Translations under genes and position numbers: made by a program
Shown: one piece after another, positions 1 through 64,000 of the stretch
Layout: every line of letters starts with the position of its first letter
How positions within the stretch are numbered: the stretch's first letter is position 1
IMG/VR virus record: IMGVR_UViG_3300008114_000011
Length of the DNA: 64,000 nucleotides
Strand: one strand, 5' to 3'
From: a virus
Lineage: Duplodnaviria > Heunggongvirae > Uroviricota > Caudoviricetes
Notes under the pieces: generated by a model
What the model was told of the DNA's origin: nothing
Database searches by the model: none
What the model saw: the letters and a program-made list of their open reading frames with translations, nothing else

Positions 1-2
1 CA

Positions 3-266
3 TTGAGTTTAATTCATAAACAACAAACATCATACATGAGTTGGATTGATGAATTTATAACTGTTCGTAGAAGTAATTATATAAAATTAATTCATAAGAA
101 ACTACACACAAAAGATCTTACTTATTATAATATAAAGGTTATTGAACACCCATTTGAAATTAATAAGTCCTATTATGATTTAGAATTATGTGGTAATATC
201 CAAATAATAACAAATATCATAAAAGAGAAAATAAGAGACATAAAATTAAATCAATTAGGAATATAA
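3..266 (+). CDS. small protein of the C-terminal KLNELGI-tail family (5' end at window edge, alt start TTG)
   Basis: ORF ends ...IRDIKLNQLGI, the family tail, followed by stop. Confidence 0.5.
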   Translation: MSLIHKQQTSYMSWIDEFITVRRSNYIKLIHKKLHTKDLTYYNIKVIEHPFEINKSYYDLELCGNIQIITNIIKEKIRDIKLNQLGI

Positions 267-277
267 TATATTGTCAC

Positions 278-991
278 ATGGAACATAATGAAAATATTCT
301 AAATAAAATTAGATCCAATATAAAAGACTTTTGGAGATTGATTTCTATCGAGAAAAGTAAAGTTAAAGATGATAAATATTATGATATTACTTACATAAGT
401 TTAGAGTATTATAATAACAAACCACAATTTACTATTGAGTGTGAAATGCTTGATATAAAAGCTGAAGTTCGTGATAGTCTTATAGACTTCATCTTAAAAA
501 CAGATAGAGAAGAACTACCATCATTTGATGTAGAAAGTATTATCTATACACAAGAACAACAAAAACGATTAGAAGAACTTAGAACTCCAACTAAACAATA
601 TAAGTTTGATTATCGTCAAGTTATTGAAGCAAAGAAAGAATATTCAAAGTCTTTTGAAATAGGAGACCCAGTACACTACAATGGACACTATGGTATTATA
701 ACATTCAAACACCAATATCTTGGTGGTAACCAACTATGGAGTGTTAAAGTAGGAGATACCGAACATAGATATGTAGATGGTGTTTGTTTACGTAAACGAA
801 AAAAAGAAGATCTTACTAATATTTCAATTGATAAAAAACTTGATAAACTCTCTACTGAAAGACTTTTAAAGATGTATAAAAGAAGTTTGTTTATAAATCA
901 AGGAAGAGGAAATCTAAAAATAAAAAGAATACTTAACGAACGCGAACACGTTCAAAAAGGAGAAACTAAAGTAATAAATCACAAACACTAA
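278..991 (+). CDS. hypothetical protein (237 aa)
   Basis: long ORF with ATG start, tightly packed with neighbours. Confidence 0.55.
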   Translation: MEHNENILNKIRSNIKDFWRLISIEKSKVKDDKYYDITYISLEYYNNKPQFTIECEMLDIKAEVRDSLIDFILKTDREELPSFDVESIIYTQEQQKRLEELRTPTKQYKFDYRQVIEAKKEYSKSFEIGDPVHYNGHYGIITFKHQYLGGNQLWSVKVGDTEHRYVDGVCLRKRKKEDLTNISIDKKLDKLSTERLLKMYKRSLFINQGRGNLKIKRILNEREHVQKGETKVINHKH

Positions 992-1272
992 TGGAAAAAA
1001 TATTCTGTATAAAAACTTTTATATTATCAGGAACAGAAAACATTCTTGTAGAAGAAGGTAAATGGTATGTTGGTGAAGAGTTTATGAATAAAGTATATAG
1101 AATATTTGGTGAAGGTAAATCAACACCATCTGAATTAGTTATACCAGAACCAACAGGATTTAAAGTTGATGGTGTTGATATTTATGATAATTATATCGGT
1201 ATGTTTATGAAAGAACTATTCATAAACCATACCATGTTTAGAGATGAAAAACTTAATAAGATATTAGAATGA
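991..1272 (+). CDS. hypothetical small protein, degenerate tail (RDEKLNKILE)
   Basis: ORF; ATGA overlap with next gene. Confidence 0.5.
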   Translation: MEKIFCIKTFILSGTENILVEEGKWYVGEEFMNKVYRIFGEGKSTPSELVIPEPTGFKVDGVDIYDNYIGMFMKELFINHTMFRDEKLNKILE

Positions 1273-1499
1273 AAGTTATTTGTATAGATGATTATGACTT
1301 AGCTGGACGTAAAGTAAAACTAACACCAGGTAAAATATATAATGTTGATTCAAATAAAAACGGTTATTTATTTGATAAAGATAAAGGAGCATGGGTCGTA
1401 ACAAATGATGCTGGTATACAAAGATGGTATTACAAGGATGTTTTAATGCCACTAGAAAAATGGAGAGAAATTAGAATAAAAGAATTGGGAATATCCTAG
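1269..1499 (+). CDS. MKVICI-type small protein with C-terminal EWREIRIKELGI tail
   Basis: N-terminal MKVICI..LTPGKIYNV core and C-terminal family tail. Confidence 0.7.
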   Translation: MKVICIDDYDLAGRKVKLTPGKIYNVDSNKNGYLFDKDKGAWVVTNDAGIQRWYYKDVLMPLEKWREIRIKELGIS

Positions 1500-1507
1500 A
1501 AAATTAT

Positions 1508-1515
1508 TATATTTG
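1508..1515 (+). promoter_or_regulatory. Bacteroidetes-type -7 promoter box TAnnTTTG
   Basis: TATATTTG ~20 nt upstream of ATG 1534. Confidence 0.4.
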
Positions 1516-1533
1516 TTATAAAATCTAAAGAAT

Positions 1534-1986
1534 ATGGAAAAAACACCAATGCAACAACTTATCGATAAGATAGAACTTTATGACCAAAGAGGTGGTATTA
1601 ATATGCCTACACTTAAAGCAGTATTACAATCCTATCTTAGATTAGAAACTGAGTATTTAGAAAAACTAAAAGAAAATCAAACATCTAATATCAGTGAAGA
1701 TGCTTCTTTACTTATTGATAAGATAGATAAAGCAATTCAAAAGTTCGGCACTTACAGTTATGATGATAAAGGACCACATGAAGTAATGAACATGAATGAT
1801 ATCATAAAATTTCTAAAAAACAAACCTTTAAAAGAAATTGGTAAGATCCTATCCGAAGTATTAGACAACTACTCCAATTACTCAAGAGCATCTTATTTTG
1901 TTAATACTGTTATAGGAGAGTTTGATTATCTTCCTGAAGAAGAGTTTGAGCAATTACTTGATTGTGATAAAAGATTTGAATACTAA
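1534..1986 (+). CDS. hypothetical protein; N-terminus paralogous to 11292..11528
   Basis: MEKTPMQQLIDKIELYDQRGGINMPTLKAVLQSYL vs MADKTPMEQLIDKIDLYDKNGGINMFTLKDVLQSYL; TAnnTTTG box at 1508. Confidence 0.6.
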   Translation: MEKTPMQQLIDKIELYDQRGGINMPTLKAVLQSYLRLETEYLEKLKENQTSNISEDASLLIDKIDKAIQKFGTYSYDDKGPHEVMNMNDIIKFLKNKPLKEIGKILSEVLDNYSNYSRASYFVNTVIGEFDYLPEEEFEQLLDCDKRFEY

Positions 1987-1990
1987 GAAT

Positions 1991-2386
1991 ATGAAAGTAC
2001 TGACAGCAGAATTAGTGGCATCAAACAGAAGAGAAAAAATATCTGGTGGTGTTTATATTGAATTCGAAACCACAGAGAATGTTAAGAAAGGCGATTACTT
2101 TAAAGTAAGAGTTGGTAATGATAATTATGACTTCAAAGCAACTGGTATTAAAGTAATTGGTGAGAAACTAATGATAACAGCTAAAGAGGTTGGTTATTGG
2201 GCATGGAAACTCGAAGATAAACCAGAGATACAAAATATAATTCTATGGGATGATTCTATGGATGTGTATGGTGTTTGGGATAAAATGCCAAATTGGAAAG
2301 AACTATTAGTGGCTTATAGAAAAACCATTTGGTTTAGTAAGAGCTTAGAAGATAAGAGAGATCAATTATTAAGGACGATATTATGA
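1991..2386 (+). CDS. hypothetical protein (probable ATG at 1991; ORF-track start 1922 overlaps upstream gene)
   Basis: ORF; internal ATG right after upstream stop. Confidence 0.5.
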   Translation: MKVLTAELVASNRREKISGGVYIEFETTENVKKGDYFKVRVGNDNYDFKATGIKVIGEKLMITAKEVGYWAWKLEDKPEIQNIILWDDSMDVYGVWDKMPNWKELLVAYRKTIWFSKSLEDKRDQLLRTIL

Positions 2387-2727
2387 GTTTAGAAGATTGT
2401 TTTAACACACCATTTTTTGATTGGGTAATTGATAGTAATTATCCAAAATCAATTAAGTATTGGGATAAAATAACACATTCATTTAATAAAATGCCTCAAA
2501 GCACTCAGAAAGAATTAGAAGATGATATAGTTAAAGGAGCATTAGAAGAAATATATGATGTTCTTAAAAGAGAACCTCTTGCTGATTACTTCTGGTATAC
2601 CCATGATGGTAAACTAACTTGGACTACACCAGATTCTAAACTCGCACCTGGAGATTCATTAAGAATTAATAAAGAAAAGATTAAAGCCTTTTTTAGAGAA
2701 GAAAAATTAAATCAATTATTATCATGA
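2383..2727 (+). CDS. small protein with variant family tail (REEKLNQLLS)
   Basis: ATGA overlaps both sides; C-terminal tail variant. Confidence 0.55.
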   Translation: MSLEDCFNTPFFDWVIDSNYPKSIKYWDKITHSFNKMPQSTQKELEDDIVKGALEEIYDVLKREPLADYFWYTHDGKLTWTTPDSKLAPGDSLRINKEKIKAFFREEKLNQLLS

Positions 2728-3110
2728 ATGTCTTAAAAACCAAGAATCTAAAGTTAGAAATGATAGAAAGAATTCTAAGCTATTTAGATAGAAACAATAA
2801 ATTAAAAATAAGTGGAGATGATTTAATGGGTTATAAACCTAATCTTTACTTATTCAGTAATCCGGTTATGCCATTCATTATAACTAATATCTACTTTAAA
2901 GGAGATGTTTTAAATATAGATATTAAATCTAATGATGATTTCTATAATTATCATAATAAACCCATCTTAGAAACCATAGAAATATCACATAAAGAAGAAT
3001 GTTATAGATTGAAGTCTGACTTAAAATACTTATTAAGTATTAAAGCTCTTAGGAGTTTAGAAGGAATATTATATACAAATCATATTAGATATGAAAGTAC
3101 TTTGTATTAA
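2724..3110 (+). CDS. hypothetical protein
   Basis: ORF in coupled array. Confidence 0.5.
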   Translation: MNVLKTKNLKLEMIERILSYLDRNNKLKISGDDLMGYKPNLYLFSNPVMPFIITNIYFKGDVLNIDIKSNDDFYNYHNKPILETIEISHKEECYRLKSDLKYLLSIKALRSLEGILYTNHIRYESTLY

Positions 3111-3306
3111 TAATGATGATGTTAGTTCTATAACAGTTGGTAAGTGGTATAGAATTGCCGACCCCAAAGTATTTACTGAACAATTTAAGAATGGTAAATA
3201 TATAATATGTGATGATAAACATCGTTGGATTACTATAAGTCAAGATTTTTTTAAAACCATACAACAAATTAGAGAAGAAAAACTAAATGAATTAGGAATA
3301 TGTTAA
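3091..3306 (+). CDS. MKVLCI-type small protein with REEKLNELGI tail
   Basis: family N-core and C-tail. Confidence 0.7.
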   Translation: MKVLCINNDDVSSITVGKWYRIADPKVFTEQFKNGKYIICDDKHRWITISQDFFKTIQQIREEKLNELGIC

Positions 3307-3749
3307 TAGTTATTATATGTTTGTCTATAGCACTGGTAATCTCTGCTATAACCATATCAAACCTCCTTGATAAAAACACTACACTCAGAACAGAATTAGA
3401 TTCTGCTAAAAAGGTAGTTGTAAAAGAAAAAGAGATATTTGATATAATGCCTGGTGATACTGGGATAATAAAGGACTATGGGATTGTAAACACCAACCCG
3501 AAAAGAGATCCTGTTAAAATAGAATATAAAGTAACTTATGAGGTAACCATCTTAGAAGTATCAAAAGATAGTGTTAAGGTTACTGCTACTGATTTCTCTT
3601 CATTTGATCTTTATCCAAGAGATCCTAATAACAGACCTAGTATAATTAACTTTATGAAAGAGAAGTGGATAGATAAGAGAATAGTAGAGATAGTTGTTGA
3701 TCAGAAAAAGATCAGAGATAGAAAATTATCAGAATTAGGAATAGAATAA
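3300..3749 (+). CDS. membrane-anchored small protein with RDRKLSELGI tail
   Basis: N-terminal hydrophobic helix; family tail. Confidence 0.6.
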   Translation: MLIVIICLSIALVISAITISNLLDKNTTLRTELDSAKKVVVKEKEIFDIMPGDTGIIKDYGIVNTNPKRDPVKIEYKVTYEVTILEVSKDSVKVTATDFSSFDLYPRDPNNRPSIINFMKEKWIDKRIVEIVVDQKKIRDRKLSELGIE

Positions 3750-3759
3750 ATATAAAATA

Positions 3760-3978
3760 ATGGGAAGTGGACTAGATAAAATGTATGATGATTACGACGA
3801 CTATCAATACATTTGTAAAAATTTAGGTGAGAAATCAACTCGTGGTTACACCGAGTTCCGTTCACATGAAACTCAGGTTTTAAGAAAACACGGGTTTAAA
3901 AGTAAATATGATTATTTTGATTATTTACACAAACAAGAAGAACGAGATAAAAAGATAGAGAATATACTTAAAAGATGA
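3760..3978 (+). CDS. hypothetical small protein
   Basis: ORF. Confidence 0.45.
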   Translation: MGSGLDKMYDDYDDYQYICKNLGEKSTRGYTEFRSHETQVLRKHGFKSKYDYFDYLHKQEERDKKIENILKR

Positions 3979-4142
3979 AAATATTTAATAACCTATTATA
4001 CTTAATCGTCATATCTTTTTGGTTTTTTTGTATAATTTTTGTATCATTTATATATTTAATGACACCTAAAAAGTATAAAGATTCTCTTAGAAGAAAATTA
4101 AAGATTTTTATAAATGATTAAAAGAATTTTAATATATAACTA

Positions 4143-4403
4143 ATGAAGTATATTAAAAATTTTAAGATGCTAAAAGAGCAATCTCATAAAGAGTTGCTTT
4201 CATTAAGTGAATTAAGAAAAAAATATCCAGAAGCAGTATTGACAATGGATACTAAACCTGGAGGTTATTTCGTTAGAGTGGATATAAAGACACAAGGTGG
4301 TGAACTGAAGTATATTGGTTCTCTTAGAGGAACTGTCTCAAAAGAGAAAGCTTTAGAGTTTCTTAATTCAACAATTGATGATAATTACGATAAGTATTAC
4401 TAA
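4143..4403 (+). CDS. hypothetical small protein (N-term MKYIKNFKML)
   Basis: ORF after AT-rich intergenic. Confidence 0.5.
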   Translation: MKYIKNFKMLKEQSHKELLSLSELRKKYPEAVLTMDTKPGGYFVRVDIKTQGGELKYIGSLRGTVSKEKALEFLNSTIDDNYDKYY

Positions 4404-4413
4404 AAAATAAATA

Positions 4414-4692
4414 ATGATTATGAAATATTTACACAGATATAACGAAAGTAATGAAAATTTAGAAGGAGTTGCTCTTAAATTATATCCACCAGATCTATAT
4501 GAAGGAGATTATGGTAGCACCGAAGATTATAATAAAGATGTTAGAAATGCTTTCAAAGCTGGTGCTAAATGGCAATCAGAAAAAATGTACACCGAAGAAG
4601 ATATGAAACAATTTGGTTTATACTTAGGTGACAACCTTAAAAATTTAAAAGGTAAAACTATTGACGAGATTTTTGAAGAATTTATAAAGTAA
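4414..4692 (+). CDS. hypothetical small protein (N-term MIMKYLHRYNESNENL)
   Basis: ORF; N-terminus resembles shared MKYLKxFNE leader. Confidence 0.5.
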   Translation: MIMKYLHRYNESNENLEGVALKLYPPDLYEGDYGSTEDYNKDVRNAFKAGAKWQSEKMYTEEDMKQFGLYLGDNLKNLKGKTIDEIFEEFIK

Positions 4693-4697
4693 ATCAT

Positions 4698-4922
4698 ATG
4701 AAAGCTATTTGTATAAACGAATACGTCGGTGATACTTATATGGAACTAACTTTAGGTAAGATCTATAATGTCGTTAAAAAAGCTAAAGAAATAAAATTCC
4801 CGGATGATAAAATGAGATTCTTTATTATTAACGATGCTGGATATGGATCATACTATACGAGAAGAGTTATAATTCCATTAGATGAATGGAGAGAGAAACA
4901 ATTAAATGAATTAGGAATATGA
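4698..4922 (+). CDS. MKAICI-type small protein with EWREKQLNELGI tail
   Basis: family core LTLGKIYNV and tail. Confidence 0.7.
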   Translation: MKAICINEYVGDTYMELTLGKIYNVVKKAKEIKFPDDKMRFFIINDAGYGSYYTRRVIIPLDEWREKQLNELGI

Positions 4923-5140
4923 AAGCAATCTGCATAAGAAAATCCCACCCTGGATACTGCAAATGGGACCTCACCCCAGGAAAGGCCTACGACGTGCTGG
5001 AACAGGGGAAAGACAACAACACCGAAGAGCCGATCTACCTAATACAGGACGACGAGGGAAACACATACTGGTACAGCAAGATCACGGTGATGCCGATAGA
5101 TGAATGGAGAGAGAAAAGGCTAAAAGAGATAGGAATATGA
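4919..5140 (+). CDS. MKAICI-type family member with EWREKRLKEIGI tail, GC-rich codons
   Basis: family motifs; markedly higher GC than flanks. Confidence 0.7.
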   Translation: MKAICIRKSHPGYCKWDLTPGKAYDVLEQGKDNNTEEPIYLIQDDEGNTYWYSKITVMPIDEWREKRLKEIGI

Positions 5141-5189
5141 AAAAGATATTCATCTATAAAGTGAGACATATTGATTCAAAAAAGGAAGA

Positions 5190-5432
5190 ATGAAAGTTAT
5201 TTGTATAAACAACCATATGGATCAGATTCCACTTACTATGGGAAAAGTCTATGATATCAAACAAAGATTTTATAGATATGATTTTTCAAATATGAAATCT
5301 TTGTTTGATATAGAAGGAAAAGAACATTTTTCTATAAAGAACAACAAAGGTAAGGAATCTTGGTATACTAGAGAAGAAGTAGTTCCACTAGAAGAGTGGA
5401 GAGAAATTAAACTTAATGATTTATTAAAGTAG
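5190..5432 (+). CDS. MKVICI-type family member (tail EWREIKLNDLLK)
   Basis: family motifs. Confidence 0.65.
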   Translation: MKVICINNHMDQIPLTMGKVYDIKQRFYRYDFSNMKSLFDIEGKEHFSIKNNKGKESWYTREEVVPLEEWREIKLNDLLK

Positions 5433-5434
5433 TT

Positions 5435-5626
5435 ATGGAAATAAAATTTATTGAAAGTCACTCCTTCTTAGGGGAAGAAATGACTATGATAGTTAATGGT
5501 AATCATCACCGTTTAGAAATGAATAGGATGACATATGCTCAACATGCTGTAAAGATATTGAAAGATATTTATGATATTGATTTCAAACTAGAAGATGTTA
5601 AGTTTGAATGGGATGGGTATTTATAA
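5435..5626 (+). CDS. hypothetical small protein
   Basis: ORF. Confidence 0.4.
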   Translation: MEIKFIESHSFLGEEMTMIVNGNHHRLEMNRMTYAQHAVKILKDIYDIDFKLEDVKFEWDGYL

Positions 5627-5659
5627 AAAATTTGTTAATCACTAAAAAGAATTAGGAAT

Positions 5660-5887
5660 ATGAGAACATATGAAGAGTTAGTACCAGAGTTTGCTAGTAA
5701 AGGTAGAGAAGAGAAACAGAAATGGATTGATGAACTACCCATAGAAGAAATTAAAGTTCTTATAAATGGATTGAAGGGTGTTGCTTACACTGGTATATGG
5801 GATTCTTGGATTGAGTATATGGAAATGATTATACTTATAAAGATTGAATTGGAAAGAGAAAGGAAACTAAATGAACTTGGTATATGA
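5660..5887 (+). CDS. small protein with RERKLNELGI tail
   Basis: family tail; ATGA coupling. Confidence 0.65.
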   Translation: MRTYEELVPEFASKGREEKQKWIDELPIEEIKVLINGLKGVAYTGIWDSWIEYMEMIILIKIELERERKLNELGI

Positions 5888-6231
5888 TGTTAGAAGACTT
5901 TTTAAAATTTGTAAAAGATATTGGATTCACTCTCACTATTATAAGAGATGAGTTTATCTACCTTTCTTATGGAAGATACACGATAACCATATACAATCCG
6001 GAAGAACATAGTGGATTCGAAAAAAGATATAGTCTGGGGTTTAAAAAAAATGAACACAACGTTACATATATCACAAGTGGTTCCGAAACAACTTTGAGTA
6101 GGACTACCATTTGGCTTGGCGAAAAAGTCACGTCTAACAAGATAAACTTCAAATTAGATGACTTTGAAGTACTTGAAAATGAATTCAAAGATATTATTAG
6201 AGAAAGGAAACTAAATGAACTTGGTATATGA
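5884..6231 (+). CDS. small protein with RERKLNELGI tail
   Basis: family tail. Confidence 0.65.
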   Translation: MMLEDFLKFVKDIGFTLTIIRDEFIYLSYGRYTITIYNPEEHSGFEKRYSLGFKKNEHNVTYITSGSETTLSRTTIWLGEKVTSNKINFKLDDFEVLENEFKDIIRERKLNELGI

Positions 6232-6470
6232 ATGAGTTTAGAATAGGAGATATCGTAGTATGTATAGAAGGTGGAACAAATATACCATTCTCAGAAGGGA
6301 GATATCTAACGGAAGGTAAACAATATGAGATACAATCACTTAAATATTTAAATGGTAGAACCTATATATTCATAATTAACGATAGAAGGGCCAGGGAGAT
6401 ATATGATGTGAAAAGGTTCCGAAATTTTCAGAGAGAAAGAGATAATAAACTAAATGAACTTGGTATATGA
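6228..6470 (+). CDS. SH3/KOW-like small protein (GDIVVCIEG) with RERDNKLNELGI tail
   Basis: family tail. Confidence 0.65.
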   Translation: MNEFRIGDIVVCIEGGTNIPFSEGRYLTEGKQYEIQSLKYLNGRTYIFIINDRRAREIYDVKRFRNFQRERDNKLNELGI

Positions 6471-6700
6471 AAGTAGGAGACTTAATAAAACCCATCAACG
6501 GATTTAAATTTGGTAAAGGTAAAATGGAAATAATACAGATAATACCAGATACTAATATATCATCCGGACGAATACTCGTGAAGTACCATAATAGATCTAC
6601 ATTAAATAGAGAACCTTTAATGTCCTGGGAAGCCGCAGATGAATTTGTAGTAGATGTGGAGAGAATGAGAGATGAGAAATTAAACGAATTAGGAATATGA
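6467..6700 (+). CDS. small protein (MKVGDLIKP) with RDEKLNELGI tail
   Basis: family tail. Confidence 0.65.
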   Translation: MKVGDLIKPINGFKFGKGKMEIIQIIPDTNISSGRILVKYHNRSTLNREPLMSWEAADEFVVDVERMRDEKLNELGI

Positions 6701-6948
6701 ACGTAGGAGATTGGGTTAAGATAAGAAACATGGTAATGAAACCACACATTAAAATGAGAATAATAGAAATGAGGAAATACGTCGATCCGAACACATCCAC
6801 CAACTTCGTTATCGATCAGGTTCGCGTGAGGTACTATGATAAATGGTGGGTCAACGGAAAGGATATGTCTGGCTGGGAAAATGCATACGAATACGAATTG
6901 GATGTGGAGACAATGAGAGAAGAGAAACTTAAAGAACTGGGTATATGA
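6697..6948 (+). CDS. small protein (MNVGDWVKI, DUF2158-like start) with REEKLKELGI tail
   Basis: family tail. Confidence 0.65.
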   Translation: MNVGDWVKIRNMVMKPHIKMRIIEMRKYVDPNTSTNFVIDQVRVRYYDKWWVNGKDMSGWENAYEYELDVETMREEKLKELGI

Positions 6949-7235
6949 AAGATTTAAGAATAAACCAATCAACATTCCCACTTAAAAATGGTGGCACTGG
7001 TGTAATAGCAATATTCATGTATGCCGGTGATGAAGATCCAAAACCTATATTAGAAGATGCTATAAGAAAATATACCGAAGGAACTGATAACTACGATACC
7101 TTTATTGATGCTCAAATGAATTGTCCATGGGTAAGAGTAATCATAAGTGGTATAAGTGAAATGGAACAAATGAATTTTAATGACTTTATAGTTCAATGGA
7201 GAAGAGATCAAAAACTAAATGAACTTGGAATATGA
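6945..7235 (+). CDS. small protein with RDQKLNELGI tail
   Basis: family tail. Confidence 0.65.
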   Translation: MKDLRINQSTFPLKNGGTGVIAIFMYAGDEDPKPILEDAIRKYTEGTDNYDTFIDAQMNCPWVRVIISGISEMEQMNFNDFIVQWRRDQKLNELGI

Positions 7236-7591
7236 TAAAAGTTAGGGCTATATTAAAAAGAACCGGTGAAGAATTTAACATAGATATAATAAGAACTTCT
7301 AAGGCAATGCCTGGTTCCATTACAATAAACGTTAGAGATTTAGAAAATAAACTAAATATTGTAAGTGTAAGATATGAAGAAGAAGAAAGACCAAAAGTTT
7401 GGAATGCCGACGGAACCCCTAAATATATTAGAATAGAAACTTTCCATGAGTTTAATAAATATTGGGATGTTATTTGGGTTGATGTTGATAGTTATGATAG
7501 ATTAGGATCTAATAAAGAAAGATATGAGATGATATATGGGAGCTTTAAAAGAATCATAAGAGATCAAAAGTTAAATGAGCTTGGTGTATGA
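7232..7591 (+). CDS. small protein with RDQKLNELGV tail
   Basis: family tail. Confidence 0.65.
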   Translation: MIKVRAILKRTGEEFNIDIIRTSKAMPGSITINVRDLENKLNIVSVRYEEEERPKVWNADGTPKYIRIETFHEFNKYWDVIWVDVDSYDRLGSNKERYEMIYGSFKRIIRDQKLNELGV

Positions 7592-7782
7592 ACGATTTAC
7601 CGAATGATTTCGAAGAACTTATGAAAATTCTCTCAAAAAAGAGAAGTTCCGAACGTGATAAGAATAGGATAAAAGAAATCGATGATTTGACGAAATCATT
7701 TAGAGAGATGAGGTCAAAGAACAATTCTTTAAAAAGAAAGGGGTTTATTGAGAAGATTTTCCTATATTTGTATAAACATTAA
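7588..7782 (+). CDS. hypothetical small basic protein
   Basis: ORF coupled by ATGA. Confidence 0.4.
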   Translation: MNDLPNDFEELMKILSKKRSSERDKNRIKEIDDLTKSFREMRSKNNSLKRKGFIEKIFLYLYKH

Positions 7783-7787
7783 AGGAT

Positions 7788-8084
7788 ATGAGTAATTCTA
7801 AGAAGAAATCTTTAGAAAAGATAAGATTAAAAAATAGATACTTATCTGATCTTCATAAAAAACAGAATGAAGATTTTATGAAAAGTATAGGTAAAAATAT
7901 AGGTGAGTTTGTAACTTGTAAAAAAAGTCTTAAAGCACCTGGATTACTTGGTGGTTTCACAAAAGGTATATCATATAAAATACTTGGCTTTTGTGGTGAA
8001 CATGTTTGTTTATTAGATGATGAGAATAAAGAATATGATTCCATGGATTTATCCTTAAATTATTATAAAGAGTATTTTTATTAA
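7788..8084 (+). CDS. hypothetical small protein
   Basis: ORF. Confidence 0.45.
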   Translation: MSNSKKKSLEKIRLKNRYLSDLHKKQNEDFMKSIGKNIGEFVTCKKSLKAPGLLGGFTKGISYKILGFCGEHVCLLDDENKEYDSMDLSLNYYKEYFY

Positions 8085-8096
8085 ACAAAGACTAAT

Positions 8097-8318
8097 ATGA
8101 TAACAGAATACTCAACAACCGAACCAATAGTTACTAAAAGAGATATTATTAGATTAACCGTAAATATCATTCCGGTTGACTTTTATGTAGATGAAATAAT
8201 AGATGGAATTCCACAAATAAGTATTCTATTACCTTATCTCAATAATGTTGAATATACAGAGTATAGATTAGGAGCTACTCAACCTTTAAGAACAGGACAA
8301 GAATATGAAAAACTATAA
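8097..8318 (+). CDS. hypothetical small protein
   Basis: ORF. Confidence 0.4.
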   Translation: MITEYSTTEPIVTKRDIIRLTVNIIPVDFYVDEIIDGIPQISILLPYLNNVEYTEYRLGATQPLRTGQEYEKL

Positions 8319-8344
8319 CACATAATTTACTTTTAATATGGTTT

Positions 8345-8569
8345 ATGAAAGAAGGTGATATTGTTTTTTGTATTGATTCATCTGATCATGGTAAGAAACA
8401 GAAATTAACTTATGGTAAAGGATATACAATTAAAAGAATTGATAATTATAAATTAAATTCAAGTATATCCATTAAAAATGATAGTGGTGTAATTGGTATT
8501 TATAATTTTAATAGATTTATAACTCTCAAAGAATGGAGAGATAAGAAACTAAAAGAACTTGGGTTATGA
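8345..8569 (+). CDS. family member (LTYGKGYTI core, EWRDKKLKELGL tail)
   Basis: family motifs. Confidence 0.7.
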   Translation: MKEGDIVFCIDSSDHGKKQKLTYGKGYTIKRIDNYKLNSSISIKNDSGVIGIYNFNRFITLKEWRDKKLKELGL

Positions 8570-8835
8570 AAATGGTTTGTATAACAAATAAAATAAAAGG
8601 AAAAAACTTATCCAACCAATTAGTTGTTGGTAAAGAGTATGATTTCAAAGTGCAAGACTATGGTAGACTAACAAGTAATAGATATTGCTCTGTTTATTAC
8701 TATTGTACAAATGTTAGAGATAAATCAAATGCTTGGATAAGATTTACCGGTTCTGGTGGAGTTGATTGTATTTGGAGATGGTTTTCAACTAAACAGAATA
8801 TTAGAGATCAAAAACTAAAAGAGATTGGGATATGA
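8566..8835 (+). CDS. MKMVCI-type member with RDQKLKEIGI tail
   Basis: family motifs. Confidence 0.65.
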   Translation: MKMVCITNKIKGKNLSNQLVVGKEYDFKVQDYGRLTSNRYCSVYYYCTNVRDKSNAWIRFTGSGGVDCIWRWFSTKQNIRDQKLKEIGI

Positions 8836-9032
8836 ATGTAGATGAAGATTTACTAAGATATTTTATTATACATTCACAAGGAATTAAACACGACGGTCCT
8901 TTATTTGATATCAGATTACTTGGTAATTCAATTATGTTTAGACTGAATCCTAATAGTGGTGCTTATGGTGTTGATTATAACTACTATAAGAGTTTATTAA
9001 GAGATAAGAAACTAAAAAATCTTGGGATATGA
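8832..9032 (+). CDS. small protein with RDKKLKNLGI tail; shares ~70-nt near-identical segment with 15463-15535
   Basis: family tail; PLFDIRLLGNSIMFRLNPNS segment duplicated elsewhere. Confidence 0.65.
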   Translation: MNVDEDLLRYFIIHSQGIKHDGPLFDIRLLGNSIMFRLNPNSGAYGVDYNYYKSLLRDKKLKNLGI

Positions 9033-9247
9033 AAGAGATAAAGATTGGTACCAGATACCTTTGGATTGAAGATGGATATATCATAAGAGGAATTATAAAG
9101 GATATAAAAGAGAAAAACATAATCATACACTGGTATGGTAAGACAAACTATTCATACAAAATAGATTATTTTATGAATGAAACCAGAATACAGATGGATA
9201 AAGAGTATTATAGAGATCAGAAACTAAAAGATCTTCTGGGTATATAA
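9029..9247 (+). CDS. small protein with RDQKLKDLLGI tail
   Basis: family tail. Confidence 0.65.
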   Translation: MKEIKIGTRYLWIEDGYIIRGIIKDIKEKNIIIHWYGKTNYSYKIDYFMNETRIQMDKEYYRDQKLKDLLGI

Positions 9248-9262
9248 AAATAAAAACGAATT

Positions 9263-9481
9263 ATGAAGAAAGTAAAATGTAAACAATGTGATTGTGAAAT
9301 ATTTCATGAATATACATCAATAGAAAGTCTAAACACTGGCTTTTGGTCTAAAAAAAAGAAAGAGAAATATATATCTGAACTTGAACAGATACCATCAGAA
9401 ACATGTCATACTTCAATATATTTAACATGTGGTAATGGTCATTTCGATAATTACTTCTGTAATGTAGAAACTCGTGATTAA
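9263..9481 (+). CDS. Cys-rich small protein (CKQCDC..CHTS..CGNGH)
   Basis: ORF with zinc-ribbon-like cysteines. Confidence 0.45.
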   Translation: MKKVKCKQCDCEIFHEYTSIESLNTGFWSKKKKEKYISELEQIPSETCHTSIYLTCGNGHFDNYFCNVETRD

Positions 9482-9490
9482 ATTGGACTT

Positions 9491-9775
9491 ATGAAAATAT
9501 TAAAACTCTTATTAAAGATATTTGAGGAGAAACCTAAACTAAAAAAAGTTATTGATTATGGAAAGGATCATCCATCAATTGGTGATTTTATCATTTCAAT
9601 TTCAAATGATAGAGGTTTAATTTATGGCAAGAAATATGAAGTAACTCGATTATATTATAATAATGGTGCCATTAATGAACTTGGACATGGTGTTTCTGAT
9701 ATGAACCTATTTGTTTATGAAAGAGATTTATTACAGTACAATAGAGATAAAAAACTAAGAAAACTGGGTTTATAA
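9491..9775 (+). CDS. small protein with RDKKLRKLGL tail
   Basis: family tail. Confidence 0.65.
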   Translation: MKILKLLLKIFEEKPKLKKVIDYGKDHPSIGDFIISISNDRGLIYGKKYEVTRLYYNNGAINELGHGVSDMNLFVYERDLLQYNRDKKLRKLGL

Positions 9776-9780
9776 AAAAA

Positions 9781-9810
9781 AGTTTGAGTAGTCAATTAAC
9801 TACTCAAACT
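9781..9810. terminator. hairpin between convergent genes
   Basis: AGTTTGAGTAG-tcaattaa-CTACTCAAACT flanked by A-run / T-run. Confidence 0.45.
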
Positions 9811-10344
9811 AATATTATTTCCTACATAAAAAAGATAAGGAACACCACTTGGACTAGTTCCACTAACTGTCGGCGCACCATCCAAAGATGTCAATTTATT
9901 ATCTCTACAATCAAAAACATAAACCTTTTTTGGTGAACCTTCTAAAGATGTCAATTCATTTTTACTACAATCAAATCTTTCCACACCAATTTGTGGTGAT
10001 CCAACTAAAGTTGTTAATTGATTATTACTACAATTGAAATCCCCATTAATTTCTTTTGGAGCACCTTCTAAGGATGTTAATTGATTGTTACTACAATTGA
10101 AATCACCATTGACTTTATTAAACTTAACCGGTAACTTAGTTAGCTTTAAACCAGATAAATCAACATGACAATAAACATCAACAGATAAATCATCATTAAC
10201 TCTAAACCTTTTACCAATAGAGCTATCACCAATTAAATATAAATTACAAAGTCCAATCACTTTATTTTTAGCGGACTTTAACTTTTGTTCATCACTTTTT
10301 TCGAAGAAGTCAAAAAAACCTTCAAATGTTTTTAATTTTTTCAT
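9796..10344 (-). CDS. leucine-rich-repeat-like protein (~22-aa tandem repeats GDFNCSNNQLTSLEGAP) with MKKLKTFEGF N-terminus
   Basis: five tandem ~22-residue LRR-like units visible in protein and as ~66-nt DNA repeats. Confidence 0.65.
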   Translation of the reverse strand: MKKLKTFEGFFDFFEKSDEQKLKSAKNKVIGLCNLYLIGDSSIGKRFRVNDDLSVDVYCHVDLSGLKLTKLPVKFNKVNGDFNCSNNQLTSLEGAPKEINGDFNCSNNQLTTLVGSPQIGVERFDCSKNELTSLEGSPKKVYVFDCRDNKLTSLDGAPTVSGTSPSGVPYLFYVGNNISLSS

Positions 10345-10374
10345 TTCATTTATTTTTTTAAATATAATAATAAA

Positions 10375-10914
10375 TTATTTAAACTCTATAACAAACTTAA
10401 AATCATGTTTAAGTCCCACTATTTCACTTTCTGAAATTTTCTTTGAATATCTAAGTGAATTTACAGAGAAGTTTTCAGGTTTTAACCAATCTTGTTCACT
10501 ATATGTAAACATATAATAAGTAACCGAATAACCACTATCAGTTATTTTATTAGCAATTTCAAATAACTTCTTTTTATCAACCTTATCTAAAACTACATAG
10601 ATTGGTAAGTTTAATTTTTTTATATTCTTAGTTTTAATATAATCTGGATCATTTTTATAAAGGTATTCAATTGAATTTCCCATACTCAATAAATGAGCAC
10701 CTTTATCATTTGAATTATCAAAACTAGACTTTGATGTACTAACTAAATCACCTTCTTCAAAATTCAATTTAATCAATTTAACGCTTGGGTGGTTAAATGT
10801 AAACCTTCCTGGTGATGAATAGATAATAGCATCTGGTTTTATATTATTAAGTTCTTTTACTAAAGAAACTAAACTATCATTTGATAGTGACTCATATGTT
10901 TGTAAATATCTCAT
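10375..10914 (-). CDS. hypothetical protein (N-term MRYLQTYESL)
   Basis: ORF. Confidence 0.55.
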   Translation of the reverse strand: MRYLQTYESLSNDSLVSLVKELNNIKPDAIIYSSPGRFTFNHPSVKLIKLNFEEGDLVSTSKSSFDNSNDKGAHLLSMGNSIEYLYKNDPDYIKTKNIKKLNLPIYVVLDKVDKKKLFEIANKITDSGYSVTYYMFTYSEQDWLKPENFSVNSLRYSKKISESEIVGLKHDFKFVIEFK

Positions 10915-11210
10915 TATTCTTCATCATTATTTTCTGGTATCATATTACCTAAAGCATTAAAAATCTGAATACCATCAAAACCTTCAGTTCTTAATACATG
11001 ATAGAACTCAGCAAACTCTTGAGTTGAAAAATCTCTATTACCAAACTCAGCTTTAAATCTTTCGATAATTTCGGATGTTTTATCATCATTGATTACATTT
11101 TTCTTTCTTAAAAAATTGTCTAACTCTTTAGTTCTATCTGAACGTCTTTCATTTTCTTGATATGTTCCTCTATCACGTCCATAATTTTCAAATGTTTTAA
11201 TATTCTTCAT
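10914..11210 (-). CDS. hypothetical acidic small protein (N-term MKNIKTFENY)
   Basis: ORF; 3' ~40 nt duplicated at 16934-16970. Confidence 0.5.
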   Translation of the reverse strand: MKNIKTFENYGRDRGTYQENERRSDRTKELDNFLRKKNVINDDKTSEIIERFKAEFGNRDFSTQEFAEFYHVLRTEGFDGIQIFNALGNMIPENNDEE

Positions 11211-11258
11211 AATAATTTTTATTTTCTTTATATATTAAAAAGTAATTTTTATTTTTTT

Positions 11259-11266
11259 TATATTTG
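11259..11266 (+). promoter_or_regulatory. Bacteroidetes-type -7 box TAnnTTTG
   Basis: TATATTTG upstream of 11292. Confidence 0.4.
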
Positions 11267-11291
11267 TAGTATAAATTAAAAACGAAAAGAG

Positions 11292-11528
11292 ATGGCTGAT
11301 AAAACTCCAATGGAACAATTGATTGATAAGATTGATTTATACGATAAAAATGGTGGTATTAATATGTTTACATTAAAAGATGTTTTACAATCTTATCTTA
11401 AAATAGAGACTGAATATTTATCTAATTTAAAACTAGAGAAAGTAGAGAAGGTCAAGGAGGAGAAAAAACACCGTTGTCCAGAGTGTGGTAGATATAACTC
11501 AGGTACTTGTAATTGTTGGTTCTCTTAA
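11292..11528 (+). CDS. hypothetical protein, paralog of 1534..1986 N-domain with C-terminal zinc ribbon (CPECG..CNC)
   Basis: paralogy; TAnnTTTG box at 11259. Confidence 0.55.
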   Translation: MADKTPMEQLIDKIDLYDKNGGINMFTLKDVLQSYLKIETEYLSNLKLEKVEKVKEEKKHRCPECGRYNSGTCNCWFS

Positions 11529-11559
11529 TTGACTTCGTTAAAAATAAAACTGGAATAAT

Positions 11560-11823
11560 ATGAAAAGAATACTTTTAGGAATAGCAATCGGTATAACCGT
11601 AATCACTACATTATCAATGACTATTAGTGGTGCAACGAATGATAATAGATTTGGTGGAAACAGTGGTGTTATGTTAACTGTACCTGCTAAACCAACTTCG
11701 ACGGTATATGTAGGATACGATCAATTAAATAAATATCTACAAAAGGGATATCAAGTACAACAAGTAGTGACTGGTGATTATAATGAACCAAGAAATCATA
11801 GTTTCTTAATGGTTAAATATTAA
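11560..11823 (+). CDS. small secreted/membrane protein (signal-peptide-like N-terminus)
   Basis: hydrophobic N-terminus MKRILLGIAIGITVITTLS. Confidence 0.5.
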   Translation: MKRILLGIAIGITVITTLSMTISGATNDNRFGGNSGVMLTVPAKPTSTVYVGYDQLNKYLQKGYQVQQVVTGDYNEPRNHSFLMVKY

Positions 11824-11856
11824 AAGATTTTGGTGATTATTGTAAAAATATTACTA

Positions 11857-11950
11857 TATTTGTTTTAGTCAGGTGGCGGAATTGGTAGACGTTATTAGAG
11901 GTAAATCCATGTAGGTAAAATCGAAAGGTTCTCATACAGGTTCGAGTCCT
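11857..11950 (+). tRNA. tRNA-like gene (long-variable-arm type; GGCGGAATTGGTAGAC D-arm, GGTTCGAGTCC T-arm)
   Basis: acceptor AGTCAGG/CCTGACT pairing, canonical D and T arms; anticodon arm not resolved by eye; TAnnTTTG box immediately upstream. Confidence 0.5.
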
Positions 11951-12125
11951 GTCCTGACTACGAGGTTCTAACTATGTGTGGTTTTGTGTATTACATAGGG
12001 TGAGGTTTAGTAAATACCATTTATTGAATAAAAAATACACGCCAGGGCGGAAATGTAACTTAATACAACTGGGTTGACCTTGATCAGGTGTTACGTGAGT
12101 TCAAATCTCAATCTGTCCACTAAAT

Positions 12126-12215
12126 AGTCAGATCGTCTAATGGTAGGACGGCTAGATGACTCAGATACTGATTCTGAAAATTTTGCTTATATAGGTTCGA
12201 ATCCTTTTCTGACTA
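12126..12215 (+). tRNA. tRNA-like gene (D-arm CGTCTAATGGTAGGACG, T-arm GGTTCGAATCC)
   Basis: acceptor AGTCAGA/TCTGACT pairing; long extra arm; anticodon not resolved. Confidence 0.45.
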
Positions 12216-12224
12216 CGAACATGG

Positions 12225-12449
12225 TTGCTAAATAATATGAAAGACGAAATTAGAAAAATCATTGAGAGTGGTAATAATACTGATGATATTGTTGATAATA
12301 TATTAGAGTTATTAAAGAATAAATCAATAGTGGTTTATGATACTCGAGATAATATTGAATGGAAAAAAAATTTAAAACATATATTATTAGATAATAAAAA
12401 GTATGTTTTATATCCGAATAGAGAAAGAATTATAATTACTTGTGTATGA
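12225..12449 (+). CDS. hypothetical small protein
   Basis: ORF directly after tRNA-like gene. Confidence 0.4.
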   Translation: MLNNMKDEIRKIIESGNNTDDIVDNILELLKNKSIVVYDTRDNIEWKKNLKHILLDNKKYVLYPNRERIIITCV

Positions 12450-12506
12450 AGGGTAACTTCATAGATGAAATTAAGTTTGTGGGTATAACAGATTAAAACC
12501 CTCGTT

Positions 12507-12672
12507 AGTCAGGTGGCGGAATATTAACATCCCCGTTCTAGTTGTAAAAATAATGTGGTTAGAATCCACTACGGGGACAATGTTAATTTGGTAGACGCAC
12601 GAGAAGTACAATCGACAAGGCGGCCCTATAAACGGGAACGAGTGTGTACAGGTTCGAGTCCTGTTCTGACTT
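12507..12672 (+). tRNA. tRNA-like gene interrupted in the D-loop by a ~66-nt inverted-repeat insertion
   Basis: GTCAGGTGGCGGAAT[insert]TTGGTAGACGC...GGTTCGAGTCCTGTTCTGACT; insert ATTAACATCCCCGT...ACGGGGACAATGTTAAT. Confidence 0.4.
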
Positions 12673-12674
12673 CT

Positions 12675-12992
12675 ATGAGATCTATTAAAAAGGTCACCGA
12701 ATTATTTTATTTGGTGAATGAAAAAAATGATTATTCCGGTGAATACGATATAGAAATATTGTCAGAGATTACAGGGGAGGATTTTGATGATGAATCTATT
12801 GGAATATTTACAATAGATTCAAACAATACAATCGATGATGATTTTATATCAATCCGTCGTAAAACGATTTCAAGTGAACCATTTTTCTCTGAGGAGAAGA
12901 CAATATTCTATGAAGAGATACATCGAATAAGTATGAACGAATATAAGACATATTTAAGAGATAAGAAGATAAGTGAATTATTAAAAAAATAA
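12675..12992 (+). CDS. hypothetical protein with variant tail (RDKKISELLKK); ORF-track start 12555 overlaps tRNA-like gene
   Basis: internal ATG at 12675 after tRNA 3' end. Confidence 0.45.
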   Translation: MRSIKKVTELFYLVNEKNDYSGEYDIEILSEITGEDFDDESIGIFTIDSNNTIDDDFISIRRKTISSEPFFSEEKTIFYEEIHRISMNEYKTYLRDKKISELLKK

Positions 12993-13038
12993 TATGAGAG
13001 ATTTATAATAATTGGGTTTATAGTGTGTGATTTTTTAT

Positions 13039-13046
13039 TATATTTG
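13039..13046 (+). promoter_or_regulatory. Bacteroidetes-type -7 box TAnnTTTG
   Basis: TATATTTG upstream of 13063. Confidence 0.4.
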
Positions 13047-13062
13047 TTATAAAAGTATCTAA

Positions 13063-13542
13063 ATGAAAGTAATATTTTTAGACATAGATGGCGTTCTTAA
13101 CCTTTGTTACGAAGGTAGAGATGAATATGGATCACTATTTCATCCACACTTAGTAGACAATCTAAAACGATTGATTGATGAAACTGGTGCTAAGATTGTT
13201 ATAAGTAGTACTTGGCGTTTAAGTGGGTTAGAAATAATGAAAGAAATGTGGATTAAAAGAGGTTTACCAGGTGAGGTTATTGGTATAACTCCAAACTTTA
13301 TGAGACATTATGGCACAACTTTATGTAGAGGAAAAGAAATAGACGCTTATCTTAAAGAGAACAAAGATATTACGAGTTATTTAATCTTAGACGATGATAC
13401 AGATATGGAAGAACACCAACTACCTTATTTCGTAAAAACATCTGGTAATAAAGATCACGAAGATTGTGTTGATATTGGTTATGGTTTGACAAGAATCTGT
13501 ACGGATAAGGCAATAGAAATACTAAATAACTTAGAGTTATGA
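13063..13542 (+). CDS. HAD-superfamily phosphatase
   Basis: motif I FLDIDGVL near N-terminus, motif II VISSTWR; TAnnTTTG box at 13039. Confidence 0.65.
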   Translation: MKVIFLDIDGVLNLCYEGRDEYGSLFHPHLVDNLKRLIDETGAKIVISSTWRLSGLEIMKEMWIKRGLPGEVIGITPNFMRHYGTTLCRGKEIDAYLKENKDITSYLILDDDTDMEEHQLPYFVKTSGNKDHEDCVDIGYGLTRICTDKAIEILNNLEL

Positions 13543-13578
13543 ACTCGAATCTGATTTAAAACATTCTAAAGAAATTAA

Positions 13579-13956
13579 ATGTATAGAGAGTTCAAAAAAG
13601 GAGAAACATACCACGTAACATCAATCAGAGTTGATGGTACTGAAGGCTTTAGTATATTTAGACCCAACTCAACACAAAATGTATTCGACTCTATAATAGA
13701 TTGCCAAAGCTTCTCTAATATGAATAACCACTGGCACAAAAATAGTGTTGTATTCATTAGAAAATCAGATGGGGCCAACACTTACCCCTGGACATTAGGT
13801 GAAGGTACTTCTGTATGGAATAGACCAACTCGTCTTGCGACCGAACAAGAAAAACTAATATTAGATTCTGTACTACAAAGAGACGAGGCTCTAACAACTG
13901 CTGAAATTAGAGATATAAAGATTAATACCATTCTAAGTAAAAATGAAAAAAATTAA
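13579..13956 (+). CDS. hypothetical protein with decayed family tail (EIRDIKINTIL...)
   Basis: ORF. Confidence 0.45.
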   Translation: MYREFKKGETYHVTSIRVDGTEGFSIFRPNSTQNVFDSIIDCQSFSNMNNHWHKNSVVFIRKSDGANTYPWTLGEGTSVWNRPTRLATEQEKLILDSVLQRDEALTTAEIRDIKINTILSKNEKN

Positions 13957-14281
13957 AACCTGGTTCATTTATAGAACATATAAATTATTTTATAATGCAC
14001 CTGCTCCTAAATTTAAAATAGGTGACTCTGTTGTAACAGATGGTTATCTTAATACTAATGGTTATAAAATTGAAGGTGAAATAATCTCTATGAGATATAA
14101 TAAGCATGATAATATGTGGTTATGTGTAGTTAAGGATAATACACCATTTGAAAATAATCATACAACCAGTATGGGTTATGAATTTGACATTGATTTTCTA
14201 ACACTTACATTTCAAGAAGATCAATTACTACCTAGTAAATCTTATATTAGAAATAAAAAATTGGAAGAGTTAGGTATTTAA
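13943..14281 (+). CDS. small protein with RNKKLEELGI tail
   Basis: family tail. Confidence 0.6.
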   Translation: MKKIKTWFIYRTYKLFYNAPAPKFKIGDSVVTDGYLNTNGYKIEGEIISMRYNKHDNMWLCVVKDNTPFENNHTTSMGYEFDIDFLTLTFQEDQLLPSKSYIRNKKLEELGI

Positions 14282-14299
14282 ATAATAATAAATTAATAA

Positions 14300-14866
14300 A
14301 TGAAGTTTGAAACTGAACATTATAAATATTTTACATATTTATTGAATAAATATTTAATTTTAAAGGAAAAGTTCAAAGAAATATCTAATAGGGATTATAA
14401 ATTAAATATACTATTAAATCAAAAATATAGTGATATAGATGGAGATATTTCACAGTTAATTGATTTGATTGATAATTTATATGATGATTTGGATATAAAT
14501 AATTTGAATGAGAAAGTTTTATCTTGTATAGATTCACATATGGTAAAATTATCACACTTAATTAGTATTAATTATGGTAAGGGTGGCATTAGAACATCCT
14601 TGGAACGTGAATTGGATGGATATGCTGATAGAAATTTATGTGTATCTCCTGGTTTAACTGATATATCAAAATCAGGTGTCATACCAGCTAATTATTCAAA
14701 TGGAACTGGTGATGTACAAGAAATTATATATGCTACACATATATCAGGTGGTATGGATTCAACATTAAATATGCCTAATAGAATTGTCTTAGATAAATTA
14801 TCATATATTGATGGTGTCTTATTCAAATATAAAGGAATTTATAAATTAAGTAGTGATGGAAAATAA
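14300..14866 (+). CDS. hypothetical protein
   Basis: ORF. Confidence 0.5.
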   Translation: MKFETEHYKYFTYLLNKYLILKEKFKEISNRDYKLNILLNQKYSDIDGDISQLIDLIDNLYDDLDINNLNEKVLSCIDSHMVKLSHLISINYGKGGIRTSLERELDGYADRNLCVSPGLTDISKSGVIPANYSNGTGDVQEIIYATHISGGMDSTLNMPNRIVLDKLSYIDGVLFKYKGIYKLSSDGK

Positions 14867-15116
14867 ACTAAGTATTGGAGACTTCGTCAAATATAAATCT
14901 CATCCAAGTATATCACATTTCACTCGTAAATATCATAGAGGTCAGATAATCGATATCATAGAACCTTATACATGTCCTCATACCGGATCTCCTGAACCAG
15001 GTTCGATAACCATAGTAAGAGAAGATGGTTCTATAAACACAGACTATCATTATGTATTCGAATTAGATAGGGAGAAAATGAGGGATGATAAACTAAAGGA
15101 ATTAGGAATATGTTAA
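14853..15116 (+). CDS. small protein with RDDKLKELGI tail
   Basis: family tail. Confidence 0.65.
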   Translation: MMENKLSIGDFVKYKSHPSISHFTRKYHRGQIIDIIEPYTCPHTGSPEPGSITIVREDGSINTDYHYVFELDREKMRDDKLKELGIC

Positions 15117-15388
15117 AAGATATTATGACCGCAAAGCTGATTGCCAAGGAAGACTACTTCCTAACGCTCGACCTGGGATATAAAAATCCCACCCCCAACA
15201 AGGTGCTCACGAGAGGGAAGATCTACGAGTGCGAGGACATCTCCGGGACATCCCCTGATGATTTCCCTGATTATGACAAGTACTACAAGGTGATCGGCGA
15301 CGACGGAAACCGTCTGACCCTTGGCAAAGGAAGGTTCTTCTCCATAGAAGAGACGAGAGAAATGAAGCTGAAAGAAATTGGACTATGA
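15110..15388 (+). CDS. family member with REMKLKEIGL tail, strongly GC-rich codon usage
   Basis: family tail; GC-rich island. Confidence 0.65.
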   Translation: MLKDIMTAKLIAKEDYFLTLDLGYKNPTPNKVLTRGKIYECEDISGTSPDDFPDYDKYYKVIGDDGNRLTLGKGRFFSIEETREMKLKEIGL

Positions 15389-15872
15389 AACTCAAGATAG
15401 GAGATTGGGTCTTGCCGAAGAACCACATACGACAAAGCCCGCACATCAAAATGAAGGTCATAGACACGAGGGTCCTTTATTTGATATTAGATTAGTTGGT
15501 AATTCAATTATGTTTAGACTGAATCCTAATAGTAGAATTAACGATTTAGTTGAAACTATTGGATTCAAAATAAATAAACTATTAATTGATAACATTGCAT
15601 CAAAGAGTAGATTAGAAGTATTGGAATTCAGAAAAGGAAATATTTCAATCAAACTGGAAGCTACTAATTTTGGGAATAGATATGATTTTTTAATAAGTGA
15701 AGATGTTGAATACTCATATAATAGAAATGATATTGAAAAAAGAAGAGATCCAGGATTTAGATATACTGGATCCAGATTAGTCGGTACAGATACCAAAATC
15801 GATTATGGTTATATTAAATATGATTCATTTACATTAAATCTAAGTTCTTCACAAACTGAACCAGATTTTTAA
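15378..15872 (+). CDS. chimeric ORF containing PLFDIRLVGNSIMFRLNPNS segment; coding status uncertain
   Basis: ORF track; no family tail; mosaic. Confidence 0.3.
   Translation: MDYETQDRRLGLAEEPHTTKPAHQNEGHRHEGPLFDIRLVGNSIMFRLNPNSRINDLVETIGFKINKLLIDNIASKSRLEVLEFRKGNISIKLEATNFGNRYDFLISEDVEYSYNRNDIEKRRDPGFRYTGSRLVGTDTKIDYGYIKYDSFTLNLSSSQTEPDF
15385..15495 (+). pseudogene. truncated family member (MKLKIGDWVLPKNHIRQSPHIKMKVID..., homolog of 6697..6948 N-terminus)
   Basis: 36-codon ORF matching GDWV..KPHIKM+IIE then running out of frame into a segment copied from 8832..9032. Confidence 0.4.
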
Positions 15873-16003
15873 ACTATTATAGAAATAATAAAAAAAACCT
15901 TTAAAGGAGAATTGAGAGATATTAAAATCAATCAACTGATGAGTTAATTGAAAAAATTTATTATCTTTGAGTAAGTTTTGTTATTTAAATAAACATAAAC
16001 ATA

Positions 16004-16216
16004 ATGAAAAAGTTAATTAAAGAATATGAGAAGCTCAATCCTGGGTGTAAGATTAAGTACATACCTGAAAATTTTGCTTCTATTGAAATTTATAATAGTG
16101 GTGGATTAATTGCTATATTAGAGCCATTTGAATTGAGAGTGGAAGTGGAAAGAATGGTGAAAAATAAAGCTGAAGTTCGTGATAAAAAACTTAGTGAGTT
16201 ACTTGGAGAAAATTAA
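16004..16216 (+). CDS. small protein with RDKKLSELLGEN tail
   Basis: family tail variant. Confidence 0.55.
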   Translation: MKKLIKEYEKLNPGCKIKYIPENFASIEIYNSGGLIAILEPFELRVEVERMVKNKAEVRDKKLSELLGEN

Positions 16217-16308
16217 AACTAACGGTTATGGAGATATAAAGATTAACAACATTATAGAAACTAATTGAAAAAATTATTATCTTTGATGTGTAAATTAAAA
16301 CCACCAGA

Positions 16309-16638
16309 ATGGCATCATCCAGAAAACGAAGACTTAAAATTAAAAAAGGTGAAACTCATAAGAGTATAGAAATTAAATATTGTAAGCCAGAAATATCTAT
16401 ACAACATACTCGTGAATATTCAAAGATATTTGTTGAATGGGAAGATAAAAACGAAAAATCAGAAGATCTACGTAGAGAAGGTAAATACCATATAGTGTCA
16501 TATACTTATAGAAATAAACAAGAGTTGGATGATAATATCCAAAAGATCTCCGACTTAAAGAATATATTCCCATATCTAAGTATAAAATCATCACTTATTA
16601 AGTATTTGAAAACTCTAAGACCATTATCATATGTTTAA
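16309..16638 (+). CDS. hypothetical basic protein
   Basis: ORF. Confidence 0.4.
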   Translation: MASSRKRRLKIKKGETHKSIEIKYCKPEISIQHTREYSKIFVEWEDKNEKSEDLRREGKYHIVSYTYRNKQELDDNIQKISDLKNIFPYLSIKSSLIKYLKTLRPLSYV

Positions 16639-16870
16639 AAAGGGAGATATATTAATTGCTAAAACGAGCTCAATTTATAATAACCATAATAAATTGACTA
16701 TTGGTAAAGAATATGTAATAAAAAATACATATGGTGGTCTAAATATTTATGATGATACTTTAAAAGCTTGGTTCTTTTCTCCAGATGAATATGATATTCA
16801 TTACTATGGGAAATTCTTTTATACCAAAGAGGAGTTGAGAGATATGAGATTATCCACTTTACTTGAATAA
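16631..16870 (+). CDS. family member (LTIGKEYVI core, RDMRLSTLLE tail)
   Basis: family motifs. Confidence 0.55.
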   Translation: MFKKGDILIAKTSSIYNNHNKLTIGKEYVIKNTYGGLNIYDDTLKAWFFSPDEYDIHYYGKFFYTKEELRDMRLSTLLE

Positions 16871-16987
16871 AATTGATAATATTTTATTTATATATTTTTC
16901 TTTGAAAAGAATTTTGAAATGATAGATATTTCATTATTCTTCATCATTATTTTCTGGTATCATATTACTATTAAACTCCAACCTGCT

Positions 16988-17560
16988 TTATACACATACT
17001 TGAAGAAGTGAACCTTTATTTAATAATACTACTAATTTACCATCAATATTTAACCAATTATTCATGATGGTTTCTTTACTCCATTCCCACGCCTCCTTCT
17101 TGTATATATTCAATAAAAAACCATATCTCTCAAAAAACGACCAGATTGAAGTGCTTACGTAAATTCGTCTATCTCTACTTTTATCATAAAAAATTATATT
17201 GTCACCTGGATTATACCTATAAAGAACACATCCAGGGTGATCCTTACTCTCAACTTTTTCCATATCAGAAAAGTTTTTATTTAACCAATCAATACATACA
17301 TTCTCTATTGGTTTATCAGTAACTATAATTCCTTTACTTGTTTTATGAGAGTAATATCCTTCCTCTTCTATCCATGATTTTAAATGGTTTATTTTATCTT
17401 CACTAGGTTCTTCACTAAATTCAAATAAACGAAACATAGATGTATCTCCGTACTTCTCATCAAAGGTAACCTCATCAACCTCTATTGGATCTAAAGCAGA
17501 TGTTACAATCCATTTAGGATCTTCTCCATCGAAGTTTTCAAATAATTTTAAGTATTTCAT
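16988..17560 (-). CDS. hypothetical protein with MKYLKLFENF N-terminus
   Basis: ORF; shared N-terminal decapeptide. Confidence 0.55.
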   Translation of the reverse strand: MKYLKLFENFDGEDPKWIVTSALDPIEVDEVTFDEKYGDTSMFRLFEFSEEPSEDKINHLKSWIEEEGYYSHKTSKGIIVTDKPIENVCIDWLNKNFSDMEKVESKDHPGCVLYRYNPGDNIIFYDKSRDRRIYVSTSIWSFFERYGFLLNIYKKEAWEWSKETIMNNWLNIDGKLVVLLNKGSLLQVCV

Positions 17561-17915
17561 ATTTCTATATATTATTTATTAAATGATTCAGATGGATAGA
17601 TTCATTAAATTTTCTTATCTTCATAAAGTATATATTAACTTTGTTTATTCTAAAAAAATTCATATCTTTATATAAACTAAAAATAGAATTATGAAATTGT
17701 CTCCATTTACCTCATTAGTAATTAGTATGATATTCACCATCATTTGTACAATGGTCGTATTATCACATATACACCAAAACTTCCCTAATTGTAAATAATC
17801 ATGAAAGAAGGAGTACAACCATGGCATATCATTTTATCAGTAGTTCCACTGGTTATTACCGTCATAATTCTAATATTCATAGTACTCAAAAGAATATCAA
17901 AAGACTTAGATTAAA

Positions 17916-18098
17916 ATGAAAGGAATAAACAATATTAAATCAACCTCATCAGTAGATAAATTTACCGATGATGTATGTGTTTTTAGAGAACATAATGAAC
18001 TAAGACTTGAGTTCGATTGTCAAGAAACAATCATTCTCACATTAACAAAAGAACAATCAGAACAAATGATTCTTATGTTAGAGAAAATGTATAAATAA
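17916..18098 (+). CDS. hypothetical small protein
   Basis: ORF. Confidence 0.35.
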   Translation: MKGINNIKSTSSVDKFTDDVCVFREHNELRLEFDCQETIILTLTKEQSEQMILMLEKMYK

Positions 18099-18099
18099 T

Positions 18100-18399
18100 A
18101 TGAGTTCTAAGAAACGGAGACAAGCATTAAGAAAATGCTCACACCCTATGAATATATTAGAGGGTAAAGGCGTAAAGTTTACATCCGGCCCATGGGAAGG
18201 TTGTGATGCAAATATAGGACGTAGAAGTAAAAAGGGTATTTGGGACATAACGGTTCGATACCCGAAAAATGGGTCTTATCAAACCAATATTTGGTGGGAT
18301 CTTCATAAAATAAAAGATAAACACCTATTTGAATATTCAGAAGATGTTAGAATACTTCTGAGAGATGTTAGATTAGCAAACTTATTAAAAACTTATTAA
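18100..18399 (+). CDS. small basic protein with RDVRLANLLKTY tail variant
   Basis: ORF. Confidence 0.5.
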   Translation: MSSKKRRQALRKCSHPMNILEGKGVKFTSGPWEGCDANIGRRSKKGIWDITVRYPKNGSYQTNIWWDLHKIKDKHLFEYSEDVRILLRDVRLANLLKTY

Positions 18400-18400
18400 A

Positions 18401-18637
18401 ATGAAAACACAAATAACAATAGATGTTAGTGCTCACCTACCTAATGGTAAGTTTATAGGTGATGAACAATTAAAAATGATTATATGGCAATTTGAGAATA
18501 TTGGTGGGAAATATATTAATTCTCAATATATCAGACCAGAAAATCTTTCTCAACAGCCTTATTATAGTTCAACATTTGAATTTGAGTGTAAGGAAGATCC
18601 TTCATTCTTCACCCCATTAAGTATGAAAGTTATTTAG
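18401..18637 (+). CDS. hypothetical small protein
   Basis: ORF. Confidence 0.4.
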   Translation: MKTQITIDVSAHLPNGKFIGDEQLKMIIWQFENIGGKYINSQYIRPENLSQQPYYSSTFEFECKEDPSFFTPLSMKVI

Positions 18638-18699
18638 ATTTTAATCATTTTTATTTGAAAAGAGTAACAAAGTTACTATATTTGTAAAAGAGTTAAACT

Positions 18700-19062
18700 A
18701 TGAATACCACCAATATTTTAAATAAGTTAAAAGATTTCTTAGAGAAACATGATTATGTAAAAGATGCATTCCCTGAAATCTTAGAGAAACATAATGTAAC
18801 CAATATTAAATCAGAGTTCGCTGATAAACTGGATACAATAACAGATCCATTCGAAAGACTTATAGTAGGAATGCATATGGTGGACCTCATCGATGAAGAC
18901 CAGGCAGATGATCAAGTCCTATCCGACCTAAATGAAAGACACCAATCTCTTATTAAGGTTTGGTTATATATGAATGATAACAAAATACAAAGAGCAGAAG
19001 AATCTTTAAGAGTATATCTGGCTCAGATAAGAGATTCGAGACTTACACATTTAGGTATATAA
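18700..19062 (+). CDS. small protein with RDSRLTHLGI tail
   Basis: family tail; TAnnTTTG box upstream. Confidence 0.55.
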   Translation: MNTTNILNKLKDFLEKHDYVKDAFPEILEKHNVTNIKSEFADKLDTITDPFERLIVGMHMVDLIDEDQADDQVLSDLNERHQSLIKVWLYMNDNKIQRAEESLRVYLAQIRDSRLTHLGI

Positions 19063-19074
19063 TCTATTAAAACT

Positions 19075-19332
19075 ATGAAATTCGAAATAGACTTCAACGA
19101 TACTCATTACCAAAATGATGATCTCCTAATAAAATTAGGAGCCAAATTAGTACCCACTGGAAGTACTAAATATCCACCATTTGAAGTATTCGAAATTGAA
19201 ATCGATAGTTTAGATAAACTAAAAGATATTACTGAGATCGTAGATGAAGAACTCTACGCAATATCAAGTTTAGTTATATCATTTGATCCAGCAACTATAT
19301 TTATAGATTTCATGGAGAAAAAGAGATACTAA
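19075..19332 (+). CDS. hypothetical small acidic protein
   Basis: ORF. Confidence 0.4.
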   Translation: MKFEIDFNDTHYQNDDLLIKLGAKLVPTGSTKYPPFEVFEIEIDSLDKLKDITEIVDEELYAISSLVISFDPATIFIDFMEKKRY

Positions 19333-19667
19333 TGGATTATAGTACAGATTTAAATACTTTTACTAGCCAAAAAGTATTCAACTATGGTACTGATTGCCAA
19401 TTTTACCATGAGTTAAAGTCGCATTATGAGTGGAATATAACTCTTGATGGGTTTTATGATGATGAATACTCTGGTTGGAGATGGTCTATTAATATTAGTT
19501 ATCCAGGTGGAACTATGATGTGTGGTGGTTATGGAGATAATAATGAGATTCTATTTAAAACATATAAGGATGCTTTAGAATACGCAATTGAAATTATCTG
19601 TGGAAACAGATCTGATGGTAAAGAATTAAGAAGAGATATGAGATTAAAATTAATATTAGAATTATGA
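19332..19667 (+). CDS. small protein with RDMRLKLILEL tail variant
   Basis: ORF. Confidence 0.5.
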   Translation: MDYSTDLNTFTSQKVFNYGTDCQFYHELKSHYEWNITLDGFYDDEYSGWRWSINISYPGGTMMCGGYGDNNEILFKTYKDALEYAIEIICGNRSDGKELRRDMRLKLILEL

Positions 19668-19823
19668 ATATATTCCAAATAAGAGAAATAATTGCTGAGA
19701 GTGGTAGACTAAAAGTTAAAGAAGTATTAGAATACTTTGAAAGTCTTCACCCTCAAGCTGATCCTAAAATCGTGGAGGAACAAGCTAAAGAAATGATTAA
19801 AGAAGCTAAAAAATACATATAAA

Positions 19824-20084
19824 ATGAAAAATGTAATCTTAGGTGGTCTTATCACCATCATAACACTCGCTCTATTTAGTTATACAACAACTGATAATAG
19901 TCGCACCAATTATAATCATAGAACGATTTACAACATCCCTCTTAAACAAAGGAGAGTAATTACAACGAATGATATCAAAGTAGTAAATAAACTCGTTAAA
20001 GGAGGTTATAGAGTCGAATTCGTTACAGAGAATTGGTATAATAGTAATGGATCAGAAACAACTTATACTCTAATCTTATACTAA
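19824..20084 (+). CDS. small protein with N-terminal TM/signal
   Basis: hydrophobic N-terminus. Confidence 0.45.
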   Translation: MKNVILGGLITIITLALFSYTTTDNSRTNYNHRTIYNIPLKQRRVITTNDIKVVNKLVKGGYRVEFVTENWYNSNGSETTYTLILY

Positions 20085-20245
20085 AGATGAAAAAATTAAT
20101 TTATTCACCAGCCATTTCACTAATACTACATATTTTTATGTTTTATATGTTGTGGTTTTATTGGTCACTTCCAATGATTATAGTTTGGTCTATTTTTCTT
20201 GTAATTTACAATGAGAGAAGATACAATTGGAAAAAGTCCAGAAAA

Positions 20246-20271
20246 TACTAAAATCCGCACGTTTTTTAGTA
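20246..20271 (+). repeat. 26-nt GC-cored inverted-repeat element, orientation A (TACTAAAATCCGCACGTTTTTTAGTA)
   Basis: copy 1 of 8. Confidence 0.8.
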
Positions 20272-20364
20272 TTTTACTACGTAAAAATCTAAACTAAGTT
20301 TAGTATACCTGAGCTTGTGAAATCCAGATAAAATGCTTATCTTTGTTAATAATAATTTTATTAT

Positions 20365-20598
20365 ATGACAAAGTCCGAAATATTCAAATCTCAATTTCCC
20401 GATTTTTGTGGAACTCTTGGTTTCTATACTGAAGATTGCCAAATGGTAAACTTCATCGATGTTGAATCTGATATAGTTGAATTTGCAACATTAGTACCTA
20501 TGAGTTGTTCTAAAACCAAAGCACATTCAATTACATTATCCGAACTACTTGATGAAATGCCGGATAATGATTTTGAAAAATTCCTTGAAATTTTTTAA
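20365..20598 (+). CDS. hypothetical small protein
   Basis: ORF in repeat-delimited cassette. Confidence 0.4.
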   Translation: MTKSEIFKSQFPDFCGTLGFYTEDCQMVNFIDVESDIVEFATLVPMSCSKTKAHSITLSELLDEMPDNDFEKFLEIF

Positions 20599-20608
20599 AT
20601 TATAAGAT

Positions 20609-20965
20609 ATGGCATCTAAGAAAGCTAGAAAAAAGTTAAGACCCAAAGAAGATAAACAAAATTATCTAAAAGCTTATGTTTCATGGGACTTTGGGTTTAA
20701 ATCATTCAGAATATTAAATCGTGATAATTTTGATGTTATTTCAGAAAGAAAACTAATTAAAGATGGTAAACAATGCTGGTTTGATCTATCTAACGTTAAA
20801 GATGAAGTTGAAAGATATGCCACAGAAAGAGATTTATCTACATGGGGTTTAGGAGAATTATACCAATGTATCGATGATGAAGGGTTTAGTTATTCACATA
20901 AAGATCCTAACTTAGAAGGAGTTAAATCAAAGGCGAAACAAAAATCAATTATATTGATAGATTAA
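20609..20965 (+). CDS. hypothetical basic protein
   Basis: ORF. Confidence 0.45.
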   Translation: MASKKARKKLRPKEDKQNYLKAYVSWDFGFKSFRILNRDNFDVISERKLIKDGKQCWFDLSNVKDEVERYATERDLSTWGLGELYQCIDDEGFSYSHKDPNLEGVKSKAKQKSIILID

Positions 20966-20977
20966 AATATAATACAT

Positions 20978-21163
20978 ATGAAAGTAAGAAAAGGTGATAG
21001 TGTTAAGTTATTAAACGGCTTTAAAGAGACTATAAATGAAATTGATGTACATAAAGGTAAATTCAATATAAATGGTGAATATAATTATATGTCATTTATT
21101 ATTGCTGATATTATAGAATTAAATGGCGTAGATGTTAGATATAATACAAATTTGACTTTTTAA
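20978..21163 (+). CDS. hypothetical small protein
   Basis: ORF. Confidence 0.35.
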   Translation: MKVRKGDSVKLLNGFKETINEIDVHKGKFNINGEYNYMSFIIADIIELNGVDVRYNTNLTF

Positions 21164-21432
21164 AAAAATAAACTATGATAGCAATTATTCTTATACCAAT
21201 AATAATCACCAGTTTCCTTATCGGGAAATATACAGAGAGATTTCAATGGAATAAACTAATCAAATTAGGTAGAATTCCTAAACCAAATAACCCTAATCTA
21301 AATCATTCAGATTATTGGGCAAATAACTAGACTAAACAAACTAAAACATAAATATATGGAATACTTAGCTTATACATTTTTTGGAATGGTTATATACATT
21401 CTTGCTTATTTACTATTAAAACCTGAGAAATA

Positions 21433-21657
21433 ATGAATTTAGCAGACCAAATGAAAGCTGATATTAACTTTAATAAGATAATATCACAACTACAAAGAGA
21501 ATTCTCTTCCGGTAAATCTCAAGTTCTTATTGATAGCAACCTTTTAGAGAATAACATACAACGCCTTAGAGACGAAGGCTTCCATGTTGATACTGATGGT
21601 TTCCAATATAATGGTGGTGCCTACGTTTCATTCAAGAAGAAAAATCAATGGATGTAA
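21433..21657 (+). CDS. hypothetical small protein
   Basis: ORF. Confidence 0.4.
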   Translation: MNLADQMKADINFNKIISQLQREFSSGKSQVLIDSNLLENNIQRLRDEGFHVDTDGFQYNGGAYVSFKKKNQWM

Positions 21658-21664
21658 ATCAGAT

Positions 21665-21982
21665 ATGATTAAAAATCCAAAATTTACTCAGATTGGTGAA
21701 GAAGTTCATGATGATATAATTGAACTAATTCAGGATATTACTGTTTCTGGTATTCATTATTCTTCAAAGCCATATAGTAATTGTGAAATCAAAATAAAGA
21801 GTATTCTACTTACACTCGTATTTGGTAAATGGTCATATCTTATCAATTATGAAATAGGTGATAAAAATATGAATTTCTATACTTCTGAGAGACATAGTTC
21901 ATTAGATAATAAAATTGAAGAATATTTAGATAAACATATGACCCAAATAATAAGGGATGAGAAAATAAGAGAAATACTTTGA
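21665..21982 (+). CDS. small protein with RDEKIREIL tail variant (ORF-track start 21584 overlaps upstream gene)
   Basis: internal ATG. Confidence 0.45.
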   Translation: MIKNPKFTQIGEEVHDDIIELIQDITVSGIHYSSKPYSNCEIKIKSILLTLVFGKWSYLINYEIGDKNMNFYTSERHSSLDNKIEEYLDKHMTQIIRDEKIREIL

Positions 21983-22410
21983 AAATGGTCTTTACCATGT
22001 CAATGAAACAAAAAACAAACCAAATGATTAACACACGTATCTTCAATATAAAGTCATTTAAAGGGTTCACCTTAGGTAAAGAGTATCTTATATTAGATAA
22101 CTCACCAGGGACTAAGAAATCACACGAAATCATTGGCTCAAATGATCATGACTGGATAGCATTCCACTATCAATATGATGGATATGTAAGTCCATATGAG
22201 TATTTTGATTACCTATCTAAAAGGAACGCTATGCGTAAAAAGAAAATAGGCAAACAAAAGAATGAAAAGAAAGAAAGATTCTATATCATAGATGATTTTG
22301 GAAAAAGAAGATCATTCACAAGAAATGAATTAAATATGATATTCACTAATAATAGTGATGATATAACTTTAGAAATACGTAACGCTAAACTAAATACTTT
22401 AAATATATGA
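21979..22410 (+). CDS. small protein (FTLGKEYLIL core) with RNAKLNTLNI tail
   Basis: family motifs. Confidence 0.5.
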   Translation: MKMVFTMSMKQKTNQMINTRIFNIKSFKGFTLGKEYLILDNSPGTKKSHEIIGSNDHDWIAFHYQYDGYVSPYEYFDYLSKRNAMRKKKIGKQKNEKKERFYIIDDFGKRRSFTRNELNMIFTNNSDDITLEIRNAKLNTLNI

Positions 22411-22736
22411 TAGATTTATTAGAAATAATACTTATAGTAGGATTATTGGTATTCACATTTTTTCTTTTTACCACACTTTGGTTATTAATTAAATACCCAA
22501 AGTATGCAAATAAAATGATAAGTAAAATGATATGGGGTAAAGAGTGGGTTAAAAAGAATAAAAAACTAAATCCATAAGAAGTTGTTTTTATGAAATAAAA
22601 ACCCTACTCACTTGTGAGAGTCATATAAAATGACTATCTTTATAATGTCAATGAGAACATCGAAGACGGGTCCGTATAACTCCAATACGTAGAGGGTAAA
22701 CTCCAACCTGCTTATATAAATAATAAAACAAATAAA

Positions 22737-22762
22737 TACTAAAAAACGTGCGGATTTTAGTA
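22737..22762 (-). repeat. 26-nt element, orientation B (TACTAAAAAACGTGCGGATTTTAGTA)
   Basis: copy 2. Confidence 0.8.
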
Positions 22763-22780
22763 TTTTGTCTCATTTTTATT

Positions 22781-22788
22781 TATATTTG
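22781..22788 (+). promoter_or_regulatory. -7 box within conserved promoter TTATATTTGTATAAACTAAA (copy 1), 20 nt after a 26-nt repeat
   Basis: identical 20-mer at 23979-23998. Confidence 0.45.
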
Positions 22789-22834
22789 TATAAACTAAAT
22801 GTTATGGCTAAAACTAATACTAAATTAAATAGAA

Positions 22835-23041
22835 ATGGAAAAGTTTTTTAAAATACTAATAATAGTTTGTGCAATATTTATAGTTGTGAATAATTACCAA
22901 AATGGAATTGATAAAAATTACCCAATAATGCAATTAGGTGTAACATCTTTATGGATGTTGGTATCTTTTATTCTGTATAAAAGTATTAATAGTAAAGGTA
23001 AACTAAAAAGAAAACCTTTAAATTTTGAGGAAAAATACTAA
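22835..23041 (+). CDS. small membrane protein (2 TM)
   Basis: ORF flanked on both sides by the 26-nt repeat. Confidence 0.4.
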   Translation: MEKFFKILIIVCAIFIVVNNYQNGIDKNYPIMQLGVTSLWMLVSFILYKSINSKGKLKRKPLNFEEKY

Positions 23042-23061
23042 AAAACGTGCGGATTTTAGTA
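23036..23061 (-). repeat. 26-nt element, orientation B
   Basis: copy 3. Confidence 0.8.
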
Positions 23062-23107
23062 TAATCTAAACAAAGTTTAGTATATTTGTTCTACAAAACA
23101 AGTTCCT

Positions 23108-23386
23108 ATGAAAACTACCGAAGAATATAAAATGGATACTTTCCGTATGTGGGAAGGAGACTGCCACCCAGCTATATACAAGAAAAATAAAAAAGGTGAA
23201 TGGGATTACCTATTCCTCGTCAGTAGCAAAGAAGAGGGACAGGCATACCTGGAAGACCACTCCACCATAAAGAGACGATACATTCAGGACCGCGTACTAA
23301 TCTACACCCTTTTCGTGATACCAGCGTCAGCTCTGTTGTTATGGTCAATAATAGTAGGTATATTGGCAGTAACCGGGAATATGTAA
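23108..23386 (+). CDS. small membrane-anchored protein, GC-rich
   Basis: ORF; C-terminal TM. Confidence 0.45.
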   Translation: MKTTEEYKMDTFRMWEGDCHPAIYKKNKKGEWDYLFLVSSKEEGQAYLEDHSTIKRRYIQDRVLIYTLFVIPASALLLWSIIVGILAVTGNM

Positions 23387-23421
23387 TCAAGATTTAATGT
23401 AGGTAAAATTATTTTATTAAA

Positions 23422-23715
23422 ATGAAAACACATTTGACTAACCCCAAGACAAATAAAACATTAGTCTTGGACCACAATATAGAACAGACTGTTTTTGATT
23501 CAATATTTAATGATTCAAAAGAATTGTTTTATAATAAACAAGAAGAAATTGAAGAAATATATGGTGTTTCTTTTGATTTATGTGATTTGAAAATTGATGG
23601 TGAATTATTATATGGTTATTTTATCAACGATTTAACTTCAGATGAAATTTTAGAAGAAATATTTAACGATTTAAATAAATTCATCATAGATAATATTGGA
23701 GAAGTAATAAACTAA
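23422..23715 (+). CDS. hypothetical acidic protein
   Basis: ORF. Confidence 0.45.
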   Translation: MKTHLTNPKTNKTLVLDHNIEQTVFDSIFNDSKELFYNKQEEIEEIYGVSFDLCDLKIDGELLYGYFINDLTSDEILEEIFNDLNKFIIDNIGEVIN

Positions 23716-23728
23716 AAGAATTAGGAAT

Positions 23729-23932
23729 ATGGACCAACAAATGAATATTATATGTATAGCTGAAGGTACTTACAAAATAACTAAAGGCAAGACCTACCAA
23801 GTAAACGCACATTCAACTCACCAATATTGGATCATAGATGATGAAGGTCATATGCAATTGATAGGTAAAGACTTTTTCAGAACACAACAAGAAATAAGAG
23901 AAGAGAAGTTAAATGAACTTGGAATAATCTAA
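23729..23932 (+). CDS. family member (NIICIAEGTYKITKGKTYQV, REEKLNELGII)
   Basis: family motifs. Confidence 0.65.
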   Translation: MDQQMNIICIAEGTYKITKGKTYQVNAHSTHQYWIIDDEGHMQLIGKDFFRTQQEIREEKLNELGII

Positions 23933-23945
23933 ATTTTACTAATAA

Positions 23946-23971
23946 AATACTAAAATCCGCACGTTTTTTAG
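23946..23971 (+). repeat. 26-nt element, orientation A
   Basis: copy 4. Confidence 0.8.
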
Positions 23972-23980
23972 TATTTATTT

Positions 23981-23988
23981 CTTATATT
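23981..23988 (+). promoter_or_regulatory. -7 box within conserved promoter TTATATTTGTATAAACTAAA (copy 2)
   Basis: identical 20-mer at 22779-22798. Confidence 0.45.
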
Positions 23989-24012
23989 TGTATAAACTAA
24001 AAATAAACAACC

Positions 24013-24177
24013 ATGATAACCTTATTCAAAAAACTATTCAATAAAGATTGTAATCACAAGTGGGAACTTGTACAAAACGATAAAAAACTAAATATCAAAG
24101 TCCACCAATGTGACAATTGCAATAAAAGAAAATTAAATGTATCAACATCATTCGGTAATGAAGTAATTGAATTATAA
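24013..24177 (+). CDS. 54-aa zinc-ribbon-like protein (below ORF-track cutoff)
   Basis: ATG 24013 sits ~25 nt after TAnnTTTG box at 23981; CNHKW..HQCDNCNKRK. Confidence 0.3.
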   Translation: MITLFKKLFNKDCNHKWELVQNDKKLNIKVHQCDNCNKRKLNVSTSFGNEVIEL

Positions 24178-24500
24178 TCTTAAAGGTTAGATACAAACCT
24201 AATCAGCGTCCATCTCCATAATCCAATAGGAGGCAAATATATCTAACCTTCAATGAAACTAAGGCATTGAGCCAAGATGCTGTTAGTGTGCGTTATTTAT
24301 TAGTAGAATGGCTTGAGGGCAACCCTATTATCGAATGTTTAGAGTATTGGAGTAATCTACCTAAATACGAAGGTTTTAAAATAGAACACACTATTTGTCG
24401 TATTACTAATGCACACTAACGTATCGGGGCTTTGCGTAGTAGTCCTTAGTAGAAACTTAAAATTAACCACGACACTTGATAGGGCTATTACACAAAGCCC

Positions 24501-24731
24501 TTGTTATGTGCCGTTAAATTTCACAAAATGAGATACGAAGAAAAAATTATCGAACACACAGAAGAAGAAACAGACTTCTTACCACTCAAAGAAGCAATAG
24601 TGAATATCGAATTTTCTCAAGGTGACTTGATTGAAATGAGAGATATTTTAAGACAATTTAAGCCTAATTTATGGGCAAAAGGATTGTTGTCAGATATAGA
24701 AGCCACACTCGAAAAGGTGTCGGTGTATTAA
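24501..24731 (+). CDS. hypothetical small protein
   Basis: ORF between two GC-richer non-coding segments. Confidence 0.35.
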   Translation: MLCAVKFHKMRYEEKIIEHTEEETDFLPLKEAIVNIEFSQGDLIEMRDILRQFKPNLWAKGLLSDIEATLEKVSVY

Positions 24732-24871
24732 TGGCCCGTTTTGCGGTTTTGTGTTAGGCTACGAAGCCTTGGCATTGAGCGGTCGAGCAGCTTGCACAAA
24801 ACCGCTGTTATACGCTGGCACGGGTAATTTAGTAGGAACTTAATTTGAAACACAAATAAAAATCAAAAGCA

Positions 24872-25174
24872 ATGGCAACAGTAATTTATGAAATACCAAA
24901 CTCCGTAAAGGAAATGTTTGAACAAGGCGAAAATAGTTATCGCATTATTGACTATTCAATACAGGAAATGGATAACATCCAAAGTATGCAACATTTCCTT
25001 GACTGTATAGGTGCAACAACGGATAATATCGAAACAGATGATGGAACGCAAGTAGTAGTAATTCATCCCGATTTTGACCACAAACTTGTAATTGATAGTG
25101 GTGGGTTGGGTGATTTTTATTCTCACGGTTATGACGTAACTCTCTATTCGGAAACGGTCAGTAGTGCTTGTTAA
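24872..25174 (+). CDS. hypothetical acidic protein
   Basis: ORF. Confidence 0.4.
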   Translation: MATVIYEIPNSVKEMFEQGENSYRIIDYSIQEMDNIQSMQHFLDCIGATTDNIETDDGTQVVVIHPDFDHKLVIDSGGLGDFYSHGYDVTLYSETVSSAC

Positions 25175-25188
25175 ATATAAAAAACATC

Positions 25189-25398
25189 ATGAAAGATTAC
25201 AAGAAAGGTGATGAATTCACATCTAAAAACTCAGGGACTATTTCAACAATAATAGAGATTGCATCGGAAGATGTCCTAAACTGGTACGGATTAGAAGGTC
25301 CAGCGTTCTGGATAAATGAGAATGGAAGCTCTCAATTAAGACTTTGTACCATAGAAGGCCTCAAAGAACTATTCATTATACCCGAAGAGAAAAAATAG
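25189..25398 (+). CDS. hypothetical small protein
   Basis: ORF (probable start MKDYKKGDEF). Confidence 0.4.
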   Translation: MKDYKKGDEFTSKNSGTISTIIEIASEDVLNWYGLEGPAFWINENGSSQLRLCTIEGLKELFIIPEEKK

Positions 25399-25474
25399 GT
25401 TTCTGACTTCGTGGAAAAATAGTGAACCTTCGTTAACTCAGGTACTAAACTTCGTTTAGAGTTTCTAAAGAAAC

Positions 25475-25500
25475 TACTAAAATCCGTGCGGATTTTAGTA
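25475..25500 (+). repeat. 26-nt element variant (TACTAAAATCCGTGCGGATTTTAGTA, near-perfect palindrome)
   Basis: copy 5. Confidence 0.7.
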
Positions 25501-25584
25501 TCATTAGCTTGTGATATACAGATAAAATCATTATCTTTATACTCACAGAGTGAGAGTATAAAATACTAAAACAAAATAAGAGAT

Positions 25585-26004
25585 ATGAACCTTGACACTA
25601 TAATAAAATCACAAATAATCGGATTAGAAATCGGAATAATAAACGTTATCAAAACAACCGAGTTTAACGTACACGCAATCGCAAACGAATTATCCGATAT
25701 ATTAGGTAAAGAAAATATCCAAATATTCAAAGTTGGTACCCACACAGGTATATCAATACCAGAAATCGTTAAACAATTCGATAACTTCGACTACTCTAAA
25801 CCAATCATAATCGTTACAAACAAAGACGCAATCTATAAACATATCATACCAAGAAACGGTAAAGTAATTCAATCTAAATGCCCAAAAACAGGCTTCCTAA
25901 TCCTAAACGATGTTAAATGGAAATTCACACGTTTCCAATCTACTTTCGAAGGAACAATAACTCAACTAAGAAGAGATTACCAATTAGAAACACTAATAAA
26001 TTAA
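25585..26004 (+). CDS. hypothetical protein with RRDYQLETLIN tail variant
   Basis: ORF. Confidence 0.5.
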   Translation: MNLDTIIKSQIIGLEIGIINVIKTTEFNVHAIANELSDILGKENIQIFKVGTHTGISIPEIVKQFDNFDYSKPIIIVTNKDAIYKHIIPRNGKVIQSKCPKTGFLILNDVKWKFTRFQSTFEGTITQLRRDYQLETLIN

Positions 26005-26019
26005 AAAATAGGTTAGGTG

Positions 26020-26093
26020 GGTAGCTCAACTGGAAAGAGCCTCTCATTAAGAGAGAGATTAAGGTTCGAATCCTGTCCCTTCTGACCTATACT
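26020..26093 (+). tRNA. tRNA-like element, possibly degenerate or partial (GTAGCTCAACTGG D-arm, GGTTCGAATCC T-arm, candidate TAA anticodon)
   Basis: D-arm, anticodon hairpin CTCTC-ATTAAGA-GAGAG and T-arm are recognisable but the acceptor stem pairs poorly. Confidence 0.35.
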
Positions 26094-26108
26094 AAACTTC
26101 AGAGAAGA

Positions 26109-26134
26109 TACTAAAATCCGCACGTTTTTTAGTA
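26109..26134 (+). repeat. 26-nt element, orientation A
   Basis: copy 6, directly after the tRNA-like element. Confidence 0.8.
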
Positions 26135-26348
26135 TCTTCTTTAGTTCTGATTGATCCGAGCCGCCCGAAATCACCGATTAAAATTGTTAAAAACCAGGTA
26201 AAAACCCAGTGGATTTTTTACTGAAAAATGACCCTCTGGAAACGTAAGCAGGTCAAGGCTTTCCGAGAGGTGTGTATATACAAATTGGTGCTGAAAATAA
26301 GGCTACTGGTAGAGAAAATGAAATGGCGATAGAGTTTACACAAAAATA

Positions 26349-26374
26349 TACTAAAAAACGACCGGATTTTAGTA
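26349..26374 (-). repeat. 26-nt element variant (TACTAAAAAACGACCGGATTTTAGTA)
   Basis: copy 7. Confidence 0.65.
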
Positions 26375-26389
26375 TGTTGAAAAATAAGG

Positions 26390-26415
26390 TACTAAAAAGT
26401 GTGCGGAATTTAGTA
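26390..26415 (-). repeat. 26-nt element variant (TACTAAAAAGTGTGCGGAATTTAGTA)
   Basis: copy 8. Confidence 0.6.
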
Positions 26416-26571
26416 TTAACTAAAAGTGAAGTATGACTTTGAAATCGTTCCATTCAAATTAAATCAAAACTAATTCAAATTCTATAAACGTAAAATTGTT
26501 CACATTACACTATAATTTATTTTTATTATTCGTATAGAGTTCTTATATTTATTAAATCAAAACGAAAATAT

Positions 26572-26913
26572 ATGAATGTATTTGATCTAAAAAACAAAAA
26601 GGGATATTTCTTTGACGGATTTACACTTCTTTCTGGTTATATCGGTGGTGGTGAATCAGTATATAGTAGATACTTATCAGGTAAAGTTATTTATGACAAA
26701 CCAGTTTGGTTTTCCAGAACTTGGAGACACGGTTATAAATACGATAATTGGGATTTTAGTAATTTTGAATTCATACCATACGATACATTCAAAAACTTAG
26801 AAACTTATCTTAAATTCATTGAGAAAGCAACCTACAATGAAATTAAAATGTACTTCAAATTGAAAGAGGTAATGAAGTCAGAAGACTTTATAGAATGTGG
26901 GATTAAATTATAA
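26572..26913 (+). CDS. hypothetical protein
   Basis: ORF. Confidence 0.45.
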   Translation: MNVFDLKNKKGYFFDGFTLLSGYIGGGESVYSRYLSGKVIYDKPVWFSRTWRHGYKYDNWDFSNFEFIPYDTFKNLETYLKFIEKATYNEIKMYFKLKEVMKSEDFIECGIKL

Positions 26914-27144
26914 AATAATATGAAACAGATTAATTTATTACTGGATAAGATTTCTAACATTCTTCTGAGTTAGAGGTTATAGTTTATACCAAGGGTATAG
27001 ATTTATTAAATGAGATGTATTAAAATTTTTTTACCTAACGGTAAGAAGTAGTTATTTTTTATTTATATTTGTAGAAATATCTCACTATGAAAGGACACAA
27101 TAGTTATGTGGGAATTAGGTTTATTTAATGGTAATTTATAAGTT

Positions 27145-27609
27145 ATGGAAGGTAGATTATTTAAGGTTGATGATGTTTGGAGGTTAGTCAATTCAAAGAA
27201 TTCAATAATAGCAACGAGTGATTTAGAGTATCAGAGAGCTTTTAGGTGTTATAAACTATCTAATGATAATTGTGAGTTTATATATGATTATGAAAAAATA
27301 TACAATGATTTTAAATTAAATAATCAGTATTGGTTTGCTAAACTTAAAGATGGTAGTATTTTATCTTGTGGATATGGATTAGTTGAAAACGAATTTAATG
27401 GTGATACTTGGTTTGAAATTGGTAAAATAATACCAGATGAGTTGAAAAGTATAGATGGGTATTATACTTTTGATGAGACTCATGATTTAATTAATAATAA
27501 TGGTATAAAAATTGGTAAATTAAGTGATATTGGATATAATAGTCATCCAGATGAAAATAGTTTTGTTCTGATACCTAAATCTGATATTATTGAAACTTAT
27601 TTCAAATAG
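27145..27609 (+). CDS. hypothetical protein
   Basis: ORF; TAnnTTTG box at ~27070. Confidence 0.45.
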   Translation: MEGRLFKVDDVWRLVNSKNSIIATSDLEYQRAFRCYKLSNDNCEFIYDYEKIYNDFKLNNQYWFAKLKDGSILSCGYGLVENEFNGDTWFEIGKIIPDELKSIDGYYTFDETHDLINNNGIKIGKLSDIGYNSHPDENSFVLIPKSDIIETYFK

Positions 27610-28019
27610 CGAAGCTTTCATCAATTTTATTACTTATAACGTCTGATGATAAATTATCGTTTTAATGTTGTTTATCATTTGTTATGTGTAGGTTTTTAGT
27701 TAATTAAAAAAATATAAATATGAAAAAGATAATAGAAGAAATAGATTTTTTGTGGAAAGGTGATAGAAGTATGTTAATTACTATGTGGTTATGTATATTG
27801 TTAGCACTTGTAGTTTTAACTGAACTTGGTTTTAACATATACTTCACTTTTTTTAATTAATGTTAAGAAAACTTACACATAACGGTTGAGAATATAAGCA
27901 GTTATTAACGAAAACTTAAATTGAAACACAGAACTTAATTATTAACAGACAACTTTTATTTGAAAGTAATGAAATAATTGCTTATATTTTTTGTTAGTTT
28001 TAGTATTTAATTTTAATTC

Positions 28020-28274
28020 ATGATTATGAAAAAAACAGATTTGATTTCTTATTTAAAAATATTAGGTGGTTTATCACTTACATTTCCATTATCTCATGCG
28101 TTTTTTGCACTTGACTTTGGGTTAGTAAAAGGTGGATTTATAGCACTTGGTTTATATTTTTTGATGATGTTAATTGCAATACCAATGTTTAACTACCTTG
28201 AATATGGTAAATTTTGGTATTGGGTAAGTGATAAACATAGAGATAGTTTTGATAAAATTAAATATTGGAACTAA
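28020..28274 (+). CDS. small membrane protein
   Basis: two hydrophobic helices. Confidence 0.4.
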   Translation: MIMKKTDLISYLKILGGLSLTFPLSHAFFALDFGLVKGGFIALGLYFLMMLIAIPMFNYLEYGKFWYWVSDKHRDSFDKIKYWN

Positions 28275-28353
28275 CGGTTGGTTGTATATGTAGGTTTTTT
28301 AATTCTAACCTTTAATATATACTATGACTTAATAAAAAACTTGCATATACACC

Positions 28354-28803
28354 TTGTTATATACCGTAAAAATGTGGGATGGTAAAAAATTAAAATTAGA
28401 TATGAAACATAAAATAAAAACAACTCTACGAGAGTTTATTAGGGAAGAACTTGAAAAATTAGATTATTTTTCAACTAATATAGATGGACATCGTTTTGAA
28501 TTGTTGAAAGATGGTGAAGTGGTAGGTTGGACAATGTTTAGTAATGTCATTAAAAATAATAAATTCAATAATCAACCACATATAAGTTTGTGGGATTTAA
28601 TGATAAAAGAACAATATAGAAAGAAAGGATATTCTAAAATATTAATGGAAAAAGTTTTAGAATATTTAAGATACAGTGTAGATATTGTGGATTTACAGGT
28701 TATGGAACATAATAAACCTGCAGTAAATTTATATAAGAGTTTTGGATTTGAAATTTATCATAATACTGGACAAGGTGTTCTTTATATGTCAAAAAAATTT
28801 TAA
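28354..28803 (+). CDS. GNAT-family N-acetyltransferase
   Basis: acetyl-CoA motif A Q-YRKKGYSKILMEKVLEY and motif B NKPAVNLYKSFGF. Confidence 0.6.
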   Translation: MLYTVKMWDGKKLKLDMKHKIKTTLREFIREELEKLDYFSTNIDGHRFELLKDGEVVGWTMFSNVIKNNKFNNQPHISLWDLMIKEQYRKKGYSKILMEKVLEYLRYSVDIVDLQVMEHNKPAVNLYKSFGFEIYHNTGQGVLYMSKKF

Positions 28804-28920
28804 TTTTTTTAAGAAGGGTGTAAAATTTTTATTGTATATAACGGTTGAGAATATGTTTCGTTTCAATGATAAATATTCTTTGTTAGATTGCGTTTCAATG
28901 TGATCTAACGATACTCAGAT

Positions 28921-28948
28921 ATATTTAGGTTTTCTTTTTAATATATAC
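28921..28948 (+). promoter_or_regulatory. local promoter-like repeat ATATTTAGGTTTTCTTTTTAATATATAC
   Basis: near-identical copy at 29227-29258, related copies at ~28295 and ~27690, each ~25-30 nt upstream of an ATG. Confidence 0.45.
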
Positions 28949-28968
28949 TTAAAAATAATAAACGAGTT

Positions 28969-29217
28969 ATGAATAAATTAACACACCTTAAAAGATTTAA
29001 CGAGTCAGAAGAAAACTTGAATATATCTGATGTTAGTGAGAGTAGATGGAATATGATTCCAGATAGATGTGAATATAATGGTAAAATATACAGAATTCTC
29101 AATATAGAACTACAAGGTGGATATTTTACACTACAAGATTTAGAAGCAGAAAGAGGTGACATTCAAGTTTTAGATGATATAGATATGGATAAATGTATTC
29201 CAGTCTATTCTCACTAA
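28969..29217 (+). CDS. small protein with conserved N-terminal leader (..FNESEENLNISDVSES)
   Basis: leader shared with 29276..29644. Confidence 0.5.
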   Translation: MNKLTHLKRFNESEENLNISDVSESRWNMIPDRCEYNGKIYRILNIELQGGYFTLQDLEAERGDIQVLDDIDMDKCIPVYSH

Positions 29218-29226
29218 CGGTCACAG

Positions 29227-29258
29227 ATATATTTAGGTTTTCTTTTTAATATATAAAC
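29227..29258 (+). promoter_or_regulatory. local promoter-like repeat (copy 2)
   Basis: see 28921-28948. Confidence 0.45.
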
Positions 29259-29275
29259 TAAAATAATTTACAAAG

Positions 29276-29644
29276 ATGAAAGGTAAAAATAACATACAAA
29301 GTTTCGAAGAGTTTAAAGAAAACTTGAATATATCTGATGTTAGTGAGAGTAAAACTATTGGAGATATAATAGATGATAACACTAAAGATTCTAATGGATT
29401 TTTTTGGGGTGTATTTTCTGATACTATGAATTTTTTCATTGTTGATAAGGGGTTTAATGTTATATTTGAAACACCTGCGTTTTTTAATGGAAAATGGACA
29501 AATGATGTAAAAGAAGCAATGAAAAAATATGGAATAGACGACAACAAATCAAGAATGAGAACTGATAATAACATAGAAAAATTAAAAAAATCCATTAAAC
29601 TAGAATATGATTTATGGAAAATGTATAGTGATAGAACTAAATAG
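29276..29644 (+). CDS. small protein with conserved N-terminal leader (..FEEFKENLNISDVSES)
   Basis: leader shared with 28969..29217. Confidence 0.5.
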   Translation: MKGKNNIQSFEEFKENLNISDVSESKTIGDIIDDNTKDSNGFFWGVFSDTMNFFIVDKGFNVIFETPAFFNGKWTNDVKEAMKKYGIDDNKSRMRTDNNIEKLKKSIKLEYDLWKMYSDRTK

Positions 29645-29693
29645 TTTTATTCTCACTAATGGTTTGTGTATATGTATAGTTAAATTTTTTAAT

Positions 29694-29873
29694 ATGAAAG
29701 TTAAATGTATAAAAAACAGTATTGATTCAATGACAATACAAATGCCTTGGATAAAGGTAGGAGAAATTTATGAAGTAGTTGGTGAGCATTGGTCAAGGGA
29801 AGATTATTTTGCAGTAAAAGGTGAAGGCGGTTGTATTGCGTTTTATAGGAAGAGTTGGTTTGAAAAAATTTAA
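29694..29873 (+). CDS. MKVKCI-type family member lacking the C-terminal tail
   Basis: N-core MKVKCIKNS..KVGEIYEVV; internal ATG of ORF 29607..29873. Confidence 0.45.
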   Translation: MKVKCIKNSIDSMTIQMPWIKVGEIYEVVGEHWSREDYFAVKGEGGCIAFYRKSWFEKI

Positions 29874-29969
29874 TTATTCATATACGCTGTTAGCAAATCG
29901 TTTTAATGTTTGCTAACTAGATTATATCTCTAAATCAACATTAATAATTAATTTACAAATACTTAACAT

Positions 29970-30770
29970 ATGAAAAAGACAAATTATTACGAAATTTGTA
30001 ATCAAAAATTGAAGTATTTAAACTATTCAGATAGGACTATCAAGTCCTATCTTTATTATATTAATCAATTTTTAGAAAATACTAAAATACCACCAACCAG
30101 ATTAACAGCAACAGATTTCCAACAATATCTCAATAATTACAATTTTACCTCCACCTCACAACAAAATCAAGTCATAAACTCAATAAGATTCCTATACAAA
30201 GAATCACTTAATAAAAAATATGATAAGGTTGATTTTAAAAGACCTAGATCTGAAAAGAAACTACCAAAAGTAATTGATGGCGATTATATCAAATCTAAAC
30301 TTTCTAAAATAGAAAACCTTAAGCATAAAACTATACTTACTTTAACCTATTCAGTTGGTTTAAGAGTTTCCGAAATAATAAATCTTAAAATAGAAGATAT
30401 TGACTCCAAAAGAATGATTATTCATATTAAAAATGCTAAAGGTAAAAAAGATAGAATTGTACCACTTTCAGAAAACGTACAAAATCTAATAAAAATATAT
30501 TCAGAAAAATATACACCAAAAGAATATCTTTTTAATGGTCAATCCACAAACAAATATTCAATACAATCCTGTCAAAATATCTATAAAAAATATATTGATG
30601 AAAATTCATCTATACATACCCTCAGACACTCAGCCTTTACCAACCTCTTAGAAAATGGAACAGATCTAAGAATAATACAGAAAATAGCAGGTCACTCATC
30701 CACCAAAACAACAGAGATATATACACACGTTTCTAATCAACTTTTAAATAAAGTTAATCTACCAATTTAA
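29970..30770 (+). CDS. tyrosine recombinase/integrase (XerC/D-like)
   Basis: C-terminal catalytic block HTLRHSAFTNLLENGTDLRIIQKIAGHSSTKTTEIYTHV (R..H-x-x-R..Y). Confidence 0.85.
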   Translation: MKKTNYYEICNQKLKYLNYSDRTIKSYLYYINQFLENTKIPPTRLTATDFQQYLNNYNFTSTSQQNQVINSIRFLYKESLNKKYDKVDFKRPRSEKKLPKVIDGDYIKSKLSKIENLKHKTILTLTYSVGLRVSEIINLKIEDIDSKRMIIHIKNAKGKKDRIVPLSENVQNLIKIYSEKYTPKEYLFNGQSTNKYSIQSCQNIYKKYIDENSSIHTLRHSAFTNLLENGTDLRIIQKIAGHSSTKTTEIYTHVSNQLLNKVNLPI

Positions 30771-30794
30771 CTTTTCTTTGAAAAGAATTATTAA

Positions 30795-31256
30795 ATGATT
30801 ATATTTGTATATAATCACACACATAATATGATAAAGTTTGTTAAGAAGTCGAGTTCGGGGTCTACAAAAGAGGTGGATTTAATATTATCTGATGTTAGTA
30901 ATTGTAAATCATTAGCATCTTCTATCTTATTAAGAAAATATTTAATGGAGATGGATGTGGATTATATAGAGAAGATGGATTTGATTAATAAACGTATTGA
31001 GTTTAGTAGAAGTTATTTAGAGAGTGTTTTATCTCGTGATGGTGATATTAAGTGTACTTATTGTGGTAAGGGAGATTTGGTTATTGAGTATGATGGGATG
31101 CGTGTCAAAGAAAGTATAAAGGCTACGATTGATCATATCGTTCCTGTATCAAGAGGAGGAGGTAGGTTTGATGTTAGTAATATAACTCCATGTTGTGGTG
31201 AGTGTAATGGTAAGAAGGGTAATAAGTCATTAGATGATTTTCTAAAGTCGATTTAA
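30795..31256 (+). CDS. HNH endonuclease
   Basis: CTYCGK...IDHIVPVSRGGGRFDVSNITPCCGECNGKKGNK. Confidence 0.7.
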   Translation: MIIFVYNHTHNMIKFVKKSSSGSTKEVDLILSDVSNCKSLASSILLRKYLMEMDVDYIEKMDLINKRIEFSRSYLESVLSRDGDIKCTYCGKGDLVIEYDGMRVKESIKATIDHIVPVSRGGGRFDVSNITPCCGECNGKKGNKSLDDFLKSI

Positions 31257-31257
31257 T

Positions 31258-31650
31258 ATGAATAAGATCACATTTTGTTTATCGGATAAGGCTGAATCAT
31301 TTTCATTTGATTTTGATTACTTTACTTTATTGGATGATGGTTCCATAACTTATAGTGGTGTAAATAGACATACTGGTTTTAGCACTAACGAGTTTTATGA
31401 TATTGAGAATATTTTTAAACAAAATGAGAGGTTTGATTTAATTGTATTGAGATGTTTTAGAATTAGAATAAATACTGTAAATAGGGTTATACATGGAGAG
31501 ATTACAAGTTTTGAGAGTTCTGGTCTTAGTAAGGTAAATTTAACTATTAAACCTAAGTTTATTTGGGATCTCGATCTTGGTGATGAGTTTTACAAACATT
31601 TACCAGCAATCAGAAGAGAAATAAAATTAAATAATATTATAGGAATATGA
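31258..31650 (+). CDS. hypothetical protein with RREIKLNNIIGI tail
   Basis: family tail. Confidence 0.55.
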   Translation: MNKITFCLSDKAESFSFDFDYFTLLDDGSITYSGVNRHTGFSTNEFYDIENIFKQNERFDLIVLRCFRIRINTVNRVIHGEITSFESSGLSKVNLTIKPKFIWDLDLGDEFYKHLPAIRREIKLNNIIGI

Positions 31651-31946
31651 CATTAGAAGAATTAAGAGATCGTCCTTTAGAAGAAAAGGTAGATTATATA
31701 TGTGACTACGTTATCTCTCATGGATTGGGACCAAAGTTTAGAAATATTTCTTTCCGTGGAGTAATTGTTGAATATAAGGATATATTTGATGCTATTAGAG
31801 AAGTTAATAGGAGTTTAAGACCAGCTGAATATCATACCGATTGGTATCGATTAGGTGCTAATGTATTTAAAAATGAATTAGTTAAGGGAGTTTTAAATCA
31901 TGAATTGATATTCCCACGTATAAAAGAAGAAATATCAAAGTTATGA
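31647..31946 (+). CDS. hypothetical protein, tandem paralog A
   Basis: MTLEELRDRPLEEKVDYI...VKGVLNHELIFPRIKEEISKL. Confidence 0.55.
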   Translation: MTLEELRDRPLEEKVDYICDYVISHGLGPKFRNISFRGVIVEYKDIFDAIREVNRSLRPAEYHTDWYRLGANVFKNELVKGVLNHELIFPRIKEEISKL

Positions 31947-32242
31947 CATTAGAAGAGTTAAGAGAAAAGTCTTTAGAAGAAAAGGTGAATTATATTTTTG
32001 ATTATGTTACGTCTTATGCTCGTGAAAGAGAAGATAGGTTTAAAGATATACCTTTACGTGTATTAATTGATGAGTATGATGATATAATTGATGTTTTCAG
32101 AGAAGTTAATTATGGTCTAAGAAGATTTTGGAGTCAACCCGGATATCGAGCAAGTATTGAATATAAGAGAGAAGTAGTTAAGGGAGTTTTAAATCATGAA
32201 TTGTTATTCCCACGTATAAAAGAAGAAATATCAAAGTTATGA
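31943..32242 (+). CDS. hypothetical protein, tandem paralog B
   Basis: near-identical N- and C-termini to 31647..31946. Confidence 0.55.
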   Translation: MTLEELREKSLEEKVNYIFDYVTSYAREREDRFKDIPLRVLIDEYDDIIDVFREVNYGLRRFWSQPGYRASIEYKREVVKGVLNHELLFPRIKEEISKL

Positions 32243-32565
32243 GAGTGGTAACTGAAAGCCCAGAGAACTGGGTTATATTAAAAATTGACGGTGTTGATGG
32301 TGTTTACTATCGAGTTTTCGGTGGTTGGCGTGGTGGTTATGCCGGCAGTGATCGTTGGAAGATGAACTCTGGTATTGTTAAGGTGGAATCTGATAGTGAT
32401 TACTATTACTTTATAGGAGCTAGTGGTAGTTGTTATAAATGTCACAAGGAGAGTTATGCTGGTTTCAGTGGTTGGGTTTATGGAGTTTTGTCTAAGATAA
32501 TGGATGGAAGTCCGGTTCCTATTGAGGTTTTAGATGAAATGAATTTTGAGGAGTTAGGTATTTAA
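32239..32565 (+). CDS. hypothetical protein ending ..EELGI
   Basis: ORF; partial family tail. Confidence 0.5.
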   Translation: MRVVTESPENWVILKIDGVDGVYYRVFGGWRGGYAGSDRWKMNSGIVKVESDSDYYYFIGASGSCYKCHKESYAGFSGWVYGVLSKIMDGSPVPIEVLDEMNFEELGI

Positions 32566-32604
32566 TTTATTATACGGAATTTGTAAATTAAAAAAGATAT
32601 TAGG

Positions 32605-32865
32605 ATGAAAGATGGGATGGTTCAGTGTGTATCAAATGGTTGTGGTTATTACAAGAGTTTGAAGGTTGGTAAGTGGTATAAATTTAGAGAGGTATCTGAT
32701 TTAGTGGTCCCACCTCGGCTCGAAGGTCAATATTTAATTTACTTTGATGATTATGTTTCTGGACCAAAGGGTTCTCAAATGCTCAGATGTTCTTATCCAA
32801 AGAAATTATTTAGAACGGTTTCTGATAGAAGAGATTTTAAACTTAAAAAGATCGGTGTAATATAA
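32605..32865 (+). CDS. family-like small protein (LKVGKWYKF core, RRDFKLKKIGVI tail)
   Basis: family motifs; GC-richer. Confidence 0.5.
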   Translation: MKDGMVQCVSNGCGYYKSLKVGKWYKFREVSDLVVPPRLEGQYLIYFDDYVSGPKGSQMLRCSYPKKLFRTVSDRRDFKLKKIGVI

Positions 32866-32870
32866 AAAAT

Positions 32871-33170
32871 ATGAATGGAATTTTAATATCATTAGTAGTC
32901 GTATTAGGAATTATTGCGATTGCTGTATTATTTTTAATTTGGAAGATTGTTTCTTTCAAAAGTAAAATTGAGGATACTGTTGTCGATAGTATCAAAGAGG
33001 TTATTGTAACAAGAGGACCTGAGGCTGTTAAGTATGTTAATGGTAAGATTAGTAAACCAAAACCACCAAGAAGTCAGATAATAAAAGAAGGGCGTGATCC
33101 AGTTCCTGCACCACCAAAAGATAGGATTTTAAAAGAAGGTGAACAACCACCTAAACCAGATAATTTATAA
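32871..33170 (+). CDS. small membrane protein with Pro/Lys-rich tail
   Basis: N-terminal TM. Confidence 0.4.
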   Translation: MNGILISLVVVLGIIAIAVLFLIWKIVSFKSKIEDTVVDSIKEVIVTRGPEAVKYVNGKISKPKPPRSQIIKEGRDPVPAPPKDRILKEGEQPPKPDNL

Positions 33171-33172
33171 AT

Positions 33173-33889
33173 ATGAGAAATAATTTAGTAGAGATATTTC
33201 ACGATACTCAAATCAAGTCCGTGAAGTTTAATGATGGTGTTACAACACAACATTCAAATAATGAGATAGTTGGACCTTATTTATCAGTTTATAAAGGTAA
33301 TGTTAAGGTCGTTAATTTAGATACGGTATCTGCTCTTGTAGAGTTATCTAAGTCTGGTAAAACTTGTGGCTTGAATATGGCTTCGTATAAGAAACCGGGT
33401 GGTGGAGTTCGTAATGGAGCCAGAGCTCAAGAAGAATGTTTATTTAGATGTTCTAACTTAATCAATTCAATTGTAGAAGATTTTTATCCATTAGAAGATG
33501 GTACTTGTCTTTATACATCAGATGCTACATTCTTTAAAGATAAGGATTATAATGATATGGAACCGGTTGAGTGTGATATTATTACGATAGCTGCTATAAA
33601 CTTAAACAGTCGTAGTTATGATAAAGAGACTTATGAAGAGATTACACTCCAAAAGATAAGATTGATGCTTACTATCCCATCTAAACATGGTGTTGAGAAC
33701 TTGGTTTTGGGAGCTTTTGGTTGTGGTGTTTTTGGGAATGATCCCCATGTGATGTCAGAATTATTTAGAAAGGTTTTAGTTGAAGAAGGTTATTCATCTT
33801 TATATAAAGAGGTTGTTTTTGCTGTTATAAACGATCATAATTCTGTTGGTAATAATTATAGTGTGTTTTCTGATAAATTCTACTCTTAA
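33173..33889 (+). CDS. bacterial-type poly(ADP-ribose) glycohydrolase-like macrodomain protein (DUF2263 family)
   Basis: PARG signature GGG-x7-QEE (KPGGGVRNGARAQEE) plus GAFGCGVFGNDP. Confidence 0.65.
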   Translation: MRNNLVEIFHDTQIKSVKFNDGVTTQHSNNEIVGPYLSVYKGNVKVVNLDTVSALVELSKSGKTCGLNMASYKKPGGGVRNGARAQEECLFRCSNLINSIVEDFYPLEDGTCLYTSDATFFKDKDYNDMEPVECDIITIAAINLNSRSYDKETYEEITLQKIRLMLTIPSKHGVENLVLGAFGCGVFGNDPHVMSELFRKVLVEEGYSSLYKEVVFAVINDHNSVGNNYSVFSDKFYS

Positions 33890-34317
33890 CCAAATTGAAT
33901 TAAAATACTCATTGAATTATTAAAATTACCGCGCCCACTTAGAATAGATTTTCCATCTATATAATCTAAGTGTTCTTTCAGAAGAACAATAAAATTATTA
34001 AGTATTTCATTATCAGAAGGTGAAAAATCAAGTCTAGTTTTTTTAGATGTCTCAATCGAATTTTTGTGAATAACTAAAGAAATTCCATTTATCTTTTTTC
34101 TAGCTCTACCAGCATCTCTTGATGTGTTATAATCATCAACATTTATAAATGATTGTTTCCAATCTTTACTGAATTGAAAGGTATATTGAATATCAAATCC
34201 CTCATCTTCTATGATATATGATATACTTTTAATATCTTCTAGTATTTCATTAGCCTTTTTATTATTTTCAATGAGTTCTTCAATAGTGAATTTTTCAAAT
34301 AGTTTTAGATATTTCAT
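33886..34317 (-). CDS. hypothetical protein with MKYLKLFEKF N-terminus
   Basis: ORF; shared N-terminal decapeptide. Confidence 0.5.
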   Translation of the reverse strand: MKYLKLFEKFTIEELIENNKKANEILEDIKSISYIIEDEGFDIQYTFQFSKDWKQSFINVDDYNTSRDAGRARKKINGISLVIHKNSIETSKKTRLDFSPSDNEILNNFIVLLKEHLDYIDGKSILSGRGNFNNSMSILIQFG

Positions 34318-34471
34318 AGTGTATATATTAAAATAATTTAGTATATTTGTTATATGAAACTAAAGAGATTTTTATTGAAGGAATTGAGACCTATTTTAGG
34401 TAGTCTTTTATTCTTTATATTCATAACAGCACTACATGGGTTGTTATGGGGATTTATAATCACTGTAATAT

Positions 34472-34717
34472 TTGTTTCTCTTTGTTTATTTTTATATAGA
34501 TAGTATGGAAAATTTTATTAGAAATTTTATTGGAAAGGGACCAGATAAAGGGTTTAGGGGTATTTTAGTTGTAATAATACTATGTCTTTTATTATGGACA
34601 TCAATTTTCACAATCGAGTTTGTAACTGGTTTATTTATGCCAAGAATGTTGACTGGTGCGATTGCTGCCATATCAGGGGTTTTAATTGGAACTTGGGTTG
34701 GTCGTTTAACTGATTAA
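34472..34717 (+). CDS. small membrane protein
   Basis: ORF; 2 TM. Confidence 0.35.
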   Translation: MFLFVYFYIDSMENFIRNFIGKGPDKGFRGILVVIILCLLLWTSIFTIEFVTGLFMPRMLTGAIAAISGVLIGTWVGRLTD

Positions 34718-34718
34718 G

Positions 34719-35027
34719 ATGGAACATTTATTAAAAGATAAGAATTTCATGAAGTTAGTTAACATTGCTGAGGTGTTATCTGAATTCATAGTTAAGGAAT
34801 CAGAAAGTGGTTCATTACTTAGACTTTATAAGCAATGTGATTACATCAGAGATGCTGTTAATAAGTTCAATCAGAAGTTTGATGGTGAGAAAGCACTATT
34901 CTACAATAGAATATTTGAAAGAAGTTTAGAGAAGTCTATGAAGATATTGGAGATTGATGGGTTTCATCAATCTGAGATTTATTTTGTACAAGATTTATTA
35001 AGTCATATAAGATCATTTAAAAAATAA
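34719..35027 (+). CDS. hypothetical protein
   Basis: ORF. Confidence 0.4.
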   Translation: MEHLLKDKNFMKLVNIAEVLSEFIVKESESGSLLRLYKQCDYIRDAVNKFNQKFDGEKALFYNRIFERSLEKSMKILEIDGFHQSEIYFVQDLLSHIRSFKK

Positions 35028-35029
35028 AT

Positions 35030-35233
35030 ATGAGATACGCAATTAAACACAAACCCACTAATACCTTTTTATATGAAGATGAGGGTGGTGCCTTTTTAAT
35101 TCCTGAGGAAGAGGCTTTTATAACATTTGGTAGAAAATTAGATGCTGAAGAAATGCTAGATTGTTATGATGATGTTATTTACACAGAGAATGGAGATTTT
35201 CCAGTTAATGAATTTGAAGTAGTTGAAATATAA
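35030..35233 (+). CDS. hypothetical small acidic protein
   Basis: ORF. Confidence 0.35.
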   Translation: MRYAIKHKPTNTFLYEDEGGAFLIPEEEAFITFGRKLDAEEMLDCYDDVIYTENGDFPVNEFEVVEI

Positions 35234-35236
35234 GTT

Positions 35237-35674
35237 ATGAGTTATACAAAAGAAGAATTTTACAAAGCGTTTATTGAAACGCAAAAGTTAACAGGTCAGG
35301 GAACATCTGGAATTGTTAAAGTTGCTGGTGGTCCAACAATCGCAAAGATACTTGATGATTTAATCGAAGAAGGTCTTTGCGTGGCTGAGAATACTGGTGG
35401 TTCATTAGGTCACCCAGAGTCTAATATCTTTTACATGCCATCAAAAGGTTATAATGTTTGGCGAGAAGAAAACAGTATGGCGGCGTTAGAGTGTGTTAGG
35501 TATTACATTGCTAAACAAAGAGGTGAGAAATATAGTGGAGATCGTTTCTTAAAGATTGACGAGAGTTCGTTTGAAGAAGGTGGTCCATTCCACGAGTTCT
35601 ATAATAATTGGTTAGAACGAAATAGAGAGGAGTTAGATGTGATGATGAATCTATCAGATGTTTATCCGAATTAA
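35237..35674 (+). CDS. hypothetical protein
   Basis: ORF followed by terminator hairpin. Confidence 0.45.
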   Translation: MSYTKEEFYKAFIETQKLTGQGTSGIVKVAGGPTIAKILDDLIEEGLCVAENTGGSLGHPESNIFYMPSKGYNVWREENSMAALECVRYYIAKQRGEKYSGDRFLKIDESSFEEGGPFHEFYNNWLERNREELDVMMNLSDVYPN

Positions 35675-35677
35675 ATA

Positions 35678-35707
35678 AAAGTCCTGATGAAAATCAGGAC
35701 TTTTTTA
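35678..35707 (+). terminator. rho-independent terminator
   Basis: GTCCTGAT-GAAA-ATCAGGAC stem-loop followed by TTTTTT. Confidence 0.6.
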
Positions 35708-35915
35708 TTTAATATATAATGAATGAGATACTTAAAGTTATACGAAGCTTACTTCAAGAAAGAAGATATTGATATACAAAAGGTTTGTGATATTTATGAA
35801 GATGTTAAGTCAATTGGATATATTCTTTTGATGAGAGTTTTATTAAGGTTGAAGGTTGGAGACCACCACAAAGAAAAGATATAATTATATCAAAAAATTA
35901 TTTTATGGAAAAGGT

Positions 35916-36203
35916 TTAGGTCCAAAGTGATTTTCTGATTTTCATAAGACGAAGTAACATTTCATCATCTTCATCATCAGAGTTTAACTTCCAATCTCTA
36001 TCTGAACGAATTTTCCACCATTGATAAAGAAATCTTACTTCATCTACAAAATCTTTGTGAGCTTCATAATTACAATGAGTGTCAACTCCTTCTTTTTCAA
36101 CACAATCTACAAGAATTTGAAAGCAAGAGTGTAACATAATGACATCTCGATCAATCCAAGCGTCTGATGCTTTTGGAAGTGTTGTTATTTTAACAAGTCT
36201 CAT
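35916..36203 (-). CDS. hypothetical protein
   Basis: ORF coupled to 36190..37002. Confidence 0.4.
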   Translation of the reverse strand: MRLVKITTLPKASDAWIDRDVIMLHSCFQILVDCVEKEGVDTHCNYEAHKDFVDEVRFLYQWWKIRSDRDWKLNSDDEDDEMLLRLMKIRKSLWT

Positions 36204-37002
36204 ATAAATCTGTTATTTCAATTTTAAATTTCTGATAAGTTTCATCACTTATACCTAATTTTTCTAACCAATTCTTAAAGTATTGATCTAATTCATTACT
36301 TCTCGGATGTGTTCCTAAATGATAAAGTTCAAAATCTTTTCTATTTTGAATTTTATCAGCGATCAACATATCATTTACATCTTTTAAAGGAGATAATCTA
36401 ATTTCTTCTAAAGAATTAATCTCTCTTTTAGATAAGTATTCATTTGCTACTGAACGATATTCTGTTAAAGCAATTATAGTCTTTGTATCAAATTCCTTTA
36501 ATTGGTCATAGTTTTGTTTTAATGCCTCATCACTTTGAATAATAGGGTGTAACATATAAGCCTTTTTAGCTGTTTCTGATGCTCCTATTTTTTCTAAAAT
36601 ATAAAGACCTTCATCTATGTGGTTCATTAAGTAAACACCACTACGAGTTGCCTTTTGATCACCATAAAATTGTGATATTGTTTTGTATTCTTTCGTATCT
36701 TCAAAATCTACTTCTACGAATGGTATATCATTCTTTTTTAAGTAATCTGAAATGTTACAATCAGTTGACGTTATAATTTTATTTGTTATCCACTCTTTGT
36801 AAATTCCTTTACCTCGGTACCCATCTAATATATAAATTGATTGGTATGGTAGTCCACCTTTAATAAAATAAGCAATAACAACACCTTCATCCGGAGTTAT
36901 TATTTCATTTAATGAAAAACCAAATCGTAACAATTGTTTAGCTCTCGCCATAAAATATTCAATTGCTTCATCAGTTGTTTTAGCGTCGTGGTTAAATCTC
37001 AT
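36190..37002 (-). CDS. hypothetical protein (270 aa)
   Basis: long ORF; no motif recognised. Confidence 0.5.
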   Translation of the reverse strand: MRFNHDAKTTDEAIEYFMARAKQLLRFGFSLNEIITPDEGVVIAYFIKGGLPYQSIYILDGYRGKGIYKEWITNKIITSTDCNISDYLKKNDIPFVEVDFEDTKEYKTISQFYGDQKATRSGVYLMNHIDEGLYILEKIGASETAKKAYMLHPIIQSDEALKQNYDQLKEFDTKTIIALTEYRSVANEYLSKREINSLEEIRLSPLKDVNDMLIADKIQNRKDFELYHLGTHPRSNELDQYFKNWLEKLGISDETYQKFKIEITDLYETC

Positions 37003-37423
37003 TTATAATTTGTTTTAGTTTTAATTCTCTATTCCAAGAAACAGACTCTTCTATTATCCCCTCTGATATTAGTATATCAATTTTTTCAATAAAAGGTTTT
37101 TTATCAAAGAATGTTCCAATGGTTCTCACACCATCACCATCATATGACTTTATAGTAGGATTTATGATATTGATATTATCAACATCTTTGGTATGTTCTT
37201 TTGTTTTTATTTCACCTGATTCATCTTTATAAAGATTTTGTTCTGAATAGATAACTCTTCTTAATATAAAGACTTCCTCTGATTTAGAAGAATAATTACT
37301 ATTCCAGAATCCACTTTCAATGAAAAATGAATCTCCATTTTCTAAATGAATACCATAATCAACCTTTTCTTTATTATGAAAAGAAAGTTCTATACTTTTA
37401 ATAACTTTATATGCTTTTAACAT
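36992..37423 (-). CDS. hypothetical protein
   Basis: ORF. Confidence 0.45.
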   Translation of the reverse strand: MLKAYKVIKSIELSFHNKEKVDYGIHLENGDSFFIESGFWNSNYSSKSEEVFILRRVIYSEQNLYKDESGEIKTKEHTKDVDNINIINPTIKSYDGDGVRTIGTFFDKKPFIEKIDILISEGIIEESVSWNRELKLKQIINEI

Positions 37424-37561
37424 TAGTTATAATAAGTTAAATCATAGATAAGTGCGTCTAAAGCAATCGCTTTTGTCATAAGTTTTATTAGTTCTGTGTC
37501 AAAGTAGTCTTCGTACTGGTTCATGATTTTTATTTTTATATAAATATAGTTATTTTAAATT

Positions 37562-37590
37562 AAAAAAGAGGTCTGTGACCTCTTTTTTTT
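37562..37590. terminator. bidirectional terminator hairpin
   Basis: AAAAAAGAGGTC-TGT-GACCTCTTTTTTTT, immediately 3' of minus-strand gene 37589..38272. Confidence 0.55.
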
Positions 37591-38272
37591 ATGAGTTAAT
37601 CATATAACTTGCTAAGTTTTTCCAAGTATCTGGGTAACAACATCTGATTTTTGAAATCATAATTAATGTTCTCATATTCAACTCACACTTATCTTTGTTA
37701 AGATCTAAGAAGTTTAATGCTTCTTCTTTTACTTTAATGTCATAGTCTGGTAAGATATTTGGTAGGATAAATTTCATACGTTGTATCTTTTCAGATGGAG
37801 TCATTGACAAGTCAACAGTTAAAGATCTTGATAAAACTGCTTGATCAATACTAGACTTATTTTTATTTGAAATAAAGATGATATTACCTGTAAACTTAAA
37901 TTGTTGTGGGTATTCATCACTCTTATTCATTTTAGCCATCCAAGAAATTTCACGAGTATCATAAGAGTCAAGTGCTGACTTTAAGATATTAACAGCAACT
38001 CTATCATCTAGTACTGAGTCACAATCGTCAAAAATAATCAACTTACCATTGTTATCGTAAAGAGTATTATAAAGACCTCTTGCTGTTGAGTAACCTTTAA
38101 AGAAAACATAATCATCTGGTTGTAAACCACTCTCATTAATAGATTCTTTAACTGTATGAGTTTTACCTAAACCACCTTCACCAGTTACTAAGATAGAAGG
38201 AGTTATACCAGCTACTACCATTGAGGTTAAGTCTTGTAAGAAATTAAATTTTTGATTGATGTCGTATACCAT
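37589..38272 (-). CDS. P-loop NTPase (AAA-like ATPase)
   Basis: Walker A LVTGEGGLGKTHT, Walker B LIIFDDCD. Confidence 0.6.
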   Translation of the reverse strand: MVYDINQKFNFLQDLTSMVVAGITPSILVTGEGGLGKTHTVKESINESGLQPDDYVFFKGYSTARGLYNTLYDNNGKLIIFDDCDSVLDDRVAVNILKSALDSYDTREISWMAKMNKSDEYPQQFKFTGNIIFISNKNKSSIDQAVLSRSLTVDLSMTPSEKIQRMKFILPNILPDYDIKVKEEALNFLDLNKDKCELNMRTLIMISKIRCCYPDTWKNLASYMINS

Positions 38273-38315
38273 TTTTCTCAGATTTTGTTTAACAAATATA
38301 GTGAAAAATGTTTAT

Positions 38316-38507
38316 TTAATTCGTGTATTTTGGTTTTTTTCTAAATTTTTTTGTTCTTCTACCACTTGAACATTTTTTTCTTACCTTATGAACTTCGTGA
38401 AACATTTTGATAGAATCTTCTTTTCTATCATTCATTCTTTGTTGGTATATATTGTAATTATTACAAGAAGTTAAAATTAATACTATTATAATTAATACTA
38501 TTTTCAT
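38316..38507 (-). CDS. small putative lipoprotein (MKIVLIIIVLILTSCNN)
   Basis: signal peptide with lipobox-like TSC. Confidence 0.35.
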   Translation of the reverse strand: MKIVLIIIVLILTSCNNYNIYQQRMNDRKEDSIKMFHEVHKVRKKCSSGRRTKKFRKKPKYTN

Positions 38508-38854
38508 ACTAAATCATCTAAATTTTTTCTTCTTCTATATTTCTTTTTTGATTCTTCTAATTGTTTATCAGCGTTTCTATAATCAGCACTCTTAAATATT
38601 AATAAAGTAGCATCATTAAGATTTTCTTTTATACAATCATCACATATAGCAATAATGAATTGGTCCATATCATGGACAGATCCGTATCCAGCATCAATTA
38701 TATGTATAATACCATTATTGATCATTTCATTATTGATGGTTAATCTTCTACCTTGTTTCTCAACAGATCTCCAAAGTAAATCTTCTTCGGTTTCATCAAG
38801 ATTTTTATCAATAAATGGTGATACATTATTTTTCTTACAACAGATACAATACAT
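38504..38854 (-). CDS. hypothetical Cys-containing protein
   Basis: ORF. Confidence 0.4.
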   Translation of the reverse strand: MYCICCKKNNVSPFIDKNLDETEEDLLWRSVEKQGRRLTINNEMINNGIIHIIDAGYGSVHDMDQFIIAICDDCIKENLNDATLLIFKSADYRNADKQLEESKKKYRRRKNLDDLV

Positions 38855-39060
38855 TACTTTTTCTTTTTAAGTTTTTTTGTGAATTCAACCATTGAAATAC
38901 AAATATCATTCACACCTTTAATATAATCTGTTTCTTCACAATCGTTGTGATGACACCATTGATAGTTTCTATAAACATGATACCTTAATTTTTCAATTAC
39001 TTTATCAAGCTTATCATTTTTCTTTTTTAATTTATTCTTTTTTTTCTTGTCTTTTTTCAT
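38854..39060 (-). CDS. hypothetical Lys-rich small protein
   Basis: ORF. Confidence 0.35.
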   Translation of the reverse strand: MKKDKKKKNKLKKKNDKLDKVIEKLRYHVYRNYQWCHHNDCEETDYIKGVNDICISMVEFTKKLKKKK

Positions 39061-39128
39061 ACAACATATTTAGTGTAAAATTAAATAAAGTTTTTTAAAA
39101 TTCATATCGATTTAAAAAAAATATTTTT

Positions 39129-39136
39129 TATATTTG
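39129..39136 (+). promoter_or_regulatory. Bacteroidetes-type -7 box TAnnTTTG
   Basis: TATATTTG upstream of 39153. Confidence 0.4.
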
Positions 39137-39152
39137 TCAAAAATTGTATTAA

Positions 39153-39794
39153 ATGAGTAAGATTTGGAAAATAACAAGTAAGAAGTATTATGGTCAGAAT
39201 AACCAATATACTTACAACAACATAACATATGTTTATAGCGAGAAAAAACTAAATCAAGAGTTAAAAAAGTCAACAGAGGGTACAGTTGAAGTTTTTGAAT
39301 TAACCAAAACTTTTGATATCGCAGCTCATTTATCTTCTTTAGTTAGAGATAATCAACTAGATAGTTTACTTTGTGTTGATGATGAAAAATCAATTCTTCA
39401 CTCTAAATTTATTGAGTTATTAGAAAGTGCTAACACACCTAATAGAGAATATGATAGACGTTATCTCAACTCTCTTAAAAAAGAATGGGACTTCTTAAAG
39501 AAAAGTGATGAACCAGCACTTAAAAAGTTTTTTGCGAAATATAGAACTTACTTATTACATTATGCTAATGATAGTGTTGAGTGGTATCAAACACTTTTAA
39601 GTATTTACAATTTTGCTGATATAAAACCAATTTATACTTCAAATTGGACTTATAATAGAGTAACTAACCGACATGAAAGTGTTAAAAAGTTAGTTCTTGA
39701 TTTAACAGAAGATCAAAAAACCAATTTTGCTGAAGCCAAGAAAGTAGTAAGTGCTGAGAAAAAGGCTAAAAAGAAACTTAAATTACAAAAGTAA
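39153..39794 (+). CDS. hypothetical protein with Lys-rich C-terminus
   Basis: ORF; TAnnTTTG box at 39129. Confidence 0.45.
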   Translation: MSKIWKITSKKYYGQNNQYTYNNITYVYSEKKLNQELKKSTEGTVEVFELTKTFDIAAHLSSLVRDNQLDSLLCVDDEKSILHSKFIELLESANTPNREYDRRYLNSLKKEWDFLKKSDEPALKKFFAKYRTYLLHYANDSVEWYQTLLSIYNFADIKPIYTSNWTYNRVTNRHESVKKLVLDLTEDQKTNFAEAKKVVSAEKKAKKKLKLQK

Positions 39795-40057
39795 TGAAAC
39801 TATTTCTACTTAGATGTTACCTAATAATTCTACATTTATTTGATTTAAACCTTTTTTATTTCTTCACAAAATATATATTAGGTGTAGATTTAATTTTTGG
39901 TAATATACCACTAGTTTTCAAATTATTAATGTTATACATAATGTATAATATGATTAAGTGGATTATTAAAAAAAGTGAATTAGATCAAACATTCGAATCA
40001 TTAATAGAAAAAGAACTATCTAAAAATGATATACAAGATAGAAATAGAGATAAATAA
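39794..40057 (+). CDS. small membrane protein
   Basis: ORF; hydrophobic. Confidence 0.3.
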   Translation: MKLFLLRCYLIILHLFDLNLFYFFTKYILGVDLIFGNIPLVFKLLMLYIMYNMIKWIIKKSELDQTFESLIEKELSKNDIQDRNRDK

Positions 40058-40526
40058 AACCACTTTTTTGTCTGGTGATAGATGGGGTAATAACTTAACA
40101 AAAGTTATTGAATCTATTTATCACCAAACTAATAGTTTGATGTTACATTCATATTCAAGTCAAGAAACTTGGGGCAATAGTTATTGTTTAAAAAACATTA
40201 AAAAGTTTAATTTAGACAGATTGAAACACAAAAGAGTTTTCATTAGAGATTTAAGAATGTTTCACGAAGAAGATGGTGGTAGATTTCTAAAAGAAGAAAC
40301 AAGTGAGTTTTTAAAACATTTTACAGGTGATGTAGATATTTATCTACCTTTTTATCATAATCAACATTATCATGAGAATAAATGGATTACTAAGTTGGGA
40401 GATTTCTTTTCTTATGTAGAAGAAAACTTCGATGTGAAAGACTTTATCAAATTTTCTGATAATGATGCTTACTCCACCATTTCAAAAAACATAATTAGAG
40501 ATATTAAACTAAGTGATTTAATCTAA
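40026..40526 (+). CDS. hypothetical protein with RDIKLSDLI tail variant
   Basis: ORF. Confidence 0.5.
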   Translation: MIYKIEIEINKTTFLSGDRWGNNLTKVIESIYHQTNSLMLHSYSSQETWGNSYCLKNIKKFNLDRLKHKRVFIRDLRMFHEEDGGRFLKEETSEFLKHFTGDVDIYLPFYHNQHYHENKWITKLGDFFSYVEENFDVKDFIKFSDNDAYSTISKNIIRDIKLSDLI

Positions 40527-41150
40527 AGAGTTTCTTAACCAATCAACCTTTGATTCGTGTACTAACAAACAAGGACTTGATGTGAAAAACTCAACACCTC
40601 CACGTAAATTAGCTTTATCTAATTTAGATAAGTCTTCTAAAGGAACTTTAAAATCTGGAGTATAATTAACCATTATAAAATTATCTTTACTAATTTGTTT
40701 TCTACCAACTAATTCACTTCCACCAGGTCTATCATTAGATAAAGCCCATAAGTCAACAATTGGACAAAAAACAATTTCTGAATTATCATAAGGTATAACT
40801 AAGAACATATCACTATCAACTAAAAATTTCAGTGTATCAAGATTGGTACCACCAATCAACGAATTCTTTCTTTTAACTGGGAAATTAGGATCATCAGCTA
40901 TGTCATTAAAAAATTTAGGAAATGCAACTGGTCTAGCATTACGAGGACTTGGTTGAAATAATTGTAAATCAGACTTACTAACTTTATTTTTACCTCTCCA
41001 CAACAAATCATTACTAAATGAGAAGTTTTTACAATTTTGTCTTAATAAGTCTAAGAATTCCTGTTCGTTAAGATCTTTACATCTTTCTATTCTTTCTAAA
41101 TTTGTATCAACACCAGCAATACTCTCTTTAAATGATTTTAAATATTTCAT
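40518..41150 (-). CDS. hypothetical protein with MKYLKSFKES N-terminus
   Basis: ORF; shared N-terminal decapeptide. Confidence 0.5.
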   Translation of the reverse strand: MKYLKSFKESIAGVDTNLERIERCKDLNEQEFLDLLRQNCKNFSFSNDLLWRGKNKVSKSDLQLFQPSPRNARPVAFPKFFNDIADDPNFPVKRKNSLIGGTNLDTLKFLVDSDMFLVIPYDNSEIVFCPIVDLWALSNDRPGGSELVGRKQISKDNFIMVNYTPDFKVPLEDLSKLDKANLRGGVEFFTSSPCLLVHESKVDWLRNSLD

Positions 41151-41331
41151 AGATTATATATTAAACTTTTAGCTTTATTTTATTATATTTGTAATGTACC
41201 TTCTGGTAGTTATATAATACTTGATATATAAAATGATTATAACTTTACAGAGACCAACCGAAGAGGAACCGAACAGCAACAAGAATATAGAAGTGGTGTT
41301 GTGGGTACATTTTTAATAAATAAATTTAAAT

Positions 41332-41820
41332 ATGAAGATTTTGATTCTTGGTAACATGAGGTCTGGAAAAGACACACTCGCTGAATTATTAAATGAGTAT
41401 TTCGGAATGACTTACAGATCTTCATCCGAAATGGCAAATGAGCTATTCATTTACGACACAATTAAAGATGAATATGGTTACCAATCAATCGAAGAGTGTT
41501 TTGAAGATAGAGTAAACCATAGAAGTTTATGGTATAAACTTATCTGTTTCTTCAACAAAGAAGATAAAGCCAAGTTAGCAAAAGCCATCTTGAAAGAAAA
41601 TGATTGTTATGTTGGAATGAGAGATTTAGAAGAGTTTGAAGCGTCTAAACATCTTTTTGATATAATCATATGGGTTGATGCTTCAAAGCGTCTTGGTAAC
41701 TCTGAAATCACAAATAAAATATCAATCGAAGATGCTCATATTGTTGTACATAATAATGGTACATTTGAAGAGTTTCAAGAAAAAGCAAAAGTAATCGGTA
41801 AATTATTGTTTAAAAAATGA
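41332..41820 (+). CDS. deoxynucleoside monophosphate kinase-like (T4 Dnk-like P-loop kinase)
   Basis: MKILILGNMRSGKDTLAELL resembles T4 gp1 MKLIFLSGVKRSGKDTTADF; C-terminus HIVVHNNGTFEEFQEK resembles T4 LVITNDGSLEELFSK. Confidence 0.6.
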   Translation: MKILILGNMRSGKDTLAELLNEYFGMTYRSSSEMANELFIYDTIKDEYGYQSIEECFEDRVNHRSLWYKLICFFNKEDKAKLAKAILKENDCYVGMRDLEEFEASKHLFDIIIWVDASKRLGNSEITNKISIEDAHIVVHNNGTFEEFQEKAKVIGKLLFKK

Positions 41821-42071
41821 AGATTGATATCGATGTAATGAGGAAGATACTAATTATCTTAAAAGAAGAAAACACAGCAAATGTAAATGATATTTGGTTT
41901 GATGATTGTGTTGAGGTTATTAGACTTAGAGAAATCCACGTAGAAATGTTATCAGTTGATTTATTCCACCCGGAACGCAGAATAATGGGTAATTTTTATT
42001 TCGGTAAATGTAGAGTTAATGAGGTTTTAAGAAAAGAAAGAGAAAATAAATTAAATGAGTTAGGTATTTAA
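41817..42071 (+). CDS. small protein with RENKLNELGI tail
   Basis: family tail. Confidence 0.6.
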   Translation: MKIDIDVMRKILIILKEENTANVNDIWFDDCVEVIRLREIHVEMLSVDLFHPERRIMGNFYFGKCRVNEVLRKERENKLNELGI

Positions 42072-42103
42072 AATATTTTTATTATCTTTACAAAAAAAAC
42101 AAT

Positions 42104-42394
42104 ATGATATTTAGATTTTTAATCGCATTTGTTCCACTTATTATAGTCATGATTATGATCTATAAGGTATTGGAAAAACCAAAGAAAGTACGTGAACCCA
42201 GTAAGTTTATGACTTTAATCAACAAACCTTTTTTTAAAATACCGATTGGTATTATTATTTCACTAATCTCAATCTTATTAGCTCTGAGATTTGCGAAAGT
42301 CTTACCACTTGTTGGTAAAATCGCGGTGATTGGATTAGAATTCACAATCATCTATTTAGTAGTAAATTATTTAATAATCAATAAACAAAAATAA
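42104..42394 (+). CDS. small membrane protein (3 TM)
   Basis: hydrophobic. Confidence 0.4.
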   Translation: MIFRFLIAFVPLIIVMIMIYKVLEKPKKVREPSKFMTLINKPFFKIPIGIIISLISILLALRFAKVLPLVGKIAVIGLEFTIIYLVVNYLIINKQK

Positions 42395-42396
42395 AA

Positions 42397-43242
42397 ATGG
42401 AAATGACACCAAAAAACATCATTAAATTAGTAGCGATTTCTTTAGTTTCGCTTATCAGTATTATCATCTTTATCACGTCTTGGGAAGATGTAGAACAAGG
42501 TTCAGAAGGGTTCCTTTATAAACCATATAGTGGAGGTATCCAAAAAGAAGTAATCTATGACGAGGGTACTTACTTTGTAGCTCCTTGGAACGAAATGGTT
42601 ACTTACAACATTCGTCAACAATCAAAACGTGATACAACAACCGTAATGGATATCAACGGTACAGATATCACAGTTGTTTTATCAACTAACTATTCAGCGG
42701 CTAAAGGTAAAACACCTAAACTACACTTAAAACACGGACCTGGTTATATCCAAGTTATTGATGATAAAGTGAAAGGTGCTATTAAAGACGTAATTGGTCG
42801 ATATACTTACCAAGAGGTTTACTCAACTAAACGTGAAGCACTTGAAGAAGAGATTGAGGAAATCCTAAGAGAAGACTTTTCTAAAAACTTTATAACATTG
42901 AACTATGTTGAGTTAGCAGACGTAAACTTACCAGGAGCAATTGCGAATGAGATTGTTAGTAAAGAAACTCAAAAACAGCGAAACTTAACTTCTGAGTTAA
43001 AGAAAACTGAAGAGAAAAACTTAGCAGACGCTAGAATTGAAAAAGCACGTGGTGACTCTTCTTTAATCATTACAGCAACCTTTAAAGCAGAAGCAATTAA
43101 GAAAGAGGCTCAACAATTAAATAAAAACCCTCAGTATATCGAATACATTAAGTGGAAAGGATACGCTGATGGTCAAGGTTCACCTTATGGTTCTGGCAAC
43201 GTCTTTGGTTCAGGGACTACTGTGATAAAAGGAATTAAGTAA
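42397..43242 (+). CDS. SPFH/band-7 (prohibitin/HflC-like) membrane protein
   Basis: N-terminal TM then SPFH-type core and coiled-coil region. Confidence 0.65.
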   Translation: MEMTPKNIIKLVAISLVSLISIIIFITSWEDVEQGSEGFLYKPYSGGIQKEVIYDEGTYFVAPWNEMVTYNIRQQSKRDTTTVMDINGTDITVVLSTNYSAAKGKTPKLHLKHGPGYIQVIDDKVKGAIKDVIGRYTYQEVYSTKREALEEEIEEILREDFSKNFITLNYVELADVNLPGAIANEIVSKETQKQRNLTSELKKTEEKNLADARIEKARGDSSLIITATFKAEAIKKEAQQLNKNPQYIEYIKWKGYADGQGSPYGSGNVFGSGTTVIKGIK

Positions 43243-43256
43243 TAAACAGTTTAACT

Positions 43257-43289
43257 AAATGAGTCACCTAAATGGTGACTCATTTTTAT
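43257..43289 (+). terminator. rho-independent terminator
   Basis: ATGAGTCACC-TAAAT-GGTGACTCAT followed by TTTTT. Confidence 0.6.
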
Positions 43290-43300
43290 TTATAATAAAT

Positions 43301-43897
43301 ATGAATATCTTTAAAAGACTTTACAATTACTTTTTAGAAAAAGTTGAGAAACAAAAAGAAATAATTGAGGAAAAAGAAATAGAACGCAAGGTAGAAAAAG
43401 CTCTTAACAATGTATGTAAAAGTTGTAATGGTATTGGAATAGTAGATCATGAAAATGCTGAGTTTCGAACTGTTAAACATTGGTGTAACTGTAAAGTGCA
43501 TGAAAATGGTAGACCACCAGGTGATGCTTGGTCATTTGATATTAGATGGAGAGAGTGTTATAAGATGATTATAATGTCTAATTCTGAATTTGATAAACCA
43601 AACATGACATCTATTTCCGAAATTAAAACATCTCTACCAAGACCGGAACTAGTATTTGAACCTTATATAAAACTTTATATACATGAAGATAATAAAGTAG
43701 TAAAGATTGTTACATTTGAGAAAAAATATGGGTATAATAGATTCTTAGGTTTAGGAAATTATAAACCAGAAGTATCAAATACAAAAAAAGTTTTTTATTG
43801 GGATCATATTGATGTTCAATCGTGGATCACAGATGAAGATAATAAAATTTTTCTTAGTGAATTAAGAGATATTAAATTAAAAGAACTCGGAATATAG
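43301..43897 (+). CDS. hypothetical protein with CxxC..CNC zinc site and RDIKLKELGI tail (ORF-track start 43259 lies inside terminator)
   Basis: family tail; ATG at 43301. Confidence 0.55.
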   Translation: MNIFKRLYNYFLEKVEKQKEIIEEKEIERKVEKALNNVCKSCNGIGIVDHENAEFRTVKHWCNCKVHENGRPPGDAWSFDIRWRECYKMIIMSNSEFDKPNMTSISEIKTSLPRPELVFEPYIKLYIHEDNKVVKIVTFEKKYGYNRFLGLGNYKPEVSNTKKVFYWDHIDVQSWITDEDNKIFLSELRDIKLKELGI

Positions 43898-43920
43898 TTT
43901 ATTTTCCATATCTTTGTTAT

Positions 43921-44130
43921 ATGGAAAAAATAAACAAAATATTGAACAACGGCTTTAGTGATATAAAAGTATTTTATGAAAAAGTTGATGATGAATATAT
44001 TGTTTATCAAAAGTATAATTTTTTCTGGGTGAAATTTAAAAGTAAAGTTATTTCTTGTAGAAATTTTGAAACTTTAAAAGAAGTAGATAATAGATGTAAT
44101 TTAGGACTATTTGAGAAATCCTCAAAATAG
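43921..44130 (+). CDS. hypothetical small protein
   Basis: ORF. Confidence 0.35.
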   Translation: MEKINKILNNGFSDIKVFYEKVDDEYIVYQKYNFFWVKFKSKVISCRNFETLKEVDNRCNLGLFEKSSK

Positions 44131-44152
44131 ATAATTAATATCATGATGTTAC

Positions 44153-44410
44153 ATGAAAGTTAAATGTATTTCCAATCAAAAGAGATGGGGTGGGTCAGTT
44201 AGTACCTACCCTTTAGTAGTTGGTAAAGTATATAATGTTATATCAACTGGTCACGTACCATTTGTTTCGAGAAGATATGATGATTATAGTGGACCTTTCT
44301 ATAAAGTCACTAATGAAGATGGTGTAGAGGGTAATTATAGTGATGATATTATGAGACCATTAAATAAGTCTGAAATGAGAGACGAATTGTTAAAAGAGTT
44401 GGGTATATGA
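44153..44410 (+). CDS. MKVKCI-type member with RDELLKELGI tail
   Basis: family motifs. Confidence 0.65.
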   Translation: MKVKCISNQKRWGGSVSTYPLVVGKVYNVISTGHVPFVSRRYDDYSGPFYKVTNEDGVEGNYSDDIMRPLNKSEMRDELLKELGI

Positions 44411-44625
44411 TTGGAATTATTTGGGTTTGTGTTGACAATACTGCTAATGAACATAGACTAACTGTTGGTAAAAAATATACCGAGATTTTAAATAAATTTG
44501 CTGATCTTGATTGTATTTTAATAAAAGATGATAATGGTATGATATCAGAGGTTTATCAACCTGGTTTCTTTATTAAAATTGATGAATGGAGAGATAGTCA
44601 GTTAAGAAAAATTGGAATAAAATGA
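44407..44625 (+). CDS. family member (LTVGKKYTEI, EWRDSQLRKIGIK)
   Basis: family motifs. Confidence 0.65.
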   Translation: MIGIIWVCVDNTANEHRLTVGKKYTEILNKFADLDCILIKDDNGMISEVYQPGFFIKIDEWRDSQLRKIGIK

Positions 44626-44858
44626 TAAAAGTAATTTGTATAAATGAACCAGATATTTCTTATACAAGAAATAAAAAGTTAGAATTGAATAAACAATACA
44701 ACGCTAAAACCAATGAGGTTTCTTTAGGTTTTTCATATGGTATTGTTTATATGTATAAGATATTTGATGGTAATAACTATCTTGGTGAGTATTATAGACG
44801 TGATTTTCTCACTGTTGAAGAATATCGTGATAAAAAATTAGAATCAATTTTAGACTAA
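44622..44858 (+). CDS. MIKVICI-type member (tail RDKKLESILD)
   Basis: family motifs. Confidence 0.6.
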   Translation: MIKVICINEPDISYTRNKKLELNKQYNAKTNEVSLGFSYGIVYMYKIFDGNNYLGEYYRRDFLTVEEYRDKKLESILD

Positions 44859-45163
44859 TGAAATTCTTCACTGATTATAAAAATTTAAAATGTAACTATG
44901 AACAATTTGAGTTCATAAAACCTTATCTTTATGCTGATGGTTGGGATTGGTATAATGGTGATATATTCTTGTATGACGAATCAAATGAAAATATTGATGA
45001 TTATCTTGATGATTTAGTTATGATACAACCACATTATAAATATGAAGAAGATAAAAATCATAAATTCTTTATTCCTTATTATGAAGATGAAATTGAATAC
45101 TTAAAATTTGAAAAAGATGTTAAAGAAATAATCAGAGAAATTAAATTAAATGAATTATTATGA
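44858..45163 (+). CDS. acidic small protein with REIKLNELL tail
   Basis: family tail. Confidence 0.55.
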   Translation: MKFFTDYKNLKCNYEQFEFIKPYLYADGWDWYNGDIFLYDESNENIDDYLDDLVMIQPHYKYEEDKNHKFFIPYYEDEIEYLKFEKDVKEIIREIKLNELL

Positions 45164-45411
45164 GCCCGTATAAAATATCTGGTGTAGAAAGGCGAAAACT
45201 CAAAAAAGAACTTTCTGAATTAAAATACTTTGTTAAAATGTTTTGGCACTTCGAAGATATAGATAGAGTTTATGGTGGTGGTTTAACAGACAAAGAATGT
45301 GATGATTTAATAGAAGAAAAGAATAAAGAAATAGAAAAGTTAGAAAGTTTATTAAATGAACCTTCTGATCAAATAGTTAGAGATTTTAAATTAAATGAAT
45401 TAGGTATATGA
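45160..45411 (+). CDS. small protein with RDFKLNELGI tail
   Basis: family tail. Confidence 0.6.
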   Translation: MSPYKISGVERRKLKKELSELKYFVKMFWHFEDIDRVYGGGLTDKECDDLIEEKNKEIEKLESLLNEPSDQIVRDFKLNELGI

Positions 45412-46004
45412 TAGTTTTAGTATTGTTATTGATAGCATCACAAGTTTTTCTATTTGTGAAATATTCAGAGTTATTAAAAGTAAAGAAAGAAAGTGAAGAG
45501 GTTATTGAAAAGTATAAAGATGTTAAGATAGTTGCTAATATACCTGAAGAGCCTCAATATGAAGATATCGAACCTGATTATAAAACATTTTATAATTTTA
45601 TGGAGAACATAAAGTTAGAAAACTGGAAGGTAAAGATTGATGATGATTATTGTACGGATACTTATTCATATTGGACGGTTTTGATTGAGTCACATGATGG
45701 TGAATATTGTATGTATATTTCATTAAATTGTTACGATGGTAAACAAGTTGAATTTTCAACTTGTCGAATTGGTAGAACACAATTAGGTGTCGGTAATACA
45801 GAACATCATCTATACATAAAAAGTACAACAAAACACCAAATTAAGAAAGATGTTACTATATTTGCATGGGATTATATTATCAAATATTATGAAGATAAAA
45901 ATCAGAAAATATTTGATAAAATAAAAGATAATATTGATGTTATCAATAAGAGTATGAAAACATTAAATCGTAGTAATAGATTGGATGGTATTTTAAAATT
46001 TTAA
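45408..46004 (+). CDS. membrane-anchored hypothetical protein
   Basis: N-terminal TM. Confidence 0.45.
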   Translation: MIVLVLLLIASQVFLFVKYSELLKVKKESEEVIEKYKDVKIVANIPEEPQYEDIEPDYKTFYNFMENIKLENWKVKIDDDYCTDTYSYWTVLIESHDGEYCMYISLNCYDGKQVEFSTCRIGRTQLGVGNTEHHLYIKSTTKHQIKKDVTIFAWDYIIKYYEDKNQKIFDKIKDNIDVINKSMKTLNRSNRLDGILKF

Positions 46005-46006
46005 TT

Positions 46007-46366
46007 ATGAATATTAAAATAGGAGAACGAGAATACAAAACCATGGATATGCTTGGGAAAGCATCAGAATTAAAAAAAGCCGGAACTGTTGTACTTCATC
46101 TTTATGATTGTGTTGAAGATGATTTAAATTACTTAAAATCATTTCCGGAAATTGATAAAATGGTGTGTATGAAAAGACATTACACTTGGGTATTCTTGAA
46201 TTGTGAGATTCAGACTTTACATTTCGCTCCTGCGAGATGGAGTTATAATCATGAACACAAAGATTTAATTGTTACTTTTAAATTCAAAGATATAGTTGGC
46301 TCACATAGTGATGAATTGGTAAAAGGTAAAATCAGAGATAAAAAATTAAAAGAATTATTAAAATAA
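46007..46366 (+). CDS. small protein with RDKKLKELLK tail
   Basis: family tail. Confidence 0.55.
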   Translation: MNIKIGEREYKTMDMLGKASELKKAGTVVLHLYDCVEDDLNYLKSFPEIDKMVCMKRHYTWVFLNCEIQTLHFAPARWSYNHEHKDLIVTFKFKDIVGSHSDELVKGKIRDKKLKELLK

Positions 46367-46404
46367 TTTCCCGTCTGAGGGAGTAAGTTTTTTATATATA
46401 GATA

Positions 46405-47193
46405 ATGGGAAAACATTATTTATATAAACATATAAGAAATGATAGTAATATCATTTTCTATATTGGTATAGGGACAAAAAATAAATCTGATATAACTTAT
46501 AATAAGTATAGTAGGGCTTTTAATAAAAAAAGGAGAAATAAACATTGGTTAAATACAGTTTCTTTATTGAATGATGATTATTCAATTGAGATAGTATGTG
46601 AGACCGATGATTATGAATATGTGAAAAGTCTAGAAAAAAATCTGATTTTATTTTATGGTAGAAAGGATCTAGGTTTAGGTAATTTAGTAAATATGACAGA
46701 TGGTGGTGATGGTCAAATAAAAAGAGTTTGGAGTGAAGAGTCTAGGAAGAAGGCATCTAAATCACACATTGGTAAAGTAATTGATGGTGAGTGGAAGAAA
46801 AATTTAATAAAAGCTAGATTTGGAAATAAATCACATTCTGGTCGAACTTTTTCAGATGAACATAGAAAAAAAATATCAGAAGCAGGTAAGGGAAAAATAC
46901 CTTGGAATAAGAATAGAGAATTATCCAATGATGAGATTGAAAAAATAAAAAAGGGTATAGAAGAAAATAAAAAAATTTGTTATATTTGTAATGTTGAGTG
47001 TGACTCTGCTAATTATAATAGATGGCATGGTGATAAATGTGAGATGGGATCTATTTTAGATAGGGTTGATGAGATAAAGGATTTATTGTATAATAAAGTT
47101 CCTTTACTTAGGATTAGTAGAGTTTTAGGAATAAAGTATAAATTATTGAGAAGATTAAAAGAGTCAGTTTTATTTAAAGAAGAATTATTATGA
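46405..47193 (+). CDS. GIY-YIG homing endonuclease with NUMOD3 repeats (I-TevI-like)
   Basis: YLYKHI..IIFYIGIG..R..NKHW GIY-YIG core; repeated SEESRKKASKSHIGK / SDEHRKKISEAGKGK. Confidence 0.8.
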   Translation: MGKHYLYKHIRNDSNIIFYIGIGTKNKSDITYNKYSRAFNKKRRNKHWLNTVSLLNDDYSIEIVCETDDYEYVKSLEKNLILFYGRKDLGLGNLVNMTDGGDGQIKRVWSEESRKKASKSHIGKVIDGEWKKNLIKARFGNKSHSGRTFSDEHRKKISEAGKGKIPWNKNRELSNDEIEKIKKGIEENKKICYICNVECDSANYNRWHGDKCEMGSILDRVDEIKDLLYNKVPLLRISRVLGIKYKLLRRLKESVLFKEELL

Positions 47194-47963
47194 AATATTT
47201 AAAAAAGAAATATCCGGATGGTAGCTTTTATGTTGAAGTAGAGGATTTTAGTGAACCTATAATAACCGAAAGAATAAATTCATATGAGGACCTTTTTTTC
47301 ATAAAATCCATCAAAGAGGTTTGTGATTTTAATGGAATTAAAGATGTTGAGTTATTTATACCATGTATGTTTCAACAGCAACATGACCGTAGATTTTTTG
47401 ATAATCAATCATTTGAACTAAAGATAGTTTGTGACTTTATCAACTCATGTAATTTTAGTAAAGTTTATGTTTTCCATCCACATTCTGATTCCACTCAAAT
47501 GGGATTGAATAATATTAGAGTTGTTGATAATTCTAAATTTATATCAAGTGTTTTAAGTAGAATTGATTCTAATCCAATATTATTTTCAACAGATGCTGGT
47601 TCATTTAAATGGATAAATAAATTAGTTGATAAAATAGGATTTAATGGTGATGTTTATTGTGCTAGTAAGTCTAGAGATTTAAAAACACATGATTTGAAGC
47701 AAGTTATTGATTGTTCTGATTTTGGTGGTAGAGATATATTAGTATTGGATGATTTATGTGTAAAGGGTGGTACATTTATAGGTCTATTGAATATGTTAAA
47801 GGAGAGAAATGTTGGTAAGATATACTTAGCAGTTAGTCATATGACTATTCAAGATCCAAATACAAGTCTTGAGTGTTATGATAAGATATTTACTACTAAT
47901 AGTAAGTATGACTATTATGTTCTAAATAATTTAGAATTGATTGATTATAAAAGTATTATATAA
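47190..47963 (+). CDS. ribose-phosphate pyrophosphokinase (Prs)-like phosphoribosyltransferase-fold enzyme; possibly a phage Adps-type ADPR pyrophosphokinase
   Basis: FHPHSD (cf. Prs MDLHADQ), PRPP-binding loop ILVLDDLCVKGGTF, LAVSHMT. Confidence 0.65.
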   Translation: MKYLKKKYPDGSFYVEVEDFSEPIITERINSYEDLFFIKSIKEVCDFNGIKDVELFIPCMFQQQHDRRFFDNQSFELKIVCDFINSCNFSKVYVFHPHSDSTQMGLNNIRVVDNSKFISSVLSRIDSNPILFSTDAGSFKWINKLVDKIGFNGDVYCASKSRDLKTHDLKQVIDCSDFGGRDILVLDDLCVKGGTFIGLLNMLKERNVGKIYLAVSHMTIQDPNTSLECYDKIFTTNSKYDYYVLNNLELIDYKSII

Positions 47964-47968
47964 AAGAT

Positions 47969-48826
47969 ATGAAAAACTTTAAAATAGGAGGTGTTCCCGA
48001 ACACTTCAACTTACCTTGGCGTTTAGCCATTGAAGAAGGAAGATTAAATGATTTAGATGTAAATCTACACTGGTCTGATATGACTGGTGGTACTGGTCAA
48101 ATGATTAAAGGTTTACAAGCAGGTTCAATTGACATCGCAGTTCTTCTTACTGAAGGAATTACAAAAGCAATTTTAGATGGTTTGGATGCCAAAATATTAA
48201 CAGTTTATGTTAAAAGTCCATTACGATGGGGTATTCACGTACCTTTTAATTCAGAAATGAAAACTTCTGATGATATCAAAGGTAAAACATTTGCTATCTC
48301 AAGAGAAGGTTCTGGTTCACACTTAATGGCTTATGTAAACTCATTTCAAAGAGGTTGGAATACCGATGATTTAAAGTTTGAAGTTGTTGGTGATGTTTAT
48401 GGTGGTTTATGGGCTTTAGAGAATGGGCAGTCTGATGTTTTCTTATGGGAAAAGTTTACAACTTATCCATTTGTTAAAGCAGAGAAATGTAAATGTATCG
48501 GTGAAGTTGTAACACCTTGGCCCTGTTTCGTAGTTGCTGTTAGAAACGAGATCTATGAACAACACAAAGATTTGTTAAGAGAAGTTATGAAAGTCGTTGG
48601 TGGTGTCGCAAATGAGATTAAAAACCCATCATTACATGATTTCTATTCAAATGAAATTTCTTGGAGATATAACTTAGAAAAAGATCAAGCTTCTACTTGG
48701 TTGAATGAAGTAGAATGGAACTACACTGGTGATAATGATGTTAATGATTATGAATTAGTAGTTGATTATCTACAAAAAATATCTCTTATTGAAGAAAATA
48801 AAGACTGGAAATCTAAATTATTTTAG
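47969..48826 (+). CDS. NMT1/THI5-like (periplasmic-binding-fold) protein, tentative
   Basis: FKIGGVPEHFNLPW N-terminus resembles the NMT1/ThiY/THI5 family; weak. Confidence 0.35.
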   Translation: MKNFKIGGVPEHFNLPWRLAIEEGRLNDLDVNLHWSDMTGGTGQMIKGLQAGSIDIAVLLTEGITKAILDGLDAKILTVYVKSPLRWGIHVPFNSEMKTSDDIKGKTFAISREGSGSHLMAYVNSFQRGWNTDDLKFEVVGDVYGGLWALENGQSDVFLWEKFTTYPFVKAEKCKCIGEVVTPWPCFVVAVRNEIYEQHKDLLREVMKVVGGVANEIKNPSLHDFYSNEISWRYNLEKDQASTWLNEVEWNYTGDNDVNDYELVVDYLQKISLIEENKDWKSKLF

Positions 48827-48862
48827 AGGTAATAGGTTCTTATATATATAAGTATAAAAGAA

Positions 48863-49846
48863 GTGATACTTATGTTAGAAGAATTTATAAAAAAATCGAT
48901 AGTTAAATTTGGTAATAAATTTGATTATAGTAAGTTTAATTATGTGAATGCTAAAACTAAATCTATAATCATATGCCCAGTACATAAAGATTTTTTTCAA
49001 ACACCTGATAAGCATTTACGTTCAAAATATGGATGTAAATTATGTTGGGAAATTGAAAAAAAGAAAATAAAAAGAGATTATGTAAAGGGTCCAAATATCA
49101 TTTCAAAAGATGAGTTCTTGGGTAGATGTTATGAGAAGTTTGGTGATAAATTCAAATACGATTTATCAAACTACAATGGGTTTGTTGGTGATTATATAAA
49201 AATAACTTGTTCAGAACATGGTGATTTTTATACAAAACCGAATATACATTTATTAAGTAATAACACCTATGGGTGTAAATTATGTGCTAATGATAATAGA
49301 GTACTCAATAAAACACAAACCTATGATGATGTTATAGAAAAATTATCAAATATTTATAATGATAAATATATTTATCCTGAATATAATAGAGATACTTATA
49401 TTAACAAGAGGTCGAAAATAGATATAATTTGTCCGGATCATGGGCTATTTGTTAAGAGTGTTCAAAAACACCAAAGCGGTCAATATTGTTTTGAGTGTAA
49501 AATTAAGAATATGGTTTTTAATAATATTTTAGTTGGTGGTTACACTGAGAAATTATTTGAAGATAAACCAGAATTAAAGGATAAAAAATCTAAATTATAT
49601 TATTTGAGAATAAATAATGGTGATTATTATAAAATAGGAATAACAACAGTTTCGGTTGAAAGTAGAATAAAGTCATTGAAGAGTAAATCTAAAGGTTTTA
49701 TAAAAGATGTTGAGATTTTATTTGAAAAGGAAATGTCTTTATATGAATCATATATCATGGAGAGTAAAATATTAAATGATAATATAGATAGTAGAGTTTA
49801 TAAAAAATGGAGTACTGAAATTTTCAACAAAAATGTTTTGGAATAA
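48863..49846 (+). CDS. homing-endonuclease-like protein: three zinc-ribbon modules plus C-terminal T5orf172/GIY-YIG-like domain
   Basis: three CP-xHG-x-F..H..GC-xxC repeats; KLYYLRINNGDYYKIGITT..R C-domain. Confidence 0.5.
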   Translation: MILMLEEFIKKSIVKFGNKFDYSKFNYVNAKTKSIIICPVHKDFFQTPDKHLRSKYGCKLCWEIEKKKIKRDYVKGPNIISKDEFLGRCYEKFGDKFKYDLSNYNGFVGDYIKITCSEHGDFYTKPNIHLLSNNTYGCKLCANDNRVLNKTQTYDDVIEKLSNIYNDKYIYPEYNRDTYINKRSKIDIICPDHGLFVKSVQKHQSGQYCFECKIKNMVFNNILVGGYTEKLFEDKPELKDKKSKLYYLRINNGDYYKIGITTVSVESRIKSLKSKSKGFIKDVEILFEKEMSLYESYIMESKILNDNIDSRVYKKWSTEIFNKNVLE

Positions 49847-49881
49847 TAGAATAATTATTATCTTTATAAAAAATAAAAACT

Positions 49882-51462
49882 ATGAACTTTTTAGAAATTT
49901 ATTATACCGATGTGTATAAAACAGGACACAAACCAATGCTACCAGTGGGTAGTGTTTTGATGCAATCAAATTTTACACCAAGGAGTGGTAAATATAGCAA
50001 TTGTCCAAATAATGGTAAAATTGTTTCGTTTGGTCAACAAATGATGGTGAGAAAAATGAAACAAGATTGGGATGTTAACTTTTTTCAAAGACCAATTGAA
50101 GAAATCGATCAATTTGGGAAGGATTTAACAGATATGTTAATGCTGAGTGATCCTTTTGATGTTACTCACTTCAAAGAACTACATAAATTGGGATATCTTC
50201 CGATTGAGTTTAGAGCAATCACTGAAGGTGAGAGAATTCCGTATAAAATACCATTATCGACTATCGTTAATACTAAACCTTTAAATGGTCAAGTTTTTGA
50301 CTGGATAGTTAATTACTTAGAAACTATTAATTCTGCTGAATCTTGGCAAGCACCAACTTCAGCGACGCTATCATTCGCATTAAGAGAGTTATCAACAAAG
50401 TGGATCACAAAAACAGATCCGGAGAGTTTGTGGTTTGTTGACTATCAAAATCATGATTTCTCAATGAGAGGTATGGGTGGTAAATCAGCTATTGTTAATA
50501 GTGGTTTAGGATTTGCTACTTGTTCGAGAGGTTCAGATACACTACCTGTTATACCAGCTGCTAGAATGTATTATGATGAAAAAGATGTTTGTATCAACTC
50601 TGTTATCGCATCTGAACATGCTATTATGTGTTCATTGACTGGATTTTTCATTAAGACTAAAGATGGTTCTTGGGATAAGGTTGGTAACTTTGAAGTTGAG
50701 ACATTTAGGTATTTATTAAGAACTTTTCCAACTGGAATATTGTCATTAGTATCTGATACTTGGGATTTATGGAGAGTTATTACGGAGTACTGTCAAATAT
50801 TAAAAGATGAAATTTTAGCAAGAGATGGCAAACTTGTTATCCGTCCTGACTCTGGTGATCCAGTAGATATTATTTGTGGTAGCATAACTCCAGATATGTC
50901 TTCTTATAATGAAAGATACAAACAACCTCAATATAAAGGTGTTATCGAGTTATTATGGGATATCTTTGGTGGTACTGAAACATCAACCGGATATAAAAAA
51001 TTAGACTCACACATTGGTGCTATCTATGGTGACTCTATTAACTATAAGAGAGCTGAGAGTATTTATGAAAGATTATCAGCTAAAGGATTTGCAACAACAA
51101 ACATCGTTCTCGGTGTGGGATCCTATTCACTTCAGATGGTAACACGCGATACACATGGTATGGCTCAAAAAGCAACCTACATCGAAATTGAAGTTGATGG
51201 TGATGTTGAAGGTATCAACATCTTTAAAGACCCTATCACTGATGATGGTACTAAAAAATCAGCAACTGGATTACTAAAAGTAGTTAAAGTTGATGGTGAG
51301 TTTACATTAATTGATAAATGTACTTGGGATGATGTTAACTCGGAAGATAATGAGCTGAAAGTTATCTTCAAAGATGGTAAGTTCTATAACGAAACGACTT
51401 TGACCATCATACGTGGGAAGTTAGAGGATCTTGTTTCTAAAGAACAACCTGAATTAGTTTAA
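49882..51462 (+). CDS. nadV: nicotinamide phosphoribosyltransferase (NAMPT/NadV) family
   Basis: TDVYKTGH, IRPDSGDPVD and NIFKDPITDDGTKKSATGLL match NAMPT blocks. Confidence 0.85.
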   Translation: MNFLEIYYTDVYKTGHKPMLPVGSVLMQSNFTPRSGKYSNCPNNGKIVSFGQQMMVRKMKQDWDVNFFQRPIEEIDQFGKDLTDMLMLSDPFDVTHFKELHKLGYLPIEFRAITEGERIPYKIPLSTIVNTKPLNGQVFDWIVNYLETINSAESWQAPTSATLSFALRELSTKWITKTDPESLWFVDYQNHDFSMRGMGGKSAIVNSGLGFATCSRGSDTLPVIPAARMYYDEKDVCINSVIASEHAIMCSLTGFFIKTKDGSWDKVGNFEVETFRYLLRTFPTGILSLVSDTWDLWRVITEYCQILKDEILARDGKLVIRPDSGDPVDIICGSITPDMSSYNERYKQPQYKGVIELLWDIFGGTETSTGYKKLDSHIGAIYGDSINYKRAESIYERLSAKGFATTNIVLGVGSYSLQMVTRDTHGMAQKATYIEIEVDGDVEGINIFKDPITDDGTKKSATGLLKVVKVDGEFTLIDKCTWDDVNSEDNELKVIFKDGKFYNETTLTIIRGKLEDLVSKEQPELV

Positions 51463-51512
51463 TTTAAACAAGGCACCAAACTTGTAAACTAATTTCTTTA
51501 TTCACTCGTTAA

Positions 51513-51541
51513 AAAACCCACTCAATTGAGTGGGTTTTTTG
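51513..51541. terminator. bidirectional rho-independent terminator between convergent genes
   Basis: AAAACCCACTCA-AT-TGAGTGGGTTTTTT. Confidence 0.7.
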
Positions 51542-51548
51542 TTTATAG

Positions 51549-51932
51549 TTATTCAAATATAGATACTTTTATTTGTGGATTTCTAATAAGTTCTCCATAT
51601 TCCATACCATCATCATATGTTATTACACATTCGTAATTTGGATATTCATCTTTTACTTTTTTAATACCACTATTTATATCATTCATTATATCTTTTGTAA
51701 TTTGGAGATCTTTTATATAATCTTCAATTTTCATAAGAGGTGATCCATCCCAATTATTTCGATAATCTACTTTTGGCTCTGGTAACTTTTCAAACTCTAT
51801 TAAAACAAAATCTTCATCATCAATATATTTGATTTTATCAGACTCTATTAAATCAATAAAGCATAATTTTACATAGTCGTAGTCAAAACTATCATCTTCA
51901 ATATTCTCATTAAACTTTTTTAAGTGTTTCAT
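51549..51932 (-). CDS. hypothetical acidic protein with MKHLKKFNEN N-terminus
   Basis: ORF; shared N-terminal motif. Confidence 0.5.
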   Translation of the reverse strand: MKHLKKFNENIEDDSFDYDYVKLCFIDLIESDKIKYIDDEDFVLIEFEKLPEPKVDYRNNWDGSPLMKIEDYIKDLQITKDIMNDINSGIKKVKDEYPNYECVITYDDGMEYGELIRNPQIKVSIFE

Positions 51933-51947
51933 ATTTATCTTTATATT

Positions 51948-53663
51948 TTATGTACAATCTGGACAATCAATTCTACCATCACCATCACATCGATTACACC
52001 AAATTCTACCTTCACCATCACAATCACCACACTCTCTGGTACCATCACCACCACATCTATCACATTCGTTAGTACAGTCACCCTCACATTCAGAACAATC
52101 TTGTTTACCTGATCCACTACAATAAGAACACTCATTTCCCTCATCATCTTCTCCAGTTCCATCACAACTAGAACAGTCTTCTTTTCCAGTTCCTTCGCAG
52201 TTATCACAAGGTAGAGTACCGTGTCCATCACAATTAGAACATTCTACTTCACCAGAGGCACCACATTCTTCACAATCATATCTTCCATCACCCTCACATT
52301 CATAGCAATCAATTCTTTCATCACCACCACATCTTTCACATTCTTCTCCATTACCACCATCAGTTTCTCTTAGTTCGTAATAGTTACTATTTATTACTAA
52401 TTTTTGCTCATTTGTTAAGAATCCATAATCCCATTCATAATAACAAAGAGTATCTAAATAAGGGTATTTACTAAAGCCGTTCATTTCTAAATCAACTTTA
52501 ATTGTTCCGATGTTTGAATCAGAACCATTAAACATAAACTCTTCCTCTGAAATATTTTGATTTTTCTTATAAACATATCCCATTTTAATTGCGTATTTAA
52601 TAAACAATTCTTGGTCTGGTGAATTACTCACATAAATTCTATCCATAAATGGTTTTCCTTCTGATTCGGTATGTTTTACTAAATTATATTTCGTTATTAC
52701 TCCTTCATCATCACCACCATCCCATGGCATATATTCTGGTTTTTTCCAAAGAAGAGCTCTACCTATAATTTTAGTTGGATCTTCTTTAGATTTTAATATA
52801 ACTAATCCAACACTTTTAGGATTTTTAGAATATATGTTTAAGTAGTCTTGACATCTAGCATGTCTCATACAAGATGCTCCTAAAGTATGATTACCACCTC
52901 GATAATAATTACCTTCATAATAAAACTTTTTAATATCATCACCTTCAACCAATTCAAAATCAGAGAATATATTTTCTTTTTTAGCTTTAGTGGCAATTGA
53001 AAACTTAGTTACAAAATCTTCAACTTCAGTTCCTTTAACTTCTTTACCAGCTTTCTTCAATAGTGATTGAACGAATGATCCAACTCTAACTTCTTGTGAG
53101 GAAACCGCTCCCTCACCAATTTTAAGACCATAATCTTCAATGATAAGATCAATATTCTCACCACTTCTATTAAATCTTATATGATAAATTTTACGTCCTT
53201 GATCAAGATACCATTTTAATCTATTTTTTACATCCTCATCATTAAAATCATCAATACTTGTTATCTGTTTAGTAATAGTAGCTTTTTGGTTTCTTTGAAG
53301 TAATTCATACCAATTCAAAAAACCTTTTTCGACTCTTGGATCTTCAAATAATTTAGCAAATGATGTAAATATTTCTTTTGATAAGATAGACAATGATGCG
53401 CCAAAATCAATTATAACACAAGAGTTTTTAGACTTTTTATCGGATTTAAATTGTATAAAGTTGTCTTTATCATCAGAAATATCAATAAAGTTTGTATCAA
53501 CATCAACGTCAACACCCTCTAAATCTAAAATCTCTTTTGAAAGTGGACTATTAACCGACTTCAAAATTTCTTTGAAATCATCTTTATAAACCATATTACC
53601 TTCAAGTAGTAAATTGAGTTTACTCTCGTTTAGGAAACTATCATATCTTAAAATATTACTCAT
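51948..53663 (-). CDS. hypothetical protein, paralog of 61155..62276, with C-terminal array of ~12 DnaJ-type CxxCxGxG zinc-finger units
   Basis: shared core GxSCM..GRALLWKKP..FMDRIYV..KYPYLDTLC; tail CERCGGD..CYECEGDG..CEECGASG.. Confidence 0.6.
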   Translation of the reverse strand: MSNILRYDSFLNESKLNLLLEGNMVYKDDFKEILKSVNSPLSKEILDLEGVDVDVDTNFIDISDDKDNFIQFKSDKKSKNSCVIIDFGASLSILSKEIFTSFAKLFEDPRVEKGFLNWYELLQRNQKATITKQITSIDDFNDEDVKNRLKWYLDQGRKIYHIRFNRSGENIDLIIEDYGLKIGEGAVSSQEVRVGSFVQSLLKKAGKEVKGTEVEDFVTKFSIATKAKKENIFSDFELVEGDDIKKFYYEGNYYRGGNHTLGASCMRHARCQDYLNIYSKNPKSVGLVILKSKEDPTKIIGRALLWKKPEYMPWDGGDDEGVITKYNLVKHTESEGKPFMDRIYVSNSPDQELFIKYAIKMGYVYKKNQNISEEEFMFNGSDSNIGTIKVDLEMNGFSKYPYLDTLCYYEWDYGFLTNEQKLVINSNYYELRETDGGNGEECERCGGDERIDCYECEGDGRYDCEECGASGEVECSNCDGHGTLPCDNCEGTGKEDCSSCDGTGEDDEGNECSYCSGSGKQDCSECEGDCTNECDRCGGDGTRECGDCDGEGRIWCNRCDGDGRIDCPDCT

Positions 53664-53753
53664 AACTTATATATAAAAATGTTTAACTTAAAAAAATTTT
53701 TTCACATTTTATGAAAAGAAACTTTTCGATTTTGATAATAAATATATACTATT

Positions 53754-54587
53754 ATGGAAAAGGGATATATTTATAAAATAATTTCACCAACTAACAGGAT
53801 TTATATTGGTAAAACTTTTAATTTGGAAAAGAGAGTAAGATCTTATAAAGGTTTATGGTGTAAAAAACAAAGAGTTTTGTATAAATCATTAGTTAAATAT
53901 GGTTGGGATAAACATAGTTTTGAGATACTATTTGAAGATTTTTGTAGTGAGGAATATTTATCTGAGTTGGAGACAAAGTATATAATTGAATATAATAGTT
54001 TTCGAAGATACAACTATAAATTTGGAATGAATTTAACTCTTGGTGGTGAAGGATCTTGTGGATTAAAACATACGGATAAAACTAAAAAAATGATATCCGA
54101 AACTAAGAAAAAGGCTAAAAGAACGGAGAAAGAGATTTTAGCAAGTGAAAAAAGAAGAGGGACTAAGGTTTATAAAAGTGAAGAGTGGATTAAAAATAAC
54201 GCAGAGAGTATAAAAAAACCAATATTGCAATATGATTTGGATGGTAATTTTATCAAAGAATGGAAAAGTGCTAAAGATATTGAATTGGAATTGGGATTTT
54301 CTAGGAAAAACATTTCCTGTAATGTTAGATATAAAAGTAATAGTGCATTTAACTTTATATGGATTTTTAAAAATGCCGATCTTAAAATAGATGATATTCT
54401 AATAAGGAGAAAAAGAGAAAGAAAAAAACCAACTAATAGTATTAAGGTTTTAGATATTGAATGTAATATTGTCTATGATAGTATAATGGATGTAGTTAAA
54501 AATACTAACATGACATATGCTAAAGTTTATCGAGTTATATACAGTAATGATGAGAATAAAAAGTATATTATATATGAAGAGAAATAA
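53754..54587 (+). CDS. GIY-YIG homing endonuclease with NUMOD-type DNA-binding repeats
   Basis: GYIYKI..IYIGKT..R..Y core; HTDKTKKMISETKKKAK repeat. Confidence 0.75.
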   Translation: MEKGYIYKIISPTNRIYIGKTFNLEKRVRSYKGLWCKKQRVLYKSLVKYGWDKHSFEILFEDFCSEEYLSELETKYIIEYNSFRRYNYKFGMNLTLGGEGSCGLKHTDKTKKMISETKKKAKRTEKEILASEKRRGTKVYKSEEWIKNNAESIKKPILQYDLDGNFIKEWKSAKDIELELGFSRKNISCNVRYKSNSAFNFIWIFKNADLKIDDILIRRKRERKKPTNSIKVLDIECNIVYDSIMDVVKNTNMTYAKVYRVIYSNDENKKYIIYEEK

Positions 54588-54978
54588 AATATCTATGGAT
54601 TTTGATAGCACTATGTCACGTAAAGATGTACAAGAATACGCAACCAAACTAGTAAATGAAGGTTATGAAGTTTGGATTGTAACAAGTCGATGTGCTACTG
54701 AACCAGCTTTAGCCAAGGGTTGGTGGTGGGTTGAAAAACAAAATCAAGAGTTATATGATGTTGCTGAATTGGTTGGTATTCCAAGAGAAAGAATACAATT
54801 TACAGAACACGTTGATAAGATTGAGTTTTTAGAAGGTAAAAACTTTATTTTTCATTTAGATGATGATCCGGATGAATTATGGGCTATTATTAGAAGTGGT
54901 GATCCTTGTAAACCGGTAAATGTTGAACATTTTGAATGGTTAGAAACTTGTAAAGAAATTTTAAAAAAATGTAAATAA
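54574..54978 (+). CDS. HAD-like phosphatase/nucleotidase (start uncertain)
   Basis: DxDxT motif ISMDFDSTMS, motif II VWIVTSR. Confidence 0.5.
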   Translation: MKRNKISMDFDSTMSRKDVQEYATKLVNEGYEVWIVTSRCATEPALAKGWWWVEKQNQELYDVAELVGIPRERIQFTEHVDKIEFLEGKNFIFHLDDDPDELWAIIRSGDPCKPVNVEHFEWLETCKEILKKCK

Positions 54979-55133
54979 TATTAAACTTTTTTTTATTTTT
55001 GTAAAAAAAGTAATTATGAATAAGTGTAGAAGTAGAGAAATTAAACCGTTGAAAAGAAGATATAGAAAACAAGTTAAATTTCATAATTATTTGAAAGAAT
55101 TTTTGTTCGATTTAAGAATTTTATTACAGTAAT

Positions 55134-55571
55134 ATGATTAATATAGGTGATAAACAAATAGAATGTTCTGTTCATGTTGTTCAGACATCAAAATTATCAA
55201 ATATAAGACGATTTGATGATACTTATGATATTTTAGGTAAGAATATACCAGGTGGTGAAAATTGTTTATTAGAGTTTCGTATTTTTGATAAAGTAGTTGC
55301 TACTTCTGACTTAGAAGATGAATACCCAAATATCGGATATGATTTTATTTGGACTTGGATTAAAAGTCCAAGTATTAGATCAGTTAAGGTTTCCTATGAT
55401 AGTGATAACAAAGTTAAAATACACAATGGTGTTGTAGTTGTTTCACCAGTTAAAAAGTTATATTCTGAAACAGATGTTATTGATATGTTATCATATGCTT
55501 TAACTAGTGATAGTAGTGAAAATATTAAAGAAAAAATAATTGAAGTGTTGGGTTGGTTTAAAACTAAATAG
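55134..55571 (+). CDS. hypothetical protein
   Basis: ORF. Confidence 0.4.
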   Translation: MINIGDKQIECSVHVVQTSKLSNIRRFDDTYDILGKNIPGGENCLLEFRIFDKVVATSDLEDEYPNIGYDFIWTWIKSPSIRSVKVSYDSDNKVKIHNGVVVVSPVKKLYSETDVIDMLSYALTSDSSENIKEKIIEVLGWFKTK

Positions 55572-55576
55572 TTTTT

Positions 55577-56014
55577 ATGAGGAGTTGGATTTTGTTTTTG
55601 ATTTTTTTACCATTTGTTACTTTCTCTCAATGGAATTTACATGAGGAAGTAACAAGTGGTTTAGATGCTTATAGAGTTGCTGATATTAAATCAGGTAATA
55701 GTGAATTGTTATTACAAGAGTATTATGAAGATGTTATGTTTTGTTTACATGACTCTACTTTTATTTCTGATACACAGACCGTAGTTTTAGAAATAACATA
55801 TGGTTTAGAAACAAAAACTTTTATCCTAAAAGACTTAATTGTTAATGACTATACTATTATACTATCTCCTGATGTAAAAAAAGAAGAATATTTTAATTAT
55901 TTGGAATTATCAAGGTCTATTAAAATTTCTTTAGTAGGAACTTCACCAACAAAGTGTTATCAGTTTAGTACAATAGGTACTATTAATGCTTATAACTACA
56001 TTATAGATTTATAA
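55577..56014 (+). CDS. secreted hypothetical protein (signal peptide)
   Basis: MRSWILFLIFLPFVTFSQ. Confidence 0.45.
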   Translation: MRSWILFLIFLPFVTFSQWNLHEEVTSGLDAYRVADIKSGNSELLLQEYYEDVMFCLHDSTFISDTQTVVLEITYGLETKTFILKDLIVNDYTIILSPDVKKEEYFNYLELSRSIKISLVGTSPTKCYQFSTIGTINAYNYIIDL

Positions 56015-56024
56015 ATTAAGAAAC

Positions 56025-57749
56025 ATGAAAAGAATATTATTTTTACTAACACTATTATTATCATTTAGTTCATTAGCAACTAATTATTATATTAGTTCAA
56101 CCGGAAACAATACAAACAATGGAACATCATCTATTACACCAAAATTAACATTAGCAAACGTTTTCAGCACCTATAATTTAGGTTCTAATGATACTATTTT
56201 CGTTGAAGCAGGAACTTATTCTGAGACAGGTATTACTGTTGGTACTGATGATGAAGGTTTTGTAATTTCTGGTGCGGCTTTATCATCTGGTGTACCTACA
56301 TCTATTTTTGATGCAGGTAGTACCGCAAGATGGTTATTGTTAAATAACACAAATAATGATAATATCACAATCACTAAATTAATTATAAAGGATCATAAAA
56401 ATTCTGATGGAGGTGATCCAGGAGGTGGTGGAGCAATTAAAATAATTGCTGGATGTACAGGATTTAAAGCAACTTATTGTCAGTTTGATAATTGTGATAC
56501 AAGAACTGCCTCTTTACATCACCGAGGTGGTGTTATTTATTCTGCTGAGGGAATAACCATCGATTATTGTACTTTCAAAAATTGTAATGCTGAATATTAT
56601 GGTGGTGCTATTTCAATAGAATTATCACCAACATCATCATCATCAATAAAACATTCAATTTTTTATTCAAATACCGCTACTAATTACGGAGGTGCTATAT
56701 TCTTTGGTGTTGGATCTACCTCTACTCTAACATTAGAAAACTGTTTATTTTATGAAAATAATACATCATCAGGAGAGGCTGTTATTGTTGCTATGAATAC
56801 ATATAGTACATTAAATATTATGAACTGTACTATAACTGCTAATGGTAATGCTTCTGTTGGAACTGGAGGTGTTTTGGCTTTATCATCAGCTAAAATAAAT
56901 TTAATAAATACAATTATTTATAATAATTTAGGTAATACTTTCAATGATGTTTATAATAATGCCGCTACCGTTAACATGACAAATTGTTGTTATGGAAATT
57001 CAGCTGAGATAAAATCAGCTACATCAAATACATCACCGTTAATATCAAATCCACTATTCACAAATAGTGCTAGTGATGATTATACACTTTCTGGTACATC
57101 ACCTTGTATAGATTGGGGAACAACAACCGGAGCACCAACTGATGATTTGAGACATTATAGTCGTATTGGTAATCCAGATGTTGGATGTTATGAATCAAAT
57201 GGTATTGCTTTACCAATTGAGTTGATTTACTTTAAAGTTAAATTTGAAGATGGTGTTGTTAAATTAAGATGGTCAACAGCATCAGAACACAATAATGATT
57301 ATTTCACAATTGAAAAGTCAAAAGATGGTTTAGATTATGATATAGTTACAACTCTACCAGGTGCTGGTAATTCAACTCAAAGAATAAACTATCAAGCAAT
57401 TGATCGAAATATTGAAACTGGAATAACTTACTATCGATTAAAACAAACTGATTATAATGGTGATTATAAAAGAACAGATTGGGAGTCTATATTAATTCAA
57501 TTAAATATTGAGAACTTAACGGTTTATCCAAATCCAATTACAAATGAAATAAATGTTTCTTTACATTCATCTTTTAGTAAGGTTGAAGACTTATTGATAT
57601 ATGATTTAACCGGTAAACAATTTTATAAAAAATCATTAGATTTACAATTAGGTGATAATTATTTTGATGTAGAGTTACCACAACTTTCTAAAGGTCTTTA
57701 CATACTACAAATAGGTGATAAGAAACTTAAACTTGAATATAATGATTAA
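56025..57749 (+). CDS. secreted right-handed beta-helix (pectin-lyase-fold) protein with T9SS C-terminal sorting domain
   Basis: signal peptide; Gly/Asn/Thr-rich beta-helix repeats; C-terminal ~80 aa match Por secretion-system CTD (..LTVYPNPITNEINVS..LYILQIGDKKLKLEY). Confidence 0.7.
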   Translation: MKRILFLLTLLLSFSSLATNYYISSTGNNTNNGTSSITPKLTLANVFSTYNLGSNDTIFVEAGTYSETGITVGTDDEGFVISGAALSSGVPTSIFDAGSTARWLLLNNTNNDNITITKLIIKDHKNSDGGDPGGGGAIKIIAGCTGFKATYCQFDNCDTRTASLHHRGGVIYSAEGITIDYCTFKNCNAEYYGGAISIELSPTSSSSIKHSIFYSNTATNYGGAIFFGVGSTSTLTLENCLFYENNTSSGEAVIVAMNTYSTLNIMNCTITANGNASVGTGGVLALSSAKINLINTIIYNNLGNTFNDVYNNAATVNMTNCCYGNSAEIKSATSNTSPLISNPLFTNSASDDYTLSGTSPCIDWGTTTGAPTDDLRHYSRIGNPDVGCYESNGIALPIELIYFKVKFEDGVVKLRWSTASEHNNDYFTIEKSKDGLDYDIVTTLPGAGNSTQRINYQAIDRNIETGITYYRLKQTDYNGDYKRTDWESILIQLNIENLTVYPNPITNEINVSLHSSFSKVEDLLIYDLTGKQFYKKSLDLQLGDNYFDVELPQLSKGLYILQIGDKKLKLEYND

Positions 57750-58476
57750 ACAAAAATTAGACGAATACTTAGAGTTTGATTCATCTTTGTTATTTGGTGA
57801 TGATACTTTCATCACTAATGAATTAAAAGATCGTGGAATAATTTATAATAAGTTAGTTAGAGTTTTTGGTGGAGCTTTAAGAGATATTATAGCCGGTCAA
57901 AAAATCAATGATGTGGATATATTAATTGGTACTAAATCAATGAATTTTGTTGATAAAGTATTAGTTGAGAATGGATATATTTATCATGAAAATTTAGCAC
58001 CTAAAGATCTATCATCTGTTTATGATATGAATATGGTTATATCTGAACCCTATTCTTATGTTAAAGGAACTAAAGTGGTTCAACTTATAAGACCAAGAGT
58101 TATGTCTGTTGAAAGACCATCCGATGTTACTCAAGATTTATACACGCAAACGTTTATTGATTTGATTGCTAATGTTGATATTAGTTGTTGTGGTATATCT
58201 TATGATGGTAAAAACTTATATCAAAACTATCCAGGTGCTATTTCACATGCTAAACATAGAAAGTTTCTTGTAAATAACTTAGCTAAAATGTATAATCAAA
58301 AAAGAATTAGTTCTAGAAGATGGAAGCTGATAAATAGAGGTTGGGAAGAGTTGAATGGAGTTGCTGATTATAGAGATTTTAAAATAGATGCTATTTTTGA
58401 TATCGAAAATTTTGAATATATAGATGAATCAAAAACCATAAATAAAAAGAAGAATAAAGAGTTCGATTTGTGGTAA
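57742..58476 (+). CDS. nucleotidyltransferase, CCA-adding/poly(A) polymerase head-domain family
   Basis: VFGGALRDIIAGQKINDVDILIG matches GGxVRDxLLG..DxDI (ORF-track start is GTG at 57715). Confidence 0.5.
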   Translation: MIKQKLDEYLEFDSSLLFGDDTFITNELKDRGIIYNKLVRVFGGALRDIIAGQKINDVDILIGTKSMNFVDKVLVENGYIYHENLAPKDLSSVYDMNMVISEPYSYVKGTKVVQLIRPRVMSVERPSDVTQDLYTQTFIDLIANVDISCCGISYDGKNLYQNYPGAISHAKHRKFLVNNLAKMYNQKRISSRRWKLINRGWEELNGVADYRDFKIDAIFDIENFEYIDESKTINKKKNKEFDLW

Positions 58477-58499
58477 TAAAAATAAAAAATAAAAAATAA

Positions 58500-59033
58500 A
58501 TGAGAAAACCCTTTAAGAGAGTAGAACCAAAAAGAAAACACAAAATTAATTTAGAAATAACATCAAGTGATGTTAGATTGATTGGTAATGGAGAACCAAT
58601 CGTTATTTCTAGAAATGAAGCTATTAGAATGGCTGAAGCAGAGGAAAAAGATTTGATTATGATTAATGAAAATCAAACTCCACCTATTGTTAGAATTGAG
58701 GACTACAACAAATTTCTTTATAATCAAGAAAAGATTGAGAAAGAGAAAAAGAAAAATGCTGTTAAATCCTCTTTAAAAGAAATACAATTATCGGTTAATA
58801 TATCAGATCATGATTTAGAAACTAAATCTAAAAAAGGTAGAGAGTTTTTAAGTGACGGTGATAAAGTAAAAGTTGTTATCTCTTTAAAAGGTAGAGAGAA
58901 AGCATCTCCAGAAAGAGGTGAGTTAGTTATGTTAAAATTTGCTCAATCCGTTGAAGAGTTTGGTACACCAGAGGCACTTCCTAAATTAGAATCCGGAAAG
59001 TGGTTAATGATTTTGAAATGTAAAAAGAAATAA
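58500..59033 (+). CDS. infC: translation initiation factor IF-3 homolog
   Basis: near full-length collinear match to bacterial IF3: VRLIG..GE..IS..EA...AEE...DL+.I.....PP+.RI.DY.KFLY...K...K.K......KEI......D..D...K......FL..G.KVK....+GRE.......++.......F........K.EG+..+M+L. Confidence 0.85.
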   Translation: MRKPFKRVEPKRKHKINLEITSSDVRLIGNGEPIVISRNEAIRMAEAEEKDLIMINENQTPPIVRIEDYNKFLYNQEKIEKEKKKNAVKSSLKEIQLSVNISDHDLETKSKKGREFLSDGDKVKVVISLKGREKASPERGELVMLKFAQSVEEFGTPEALPKLESGKWLMILKCKKK

Positions 59034-59136
59034 CTATCTTCACTTTATGAAGAAAACCATTCTAATATTAGGATTTTTTTTAGGAGCTATTGCCGGTATG
59101 ATAGCTTATAAATTAGAAAAACTATTCAAATGAGTA

Positions 59137-61158
59137 TTAAACCCATTTATCATTTTTTCTTTTAAGAAGTTTATCTCCTTCTAATTTATAAAACTTATAT
59201 TTTTTATCAATAGAAGTTATAACATAATATTTATCTGGTCCTAATTCCTTATATCTTTTCATATTACCAGTTACCTTAACACCATCCACTTCACCACCCA
59301 TTTGTTTGGCATAAGCCCATTTAATATAGTGTGGATCAACGTGTCTCGATCTTAATTTATCTTGTTCAATTGATGTTTCTAATGTAGATAATAAGTGAAT
59401 AAAAACTATTTCATATCCATTCTCTCTTGCTAAATCAAATATATCCTTAATGTGTTCATAACCAGTATCAGTATATTCTTTACCAGCACCGGTTGTATCA
59501 TAGATAAAGTTTTGACCAGTTTTCATAAAACCTTTCATCTTCATTAAGTTTAATTCAGACGCATTTTTTGTTCTACCACCTTCTTCTTTTTCTTTTCCTT
59601 TATAATAAACATTTGGATCTTTTGTGTAAAGAAGTGAAATATCATCAGTTGAGAAGTCTTTAATGTTTGTATTTTTTGTATGTAAATAATTATTCACAAA
59701 GTGTGAATTATGTAGTATTGTTGGTAAGTTACCACCTATGAAGTTATGATGTTTATCTAAGACTATATCATAAACATAATCATTATGTTCTATTGTTGAT
59801 ATATTAGTTATTTTATCAAAAAATAAGTTATTGTGATGATTAATATATGTTTCTGGTATATAAACATTATTCTCATTTAAAAAATTACATATTTTATTAA
59901 AACGTTTTTTCGTTATTACTCTTCTATATTTATAACTTCTAGTAAATCTATATCCAGTTTCATCTTCTGGTATAAATTCGGTAATAAAAAATAAAAAAAC
60001 AAATTTAAATAATAAGGATTTTTTATCATATATAGTCAGGGTAACAAGTGATGATTTTAATTTATTTGGAGAAATATTAAATAAATATATTAGATGTAGT
60101 AGAAAAAAAATTAAACCAATTGAAAAAACTAATACAAATATTGGTGGATTTATACCAAATGATGACATGGTGGAATTAATTTATAATAATAAATTAAACA
60201 TTAAAAGTGCATAAGATAAATCAGTAGCCATTTCATATGACGATGTGTAATATTCAACTCTATTTTCAAATACAGAACCATCACAAGATAAATAACTACC
60301 TAAGAAATGTTTTAATGATTCACTGTTTGATATTATATCATCCGGAATTCTAACTTTATGTGATTTGTTGCCAAAAATATAATCACCACATATTTCAGAA
60401 ATATTTGAAATAAAATCATATTTATCTTTTTTAAATCTTCGATTTCCTAATTTAATATCATCTGAATATTGAACACTATGTCTTATTTTTTTAGATTTTA
60501 CTGTTAATATTTTATTTTCTTTTTCGACACATTTTCTAAAATCATCTATTATATCAATATCTATATTTGTTAGTGTTAGAAATTTACTATTTTTATTTTT
60601 TATAAAATTACCATCACTTAACGAATAACCAATAATCCTTGATAATTCATTACTTATTTTTGATTTATTATTAAAAGTGTTATTTATTATTCTAGGTCTG
60701 GCTAACTTATCATCTATTGTTATTTCTGATGATTTTTTCCAAATAATATCACCGTTTTTTTCTAAAACTAATAATGGGTGTATAGGTGTAACTTTTATAT
60801 CAACACCCGTTTGTGTTTTTATATTTATTAACTTTTCTGAATAGCCTCTATATAAACTCGAAATCTCATTTTCCACAAACTCACCACTATCATTTAATGA
60901 TTTAACATATAAGTTTTTAACAGGAATATTTATTTCACCAATTTTTGATTCGGTGTTATAGTTATCTATCAATTTACCAATTTTAGTCATTTTATTATTC
61001 ACTAAAATGGGTGTATTATATTCTAAGCACTTTCCAATACCGGGAGCACCGATTAGGAAAACAGCTAATCCTTTTTCTTTATCTAATATTTCTGGAATTG
61101 GTTCATTCTTTGACCATTCTTCTTTTATGTAATTGAAAAATTCTTTTATATATCTCAT
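59137..61158 (-). CDS. P-loop kinase-like gene interrupted by a LAGLIDADG intein; intein reading frame contains an in-frame TAA (60181-60183)
   Basis: Walker A GAPGIGK|C-LEYNTPI (intein start) ... VYDIVLDKHHNFIGGNLPTILHN|S (intein end), restoring GAPGIGKS. Confidence 0.6.
59707..61029 (-). mobile_element. intein with LAGLIDADG homing-endonuclease domain (~441 codons)
   Basis: blocks A (CLEYNTPI), C (RIIGYSLSDGNF), E (HFLGSYLSCDGSV), F/G (VYDIVLDKHHNF..ILHN). Confidence 0.65.
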
Positions 61159-62276
61159 ACTAATCTATTTATTTTAGTTTCAATTCCTTTTCTTTTCAAA
61201 AAGATGTGACCATCTCCACAAACATCACAGATTCCATTGTAACTTGAGAAACATTCACCATCACATTCATAACATTGATCATCACCACCATCCGTTTCAT
61301 GTAACCAATTACAATTCTTAGATGGTAAGTTTGATAACTTTTTACCTTTTAAGAAACAAAGTGTATCAATGAATGGATATTTATTGAAGTTTGATTTTTC
61401 TAATTTGACAGATATTTCGCCAAAAAATTCCTTATTATCATATAAAAAACAAACATTTGTTTCCGTATGACTATTCATTTTCTGTTTATATAAAAATTTA
61501 TTCTCATTAGCAAAATTTTTAAACTTTATAACATCAGAATCATTATTTACATAAACTCTATCCATAAAATATTTAGCATCACAAGGTGACTTTTTTAGTT
61601 TCCAAACTAAAGCTCGACCACAAATTTGATCAGTTTCTTTATTGTGTAGAATTAAAAGACCAACTTTATTATCATTCTCCACATATAGTTTTAATTTACC
61701 CCTAGCATCACCCATACAAGATCCTCCTAAAGTCCCATTAGTGTTTAAGTAATTAGATGTGTTATAATATTTGATAATATCATCACCTTTAACAATTTTA
61801 AACTGCCATTTATCATTTATTTCTAATGATTTATATGCGTTCACAAAGTCTTCAACATCTTTATCGGTTAAATTAAAATTAATAGATTTTGAACTTTGTA
61901 TCATAGACACAATAGATCTCAAAACTCTACCAATTTTCATTTCAGATCTCCCTAATGTGTATGGCAAATCTGGATCTTCATCATTATCCCAATCTTTAGG
62001 AACTTTATCATTCATAGTGAAACTAACCATATCAACTCGATTGGTAGTATCAAAAAAGTTTTGAGTTATTGAATCATCTTTTAATTGATGAAATGGATCT
62101 GCTTTTCTATTTAAGAATTCATCAATGATTTTAGAAATATCACCCACTCTACCAGATTGTCTAGATAATTCGGAAATCTTTCTATGAAATTCGGATGTCG
62201 AATATAAATACCCCTCTAATAAGATGACTAAATCATTATTTAATTTTTCTAAAATAAATTGGTTATACTTTCTCAT
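61155..62276 (-). CDS. hypothetical protein, paralog of 51948..53663 N-domain with short Cys-rich tail
   Basis: GGSCMGDARG..GRALVWK..FMDRVYV..KYPFIDTLC; tail CYECDGEC..CDVCGDG. Confidence 0.55.
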   Translation of the reverse strand: MRKYNQFILEKLNNDLVILLEGYLYSTSEFHRKISELSRQSGRVGDISKIIDEFLNRKADPFHQLKDDSITQNFFDTTNRVDMVSFTMNDKVPKDWDNDEDPDLPYTLGRSEMKIGRVLRSIVSMIQSSKSINFNLTDKDVEDFVNAYKSLEINDKWQFKIVKGDDIIKYYNTSNYLNTNGTLGGSCMGDARGKLKLYVENDNKVGLLILHNKETDQICGRALVWKLKKSPCDAKYFMDRVYVNNDSDVIKFKNFANENKFLYKQKMNSHTETNVCFLYDNKEFFGEISVKLEKSNFNKYPFIDTLCFLKGKKLSNLPSKNCNWLHETDGGDDQCYECDGECFSSYNGICDVCGDGHIFLKRKGIETKINRLV

Positions 62277-62294
62277 TTCTTATATATTTAATCT

Positions 62295-62906
62295 TTATCT
62301 TTTAATTCTTTTAATAGCACCTTTTATAACAGATTTATGATCAAATGCCATATCAACAATAGTTTCACCACTATAACTAACATCAATCCAATCACATTCA
62401 TCAGCATCATCAGCCGCGGATGTTTCAGGTATATCACTTAAAATAACTGAGAAAGCATAAGAAATACAATTCTTATTTCTTGGATCTCTCCACGGTTCAT
62501 TGAATACATCAATAAATCTCAAATATCTTTTAGGTACTTTTAAACTTGTTTCTTCTTCCAACTCACGAATAGCAGCATCTATTGGTTCTTCACCTTCGTC
62601 AATGTTCCCACCAGGACAAGCCCACTTGCCTTTAAATGGATCTTTATTTCTTAGAATTGCCAACATCTTATAATTTGAGCCAGTATCAACTAAAATAACT
62701 AAATCGACACAAGACATACCCGTATCAACTATCATATCACCATTCAATCTAAAAACATATGTATAACCTTTCTTTATTTGATTTATAGAATTATTTACAA
62801 AATTTCCAGAAGTTGTATAAACTTTACGATCTTTTATATCTAGAACCTTAACAGGTCCAAACCAATCACTCGAATTAAATTGGTTATAAGTTTTAATTTT
62901 TAACAT
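62295..62906 (-). CDS. Nudix hydrolase (ADP-ribose pyrophosphatase-like)
   Basis: Nudix box GGNIDEGEEPIDAAIRELEEETSL. Confidence 0.75.
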   Translation of the reverse strand: MLKIKTYNQFNSSDWFGPVKVLDIKDRKVYTTSGNFVNNSINQIKKGYTYVFRLNGDMIVDTGMSCVDLVILVDTGSNYKMLAILRNKDPFKGKWACPGGNIDEGEEPIDAAIRELEEETSLKVPKRYLRFIDVFNEPWRDPRNKNCISYAFSVILSDIPETSAADDADECDWIDVSYSGETIVDMAFDHKSVIKGAIKRIKR

Positions 62907-62949
62907 AATGTATATATAAAATATTAAAAAAATTTTTTAATTTTGTAGA

Positions 62950-63375
62950 ATGAATTTAGATAGTTTAAGAGATTGGCTTGACTCAGAAGAAGGTCAACAA
63001 AGTATTATTGAGTTTGGTGAAAAACTCAAAAGAAAAAGAGAAAGACAAGAAAGATATACTCAATATATCCATGATAACTTCAGAGATAATCTCGATGAAC
63101 TTATTCAAAAGATTTATGATAAGTATAGTTCTGATAAGTATCGTGATCGTGAATATAGTTTAGGTAGAGAACCTATGGAAGTTCTTTACTGGACACTACT
63201 TGAGTATTCTAAAGAATATGGTGTAGAGTTTACTGAACAAGAGTATGAAGATTATTCTTGTATGTTTACCGGTGAAATGTATTACTTAGGTGATTGGGTA
63301 TTTGAGGTTCTTCACGGACAAGGATCTTGTGTAGAAGTTTATAAAAAAGACCAATTAAAAAGAAACTCTCAATAA
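62950..63375 (+). CDS. hypothetical acidic protein
   Basis: ORF. Confidence 0.4.
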   Translation: MNLDSLRDWLDSEEGQQSIIEFGEKLKRKRERQERYTQYIHDNFRDNLDELIQKIYDKYSSDKYRDREYSLGREPMEVLYWTLLEYSKEYGVEFTEQEYEDYSCMFTGEMYYLGDWVFEVLHGQGSCVEVYKKDQLKRNSQ

Positions 63376-63392
63376 TTATTGAGAGTTTTTCT
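63361..63392. terminator. palindromic hairpin between convergent genes
   Basis: AAACTCTCAATAAT/ATTATTGAGAGTTT perfect palindrome then TTT. Confidence 0.45.
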
Positions 63393-63954
63393 TTGTTAGG
63401 TTTTCAATATCTTTTAAAATTGATTGTTGCCAAGGAATATCACCACCTATATAAGGTATAACAACGTCCAGGTCTTCGTTTATAGGTAATTCAGTAATAT
63501 CATCATTATCTAAGTTGAATATATTTAATATATTTTCTTTATATTTCTCCTTAAACTCGTTTATATTATCACCTGTATATTCATAAATAGGATAAGCATC
63601 AATTCTTGAGTATCCAAGAGATTTTAAATCTTTATGAATAAATATCTTATCCAACTTAAATGCTGATCTTTTAACATTATACTTTTGTTTAATCTCTTCC
63701 GCGAGTTTCTTAGTTCTTGTATCATAATCATCATCTAACTTAATAACACAACTATCATTTTCTATTTCTCTTAATAAAACTTGAGAAGCCCACTCACCAA
63801 TATTTAAATTTAATTCACTACAATACTTTTTAATAGTAGAATGAGTTTTACCAGGTATTGTAATCGTTTTTGGTTTATTTTTTTCTCTCAATTCTTTTTC
63901 CATTTGCTTAACCTTCTTCTTCATTTCGATTAAGTCTTCTTCTGTAAAGTCCAT
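63376..63954 (-). CDS. hypothetical protein
   Basis: ORF. Confidence 0.45.
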   Translation of the reverse strand: MDFTEEDLIEMKKKVKQMEKELREKNKPKTITIPGKTHSTIKKYCSELNLNIGEWASQVLLREIENDSCVIKLDDDYDTRTKKLAEEIKQKYNVKRSAFKLDKIFIHKDLKSLGYSRIDAYPIYEYTGDNINEFKEKYKENILNIFNLDNDDITELPINEDLDVVIPYIGGDIPWQQSILKDIENLTKKNSQ

Positions 63955-64000
63955 ATAATTATTTTTATTTTTAATTATATATATAATAATTATCTCTCCC

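Follow-up and report, generated by a model that had tools for sequence, protein, structure and literature searches.

By the window we mean the whole 64,000-nt stretch of DNA that was analysed, which has a GC content of 28.5%. Between positions 15100 and 15475 the GC profile stands at 44-53%, and from about 15475 it goes down to 22-30%. Across this step lie two open reading frames (ORFs), one of 36 aa in frame 1 (15385-15495) and one of 164 codons in frame 3 (15378-15872). The first-pass annotation had described the shorter one as a truncated gene of a small-gene family, fused to a segment copied from gene 8832-9032. The similarity is there: when 15380-15560 is searched against the window by BLASTN, the only other match is 8885-8957, which agrees with 15461-15533 at 69 of 73 nt (94.5%, E 2.7e-28), and a third copy is absent. 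A repeat search extends the shared stretch to 80 nt at 91% (8878-8957 and 15454-15533). The frames differ as had been stated: the shared stretch reads HEGPLFDIRLVGNSIMFRLNPNS only in frame 3, in ORF 15378-15872, which is the frame used by gene 8832-9032, and is out of frame with the ATG at 15385. The N-terminus of the shorter ORF does match gene 6697-6948 (tblastn, 44% over 27 aa, E 1.7e-4), and the ORF is indeed a truncated family gene, holding 29 of the 86 codons of a gene that is whole in contigs L010 and L012. The features of the locus and their counterparts elsewhere in the window are collected in Table 1.

Table 1. Segments of the composite locus and related features in the window.
Feature	Position	Strand	Basis or remark
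5' end of the resident gene, start codon included (five codons, MLKDI)	15110..15125	+	identical to empty-site contigs up to 15125
Composite insertion	15126..15531	+	406 nt, absent from nine related contigs
Imported 87-aa small-family gene, MTAKLIAKEDYF...REMKLKEIGL	15125..15388	+	homologs P0003-P0005
Stump of imported 86-aa family gene, 29 codons (MKLKIGDWVLPKNHIRQSPHIKMKVIDTR)	15385..15471	+	cut at joint 2
Microhomology at joint 2, ACACGAGG	15464..15471	+	four-way display; imported gene and L015/L016 allele
8832-type patch, 26% GC	15472..15533	+	codons 23-42 of 8832-type gene; blastn E 2.7e-28
Remainder of the resident 147-aa gene	15532..15872	+	alignment with L001-L003, L017-L022 and six intact protein alleles
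Orphaned 3' end of the resident gene (TIIEIIKKTFKGELRDIKINQLMS*)	15873..15947	+	still in frame past the premature stop
Full-length resident homolog of the truncated 15385 gene, 83 aa	6697..6948	+	71% aa identity to L010 gene
Resident match, the window's own allele of the patch source, in 66-aa gene 8832-9032	8885..8957	+	blastn, repeat search

Nine related contigs in two clades (L001-L003 and L017-L022) are collinear with the window on both sides of the locus and lack the sequence in between: position 1866 of L001 aligns to window 15125 and also to window 15531, leaving 406 extra bases in the window. All nine read GATATTA|GTAGAATT at the empty site (...ATGTTAAAAGATATTA|GTAGAATTAACG...; across the joint, GATATTAGTAGAATT) and encode a protein of 147 aa, MLKDIS|RINDL...RDIKINQLMS, in whose codon 6 the insertion falls. 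As 406 equals 3n+1, the remainder of the resident gene is shifted from frame 2 to frame 3. The window flanks are 100% (left, over 270 nt) and 98.8% (right, over about 690 nt) identical to L001; against the L017 clade the values are 88.9% and 96.9%, with the same empty joint as in L001.

At the protein level, the database relatives of the frame-3 ORF are of two kinds only: the ORF itself (P0001/P0017, 164 aa) and the 147-aa P0002, which starts MLKDIS|RINDLVETIGFK..., passes the window's stop and ends ...PDFETIIEIIKKTFKGELRDIKINQLMS. The 147-aa allele of L017-L022 is P0012. An exhaustive search added P0018, a protein of 138 aa with a short N-terminus (MIDNIN...) and the C-terminus ...FRDIKLNTLLL, which is 36% identical to the 147-aa form and aligns with it end to end. 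Six distinct intact alleles stand against two interrupted ones, and the only difference between the latter two is whether the TTG start is given as M or L. The insertion is very probably derived, because the empty joint is found in both clades, P0018 fits the 147-aa form and the intact alleles are six against two. A representative search with the 147-aa protein returned only P0001, P0018 and one weak match, an IMG/VR scan for relatives of the locus ORF returned none, and the AlphaFold model of the protein has a pLDDT of 57.

One further arrangement of this region is seen in strain L015, which is without window 15113-16596, so that the 147-aa gene and two genes after it are missing; the joint there (L015 9581-9600) lies directly after a conserved junction, with a short TGAAA-type overlap.

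The larger part of the insertion, 346 nt at 15126-15471, has 48.6% GC in a genome of 28.5% and is 96.5% identical to L010-L012, three short contigs (0.6-1.1 kb) of 45-50% GC. Against positions 186-545 of L010, window 15124-15471 is identical at 335 of 347 positions, with one 12-nt in-frame gap. This segment contains an 87-aa gene in full and the next gene as far as its codon 29; the three contigs carry both genes whole. There, behind the homolog of the 87-aa gene, the second gene is an intact one of 86 aa, MKLKIGDWVLPKNHIRQSPHIKMKVIDTR-KYIDPNTSTNFVIDQVRVRYYDK...DEKLKEIGI, and in L010 and L012 it continues beyond the stump as ...TRKYIDPNTSTNFVIDQVRVRYYDK...KLKEIGI. The homology of the stump with L010 ends exactly after ACACGAGG; past that point the ORF from 15385 runs through seven out-of-frame codons to a TAG at 15493-15495. 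The 15385 gene is thus not a decayed resident copy: it came in with the whole 87-aa gene that precedes it, on one fragment of 346 nt with 48.6% GC.

Gene 6697-6948, to which the full-length L010 gene is 71% identical at the amino-acid level, has an uneven similarity of its own. Compared with L010 459-719, its nucleotide identity steps from 65% (51/78) to 82% (143/174) and its GC content from 31% to 43%. Both change at GAGG|AAATAC, the codon where the 15385 stump is cut; the step could be a coincidence, a domain boundary or a recurrent breakpoint.

Two starts are open to the imported 87-aa gene: its own ATG at 15125, and the resident ATG captured at 15110, which gives 92 aa. Homologs of this 92-aa gene (15110-15388), P0003-P0005 among them, all begin MT/SAKLIAK (at greater length, MT/SAKLIAKEDYF); the MLKDI codons therefore belong to the resident gene and not to the imported one. 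These codons are AT-rich, unlike the sequence downstream, and are now in frame with the imported gene. Since the resident ATG overlaps the stop of the upstream gene and the 87-aa gene sits in frame behind it, we infer that the newcomer takes over the expression slot of the resident start.

As to the donor, the GC-rich contigs are only 96.5% identical and short, so that the true donor genome is unsampled. The gene also circulates in AT-rich strains, L015 carrying it at 94.7% identity, and the immediate donor therefore need not have been a GC-rich genome. Scans of IMG/VR and of species genomes found no relatives of the imported gene. In L015 (29% GC overall) the gene, here a 91-aa MTAKLIAK gene of 47% GC at positions 315-590, is intact at another locus, between homologs of window 5884-6231 and 6228-6470 and with a conserved junction on either side; the MTAKLIAK gene cassette is known from at least three contexts. 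The window has a second GC-rich island at 4881-5140 (mean 45%, peak 54%): it holds gene 4919-5140 (73 aa, with the family tail), has a conserved junction on either side, and is present in the AT-rich strains L024 and L025 as well.

The remainder of the insertion is an AT-rich patch from a gene of the 8832 type. Gene 8832-9032 was found with the matching stretch in all six of its alleles, one of which, the 66-aa protein P0009 of L015 and L016, reads HEGPLFDIRLVGNS, exactly as the patch does. Within 15472-15533 the patch is 1 nt off this allele and 3 nt off the window's own copy, which is consequently not its best source. The extent of the copied segment as first described needs trimming: 15472-15531 is 8832-derived (plus the TAGT common with the next segment), whereas 15461-15471 (..GACACGAGG) belongs to the truncated family gene, because the full-length gene in L010-L012 shows these very bases. 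Downstream of the part that matches the patch, the 8832 tail reads AATAGTGGTKCTTATGG. The IMG/VR scan found no relative of the patch, and the metagenome scan for its core recovered only another ordinary 8832 locus, L023. That contig differs from the window elsewhere: its positions 1000-1772, about 770 nt, stand in place of about 170 nt at window 7589-7759, between flanks that are 98-99% identical.

All homologies end abruptly. Similarity to the resident gene runs to 15125 and is taken up again from 15527-15532; that to L010 covers 15124-15471, and that to 8832 runs from 15461/15464 to 15533. At joint 1, the resident GATATTA|GTAG and the donor GGAATA|TGACC have the bases TA in common (15124-15125), a microhomology of 2 nt that is little above chance. 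At joint 2 (spanning sequence GACACGAGGGTCCTTTATT), the donor GACACGAGG|AAATAC and the L015-type allele AACACGAGG|GTCC share the 8 nt ACACGAGG, where the window's own 8832 copy reads ACACGACG. At joint 3, the 8832-type CCTAATAGT|GG and the resident GATATTAGT|AGA share TAGT (15530-15533; TA.TAGT with one mismatch). Around these few bases the flanks are unrelated, and no similarity of the 15385 gene or the 147-aa gene to gene 8832 was found outside the patch. With only 2, 8 and 4 nt in common, the joints point to microhomology-mediated joining or template switching and not to homologous exchange between paralogs; the locus thus loses the standing it had been given as direct evidence that family members recombine with each other.

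No mobile-element signature was detected at the insert, which shows no duplication beyond TA and no convincing terminal repeat and encodes only small genes. A transposon was rejected as a candidate, target-site duplication, terminal inverted repeats and a recombinase all being absent. Promoter-like and terminator-like sites at the insert do not exceed the shuffled expectation, and 15100-15560 holds no member of a repeat family. An imperfect inverted repeat (15101-15122 and 15509-15530, 16/22, with a perfect ATTAGGA/TCCTAAT core) links the resident left side with the end of the patch. It is probably due to chance, and could have aided a strand switch.

Altogether, we regard it as highly probable that the 406 nt of 15126-15531 are a derived insertion of composite make-up, which interrupts the resident 147-aa gene in codon 6 and gives a locus of four segments. 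The first would be the resident gene up to ...GATATTA; the second, a 346-nt fragment of a GC-richer relative, with the whole 87-aa gene and 29 codons of the next; the third, a piece of roughly 60 nt from an 8832-type gene whose allele resembled that of strain L015; and the fourth, the resident gene again, from GTAGAATT on. The joints would have formed by microhomology-mediated illegitimate recombination, either in one replicative template switch during a mixed infection, the 8832 piece being templated filler, or in two successive illegitimate events. No intermediates that would separate a one-step from a two-step origin were found in IMG/VR and metagenome scans with joint 2 and the patch core. 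We put forward only tentatively, and with more doubt than belief, that the scar goes back to one copy-choice event during mixed infection, a growing strand having moved, at a few matching bases each time, from the resident genome to a co-infecting relative whose base composition differs, on to an 8832-type gene and back. Were it so, the arrays of about 40 RDxKLxELGI-tail genes would be a hotspot of template switching between co-infecting large phages, where genes are both built and destroyed and all parental sequences can be recovered from metagenomes.

The consequences for the resident gene are severe. Its remainder has no start of its own: it begins with GT, the last two bases of codon 6, and codon 7 (RINDL...) follows from 15534. 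A 12-nt in-frame deletion (HLET) between 15740 and 15741 is found in this lineage only, as is the premature TAA at 15870-15872, which is GAA in all intact alleles and cuts off 25 conserved C-terminal residues. Three more amino-acid changes, at residues invariant in the intact alleles, are unique to the window. In P0002 and P0012-P0016 the reading frame continues through the part that is here the orphaned 3' end (15873..15947), a stretch that P0018 also conserves. With the start lost, four codons deleted and a nonsense codon gained, the resident gene is, judging by its sequence, most likely a pseudogene. The locus had been called chimeric or pseudogenised. It is chimeric and very probably dead; what that description overlooked is a third partner, the resident 147-aa gene, intact in nine contigs. 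In annotation, ORFs 15378-15872 and 15385-15495 should not count as genes.

Several other origins were weighed. The near-identity of the two stretches invites the reading that a resident 15385 paralog fell into decay and exchanged sequence with the window's gene 8832-9032, through homologous recombination or gene conversion; both genes belong to small-gene arrays with the RDxKLxELGI tail, and exchange at the conserved junction does seem to happen elsewhere, as in the L015 cassette. However, the stump and the gene before it, with 48.6% GC and 96.5% identity to foreign contigs, are not a resident paralog. Outside the patch the partners have only 8 nt and 4 nt in common, the patch is far from the conserved family tail, and the foreign allele fits it better than the window's copy does. 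Such an exchange is largely refuted and, in our estimate, very improbable. We think it just as improbable that the window form is ancestral and that the 147-aa form goes back to a loss of 15126-15531 by deletion at two short repeats, TATTA and TAATA. Repeats of 2-5 nt would yield exactly the in-frame joint observed, but the ends of the deletion must then coincide with the start of the foreign homology on the left and the end of the 8832 homology on the right. The same joint occurs in two clades, one of them an outgroup to the window plus L001, and the deletion must have occurred identically in both. The short N-terminus and long C-terminus of P0018, the AT-rich MLKDI codons and the homologs of the 87-aa gene, which start at MTAK, argue against it as well.

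A misassembly of metagenomic reads at the 73-nt repeat can be dismissed almost entirely. Repeats of this length can misjoin contigs, and a related contig, L006, looks chimeric at another place; a misjoin, however, would run on into the neighbourhood of 8832 and not return to the resident gene after 60 nt. The insertion structure is also identical in six independent assemblies (L004-L009; ENA, NCBI and JGI; different samples), which are 99.9-100% identical to the window, carry all three joints and agree at 100% over the patch region; it is therefore not an assembly artefact. That the chimera is a working new gene seems unlikely, though less so than the other alternatives. The expressed form could be ORF 15378-15872, a product from ATG 15510, or a fusion made by frameshifting from ATG 15385. 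In favour of this, patch and resident remainder share one frame, frame 3 stays open over 164 codons, the ORF was called by gene callers of three sources, and the arrangement recurs unchanged in the six assemblies. Yet the 164-aa ORF has no start other than a TTG that lies within the preceding gene, and from there some 30 codons run through imported sequence in the wrong frame, first the end of the 87-aa gene and then the stump; 25 C-terminal residues conserved even in P0018 are lost, and four invariant residues are deleted. A programmed -1 frameshift was rejected: 15385-15495 has no slippery heptamer of the type X XXY YYZ, and in L010 and L012 the upstream frame continues as an ordinary gene. 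From the reading frame it is nonetheless possible that translation restarts at ATG 15510, giving a 120-aa product from open frame 3.

The surroundings of the composite insertion are those of a large phage: a contig of 171,766 nt carries P0017, and among phages it comes closest to uncultured genomes of 630-735 kb and to Cellulophaga phages. A phage nucleotide search with 13000-18000 gave no match. The host of this AT-rich phage is probably one of the Bacteroidota, as is suggested by a type IX secretion sorting domain in one protein (56025-57749). This protein lies in a region of notable genes (46405-62276), which also encodes a NUMOD3 protein (46405-47193), an HNH endonuclease (48863-49846), a nicotinamide phosphoribosyltransferase (49882-51462) and two neighbouring ORFs on the minus strand (59137-61158) that have matches to intein splicing and LAGLIDADG.

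About 40 small ORFs on the plus strand of window 36-46366 (for example, in 4698-9247 and 44407-46366) have unrelated bodies and the common tail R[DE]xKLxELGI, often followed by an ATGA stop/start overlap; a 35-nt junction is present in 20 copies. The tail seems to be conserved at the protein level, because codon choice within it varies. It matches no Pfam family, and the literature yielded chance matches only. The 147-aa gene and its distant homolog P0018 also end in a version of this tail. Searches of Pfam and PHROGs with the genes involved in the locus gave no match, apart from weak phrog_4927 for some of the small family members.

Other repeats and rearrangements are scattered through the window. 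A 36-nt repeat that includes a perfect stem-loop of the type ATACTAAAA-TCCGCACG-TTTTTAGTAT is present in seven copies at 20240-26378 and also in L015 at about 9840-9890; it lies between genes, with the loop in either orientation, and recalls the cassettes of promoter and terminator known from T4-type phages. At 31646-32242 a gene of some 300 nt is tandemly duplicated (copies 76-91% identical). On the minus strand, 9796-10344 encodes a leucine-rich-repeat protein with four DNA-level repeats of about 62 nt, and several minus-strand genes nearby have an N-terminus of the type MK.LKTFE.F. in common. Finally, L006 1-982 is joined to window 14626, in the middle of a 188-aa gene (14300-14866). These ~980 nt are GC-richer, without a match in the window, and contain a 164-aa ORF that by eye resembles the C-terminus of a DNA polymerase; the join is either a real recombinant or an assembly chimera.

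Natural phage recombination joints are usually inferred from two genomes, with no knowledge of the parents. For this locus, relatives supply the empty site, the original setting of the imported fragment and the origin of the filler, and thus the order of the segments, the sequences of the joints and the later decay of the gene can be read directly. The case shows a large AT-rich phage taking up a gene from a relative whose GC content is very different; the gene captures a resident start, and two dead fragments are left behind. The insertion leaves the current understanding of phage mosaicism unchanged; its value is in the completeness of the reconstruction, and the scar at 15126-15531 is documented unusually well for what is an ordinary process in phage evolution.

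Four known systems offer themselves for comparison. Morons are extra genes between phage genes, with a promoter and terminator of their own. Like a moron, the segment brings an extra gene of deviant GC content that one strain has and close relatives lack; unlike a moron, it was inserted inside a gene, at codon 6, and uses the start context of the gene it destroyed. A moron was rejected, as the insertion has no promoter or terminator signals of its own and is not intergenic. Templated filler insertions at repair joints are known from microhomology-mediated break-induced replication and from fork stalling and template switching. In their manner, a short copy of a locus 6.5 kb away stands between unrelated partners, with microhomology on either side. 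In contrast to them, the mechanism is here a proposal: two ordinary illegitimate events could yield the same product, and no phage enzyme is implicated.

In T4-type phages, promoter/stem-loop (PeSL) cassettes mediate modular shuffling within the hyperplastic regions (PMC2839356, PMC4122927). The likeness is in the small ORFan indels and replacements between very close relatives in a plastic region; moreover, in this phage group, too, short conserved gene-border sequences seem to guide other exchanges, such as that of the L015 cassette. Unlike in PeSL shuffling, no such motif stands at the three joints, and the conserved element here is a coding junction (RDxKLxELGI, then ATGA) that this event did not use. 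PeSL-type shuffling was rejected because a conserved promoter/stem-loop motif is absent from the module borders.

Phage mosaicism with novel joints inside genes has been discussed for lambdoid phages and mycobacteriophages. With such joints the locus shares abrupt switches of parent, overlaps of a few bases and a position inside a coding region, as well as a product that is non-functional or awkward and is revealed only by comparison with relatives. It differs from them in having three sources within 406 nt, all recovered from metagenomes, in having a short templated patch in the middle, and in its setting, a large AT-rich phage with arrays of tail-tagged small genes. Illegitimate and homeologous recombination have both been weighed as causes of phage mosaicism (PMC2327257); the present locus belongs with the cases of mosaicism that illegitimate recombination brings about, and it lies in a hyperplastic region of small ORFans.

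Follow-up and report, generated by a model that had tools for sequence, protein, structure and literature searches.

A 26-nt dyad repeat as the conserved core of putative regulatory cassettes in a large freshwater phage

Cluster A mycobacteriophages such as L5 and Bxb1 carry stoperators, asymmetric 13-bp sites that are found genome-wide, oriented with transcription and bound by the prophage repressor, and that combine the role of an operator with that of a block to elongation. Cluster O mycobacteriophages contain 17-bp dyad repeats, cluster-specific intergenic palindromes with a presumed regulatory function, for which we know of no regulator. The promoter-early stem-loops (PeSLs) of T4-type phages are terminator/promoter motifs located in ORFan-rich regions (Arbiol et al. 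2010, PMC2839356; Comeau et al. 2014, PMC4122927).

The 64 kb of DNA analyzed here (the window) originates from a large freshwater phage of at least 160 kb, a probably lytic jumbo phage, and covers less than half of its genome. The host probably belongs to the Bacteroidota, because a T9SS sorting domain and TAnnTTTG -7 boxes are present and Shine-Dalgarno sequences are not.

The repeat and the units it delimits

Scanning the whole 64 kb with up to 3 mismatches yields eight copies of the 26-nt element TACTAAAATCCGCACGTTTTTTAGTA or its reverse complement, all within 20246-26415 and with no further copy in the rest of the window, compared to 0 copies in 100 shuffles. The repeat is genuine and strongly conserved, and the eight copies in both orientations claimed in the original prediction are borne out, although a few of the mostly correct positions were off by 1-12 nt (e.g. 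copy 4 starts at 23948, not 23946). The outer 8-bp arms are, as proposed, perfect inverted repeats, and the core TCCGCACGTT is asymmetric and GC-rich, with 60% G+C compared to ~28% for the window. In effect, the element is a ~34-bp dyad: AA(W)A-TACTAAAA-N10-TTTTAGTA-T(W)TT. The copies are:

20246..20271, + strand: copy 1, canonical core TCCGCACGTT, containing the TAA that ends ORF 20087-20251
22737..22762, - strand: copy 2, flipped core (AACGTGCGGA on the + strand), 26 nt past the small-RNA candidate, -7 box 18 nt downstream
23036..23061, - strand: copy 3, flipped; stop codon of ORF 22835-23041, -7 box 19 nt downstream
23948..23973, + strand: copy 4, canonical, -7 box 9 nt downstream
25475..25500, no strand: copy 5, perfect 12-2-12 palindrome, TACTAAAATCCG TG CGGATTTTAGTA
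26109..26134, + strand: copy 6, 24 nt past tRNA-Leu; flanks lengthen the stem to ~14-16 bp (-17.9 kcal/mol)
26349..26374, - strand: copy 7, 2 mismatches, proximal member of a tandem pair; core AACGACCGGA on the + strand
26390..26415, - strand: copy 8, 3 mismatches, distal member of the tandem pair

Copies 1 and 3 themselves provide the TAA (as TAC TAA) of their ORFs. When the motif was sought in related loci, ~130 distinct copies were found on 58 metagenome contigs, mostly freshwater. Nearly all oriented copies (107 of 109) lie outside ORFs of at least 60 aa, and in 12 copies the stop codon is shared with the element. A search of 185,579 prokaryote genomes gave only 2 matches, probably by chance, from which it follows that the element is not a host regulon motif.

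The units between copies consist of small ORFs, as predicted, but number 1 to ~10 ORFs instead of 1-4 and also include tRNA-Leu and non-coding segments. Pfam thresholds are reached by no ORF located between 18.4 and 28.3 kb, the exception being a GNAT acetyltransferase (28354-28803). The RNA features and accessory hairpins are:

26015..26084, + strand: tRNA-Leu(TAA), followed by element copy 6
22645..22711, + strand: conserved non-coding RNA candidate, GTCAATGA...CCTGC
26135..26348, - strand: non-coding segment richer in G+C, between copies 6 and 7
25443..25474, + strand: two small accessory hairpins, TACTAAAC-TTC-GTTTAG and GTTTCT-AA-AGAAAC
20287..20307, + strand: accessory hairpin ATCTAAACTAAGTTTAGTATA, one arm similar to the element arm (TACTAAAC)
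23064-23084: small hairpin ATCTAAACAAAGTTTAGTATA, overlapped by the -7 box 23081..23088

The small-RNA candidate has compensatory changes in one helix and no match in Rfam; of 16 homologous loci, 10 have the element behind it. Copy 7 adjoins a -7-like box on the - strand, TATTTTTG (26348-26341), which is directed into the non-coding segment 26135..26348; related loci contain non-coding segments of 70-115 nt with the same element boundaries. Neither L031 nor L001 has the 32-nt block 25443..25474, which was deleted there between direct repeats of TACTAAA. The extra modules of ~60 nt that had been described do exist at two sites each, with AGCTTGTGA... beginning at 20312 and 25506 (not 20300 and 25505) and ATCTAAAC..GTTTAGTATA at 20287 (not 20283) and, as stated, 23064.

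Promoters and helical phasing

Judged by its sequence, the promoter beside the element is of the Bacteroidota -33/-7 type (TTG at -33, TAnnTTTG at -7) and not of the sigma-70 type; the sigma-A -7 consensus was taken from PMC9723704. The following promoters are located near the copies:

22781..22788, + strand: -7 box TATATTTG (Bacteroidota sigma-A type), promoter of ORFs 22806/22835
23081..23088, + strand: -7 box TATATTTG, upstream of ORF 23108-23386
23983..23990, + strand: -7 box TATATTTG, upstream of ORF 24013-24177
20315..20345, + strand: second promoter type, TTG (20315-20317), 20 nt, TATCTTTG (20338-20345); the AGCTTGTGA... module
25509..25539, + strand: second promoter type after copy 5, TTG, 20 nt, TATCTTTA; upstream of ORF 25585-26004
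22612..22642, + strand: second promoter type, TTG, 20 nt, TATCTTTA; before the small-RNA candidate

Exact matches to the conserved promoter-like motif TATATTTGTATAAAC noted earlier stand at 22781, 23983 and 7763, and the first two begin 18 and 9 nt past the element, not ~20. Downstream of the element, TAnnTTTG occurs 93 times, compared to 6-35 times for decoy motifs. The offsets between element and TAnnTTTG cluster at 0, 8-10, 16-19, 28-31 and 38-41 nt with a periodicity of 10.4 bp (Rayleigh R 0.63, p<0.001), as calculated over 35 unrelated spacer families that may still have common ancestry, whereas decoy motifs show no periodicity in their offset from the element. Some modules have been inserted between the element and its promoter, with lengths of 21, 31 and 21 nt. 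Furthermore, tandem element pairs are always 41 bp apart start-to-start, even though their 15-nt spacers are unrelated in sequence, and the pair formed by copies 7 and 8 keeps this distance in every related locus that has it. The orientation of the element is irrelevant to its context, with 38 canonical and 23 flipped copies relative to gene direction and no preference within promoter classes.

The confinement of every copy to 6 kb of the 64-kb window, with three copies, including the fixed-spacing tandem pair, in a 450-nt non-coding stretch, could point to clustered binding sites with a non-transcriptional role, such as a partition or centromere-like site, a replication origin or a packaging signal. 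This is improbable given that there is one copy per intergenic gap among genes, phased with promoters, and that ParB, replication-initiator and terminase genes were not detected nearby.

Arm conservation, core flipping and mosaicism

Across orthologous pairs, arm divergence is 2.1% for flanks diverged by 30% and 0% for flanks diverged by 15%, against a core divergence of 16% and 8%, respectively. Arm sequences thus change at less than a tenth of the rate of the flanks, and no compensatory arm changes were seen among the compared copies. The 10-nt core, on the other hand, changes in place: genomes that are otherwise nearly identical differ by a flip of the core or by its conversion to a perfect palindrome. 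Between L004:7089 and L025:1563 the core is inverted while the flanks are 99% identical, and the copy 5 site occurs in four core states: a perfect palindrome in the window and, in close relatives, canonical in L031, CGCGCG in L026 and flipped in L064. Because the core flips in place within ~99% identical flanks, the two orientations, correctly noted in the original prediction, arise by mutational flipping and not by insertion or cassette inversion.

Hairpin-loop inversions and the "correction" of quasipalindromes by template switching are known from chloroplast non-coding DNA and T4 rII mutagenesis. There, as here, a loop inverts or an imperfect palindrome is perfected while the flanks remain unchanged, and the core flips look like products of strand switching templated by the hairpin, or of short gene conversions among the copies. 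Such inversion is a mutational process and not a function; here it accounts for the two orientations of the element.

Numerous near-identical copies in both orientations, all intergenic, are also what a miniature mobile palindromic element (REP/MITE-like) inserting intergenically in either orientation would leave behind. However, 53 orthologous pairs include no empty site, the single site without the element reflecting divergence and not clean absence. Orientation switches in place, siting is constrained relative to promoters, and neither a target-site duplication nor, among the window ORFs, a transposase of the HUH/RAYT or any other type is evident, which makes this explanation very unlikely.

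Cassette shuffling at the element, as originally suggested, is supported to a limited extent. The copies at 23948 and 25475 flank a 1.5-kb cassette in the window where L021 has a single copy, providing at least one clean case of presence/absence polymorphism. Homology breakpoints within 10 nt of elements number 11, compared to 3.6 +/- 1.8 expected (~3-fold enriched), but ~100 of 123 mosaic breakpoints lie away from elements. The repeated cassettes sometimes serve as crossover points for cassette gain and loss.

The cassette junctions at elements, together with conserved arms, variable spacers and chimeric cores, resemble the lox, FRT and dif architecture, and a Xer/integron-integrase-like gene (29970-30770) lies 3.5 kb away. 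The element could accordingly be read as a set of tyrosine-recombinase core sites (9-8-9: TACTAAAAW, 8-bp asymmetric spacer, WTTTTAGTA), used for example by this Xer-like enzyme in integron- or shufflon-like exchange. This is very unlikely, since most breakpoints lie elsewhere, no relative has an inverted gene cassette even though canonical and flipped copies are mixed within a one-directional gene array, and core flips with unchanged flanks cannot be produced by a two-site recombinase. In addition, no link was found between the element and the nearby recombinase, which scores under every curated family cut-off, has its own inverted repeat just upstream (29886-29914) and is not found in related loci, with the exception of a 40-aa N-terminal match.

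A putative control site compared to other phage repeats

We tentatively propose, with a probability of roughly 0.45, that the element is the sequence-invariant core of intergenic regulatory cassettes, a binding site for a dimeric protein phased with sigma-A promoters that controls and insulates transcription units. Protein binding is, from the sequence patterns, the most likely mechanism. The two arms would be half-sites of a sequence-specific dimeric DNA-binding protein, probably phage-encoded, placed on a fixed helix face with respect to the host-type sigma-A promoter that closely follows. The bound protein would control the downstream promoter set and insulate neighboring transcription units. 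As a likely secondary role, the dyad, once transcribed, would fold into an AU-rich hairpin and might dampen read-through from the unit before it. The element-bearing cassettes, which also carry a host-type promoter, are spread across a hyperplastic, highly mosaic region in which tiny ORFan genes, small-RNA genes and a tRNA gene lie, in a lineage of large freshwater phages whose hosts are probably Bacteroidota.

The operator alternative of the original prediction has gained the most support, although a regulator was not found: the ~130 window ORFs, from less than half of the genome, contain no HTH or other DNA-binding Pfam match. Several observations fit an operator poorly. TAnnTTTG is absent within 60-80 nt of about half of the copies, and the sites range from overlapping the -33 region to ~40 nt upstream of it, an uncommon arrangement for a simple repressor. 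The half-site centers are ~18 bp apart, a non-integral number of helical turns, and a homodimer model does not account for the asymmetry (TC vs AA) that is conserved in the inner core. Finally, the layout is terminator-like: tRNA-Leu, the small-RNA candidate and many ORFs have the element at their 3' end.

This layout agrees with a PeSL-type composite, in which the hairpin would work chiefly as a factor-independent, bidirectional terminator or attenuator that keeps many small transcription units apart, and the arms would look conserved only through shared descent and recombinational homogenization. The element follows directly on stop codons and non-coding segments, its flanks give the order A-tract, hairpin, T-tract, and a promoter is usually next downstream. 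All copies except one fold better than shuffles, position +/-2 covaries and either orientation would work. In contrast, the stems are weak and AU-rich (-7.5 to -10 kcal/mol) with a conserved internal 2x2 mismatch, a downstream run of at least 4 T is present in 24 of 94 copies (26%), and the A-bias upstream exceeds the T-bias downstream in one-directional gene arrays. By these sequence properties the hairpin is a poor intrinsic terminator, whereas ordinary G+C-rich bidirectional terminators are used elsewhere in the window (~51515 and 9780). Furthermore, some copies occupy truly divergent intergenic regions (L056:9986, L028:7546) with nothing upstream to terminate. The composite thus appears doubtful, although the element does close tRNA and small-RNA units. 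An operator/insulator is favored over a plain terminator because the arms are constant, the -7 box is phased at 10.4 bp and tandem copies keep a 41-bp spacing; a terminator gives no reason for the phasing or the spacing.

As a control site, the element appears comparable in layout to repeats of other phages, with PeSLs among the closest. As in T4 PeSLs, a stem-loop and a host-type promoter form a repeated intergenic composite flanking the ORFans of a hyperplastic region, with the stem-loop upstream of the promoter or overlapping it and certain indel junctions between relatives falling in the motif. The PeSL-like cassette reading holds to this degree, but not for the poor terminator hairpin or the Bacteroidota promoter. 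Unlike PeSLs, which combine a G/C-tract hairpin with a sigma-70 promoter, the element is an AU-rich dyad of fixed sequence, is phased with its -33/-7 promoter at 10.4 bp, flips its core in place and lies away from most breakpoints. Like stoperators, it consists of multiple copies of one short sequence, located close to promoters and stop codons in the small gaps between genes, with protein binding being putative here, but it is a 26-34-bp dyad, indifferent to orientation and clustered in a probably lytic jumbo phage. With the Cluster O repeats it shares dozens of dyad-symmetric intergenic copies near promoters and a presumed regulatory role; it differs from them in sequence, size and host phylum, and its evidence adds phasing, flipping and cassette junctions.

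The dyad, its promoter and its distribution

Searching both strands for TACTAAAATCCGCACGTTTTTTAGTA with up to three mismatches yields exactly eight sites in the window, with none elsewhere in its 64 kb and none in shuffled sequences, which upholds the eight copies of a 26-mer in the original prediction. The sites themselves exist, although the copy placed at 23946 begins at 23948 and the accessory modules had to be shifted by 1-12 nt.

Copies of the 26-bp element in the window (start positions; pattern search with at most three mismatches)
20246: copy 1
22737: copy 2
23036: copy 3
23948: copy 4
25475: copy 5, a perfect 12-2-12 palindrome
26109: copy 6, beginning 24 nt past the end of tRNA-Leu(TAA) (26015-26084)
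26349: copy 7, first of a tandem pair
26390: copy 8, second of the tandem pair

The arms (TACTAAAA / TTTTAGTA) are perfect inverted repeats enclosing a 10-nt core that, as had been described, lacks symmetry and is rich in G+C compared to ~28% G+C for the window. All credible ORFs near the copies lie on the + strand, and at 20246 and 23036 the ORF before the element takes its TAA stop from it, in agreement with the claim that copies sit just past stop codons.

The motif recurs in related genomes, since a degenerate pattern finds it in 58 metagenome loci, predominantly from lakes and many with 2-7 copies, and a relaxed scan of the related loci (designated L plus a number, most of them metagenome contigs) gives ~130 distinct copies. 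The commonest core in that scan is the canonical one or its reverse complement, and variant cores such as AAGCAACAGT, AGGCCGAGGA and AACGTACAAA are found between unaltered arms. When oriented by the local coding strand, only 2 of 109 copies fall inside ORFs of at least 60 aa and 12 of the 109 share an upstream TAA stop; relative to transcription, 38 cores are canonical and 23 flipped. The motif pattern had no matches in IMG/VR viral contigs. Scanning IMG/VR with the arms alone returned at least 118 loci, each with one copy apart from a single locus with two; these resemble chance matches, and two single matches among 185,579 prokaryote genomes were likewise judged to be chance. A full-text search of published papers found nothing on the element sequence. 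With what we take to be the consensus of the Bacteroides Mpi invertase repeat, the core agrees at only 8 of 10 positions. Separately, the 642-kb uncultured phage LR756502.1 (L067) holds two similar dyads, TACTAAAATTCGTTCGTTTTTTAGTA and a second copy with two mismatches, at 20002-20027 and 20265-20290, and for this reason the element family, as far as sequence likeness goes, may reach into distantly related huge phages.

The element is often followed by a conserved promoter, TTG-N20-TAnnTTTG, of the Bacteroidota sigma-A type. The box TAnnTTTG occurs 93 times within 56 nt after the element, compared to 6-35 times for decoy motifs, and this recurrent motif agrees with the Bacteroidota sigma-A -7 box (PMC9723704). 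The module beginning AGCTTGTGA, originally listed as an accessory sequence, proves to be another promoter of this class, made up of TTG, 20 nt and TATCTTTG, and a sigma-70 scan gave no excess of sites (80 versus 86 expected). The repeated intergenic cassettes each combine a dyad with a host-type promoter, and the element, fixed in sequence, is their dyad core; a role outside transcription appears very improbable.

Arm conservation, core flipping and helical phasing

In orthologous pairs aligned ungapped via their flanks, the arms diverge by 2.1% at 30% flank divergence and by 0% at 15%, while the cores, with flips allowed for, diverge by 16% and 8%, respectively. No compensatory pairs were found among the arm variants, so that the dyad is held beyond the neutral rate without changes that preserve structure only, a pattern characteristic of operators. 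Judged from these alignments, the arms are conserved as sequence, beyond the needs of pairing alone. A predominates at positions -1, -3 and -4 and T at +1, +3 and +4, with position +/-2 covarying.

The cores behave differently from the arms, being inverted even between 99% identical flanks (L004:7089 versus L025:1563) and likewise between L044:1382 and L004:5250. At the site of copy 25475, four genomes with 97-98% identical flanks display four states: a perfect palindrome in the window, the canonical core in L031, CGCGCG in L026 and the flipped core in L064. The occurrence of both orientations in the window, as originally reported, is real; because cores flip in place between near-identical flanks, it stems from mutation of the inverted repeat itself and speaks neither for insertion nor for inversion of cassettes, and no inverted gene cassette was found in any relative compared. 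Template switching or short gene conversion may be the source of the flips. These genomes provide a clear natural case of hairpin-loop flipping and palindrome perfection among near-identical viruses.

The distance from the element end to the -7 box clusters at 0, 8-10, 16-19, 28-31 and 38-41 nt, a periodicity of 10.4 bp (Rayleigh R 0.63, p<0.001; 35 spacer families of unrelated sequence) that is absent for decoy motifs, and the modules that have been inserted ahead of the promoter, after the element, are 21, 31 and 21 nt long. Furthermore, the tandem pair is spaced 41 bp start to start in all loci bearing it, with 15-nt spacers that are dissimilar in sequence and cores that have also diverged. 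The element thus keeps a fixed geometry to its promoters, through both the phasing and the tandem spacing, as an operator would.

Taken together, the invariant arms lacking covariation, the phasing, the fixed tandem spacing, the tolerance of either orientation and the scarcity of U-tracts favor a sequence-specific protein-binding site, either operator or insulator. We place this reading at a little under even odds (about 0.45). The operator alternative in the original prediction is thereby strengthened by arm conservation and promoter phasing, but no DNA-binding Pfam domain is present among the ~130 ORFs of the 64-kb window, part of a genome of at least 160 kb. Cassette ORFs matched no Pfam family above threshold, and a pooled Pfam scan of 96 further window ORFs detected no DNA-binding or transposase family. 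One candidate regulator was considered, an 87-aa Zn-ribbon protein (MKLIFCPDCQD...CECGKC...) that is ~90% identical across loci and directly follows element and promoter in several spacing classes (L003, L004, L022, L029, L030, L036, L043, L045, L047 and L058). It was dropped because the window lacks it and no informative domain was recognized in it.

Hairpin folding and non-coding units

The main rival reading, which we rate as less likely, is that the element acts as an attenuator hairpin like the promoter-early stem-loops (PeSLs) of T4. The element does close non-coding units in the manner of a terminator, namely the tRNA-Leu, a small-RNA candidate and short G+C-richer segments past the tandem pair. 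However, the predicted RNA folds of the copies reach only -7.5 to -10 kcal/mol (copy 5, -14; copy 6, -17.9), and their AU-rich stems are interrupted by a 2x2 internal mismatch and have just one G-C pair within the arms. When oriented with transcription, a downstream T-run of at least 4 is found in 24 of 94 copies (26%), and A is favored upstream (62%) more than T is downstream (52%). The stable G+C-rich hairpin with a direct U-tract that defines an intrinsic terminator is therefore lacking, and a generic terminator scan detected copy 5 alone. In contrast, ordinary bidirectional terminators in the window, for instance those at 51515-51540 (aaaaaaCCCACTCaattGAGTGGGtttttt) and 9780-9812, lie at convergent gene ends and consist of an A-tract, a G+C-rich stem and a T-tract. 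On the modelled folds, attenuation could still be a secondary role of the putative binding element.

The small-RNA candidate lies between its own promoter and an element copy:
22612-22642: -33/-7 promoter of the small-RNA candidate
22645-22711: small-RNA candidate, GTCAATGAGAACATCGAAGACGGGTCCGTATAACTCCAATACGTAGAGGGTAAACTCCAACCTGC

Homologues of this candidate are found in at least 15 related loci, and the element lies 3' of it in 10 of 16 homologous loci. One of its helices shows compensatory changes (CCGTAT/ATACG versus GAGTGT/ACACT), with a variable insertion in L015. Rfam, at the gathering threshold and at E<=5, returned tRNAs only and matched neither the element, the candidate nor the G+C-rich non-coding segments. 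Two element copies lie in truly divergent intergenic regions; the other apparent divergent-gene contexts proved to involve an opposite-strand small-RNA gene instead.

A -7-like box, TATTTTTG, comes after the tandem pair and is directed into the G+C-richer non-coding segments of 70-210 nt (26135-26348 on the - strand of the window; also L017, L030, L036, L047 and L058). They hold the conserved blocks ..CTATCGGCA.. and ..GTATATACA.., each terminates at another element, and they may be further small RNAs. As for tRNA genes, one of 90 nt at 12126-12215 is recognized by Rfam (40 bits) but not reported by ARAGORN, and in L007 (6542-6624) and L055 the element and promoter precede an unusual tRNA-like gene whose anticodon loop has 8 nt.

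Cassette exchange, source phage and known systems

The region around the element is hyperplastic, ORFan-rich and highly mosaic. Homology-block ends fall within 10 nt of elements 11 times versus 3.6 +/- 1.8 expected, and L021 offers a clean case: a gene homologous to 23729-23932, one element, and a promoter with a gene homologous to 25585-26004, where direct alignment shows two elements around 1.5 kb in the window. Recombination between copies that leads to ORFan indels or replacements, as in PeSLs, is thus found and supports part of the cassette presence/absence claim. However, ~100 of the 123 homology-block ends lie away from elements, chiefly at gene boundaries, and strict flank matching gives few events of solo copy versus flanked cassette. 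Other indels bear no relation to the element: L031 has a replacement of 23387-23701, L064 lacks 24237-25170, and a 32-nt block has been lost between direct TACTAAA repeats.

The segment missing from L064 comprises 934 nt of higher G+C between flanks that are 95-97% identical, includes two ORFs along with non-coding stretches of strong self-complementarity (e.g., GCGGTTTTGTG...CACAAAACCGC at 24740-24810), and looks like a recent foreign insertion. One breakpoint of the L031 replacement, at 23702, lies within a coding motif, R(D/E)xKLxELGI, that precedes the stop codon in more than 20 small genes (200-15400, 23700-23930 and 43865-46365), often with ATGA start/stop overlaps, which suggests that these tiny proteins form a large family of paralogues.

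The dyads could also be read as 9-8-9 exchange sites whose spacer variants set compatibility, served by a phage-encoded tyrosine recombinase, either another one or the following:
29970-30770: Xer/integron-integrase-like tyrosine recombinase gene, 266 aa, under all curated family cut-offs

If true, this would be an integron- or shufflon-like device in a jumbo phage, trading ORFan, small-RNA and tRNA cassettes. The 9-8-9 architecture, as in core sites of the lox/FRT/dif/attC type, and the presence of the gene match such a device, but no cassettes are inverted, cores flip without flank exchange and the recombinase gene is not found alongside the element in related loci, which makes this reading highly unlikely. 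The gene has its own inverted repeat, GTTAGCAAA-N11-TTTGCTAAC, directly upstream (29886-29914). L007 and L055 share its upstream region and first 40 codons (98% DNA identity over 109 nt), the remainder not being shared. Equally little credence is due to a mobile palindrome of the REP/MITE type, as 53 orthologous pairs include no clean empty site and the window ORFs no transposase family.

Compared by megablast with 50,697 phage genomes, the region has no close counterpart in any deposited phage. Among metagenome contigs, 22 encode an identical protein, and the longest of these measures 160 kb. A 574-aa ORF (56025-57749, +) carries the T9SS C-terminal sorting domain Por_Secre_tail, which to our knowledge is confined to Bacteroidota and therefore hints at the host phylum. 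The nearest relative of the NAMPT gene is in the Tenacibaculum jumbo phage PTm1 (46% identity), other nearest phage matches are to uncultured huge phages, and no T4 core genes were identified in the window. On the basis of the 160-kb contig, the T9SS domain, the PTm1-like NAMPT, the absence of Shine-Dalgarno sequences before the start codons of window genes, and TAnnTTTG, the source is probably a large phage with a Bacteroidota host. The window also encodes an IF-3 homologue (58500-59033, +; IF3_N E=5e-19, IF3_C E=9e-26), which is noteworthy because the presumed host phylum does not use Shine-Dalgarno-led initiation. In addition, it carries many genes of the homing-endonuclease type (30795-31256, 46405-47193, 48863-49846, 53754-54587 and 59137-61158) with HNH, NUMOD3, and GIY-YIG plus NUMOD1 domains, and intein-splicing/LAGLIDADG domains split across two adjacent minus-strand ORFs.

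Large Bacteroidota phages are abundant in lakes and guts. We know of nothing reported on the timing of their gene expression, on which the element offers a concrete handle as a promoter-phased dyad marking a whole group of very small genes and small RNAs. The idea that repeated regulatory cassettes serve as points of recombination, familiar from T4-type coliphages, is carried over to an unrelated host phylum, a lead for specialists that is not surprising in kind. The proposed resemblance to PeSLs stands as regards the cassette junction, but not for the sigma-70 promoter, in whose place stands a functionally analogous promoter of different motif. The element resembles T4 PeSLs and the stoperators or dyad repeats of mycobacteriophages in its working, but the type of its promoter, the nature of its hairpin, its phasing and the flipping of its core set it apart.

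Follow-up and report, generated by a model that had tools for sequence, protein, structure and literature searches.

In the present study, two GC-richer segments (24178-24500 and 24732-24860) of a 64,000-nucleotide stretch of Caudoviricetes phage DNA, referred to here as the window, were analyzed, and they are probably recombination-site hairpins and remnants of such sites within a phage-borne, integron-like gene-cassette array. The hairpins belong to a family found in phages that range from Polaribacter siphoviruses of about 44 kb up to uncultivated genomes of more than 300 kb. Hundreds of copies at gene boundaries, arrays tied to a recombinase gene and homology breakpoints at a fixed nucleotide point to DNA recombination sites that carry expression signals, and not to sRNAs, intron remnants or ribozymes. 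On balance, we also favor the wider view that Bacteroidota phages possess an integron analogue of their own, with an Xer-derived recombinase, self-expressing cassettes, hairpins on the coding strand, a mirror-image polarity, a fast-turnover arsenal of methyltransferases and ORFans, and exchange across phage lineages that differ in base composition.

Anatomy of the hairpin family

The family comprised 586 distinct copies on approximately 200 viral contigs and fell into three size classes of about 48, 88 and 125 nt. Each site had the form ..ATTGCnnATAAC | G-spacer, a stem of approximately 20 bp, an AT-rich loop and the return stem, and then TGTTATnnGCAGT. Read along the coding strand, the order was R'' (ATTGCnnATAAC), a spacer of 4-5 nt, the helix of about 20 bp (L''/L'), one nucleotide and R' (GTTATnnGCAGT), with the R'' box usually overlapping the stop codon of the upstream gene. 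These ends are of the integron type: the consensus over the 586 sites was ATTGCnnATAAC ... GTTATnnGCAGT, and divergent copies found by profile shared it, with the proviso that the element scanner demands NAAC(G/A) and GTTA, so that the invariance of these letters is partly built in. In the first 58 sources there were 214 matches against 15 in shuffled sequence; coding-strand matches numbered 179 and those on the opposite strand 8. The elements always lay at gene boundaries in the coding orientation, and the next start codon was inside the element or just past it.

A lack of covariation had been named by the first-pass annotation as part of what would refute its view; in the stem of the family, covariation proved strong. 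Double changes occurred in 11 of the 13 pairs, paired stem cells amounted to 90.0% against 70.6% in shuffles (none of 500 shuffles reached 90.0%), and the covariation score was 0.506, compared with 0.184 for shuffles and at most 0.117 for slid controls. Moreover, the mismatches in the stem were 259 of the G.T/T.G type and 75 of the A.C/C.A type (p = 7.6e-25), and the R'/R'' pairs gave 377 versus 94 in the same direction, where the compositional baseline ratio is about 1.8; it is on the sense strand that pairing is preferentially kept, by way of G.T(U) wobbles. Of 30 sequences, 27 retained one particular G.U pair. Conserved bulged (extrahelical) bases were absent from the helix columns of alignment A1, in which only a single C.A mismatch and a single G.T pair were conserved.

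Pairing also extended across the genes, in that approximately 13 nt after GTTA pair with approximately 13 nt before the next TAAC. The tail of one site matched the head of the following site at 6.28 of 10 Watson-Crick positions, compared with 3.49 for its own head and 3.30 for random heads (n = 314), and the gene body is therefore flanked by inverted repeats of its own, which is the arrangement of an integron cassette. The long-class loops (median 72 nt, 27% GC) carried an ATG near their center in 177 of 202 cases, and the first in-frame ATG of the downstream ORF lay inside the loop in 49 of 58 long elements. Within one array, the stem sequences of most hairpins were unrelated, and one ultra-conserved variant, the main hairpin, was found upstream of approximately 25 different genes.

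The flagged island of the window

The segments had been described as visibly richer in GC than the background and free of ORFs of 60 aa or more, and both statements were borne out: GC content was 37.2% and 45.7%, respectively, against 28.5% in the whole window and about 27% in both flanks, and neither contained an ORF of at least 60 aa. The elevated GC content reached to approximately 25400, neighboring genes included, and was wider than the two flagged segments. Their description as non-coding held only in part, since about 160 nt of the first segment (24261-24419) are a decayed coding gene. The region from 24186 to 25176 is best read as a run of cassettes, one empty, one decayed, one with a 67-aa ORFan and one with a 100-aa gene. 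These cassettes were probably imported from GC-richer relatives, which would be why the island stands out in composition. Its parts are as follows.

24186-24247, + strand: vestigial, near-empty cassette; R'-type GTTAGATA (24186-24193), 46-nt filler, R''-type TATCTAAC (24240-24247)
24263-24280, + strand: orphan 3' arm (L') of a long-class hairpin, GGCATTGAGCCAAGATGC
24267-24419, + strand: cassette-gene remnant, 50 codons from TTG, no ATG
24417-24515, + strand: complete short-class hairpin site, the ultra-conserved main variant
24528-24731, + strand: 67-aa ORFan cassette gene, the small gene of the first-pass annotation
24721-24732, + strand: decayed R'' box CGGTGTATTAAT of the 67-aa cassette, by direct sequence reading
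24733-24821, + strand: second hairpin site; 5' arm GCGGTTTTGTG (24743-24753), 3' arm CACAAAACCGC (24795-24805)
24829-24851, + strand: box TTAGTAGGAACTTAATTTGAAAC, followed after 20 nt by the ATG of the 100-aa gene
24872-25174, + strand: 100-aa cassette gene, 96-98% identity to genes in the GC-richer loci L001 and L002

Both inverted repeats noted earlier are real, namely GGTTAGATA (24185-24193) with TATCTAACC (24240-24248), and the two arms of the second hairpin site, but the idea that GTTAGATA/TATCTAAC and GTTAGTGTGC/GCACACTAAC form long-range helices of one RNA had to be given up, these being the paired end-boxes of gene cassettes. As for the short blocks that the two segments were said to share, GGCATTGAGC did occur twice (24263 and 24771), but CTACGAAG occurred once only (24759), its counterpart being ATACGAAG (24365). 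Similarly, the ORF-free stretch at 26140-26560 contained the two reported copies of a 26-nt palindrome (26349 and 26390), but both had diverged; an exact third copy lay just upstream, at 26109. When folding was compared with shuffled sequence, 24170-24530 gave z = -5.6 (+ strand) and z = -3.1 (- strand), but 24725-24875 alone folded no better than shuffles (z = -1.0). Conserved structured elements are present, as had been suspected, in the hairpins at 24417-24506 and 24733-24810, whose family stem covaries, but the RNA identities proposed for them (sRNA, intron remnant or ribozyme) found no support: a search of Rfam returned no match in 24178-24860 even at E <= 10, and only tRNAs (26015-26084 and 12126-12215) across the whole window at gathering thresholds and 23900-26700 at E <= 10. 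A blastn search of 23900-26700 against 50,697 GenBank phage records gave no match.

The vestigial cassette corresponds to the first of these inverted repeats and follows the R'/R'' logic of the family, and a comparable empty unit (R'-loop-R'') lies at 29889-29917. The hairpin at 24263-24280 is missing its 5' arm and its start-codon-bearing loop; the intact counterpart in locus L005 reads ATAACGTTTTGCAACTTGGCTTAGTGCC..loop with ATG..GGCATTGAGCCAAATTGC-TGTTAGTGTGCG. The gene remnant is flanked by R' GTTAGTGTGCGTT (24282-24294) and R'' AATGCACACTAAC (24408-24420), and shares 72% amino acid identity over 55 residues, in the same frame, with an intact 74-aa gene of L005 (homology 24261-24419), having lost its 5' end and 10 internal codons by an in-frame deletion. 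The main site starts with TAAC| (24417-24420), the spacer GTATC and the 5' arm (24426-24446), and continues with a 34-nt loop (24447-24480), the 3' arm (24481-24500) and TT-GTTATGTGCCGTT, of which the R' tail occupies 24503-24515. The 26-mer of its loop had exact matches in 52 IMG/VR contigs, where a block of about 108 nt was near-invariant and the flanks on both sides differed.

The 67-aa gene had no match in Pfam or PHROG and no relative in the viral contigs. Compared with the perfect complement of its R' tail, CGGCACATAAC, the R'' box CGGTGTATTAAT shows four transitions and one inserted T, AAC having become AAT; all four transitions retain a G.T wobble on the + strand, which fits the wobble bias of the family. 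The second hairpin encloses a GC-rich interior of 41 nt and is followed by T-GTTATACGCTGGCAC, the R' tail of the next cassette (24807-24821). Its ends resemble those of other family members, for example L037 1317-1424, and homology to L001 and L002 begins at 24792-24797. The R'' box of the 100-aa gene reads GTGCTTGCGTATAAC in L002 and is shortened to GTGCTTG|TTAAAT in the window (25164-25176). Two of the flagged sites are thus decayed (AAT for AAC, and a truncated R''), and they may now be inactive.

From its letters, the box TTAGTAGGAACTTAATTTGAAAC looks like a promoter or translation-initiation signal, and the related AAACTTAA is the most frequent word in the hairpin loops. A genome-wide promoter role for TTAGTAGRAAYTT was considered and rejected (36 occurrences against 27 expected with 2 mismatches; the third exact copy, at 55931, is inside a gene). 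A scan of 22-28 kb for sigma-70 promoters and intrinsic terminators showed no enrichment, and the Bacteroidota -33/-7 consensus, compared by eye, fitted only loosely.

The array, its terminal site and the recombinase

The same phage carries its own AT-rich array of hairpin sites, which ends at a recombinase gene.

27637-29917, + strand: AT-rich array of the same hairpin sites
27637-~27686, 27880-27996, 28272-28359, 28839-28885, 28906-29035 and 29215-29342, + strand: complete array sites
~29655-29892, + strand: degenerate site enclosing a 58-aa ORF
29889-29917, + strand: empty R'-TCGTTTTAATG-R'' unit closing the array
29918-29969, + strand: attI-like terminal site AAC|TAGATTATATCTC...
29970-30770, + strand: 266-aa Xer-like tyrosine recombinase (Pfam Phage_integrase 8.4e-35, Phage_int_SAM_4 1.4e-13)

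An attempt to map degenerate borders over the whole window with a loose R'/R'' regular expression was dominated by noise (43 matches on the + strand versus 22 on the - strand) and was set aside. At the attI-like site, a comparison of 76 related loci revealed conservation on the right of AAC| (AAC|TAT(N)ATATAT...) and complete variability on the left, as is characteristic of an integron attI site, and isolates of Polaribacter phage Freya differ at this junction.

The recombinase matched the NCBIfam XerA/integron-integrase models (2e-54), with the XerC, XerD and IntI models all under their curated cut-offs. The XerA_Arch match of 184.9 bits is below the 220-bit cut-off, and the protein is therefore not an equivalog. 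It aligned colinearly over its full length with the XerA-like 4a8e (1.7e-38) and with XerA 5hxy, and the motifs GLRVSE, KGKKDR, HTLRHS, GHSS and IYTH, which were read by eye from the translation rather than placed on catalytic positions by alignment, resemble the conserved motifs of tyrosine recombinases (R..K..HxxR..H/W..Y). The IntI-specific insertion, which lies between the beta-hairpin and the HxxR motif in integron integrases, is absent: the alignment to VchIntIA (IntI4, 2a3v) splits in two, residues 172-206 facing IntI 175-257 and being approximately 48 residues short, and TIGR02249 scored 158 bits, where its cut-off is 265.

In 80 contigs (1.0 Mb), the arrays ended exactly at a co-oriented recombinase gene (29970-30767 in the window), with 394 sites on the same strand and 21 on the other. 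Counted in bins of 1 kb from -8 kb to the recombinase start, the sites numbered 8, 22, 19, 22, 51, 65, 95 and 91, and downstream bins held 1-4; single arrays held up to 17 sites. These contigs come from related phages, and conserved synteny alone could therefore yield the co-localization. Beside the main hairpin, a recombinase gene was found at 1 of 52 loci (L025), these loci being short. Alternatively, the enzyme may be a lysogeny integrase or a dimer-resolution enzyme, which is how Bartlau et al. took the Freya enzyme. The closest cellular homologues are 39-67% identical (40-49% over full-length matches), and the 80 bacterial loci that encode them had no upstream arrays, the 10 + 30 matches in 0.7 Mb being about background.

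Breakpoints and natural cassette variants

Homology between contigs tended to end at one position. Among HSPs of at least 300 nt, to which the breakpoint histogram was restricted because all-against-all matches of the main hairpin had swamped the first one, 21 of 110 end points lay at most 3 nt from AAC|, where about 0.3 were expected, which is an approximately 70-fold concentration in a 7-nt window. Start points fell inside the R'' box in 35 of 129 cases. The number of points at G|TTA was 3 only.

The seven Freya isolates are at least 99.9% identical in the compared flank; the cassettes before the integrase gene are their only difference, and the spans there vary from 1704 to 6646 nt. Every junction between them reads ..YWAAC|, including one internal deletion and one swap for novel cassettes. 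As far as AAC, the left-hand box is preserved at the junctions, also in cases in which the two parental boxes differ at a distance of 8 nt or less from the junction, and some parental sites have little beyond AAC in common. The 100-aa gene represents another kind of junction, since the window, L001 and L002 each join it to a different hairpin, and the break is located after the 3' arm and before GTTA instead of at AAC|. The occurrence of the main hairpin before approximately 25 different genes also requires homologous exchange or a second type of break.

The sites and the recombinase are common to the arrays, and the cassette genes are hypervariable: 196 cassette proteins formed 181 clusters, among them four classes of DNA methyltransferase. 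The methyltransferases and small ORFans stocked in this way are probably counter-defense genes.

Proposed mechanism

The mobile unit would begin with the G that follows AAC|, take in the hairpin, R', the gene body and R'' in this order, and stop at the next AAC|. Because the hairpin precedes its gene, such a cassette is the mirror image of the classical integron cassette; and as the loop of the approximately 125-nt class holds the start codon, and probably expression signals, the cassette would bring its own initiation region. In the circularized cassette, the complementary R' and R'' would rebuild a long R helix adjoining the L helix, and the two helices could serve as recombinase-binding arms around an unpaired spacer, like those of a folded dif or attC. 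We infer that the Xer-like recombinase cleaves at AAC on the folded sense strand, single-stranded DNA being its presumed substrate, and that it may trade cassettes both among the sites and with the attI-like site that immediately precedes its own gene. In this way, Bacteroidota phages would seem able to acquire, discard and exchange small accessory genes through the array.

Alternative explanations

As known from Flavobacterium translation, Bacteroidota generally initiate without a leading Shine-Dalgarno sequence and use unstructured A-rich leaders. The hairpins might be cis-acting clamps in mRNA that close intercistronic regions and keep in their loop the start codon of the following gene together with its AT-rich initiation region. 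The upstream transcripts may then be stabilized or terminated, with shuffling as a by-product and the recombinase unrelated. The sense-strand wobble bias and the loop-centered start codons counted above fit this explanation equally well; the retained G.U pair also speaks for it, and the window encodes an IF3 homologue of its own. We nevertheless consider it unlikely, as it leaves unexplained why R' has its R'' partner on the other side of the gene and not in the same site, why homology breaks at a single nucleotide (AAC|), why arrays end at a recombinase behind a conserved terminal site, and why gene-less 48-nt mini-sites and empty R'-loop-R'' units exist. The two roles are compatible and could coexist. 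Free-standing structured RNAs (sRNAs, ribozymes or intron remnants), as first suggested for the segments, are the least probable of the explanations weighed here. The fold of the first segment (z = -5.6) and the conservation of the hairpin sequence speak for them, but this fold stems partly from decayed coding sequence and cassette end-boxes, Rfam gave no match at E <= 10, and the elements invariably occupy gene boundaries, are oriented like the coding sequence and have the next start codon inside or just after them.

Two further explanations concern DNA exchange of a known kind. In one, the hairpins would be linkers like the PeSLs of T4-type phages, that is, terminator/promoter modules at which co-infecting phages undergo homologous recombination with no dedicated site-specific enzyme. 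The 108-nt main hairpin, near-identical in at least 52 contigs with different genes on both sides, would suit such linkers, as would the weaker conservation of neighboring coding sequence and the promoter-like boxes that accompany the hairpins; yet the Freya junctions hold to AAC despite box differences within 8 nt, breakpoints are concentrated about 70-fold in 7 nt, and the unrelated stems within an array offer too little homology for general recombination, which makes this account quite improbable. In the other, the sites would be ordinary bacterial attC sites, a CALIN from a host integron whose host IntI acts on the bottom strand at G|TT. Here the AAC...GTT ends, the imperfect palindrome, the unpaired spacer and the variable loop agree, predictors call such sites in phage P12002L, and P12002L attC2 recombined with IntI1 (PMC9892861), but it was the family-type P12002L_attC1 that failed the IntI1 assay in the same study. 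Moreover, the helix has no conserved extrahelical bases and favors top-strand pairing, the breaks fall 5' of the hairpin, at AAC|, and not at G|TT, the linked recombinase is without the IntI-specific insertion, and the bacterial loci of its closest homologues have no upstream arrays; an origin as ordinary attC sites is thus very improbable. The classical attC reading, with a crossover at G|TT and the hairpin owned by the upstream gene, had initially been assumed here and was dropped because of the start codons in the loops and the breakpoints at AAC|. A REP/RAYT-like reading was likewise abandoned, the upstream GTAG being better taken as an alternative stop TAG approximately 10 nt before TAAC.

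Relation to known systems and significance

Integrons are regarded as a bacterial invention around one specialized integrase. The phage arrays share with them, sedentary chromosomal integrons included, the co-oriented small, hypervariable genes of mostly unknown function; an imperfect palindrome for each gene, bounded by AAC...GTT, with a variable loop and a spacer left unpaired; the pairing of the outer box of a site with a box at the far end of the same cassette; a tyrosine recombinase gene that adjoins the array on one side, separated from it by a unique conserved site, which cassettes of any sequence abut; and the gain and loss of cassettes at a fixed nucleotide. They differ from integrons in the enzyme, which is Xer-like, has 266 aa and lacks the IntI insertion of approximately 48 residues, and in its place at the 3' end of the array in the same orientation, the position and orientation of the attI-like site also being unlike those of classical integrons. 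Furthermore, the phage crossover is at AAC|, 5' of a hairpin that leads its gene, whereas that of integrons is at G|TT on the 3' side; the phage sites favor coding-strand pairing and have no extrahelical bases, whereas attC folds from the bottom strand, a choice set by extrahelical bases in its L box; many phage sites include the start and N-terminal codons of the downstream gene; and the replicon is a phage.

Qi et al. 2023 (PMC9892861) predicted attC sites (CALINs) in virulent phages such as Polaribacter phage P12002L. They reported two sites per phage by means of integron-trained predictors, linked no recombinase to them, and read them as bacterial integron parts carried by phages. P12002L_attC1 (TGCTAACGG..GGCTAAACGG-TCGTTTTAATG-CCGTTTTAGCC-ATTGTTAGGC) has the ends, architecture and loop of the 48-nt family members, its ends and TCGTTTTAATG loop being identical to those of the window site at 27637-27686, and its neighbor genes are DNA methyltransferases, like many cassettes here. 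Compared with that CALIN, the present arrays hold up to 17 sites, adjoin a dedicated phage recombinase and have the reverse cassette polarity.

The PeSLs (promoter-early stem-loops) of T4-type phages (PMC2839356, Arbiol et al. 2010; PMC4122927, Comeau et al. 2014) are modules of a stem-loop and expression signals, combining an early promoter with a terminator in T4-like myoviruses of Proteobacteria and cyanobacteria. Like the present hairpins, they flank small novel ORFs in hyperplastic regions and delimit the insertions, deletions and replacements by which close relatives differ. PeSLs are, however, short, are thought to be driven by homologous recombination with no dedicated recombinase, and have no AAC/GTT boxes, cassette-specific end pairing or fixed single-nucleotide crossover. 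The family showed no sequence relation to them, and its breaks occur at a fixed nucleotide between differing boxes.

If the preferred reading of an integron-like phage array is true, cassette capture by hairpin sites has evolved more than once or has diverged deeply, and the long-noted "hyperplastic" regions of small phage ORFans gain a concrete mechanism. It would also explain how orphan methyltransferases and other counter-defense genes pass from one phage to an unrelated one. Cultured Polaribacter phages make the system directly testable, since the Freya isolates show natural cassette variants with single-nucleotide junctions. Integron-trained software misses such arrays or calls them CALINs; moreover, the arrays probably break metagenomic assemblies, as many recombinase genes sit at contig ends.

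Related uses of Xer-type sites are found elsewhere. The pdif modules of Acinetobacter plasmids consist of genes bounded by inversely oriented Xer-type sites, and in the CTX phage the Xer enzymes recombine a hairpin folded from one DNA strand (attP). Both systems employ host XerC/D and 28-bp duplex sites, and we know of no long arrays with a resident recombinase, nor of a gene initiation region inside the site, in either of them. Sites of the Xer/dif type are duplexes of 28-30 bp in which two 11-bp arms flank a center of 6-8 bp. The R box of the present family, ATTGCnnATAA, resembles the XerC/D arm ..TGCGCATAA of E. coli dif, and the dif-like geometry (R helix, spacer of 4-5/1 nt and L helix) arises only if the hairpin folds.

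Results

The two segments flanking the 67-aa gene, 24178-24500 and 24732-24860, were GC-richer (37.2% and 45.7%) than the approximately 27% on either flank, in an AT-rich phage sequence with 28.5% GC over the window. No ORF of at least 60 aa was present in either segment, and the inverted repeats quoted in the first-pass annotation were found in the window sequence. As to the short blocks said to be shared, GGCATTGAGC was duplicated but CTACGAAG occurred as a single copy only. The first segment folded much better than shuffled sequence (z = -5.6) but the second did no better (z = -1.0). The Rfam search of both segments gave zero family matches even at E <= 10. Moreover, the first segment was not simply non-coding, as 24261-24419 holds a copy of a small gene found intact in the viral contig L005, and the window copy had lost the start and ten internal codons. 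The observation was partly confirmed. Covariation in the helices (see below) spoke for structured elements, but the lack of an Rfam match and the decayed gene did not support the proposal that the segments are RNA genes. In addition, a type-IX secretion sorting domain in one window protein points to a Bacteroidota host.

A 26-mer in the loop of the hairpin at 24426-24500 had exact matches in 52 IMG/VR contigs, and alignment of these copies showed an almost invariant block of about 108 nt, TAACGTATCGGGGCTTTGCGTAGTAGCCCTTAGTAGAAACTTAAAATTAACCACGACACTTGATAGGGCTATTACGCAAAACCCTTGTTATGTGCCGTT, with unrelated sequence on both flanks and with the start codons of about 25 different genes at a fixed distance after it. 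Searching the same contigs with a profile of this block gave many divergent copies, every one of them in coding orientation; their ends agreed but their stems were entirely different. A structure-based scan, which requires NAAC and GTTA in every site it reports, found 214 copies (179 in coding orientation, 8 opposite) where shuffled sequence gave 15, and 586 distinct copies were found over all fetched sequence. A native, AT-rich set of copies lies at 27637-29917 in the window. The parts of the site are as follows.

Organization of the hairpin site, 5' to 3'
Part 1: R'' box, consensus ATTGCnnATAAC, overlapping the upstream stop codon (TAA of TAAC, or TAG about 10 nt before)
Parts 2-5: spacer of 4-5 nt, helix of about 20 bp, AT-rich loop, one nucleotide
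Part 6: R' box, GTTATnnGCAGT

By size, three classes of site were distinguished (about 48, 88 and 125 nt). In the 48-nt class the 11-nt loop, TCGTTTTAATG, was invariant, which suggests sequence-specific loop recognition. The same loop was common to 48-nt sites and empty R'-loop-R'' units (window 27657-27667 and 29898-29908), and was also present in the contig L081 (887-934, 1465-1512 and 7249-7296) and in P12002L_attC1. The loop of the 125-nt class was about 72 nt long with 27% GC, and in 49 of 58 cases the downstream ORF had its first in-frame ATG inside the element, at the loop centre, which places the 3' arm and the GTTA box in translated sequence, read in two different frames. Because this 3' part is translated, the Pfam domains of cassette enzymes start at residues 19-32. 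Unrelated cassette proteins began with similar leaders of about 20 residues, such as ..ENLNISDVSES.. or ..KPxLNIPAVSGS.., encoded by loop, 3' arm and GTTA box (window 28969-29040 and 29277-29345; many other loci, for example L052 at 7608, 9030 and 9806).

Among 30 diverse short-class copies, compensatory double changes were found in 11 of 13 helix pairs. Paired helix cells amounted to 90.0% versus 70.6% in shuffles, a value reached by none of 500 shuffles, and the covariation score was 0.506, whereas shuffles gave 0.184 and slid-register controls at most 0.117. Furthermore, non-canonical stem positions under a neutral Watson-Crick-only criterion comprised 259 G.T/T.G versus 75 A.C/C.A (p = 7.6e-25), and therefore the pairing is kept on the sense strand, as RNA or single-stranded DNA. 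Sixty-three of the 75 had the single orientation C.A and are probably due to one mismatch that is conserved close to the base of the stem.

Directly downstream of the native array, the window encodes a 266-aa tyrosine recombinase (29970-30767; Phage_integrase 8.4e-35, Phage_int_SAM_4 1.4e-13). The best NCBIfam model was of the XerA/integron-integrase type (2e-54), and the protein fell below the cut-off of the XerC, XerD and IntI models. It was colinear with a XerA-like structure in alignment and lacked about 48 residues of VchIntIA where the integron-specific domain sits. Relatives in IMG/VR numbered 212. In the loci of the best 80 of these (58-83% identity, 1.0 Mb), 394 hairpin sites lay on the recombinase strand and 21 opposite, an association that kinship and conserved synteny of the phages could inflate. 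Sites per kb rose towards the gene from upstream (8, 22, 19, 22, 51, 65, 95 and 91) and numbered 1-4 downstream. The arrays had only the sites and the recombinase gene in common, and the cassette genes differed. In 76 loci, sequence left of the last AAC| was completely variable; that on the right, AAC|TAT(N)ATATAT..., about 45-50 nt ahead of the recombinase start codon, was conserved and behaves as an attI-like site. In the contig L025, a recombinase homologue lay 2.4 kb downstream of the near-invariant hairpin (window 24417-24515). Many recombinase genes in the fetched loci (L059-L138 and L146-L225) lay within 1-2 kb of a contig end, which suggests that repeated hairpins break metagenome assemblies.

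The closest cellular homologues were 39-67% identical (40-49% over full-length matches), and no cassette arrays of this kind were found beside them. The Desulfitobacterium sp. Sab5 chromosome (L181) carried six AAC..GTTA hairpins at 9783-16317 (minus strand) by a recombinase 42% identical to the window protein and on the opposite strand to the hairpins; this is probably an ordinary chromosomal integron.

In an all-against-all comparison of loci (HSPs of at least 300 nt and at least 88% identity), 21 of 110 distinct homology end points lay within 3 nt of AAC|, versus about 0.3 expected; 35 of 129 start points lay inside the R'' box, and only 3 breakpoints at G|TTA. The clearest evidence on the position of recombination came from seven isolates of the cultured Polaribacter phage Freya, whose integrase is 40% identical to the window recombinase and was taken in the original description only as a marker of possible lysogeny. 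These isolates were at least 99.9% identical in the compared region flanking the array, and differed only in the small-gene block directly upstream of the integrase, which spans 1704 to 6646 nt. Every junction read ..YWAAC|, including an internal deletion in Freya_8 and a replacement by novel cassettes in Freya_6, and the array end was constant, AAC|ACCCCTATAAC..., 66 nt ahead of the integrase ATG.

The approximately 10-13 nt after GTTA paired with the head of their own site at 3.49 of 10 positions, the same as random (3.30), but with the head of the next downstream site at 6.28 (n = 314), and 54% of these pairs reached at least 8 of 10, wobbles counted. Each gene body therefore lies between inverted repeats of its own, which is the hallmark of integron cassettes. 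The island 24186-25176, which is on the recombinase strand and 4.8-5.8 kb upstream of that gene, is made up of four such cassettes: one empty, one decayed, the 67-aa ORFan and a 100-aa gene.

Boxes and arms in the island
24186 and 24240: GTTAGATA and TATCTAAC, end boxes of the almost empty cassette, seen in the first-pass annotation as an inverted repeat
24263: GGCATTGAGCCAAGATGC, orphaned long-class 3' arm, whose lost loop once supplied the start codon
24282 and 24408: GTTAGTGTGCGTT and AATGCACACTAAC, bracketing the decayed L005-type gene
24503 and 24721: GTTATGTGCCGTT and CGGTGTATTAAT, bracketing the 67-aa ORFan

Compared with a perfect complement, CGGTGTATTAAT showed four transitions, each keeping a G.T wobble. 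The 100-aa gene was 96-98% identical to genes in contigs L001 (39% GC) and L002 (33% GC), and the island has about 37% GC because it was recently imported from such higher-GC relatives. Damage to two of its sites (AAT replacing AAC in one, an R'' cut short at 25164-25176 in the other) may mean that the block can no longer move. One copy of GGCATTGAGC, at 24263, starts the orphan 3' arm, and the second, at 24771-24780, falls in the loop of the hairpin at 24733-24821, whose interior is unusually rich in GC; the two contexts may be a trace of nested or illegitimate recombination.

The 196 cassette proteins, of median length 83 aa, grouped into 181 clusters. Identifiable members included four DNA methyltransferase classes, an Rv2179c-like exoribonuclease and DUF4326, which is consistent with a rapidly changing counter-defence repertoire.

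Discussion

These data are probably best explained by a cassette system that is carried by the phage, is of Xer type and resembles an integron in mirror image. It has in common with integrons the array, palindromic sites with AAC/GTT ends, box pairing specific to each cassette, a site of the attI type and a tyrosine recombinase next to the array. However, four defining features of integrons do not hold here (IntI domain, extrahelical bases, folding of the bottom strand and crossover at G|TT), and therefore the system was not classed as an integron. In the proposed mechanism, the mobile unit would run from the G after AAC| through hairpin, R', gene and R'' up to the next AAC|, so that a hairpin with the start codon, and probably expression signals too, would move ahead of its gene. 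In the circular cassette, R'' and R' would pair to form a long R helix next to the L helix, and the two helices could serve as recombinase arms on either side of the unpaired spacer, much as in a folded attC site or the attP of CTX phage. The R box resembles a dif arm (..TGCnnATAA). Such a reaction would mirror that of classical integrons, with cleavage at AAC on the coding strand in its folded form. The enzymatic link between recombinase and sites, the folded strand and the promoter function are what we infer.

The main rival, or an additional layer, is that the hairpins act in mRNA, with which the bias to the sense strand and the central position of the start codons agree equally well; such a role may coexist with recombination. 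A phage IF3 homologue at 58500-59030 (+; IF3_N 4.7e-19, IF3_C 8.5e-26) is of interest because cassette start codons are presented in large loops. Within phages, the closest functional analogues of the cassette system are the PeSLs of T4-type phages, which, unlike the system here, have neither a recombinase nor a fixed crossover. Two observations do not fit the AAC| crossover. Three contigs each showed the 100-aa gene behind a different hairpin, with the junction falling after the 3' arm and before GTTA. The near-invariant hairpin was found ahead of many different genes; therefore, PeSL-like homologous exchange within conserved hairpins, or a second crossover position, must also occur.

Isolated attC-like sites have been described in phages, Polaribacter phage P12002L among them (Qi et al., PMC9892861). 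P12002L attC1, the one site that failed the IntI1 assay of that study, belongs to the 48-nt class of the present family. In our incomplete coverage of the literature, no published description of a recombinase-linked, mirror-polarity system was found.

Several other elements were observed in the window.

Other elements of the window
20246, 22737, 23036, 23948, 25475, 26109, 26349 and 26390 (span 20246-26415), both strands: eight intergenic copies of the 26-nt palindromic repeat TACTAAAATCCGCACGTTTTTTAGTA (0 expected by chance)
12126-12215 (+): Rfam tRNA (40.3 bits) whose anticodon region has about 19 additional nucleotides
59137-62276 (-), 53754-54587 (+) and 48863-49846 (+): intein/LAGLIDADG-interrupted genes, and GIY-YIG/NUMOD and T5orf172-type homing-endonuclease genes
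47190-51462, 33173-33886 and 13063-13539: NAD-salvage-like set (NAPRTase-family and ribose-phosphate diphosphokinase-like proteins) and a HAD_SAK_2 RNA-repair domain protein, with a TIGR02452-family protein at 33173-33886

The TACTAAAATCCGCACGTTTTTTAGTA repeat is distinct from the hairpin family and looks like a terminator. ARAGORN called no tRNA at 12126-12215, and this tRNA may contain an intron or be otherwise unusual. One microbial-PARG Pfam match was also found in the window. The inteins and homing endonucleases are a second layer of selfish elements in this genome.
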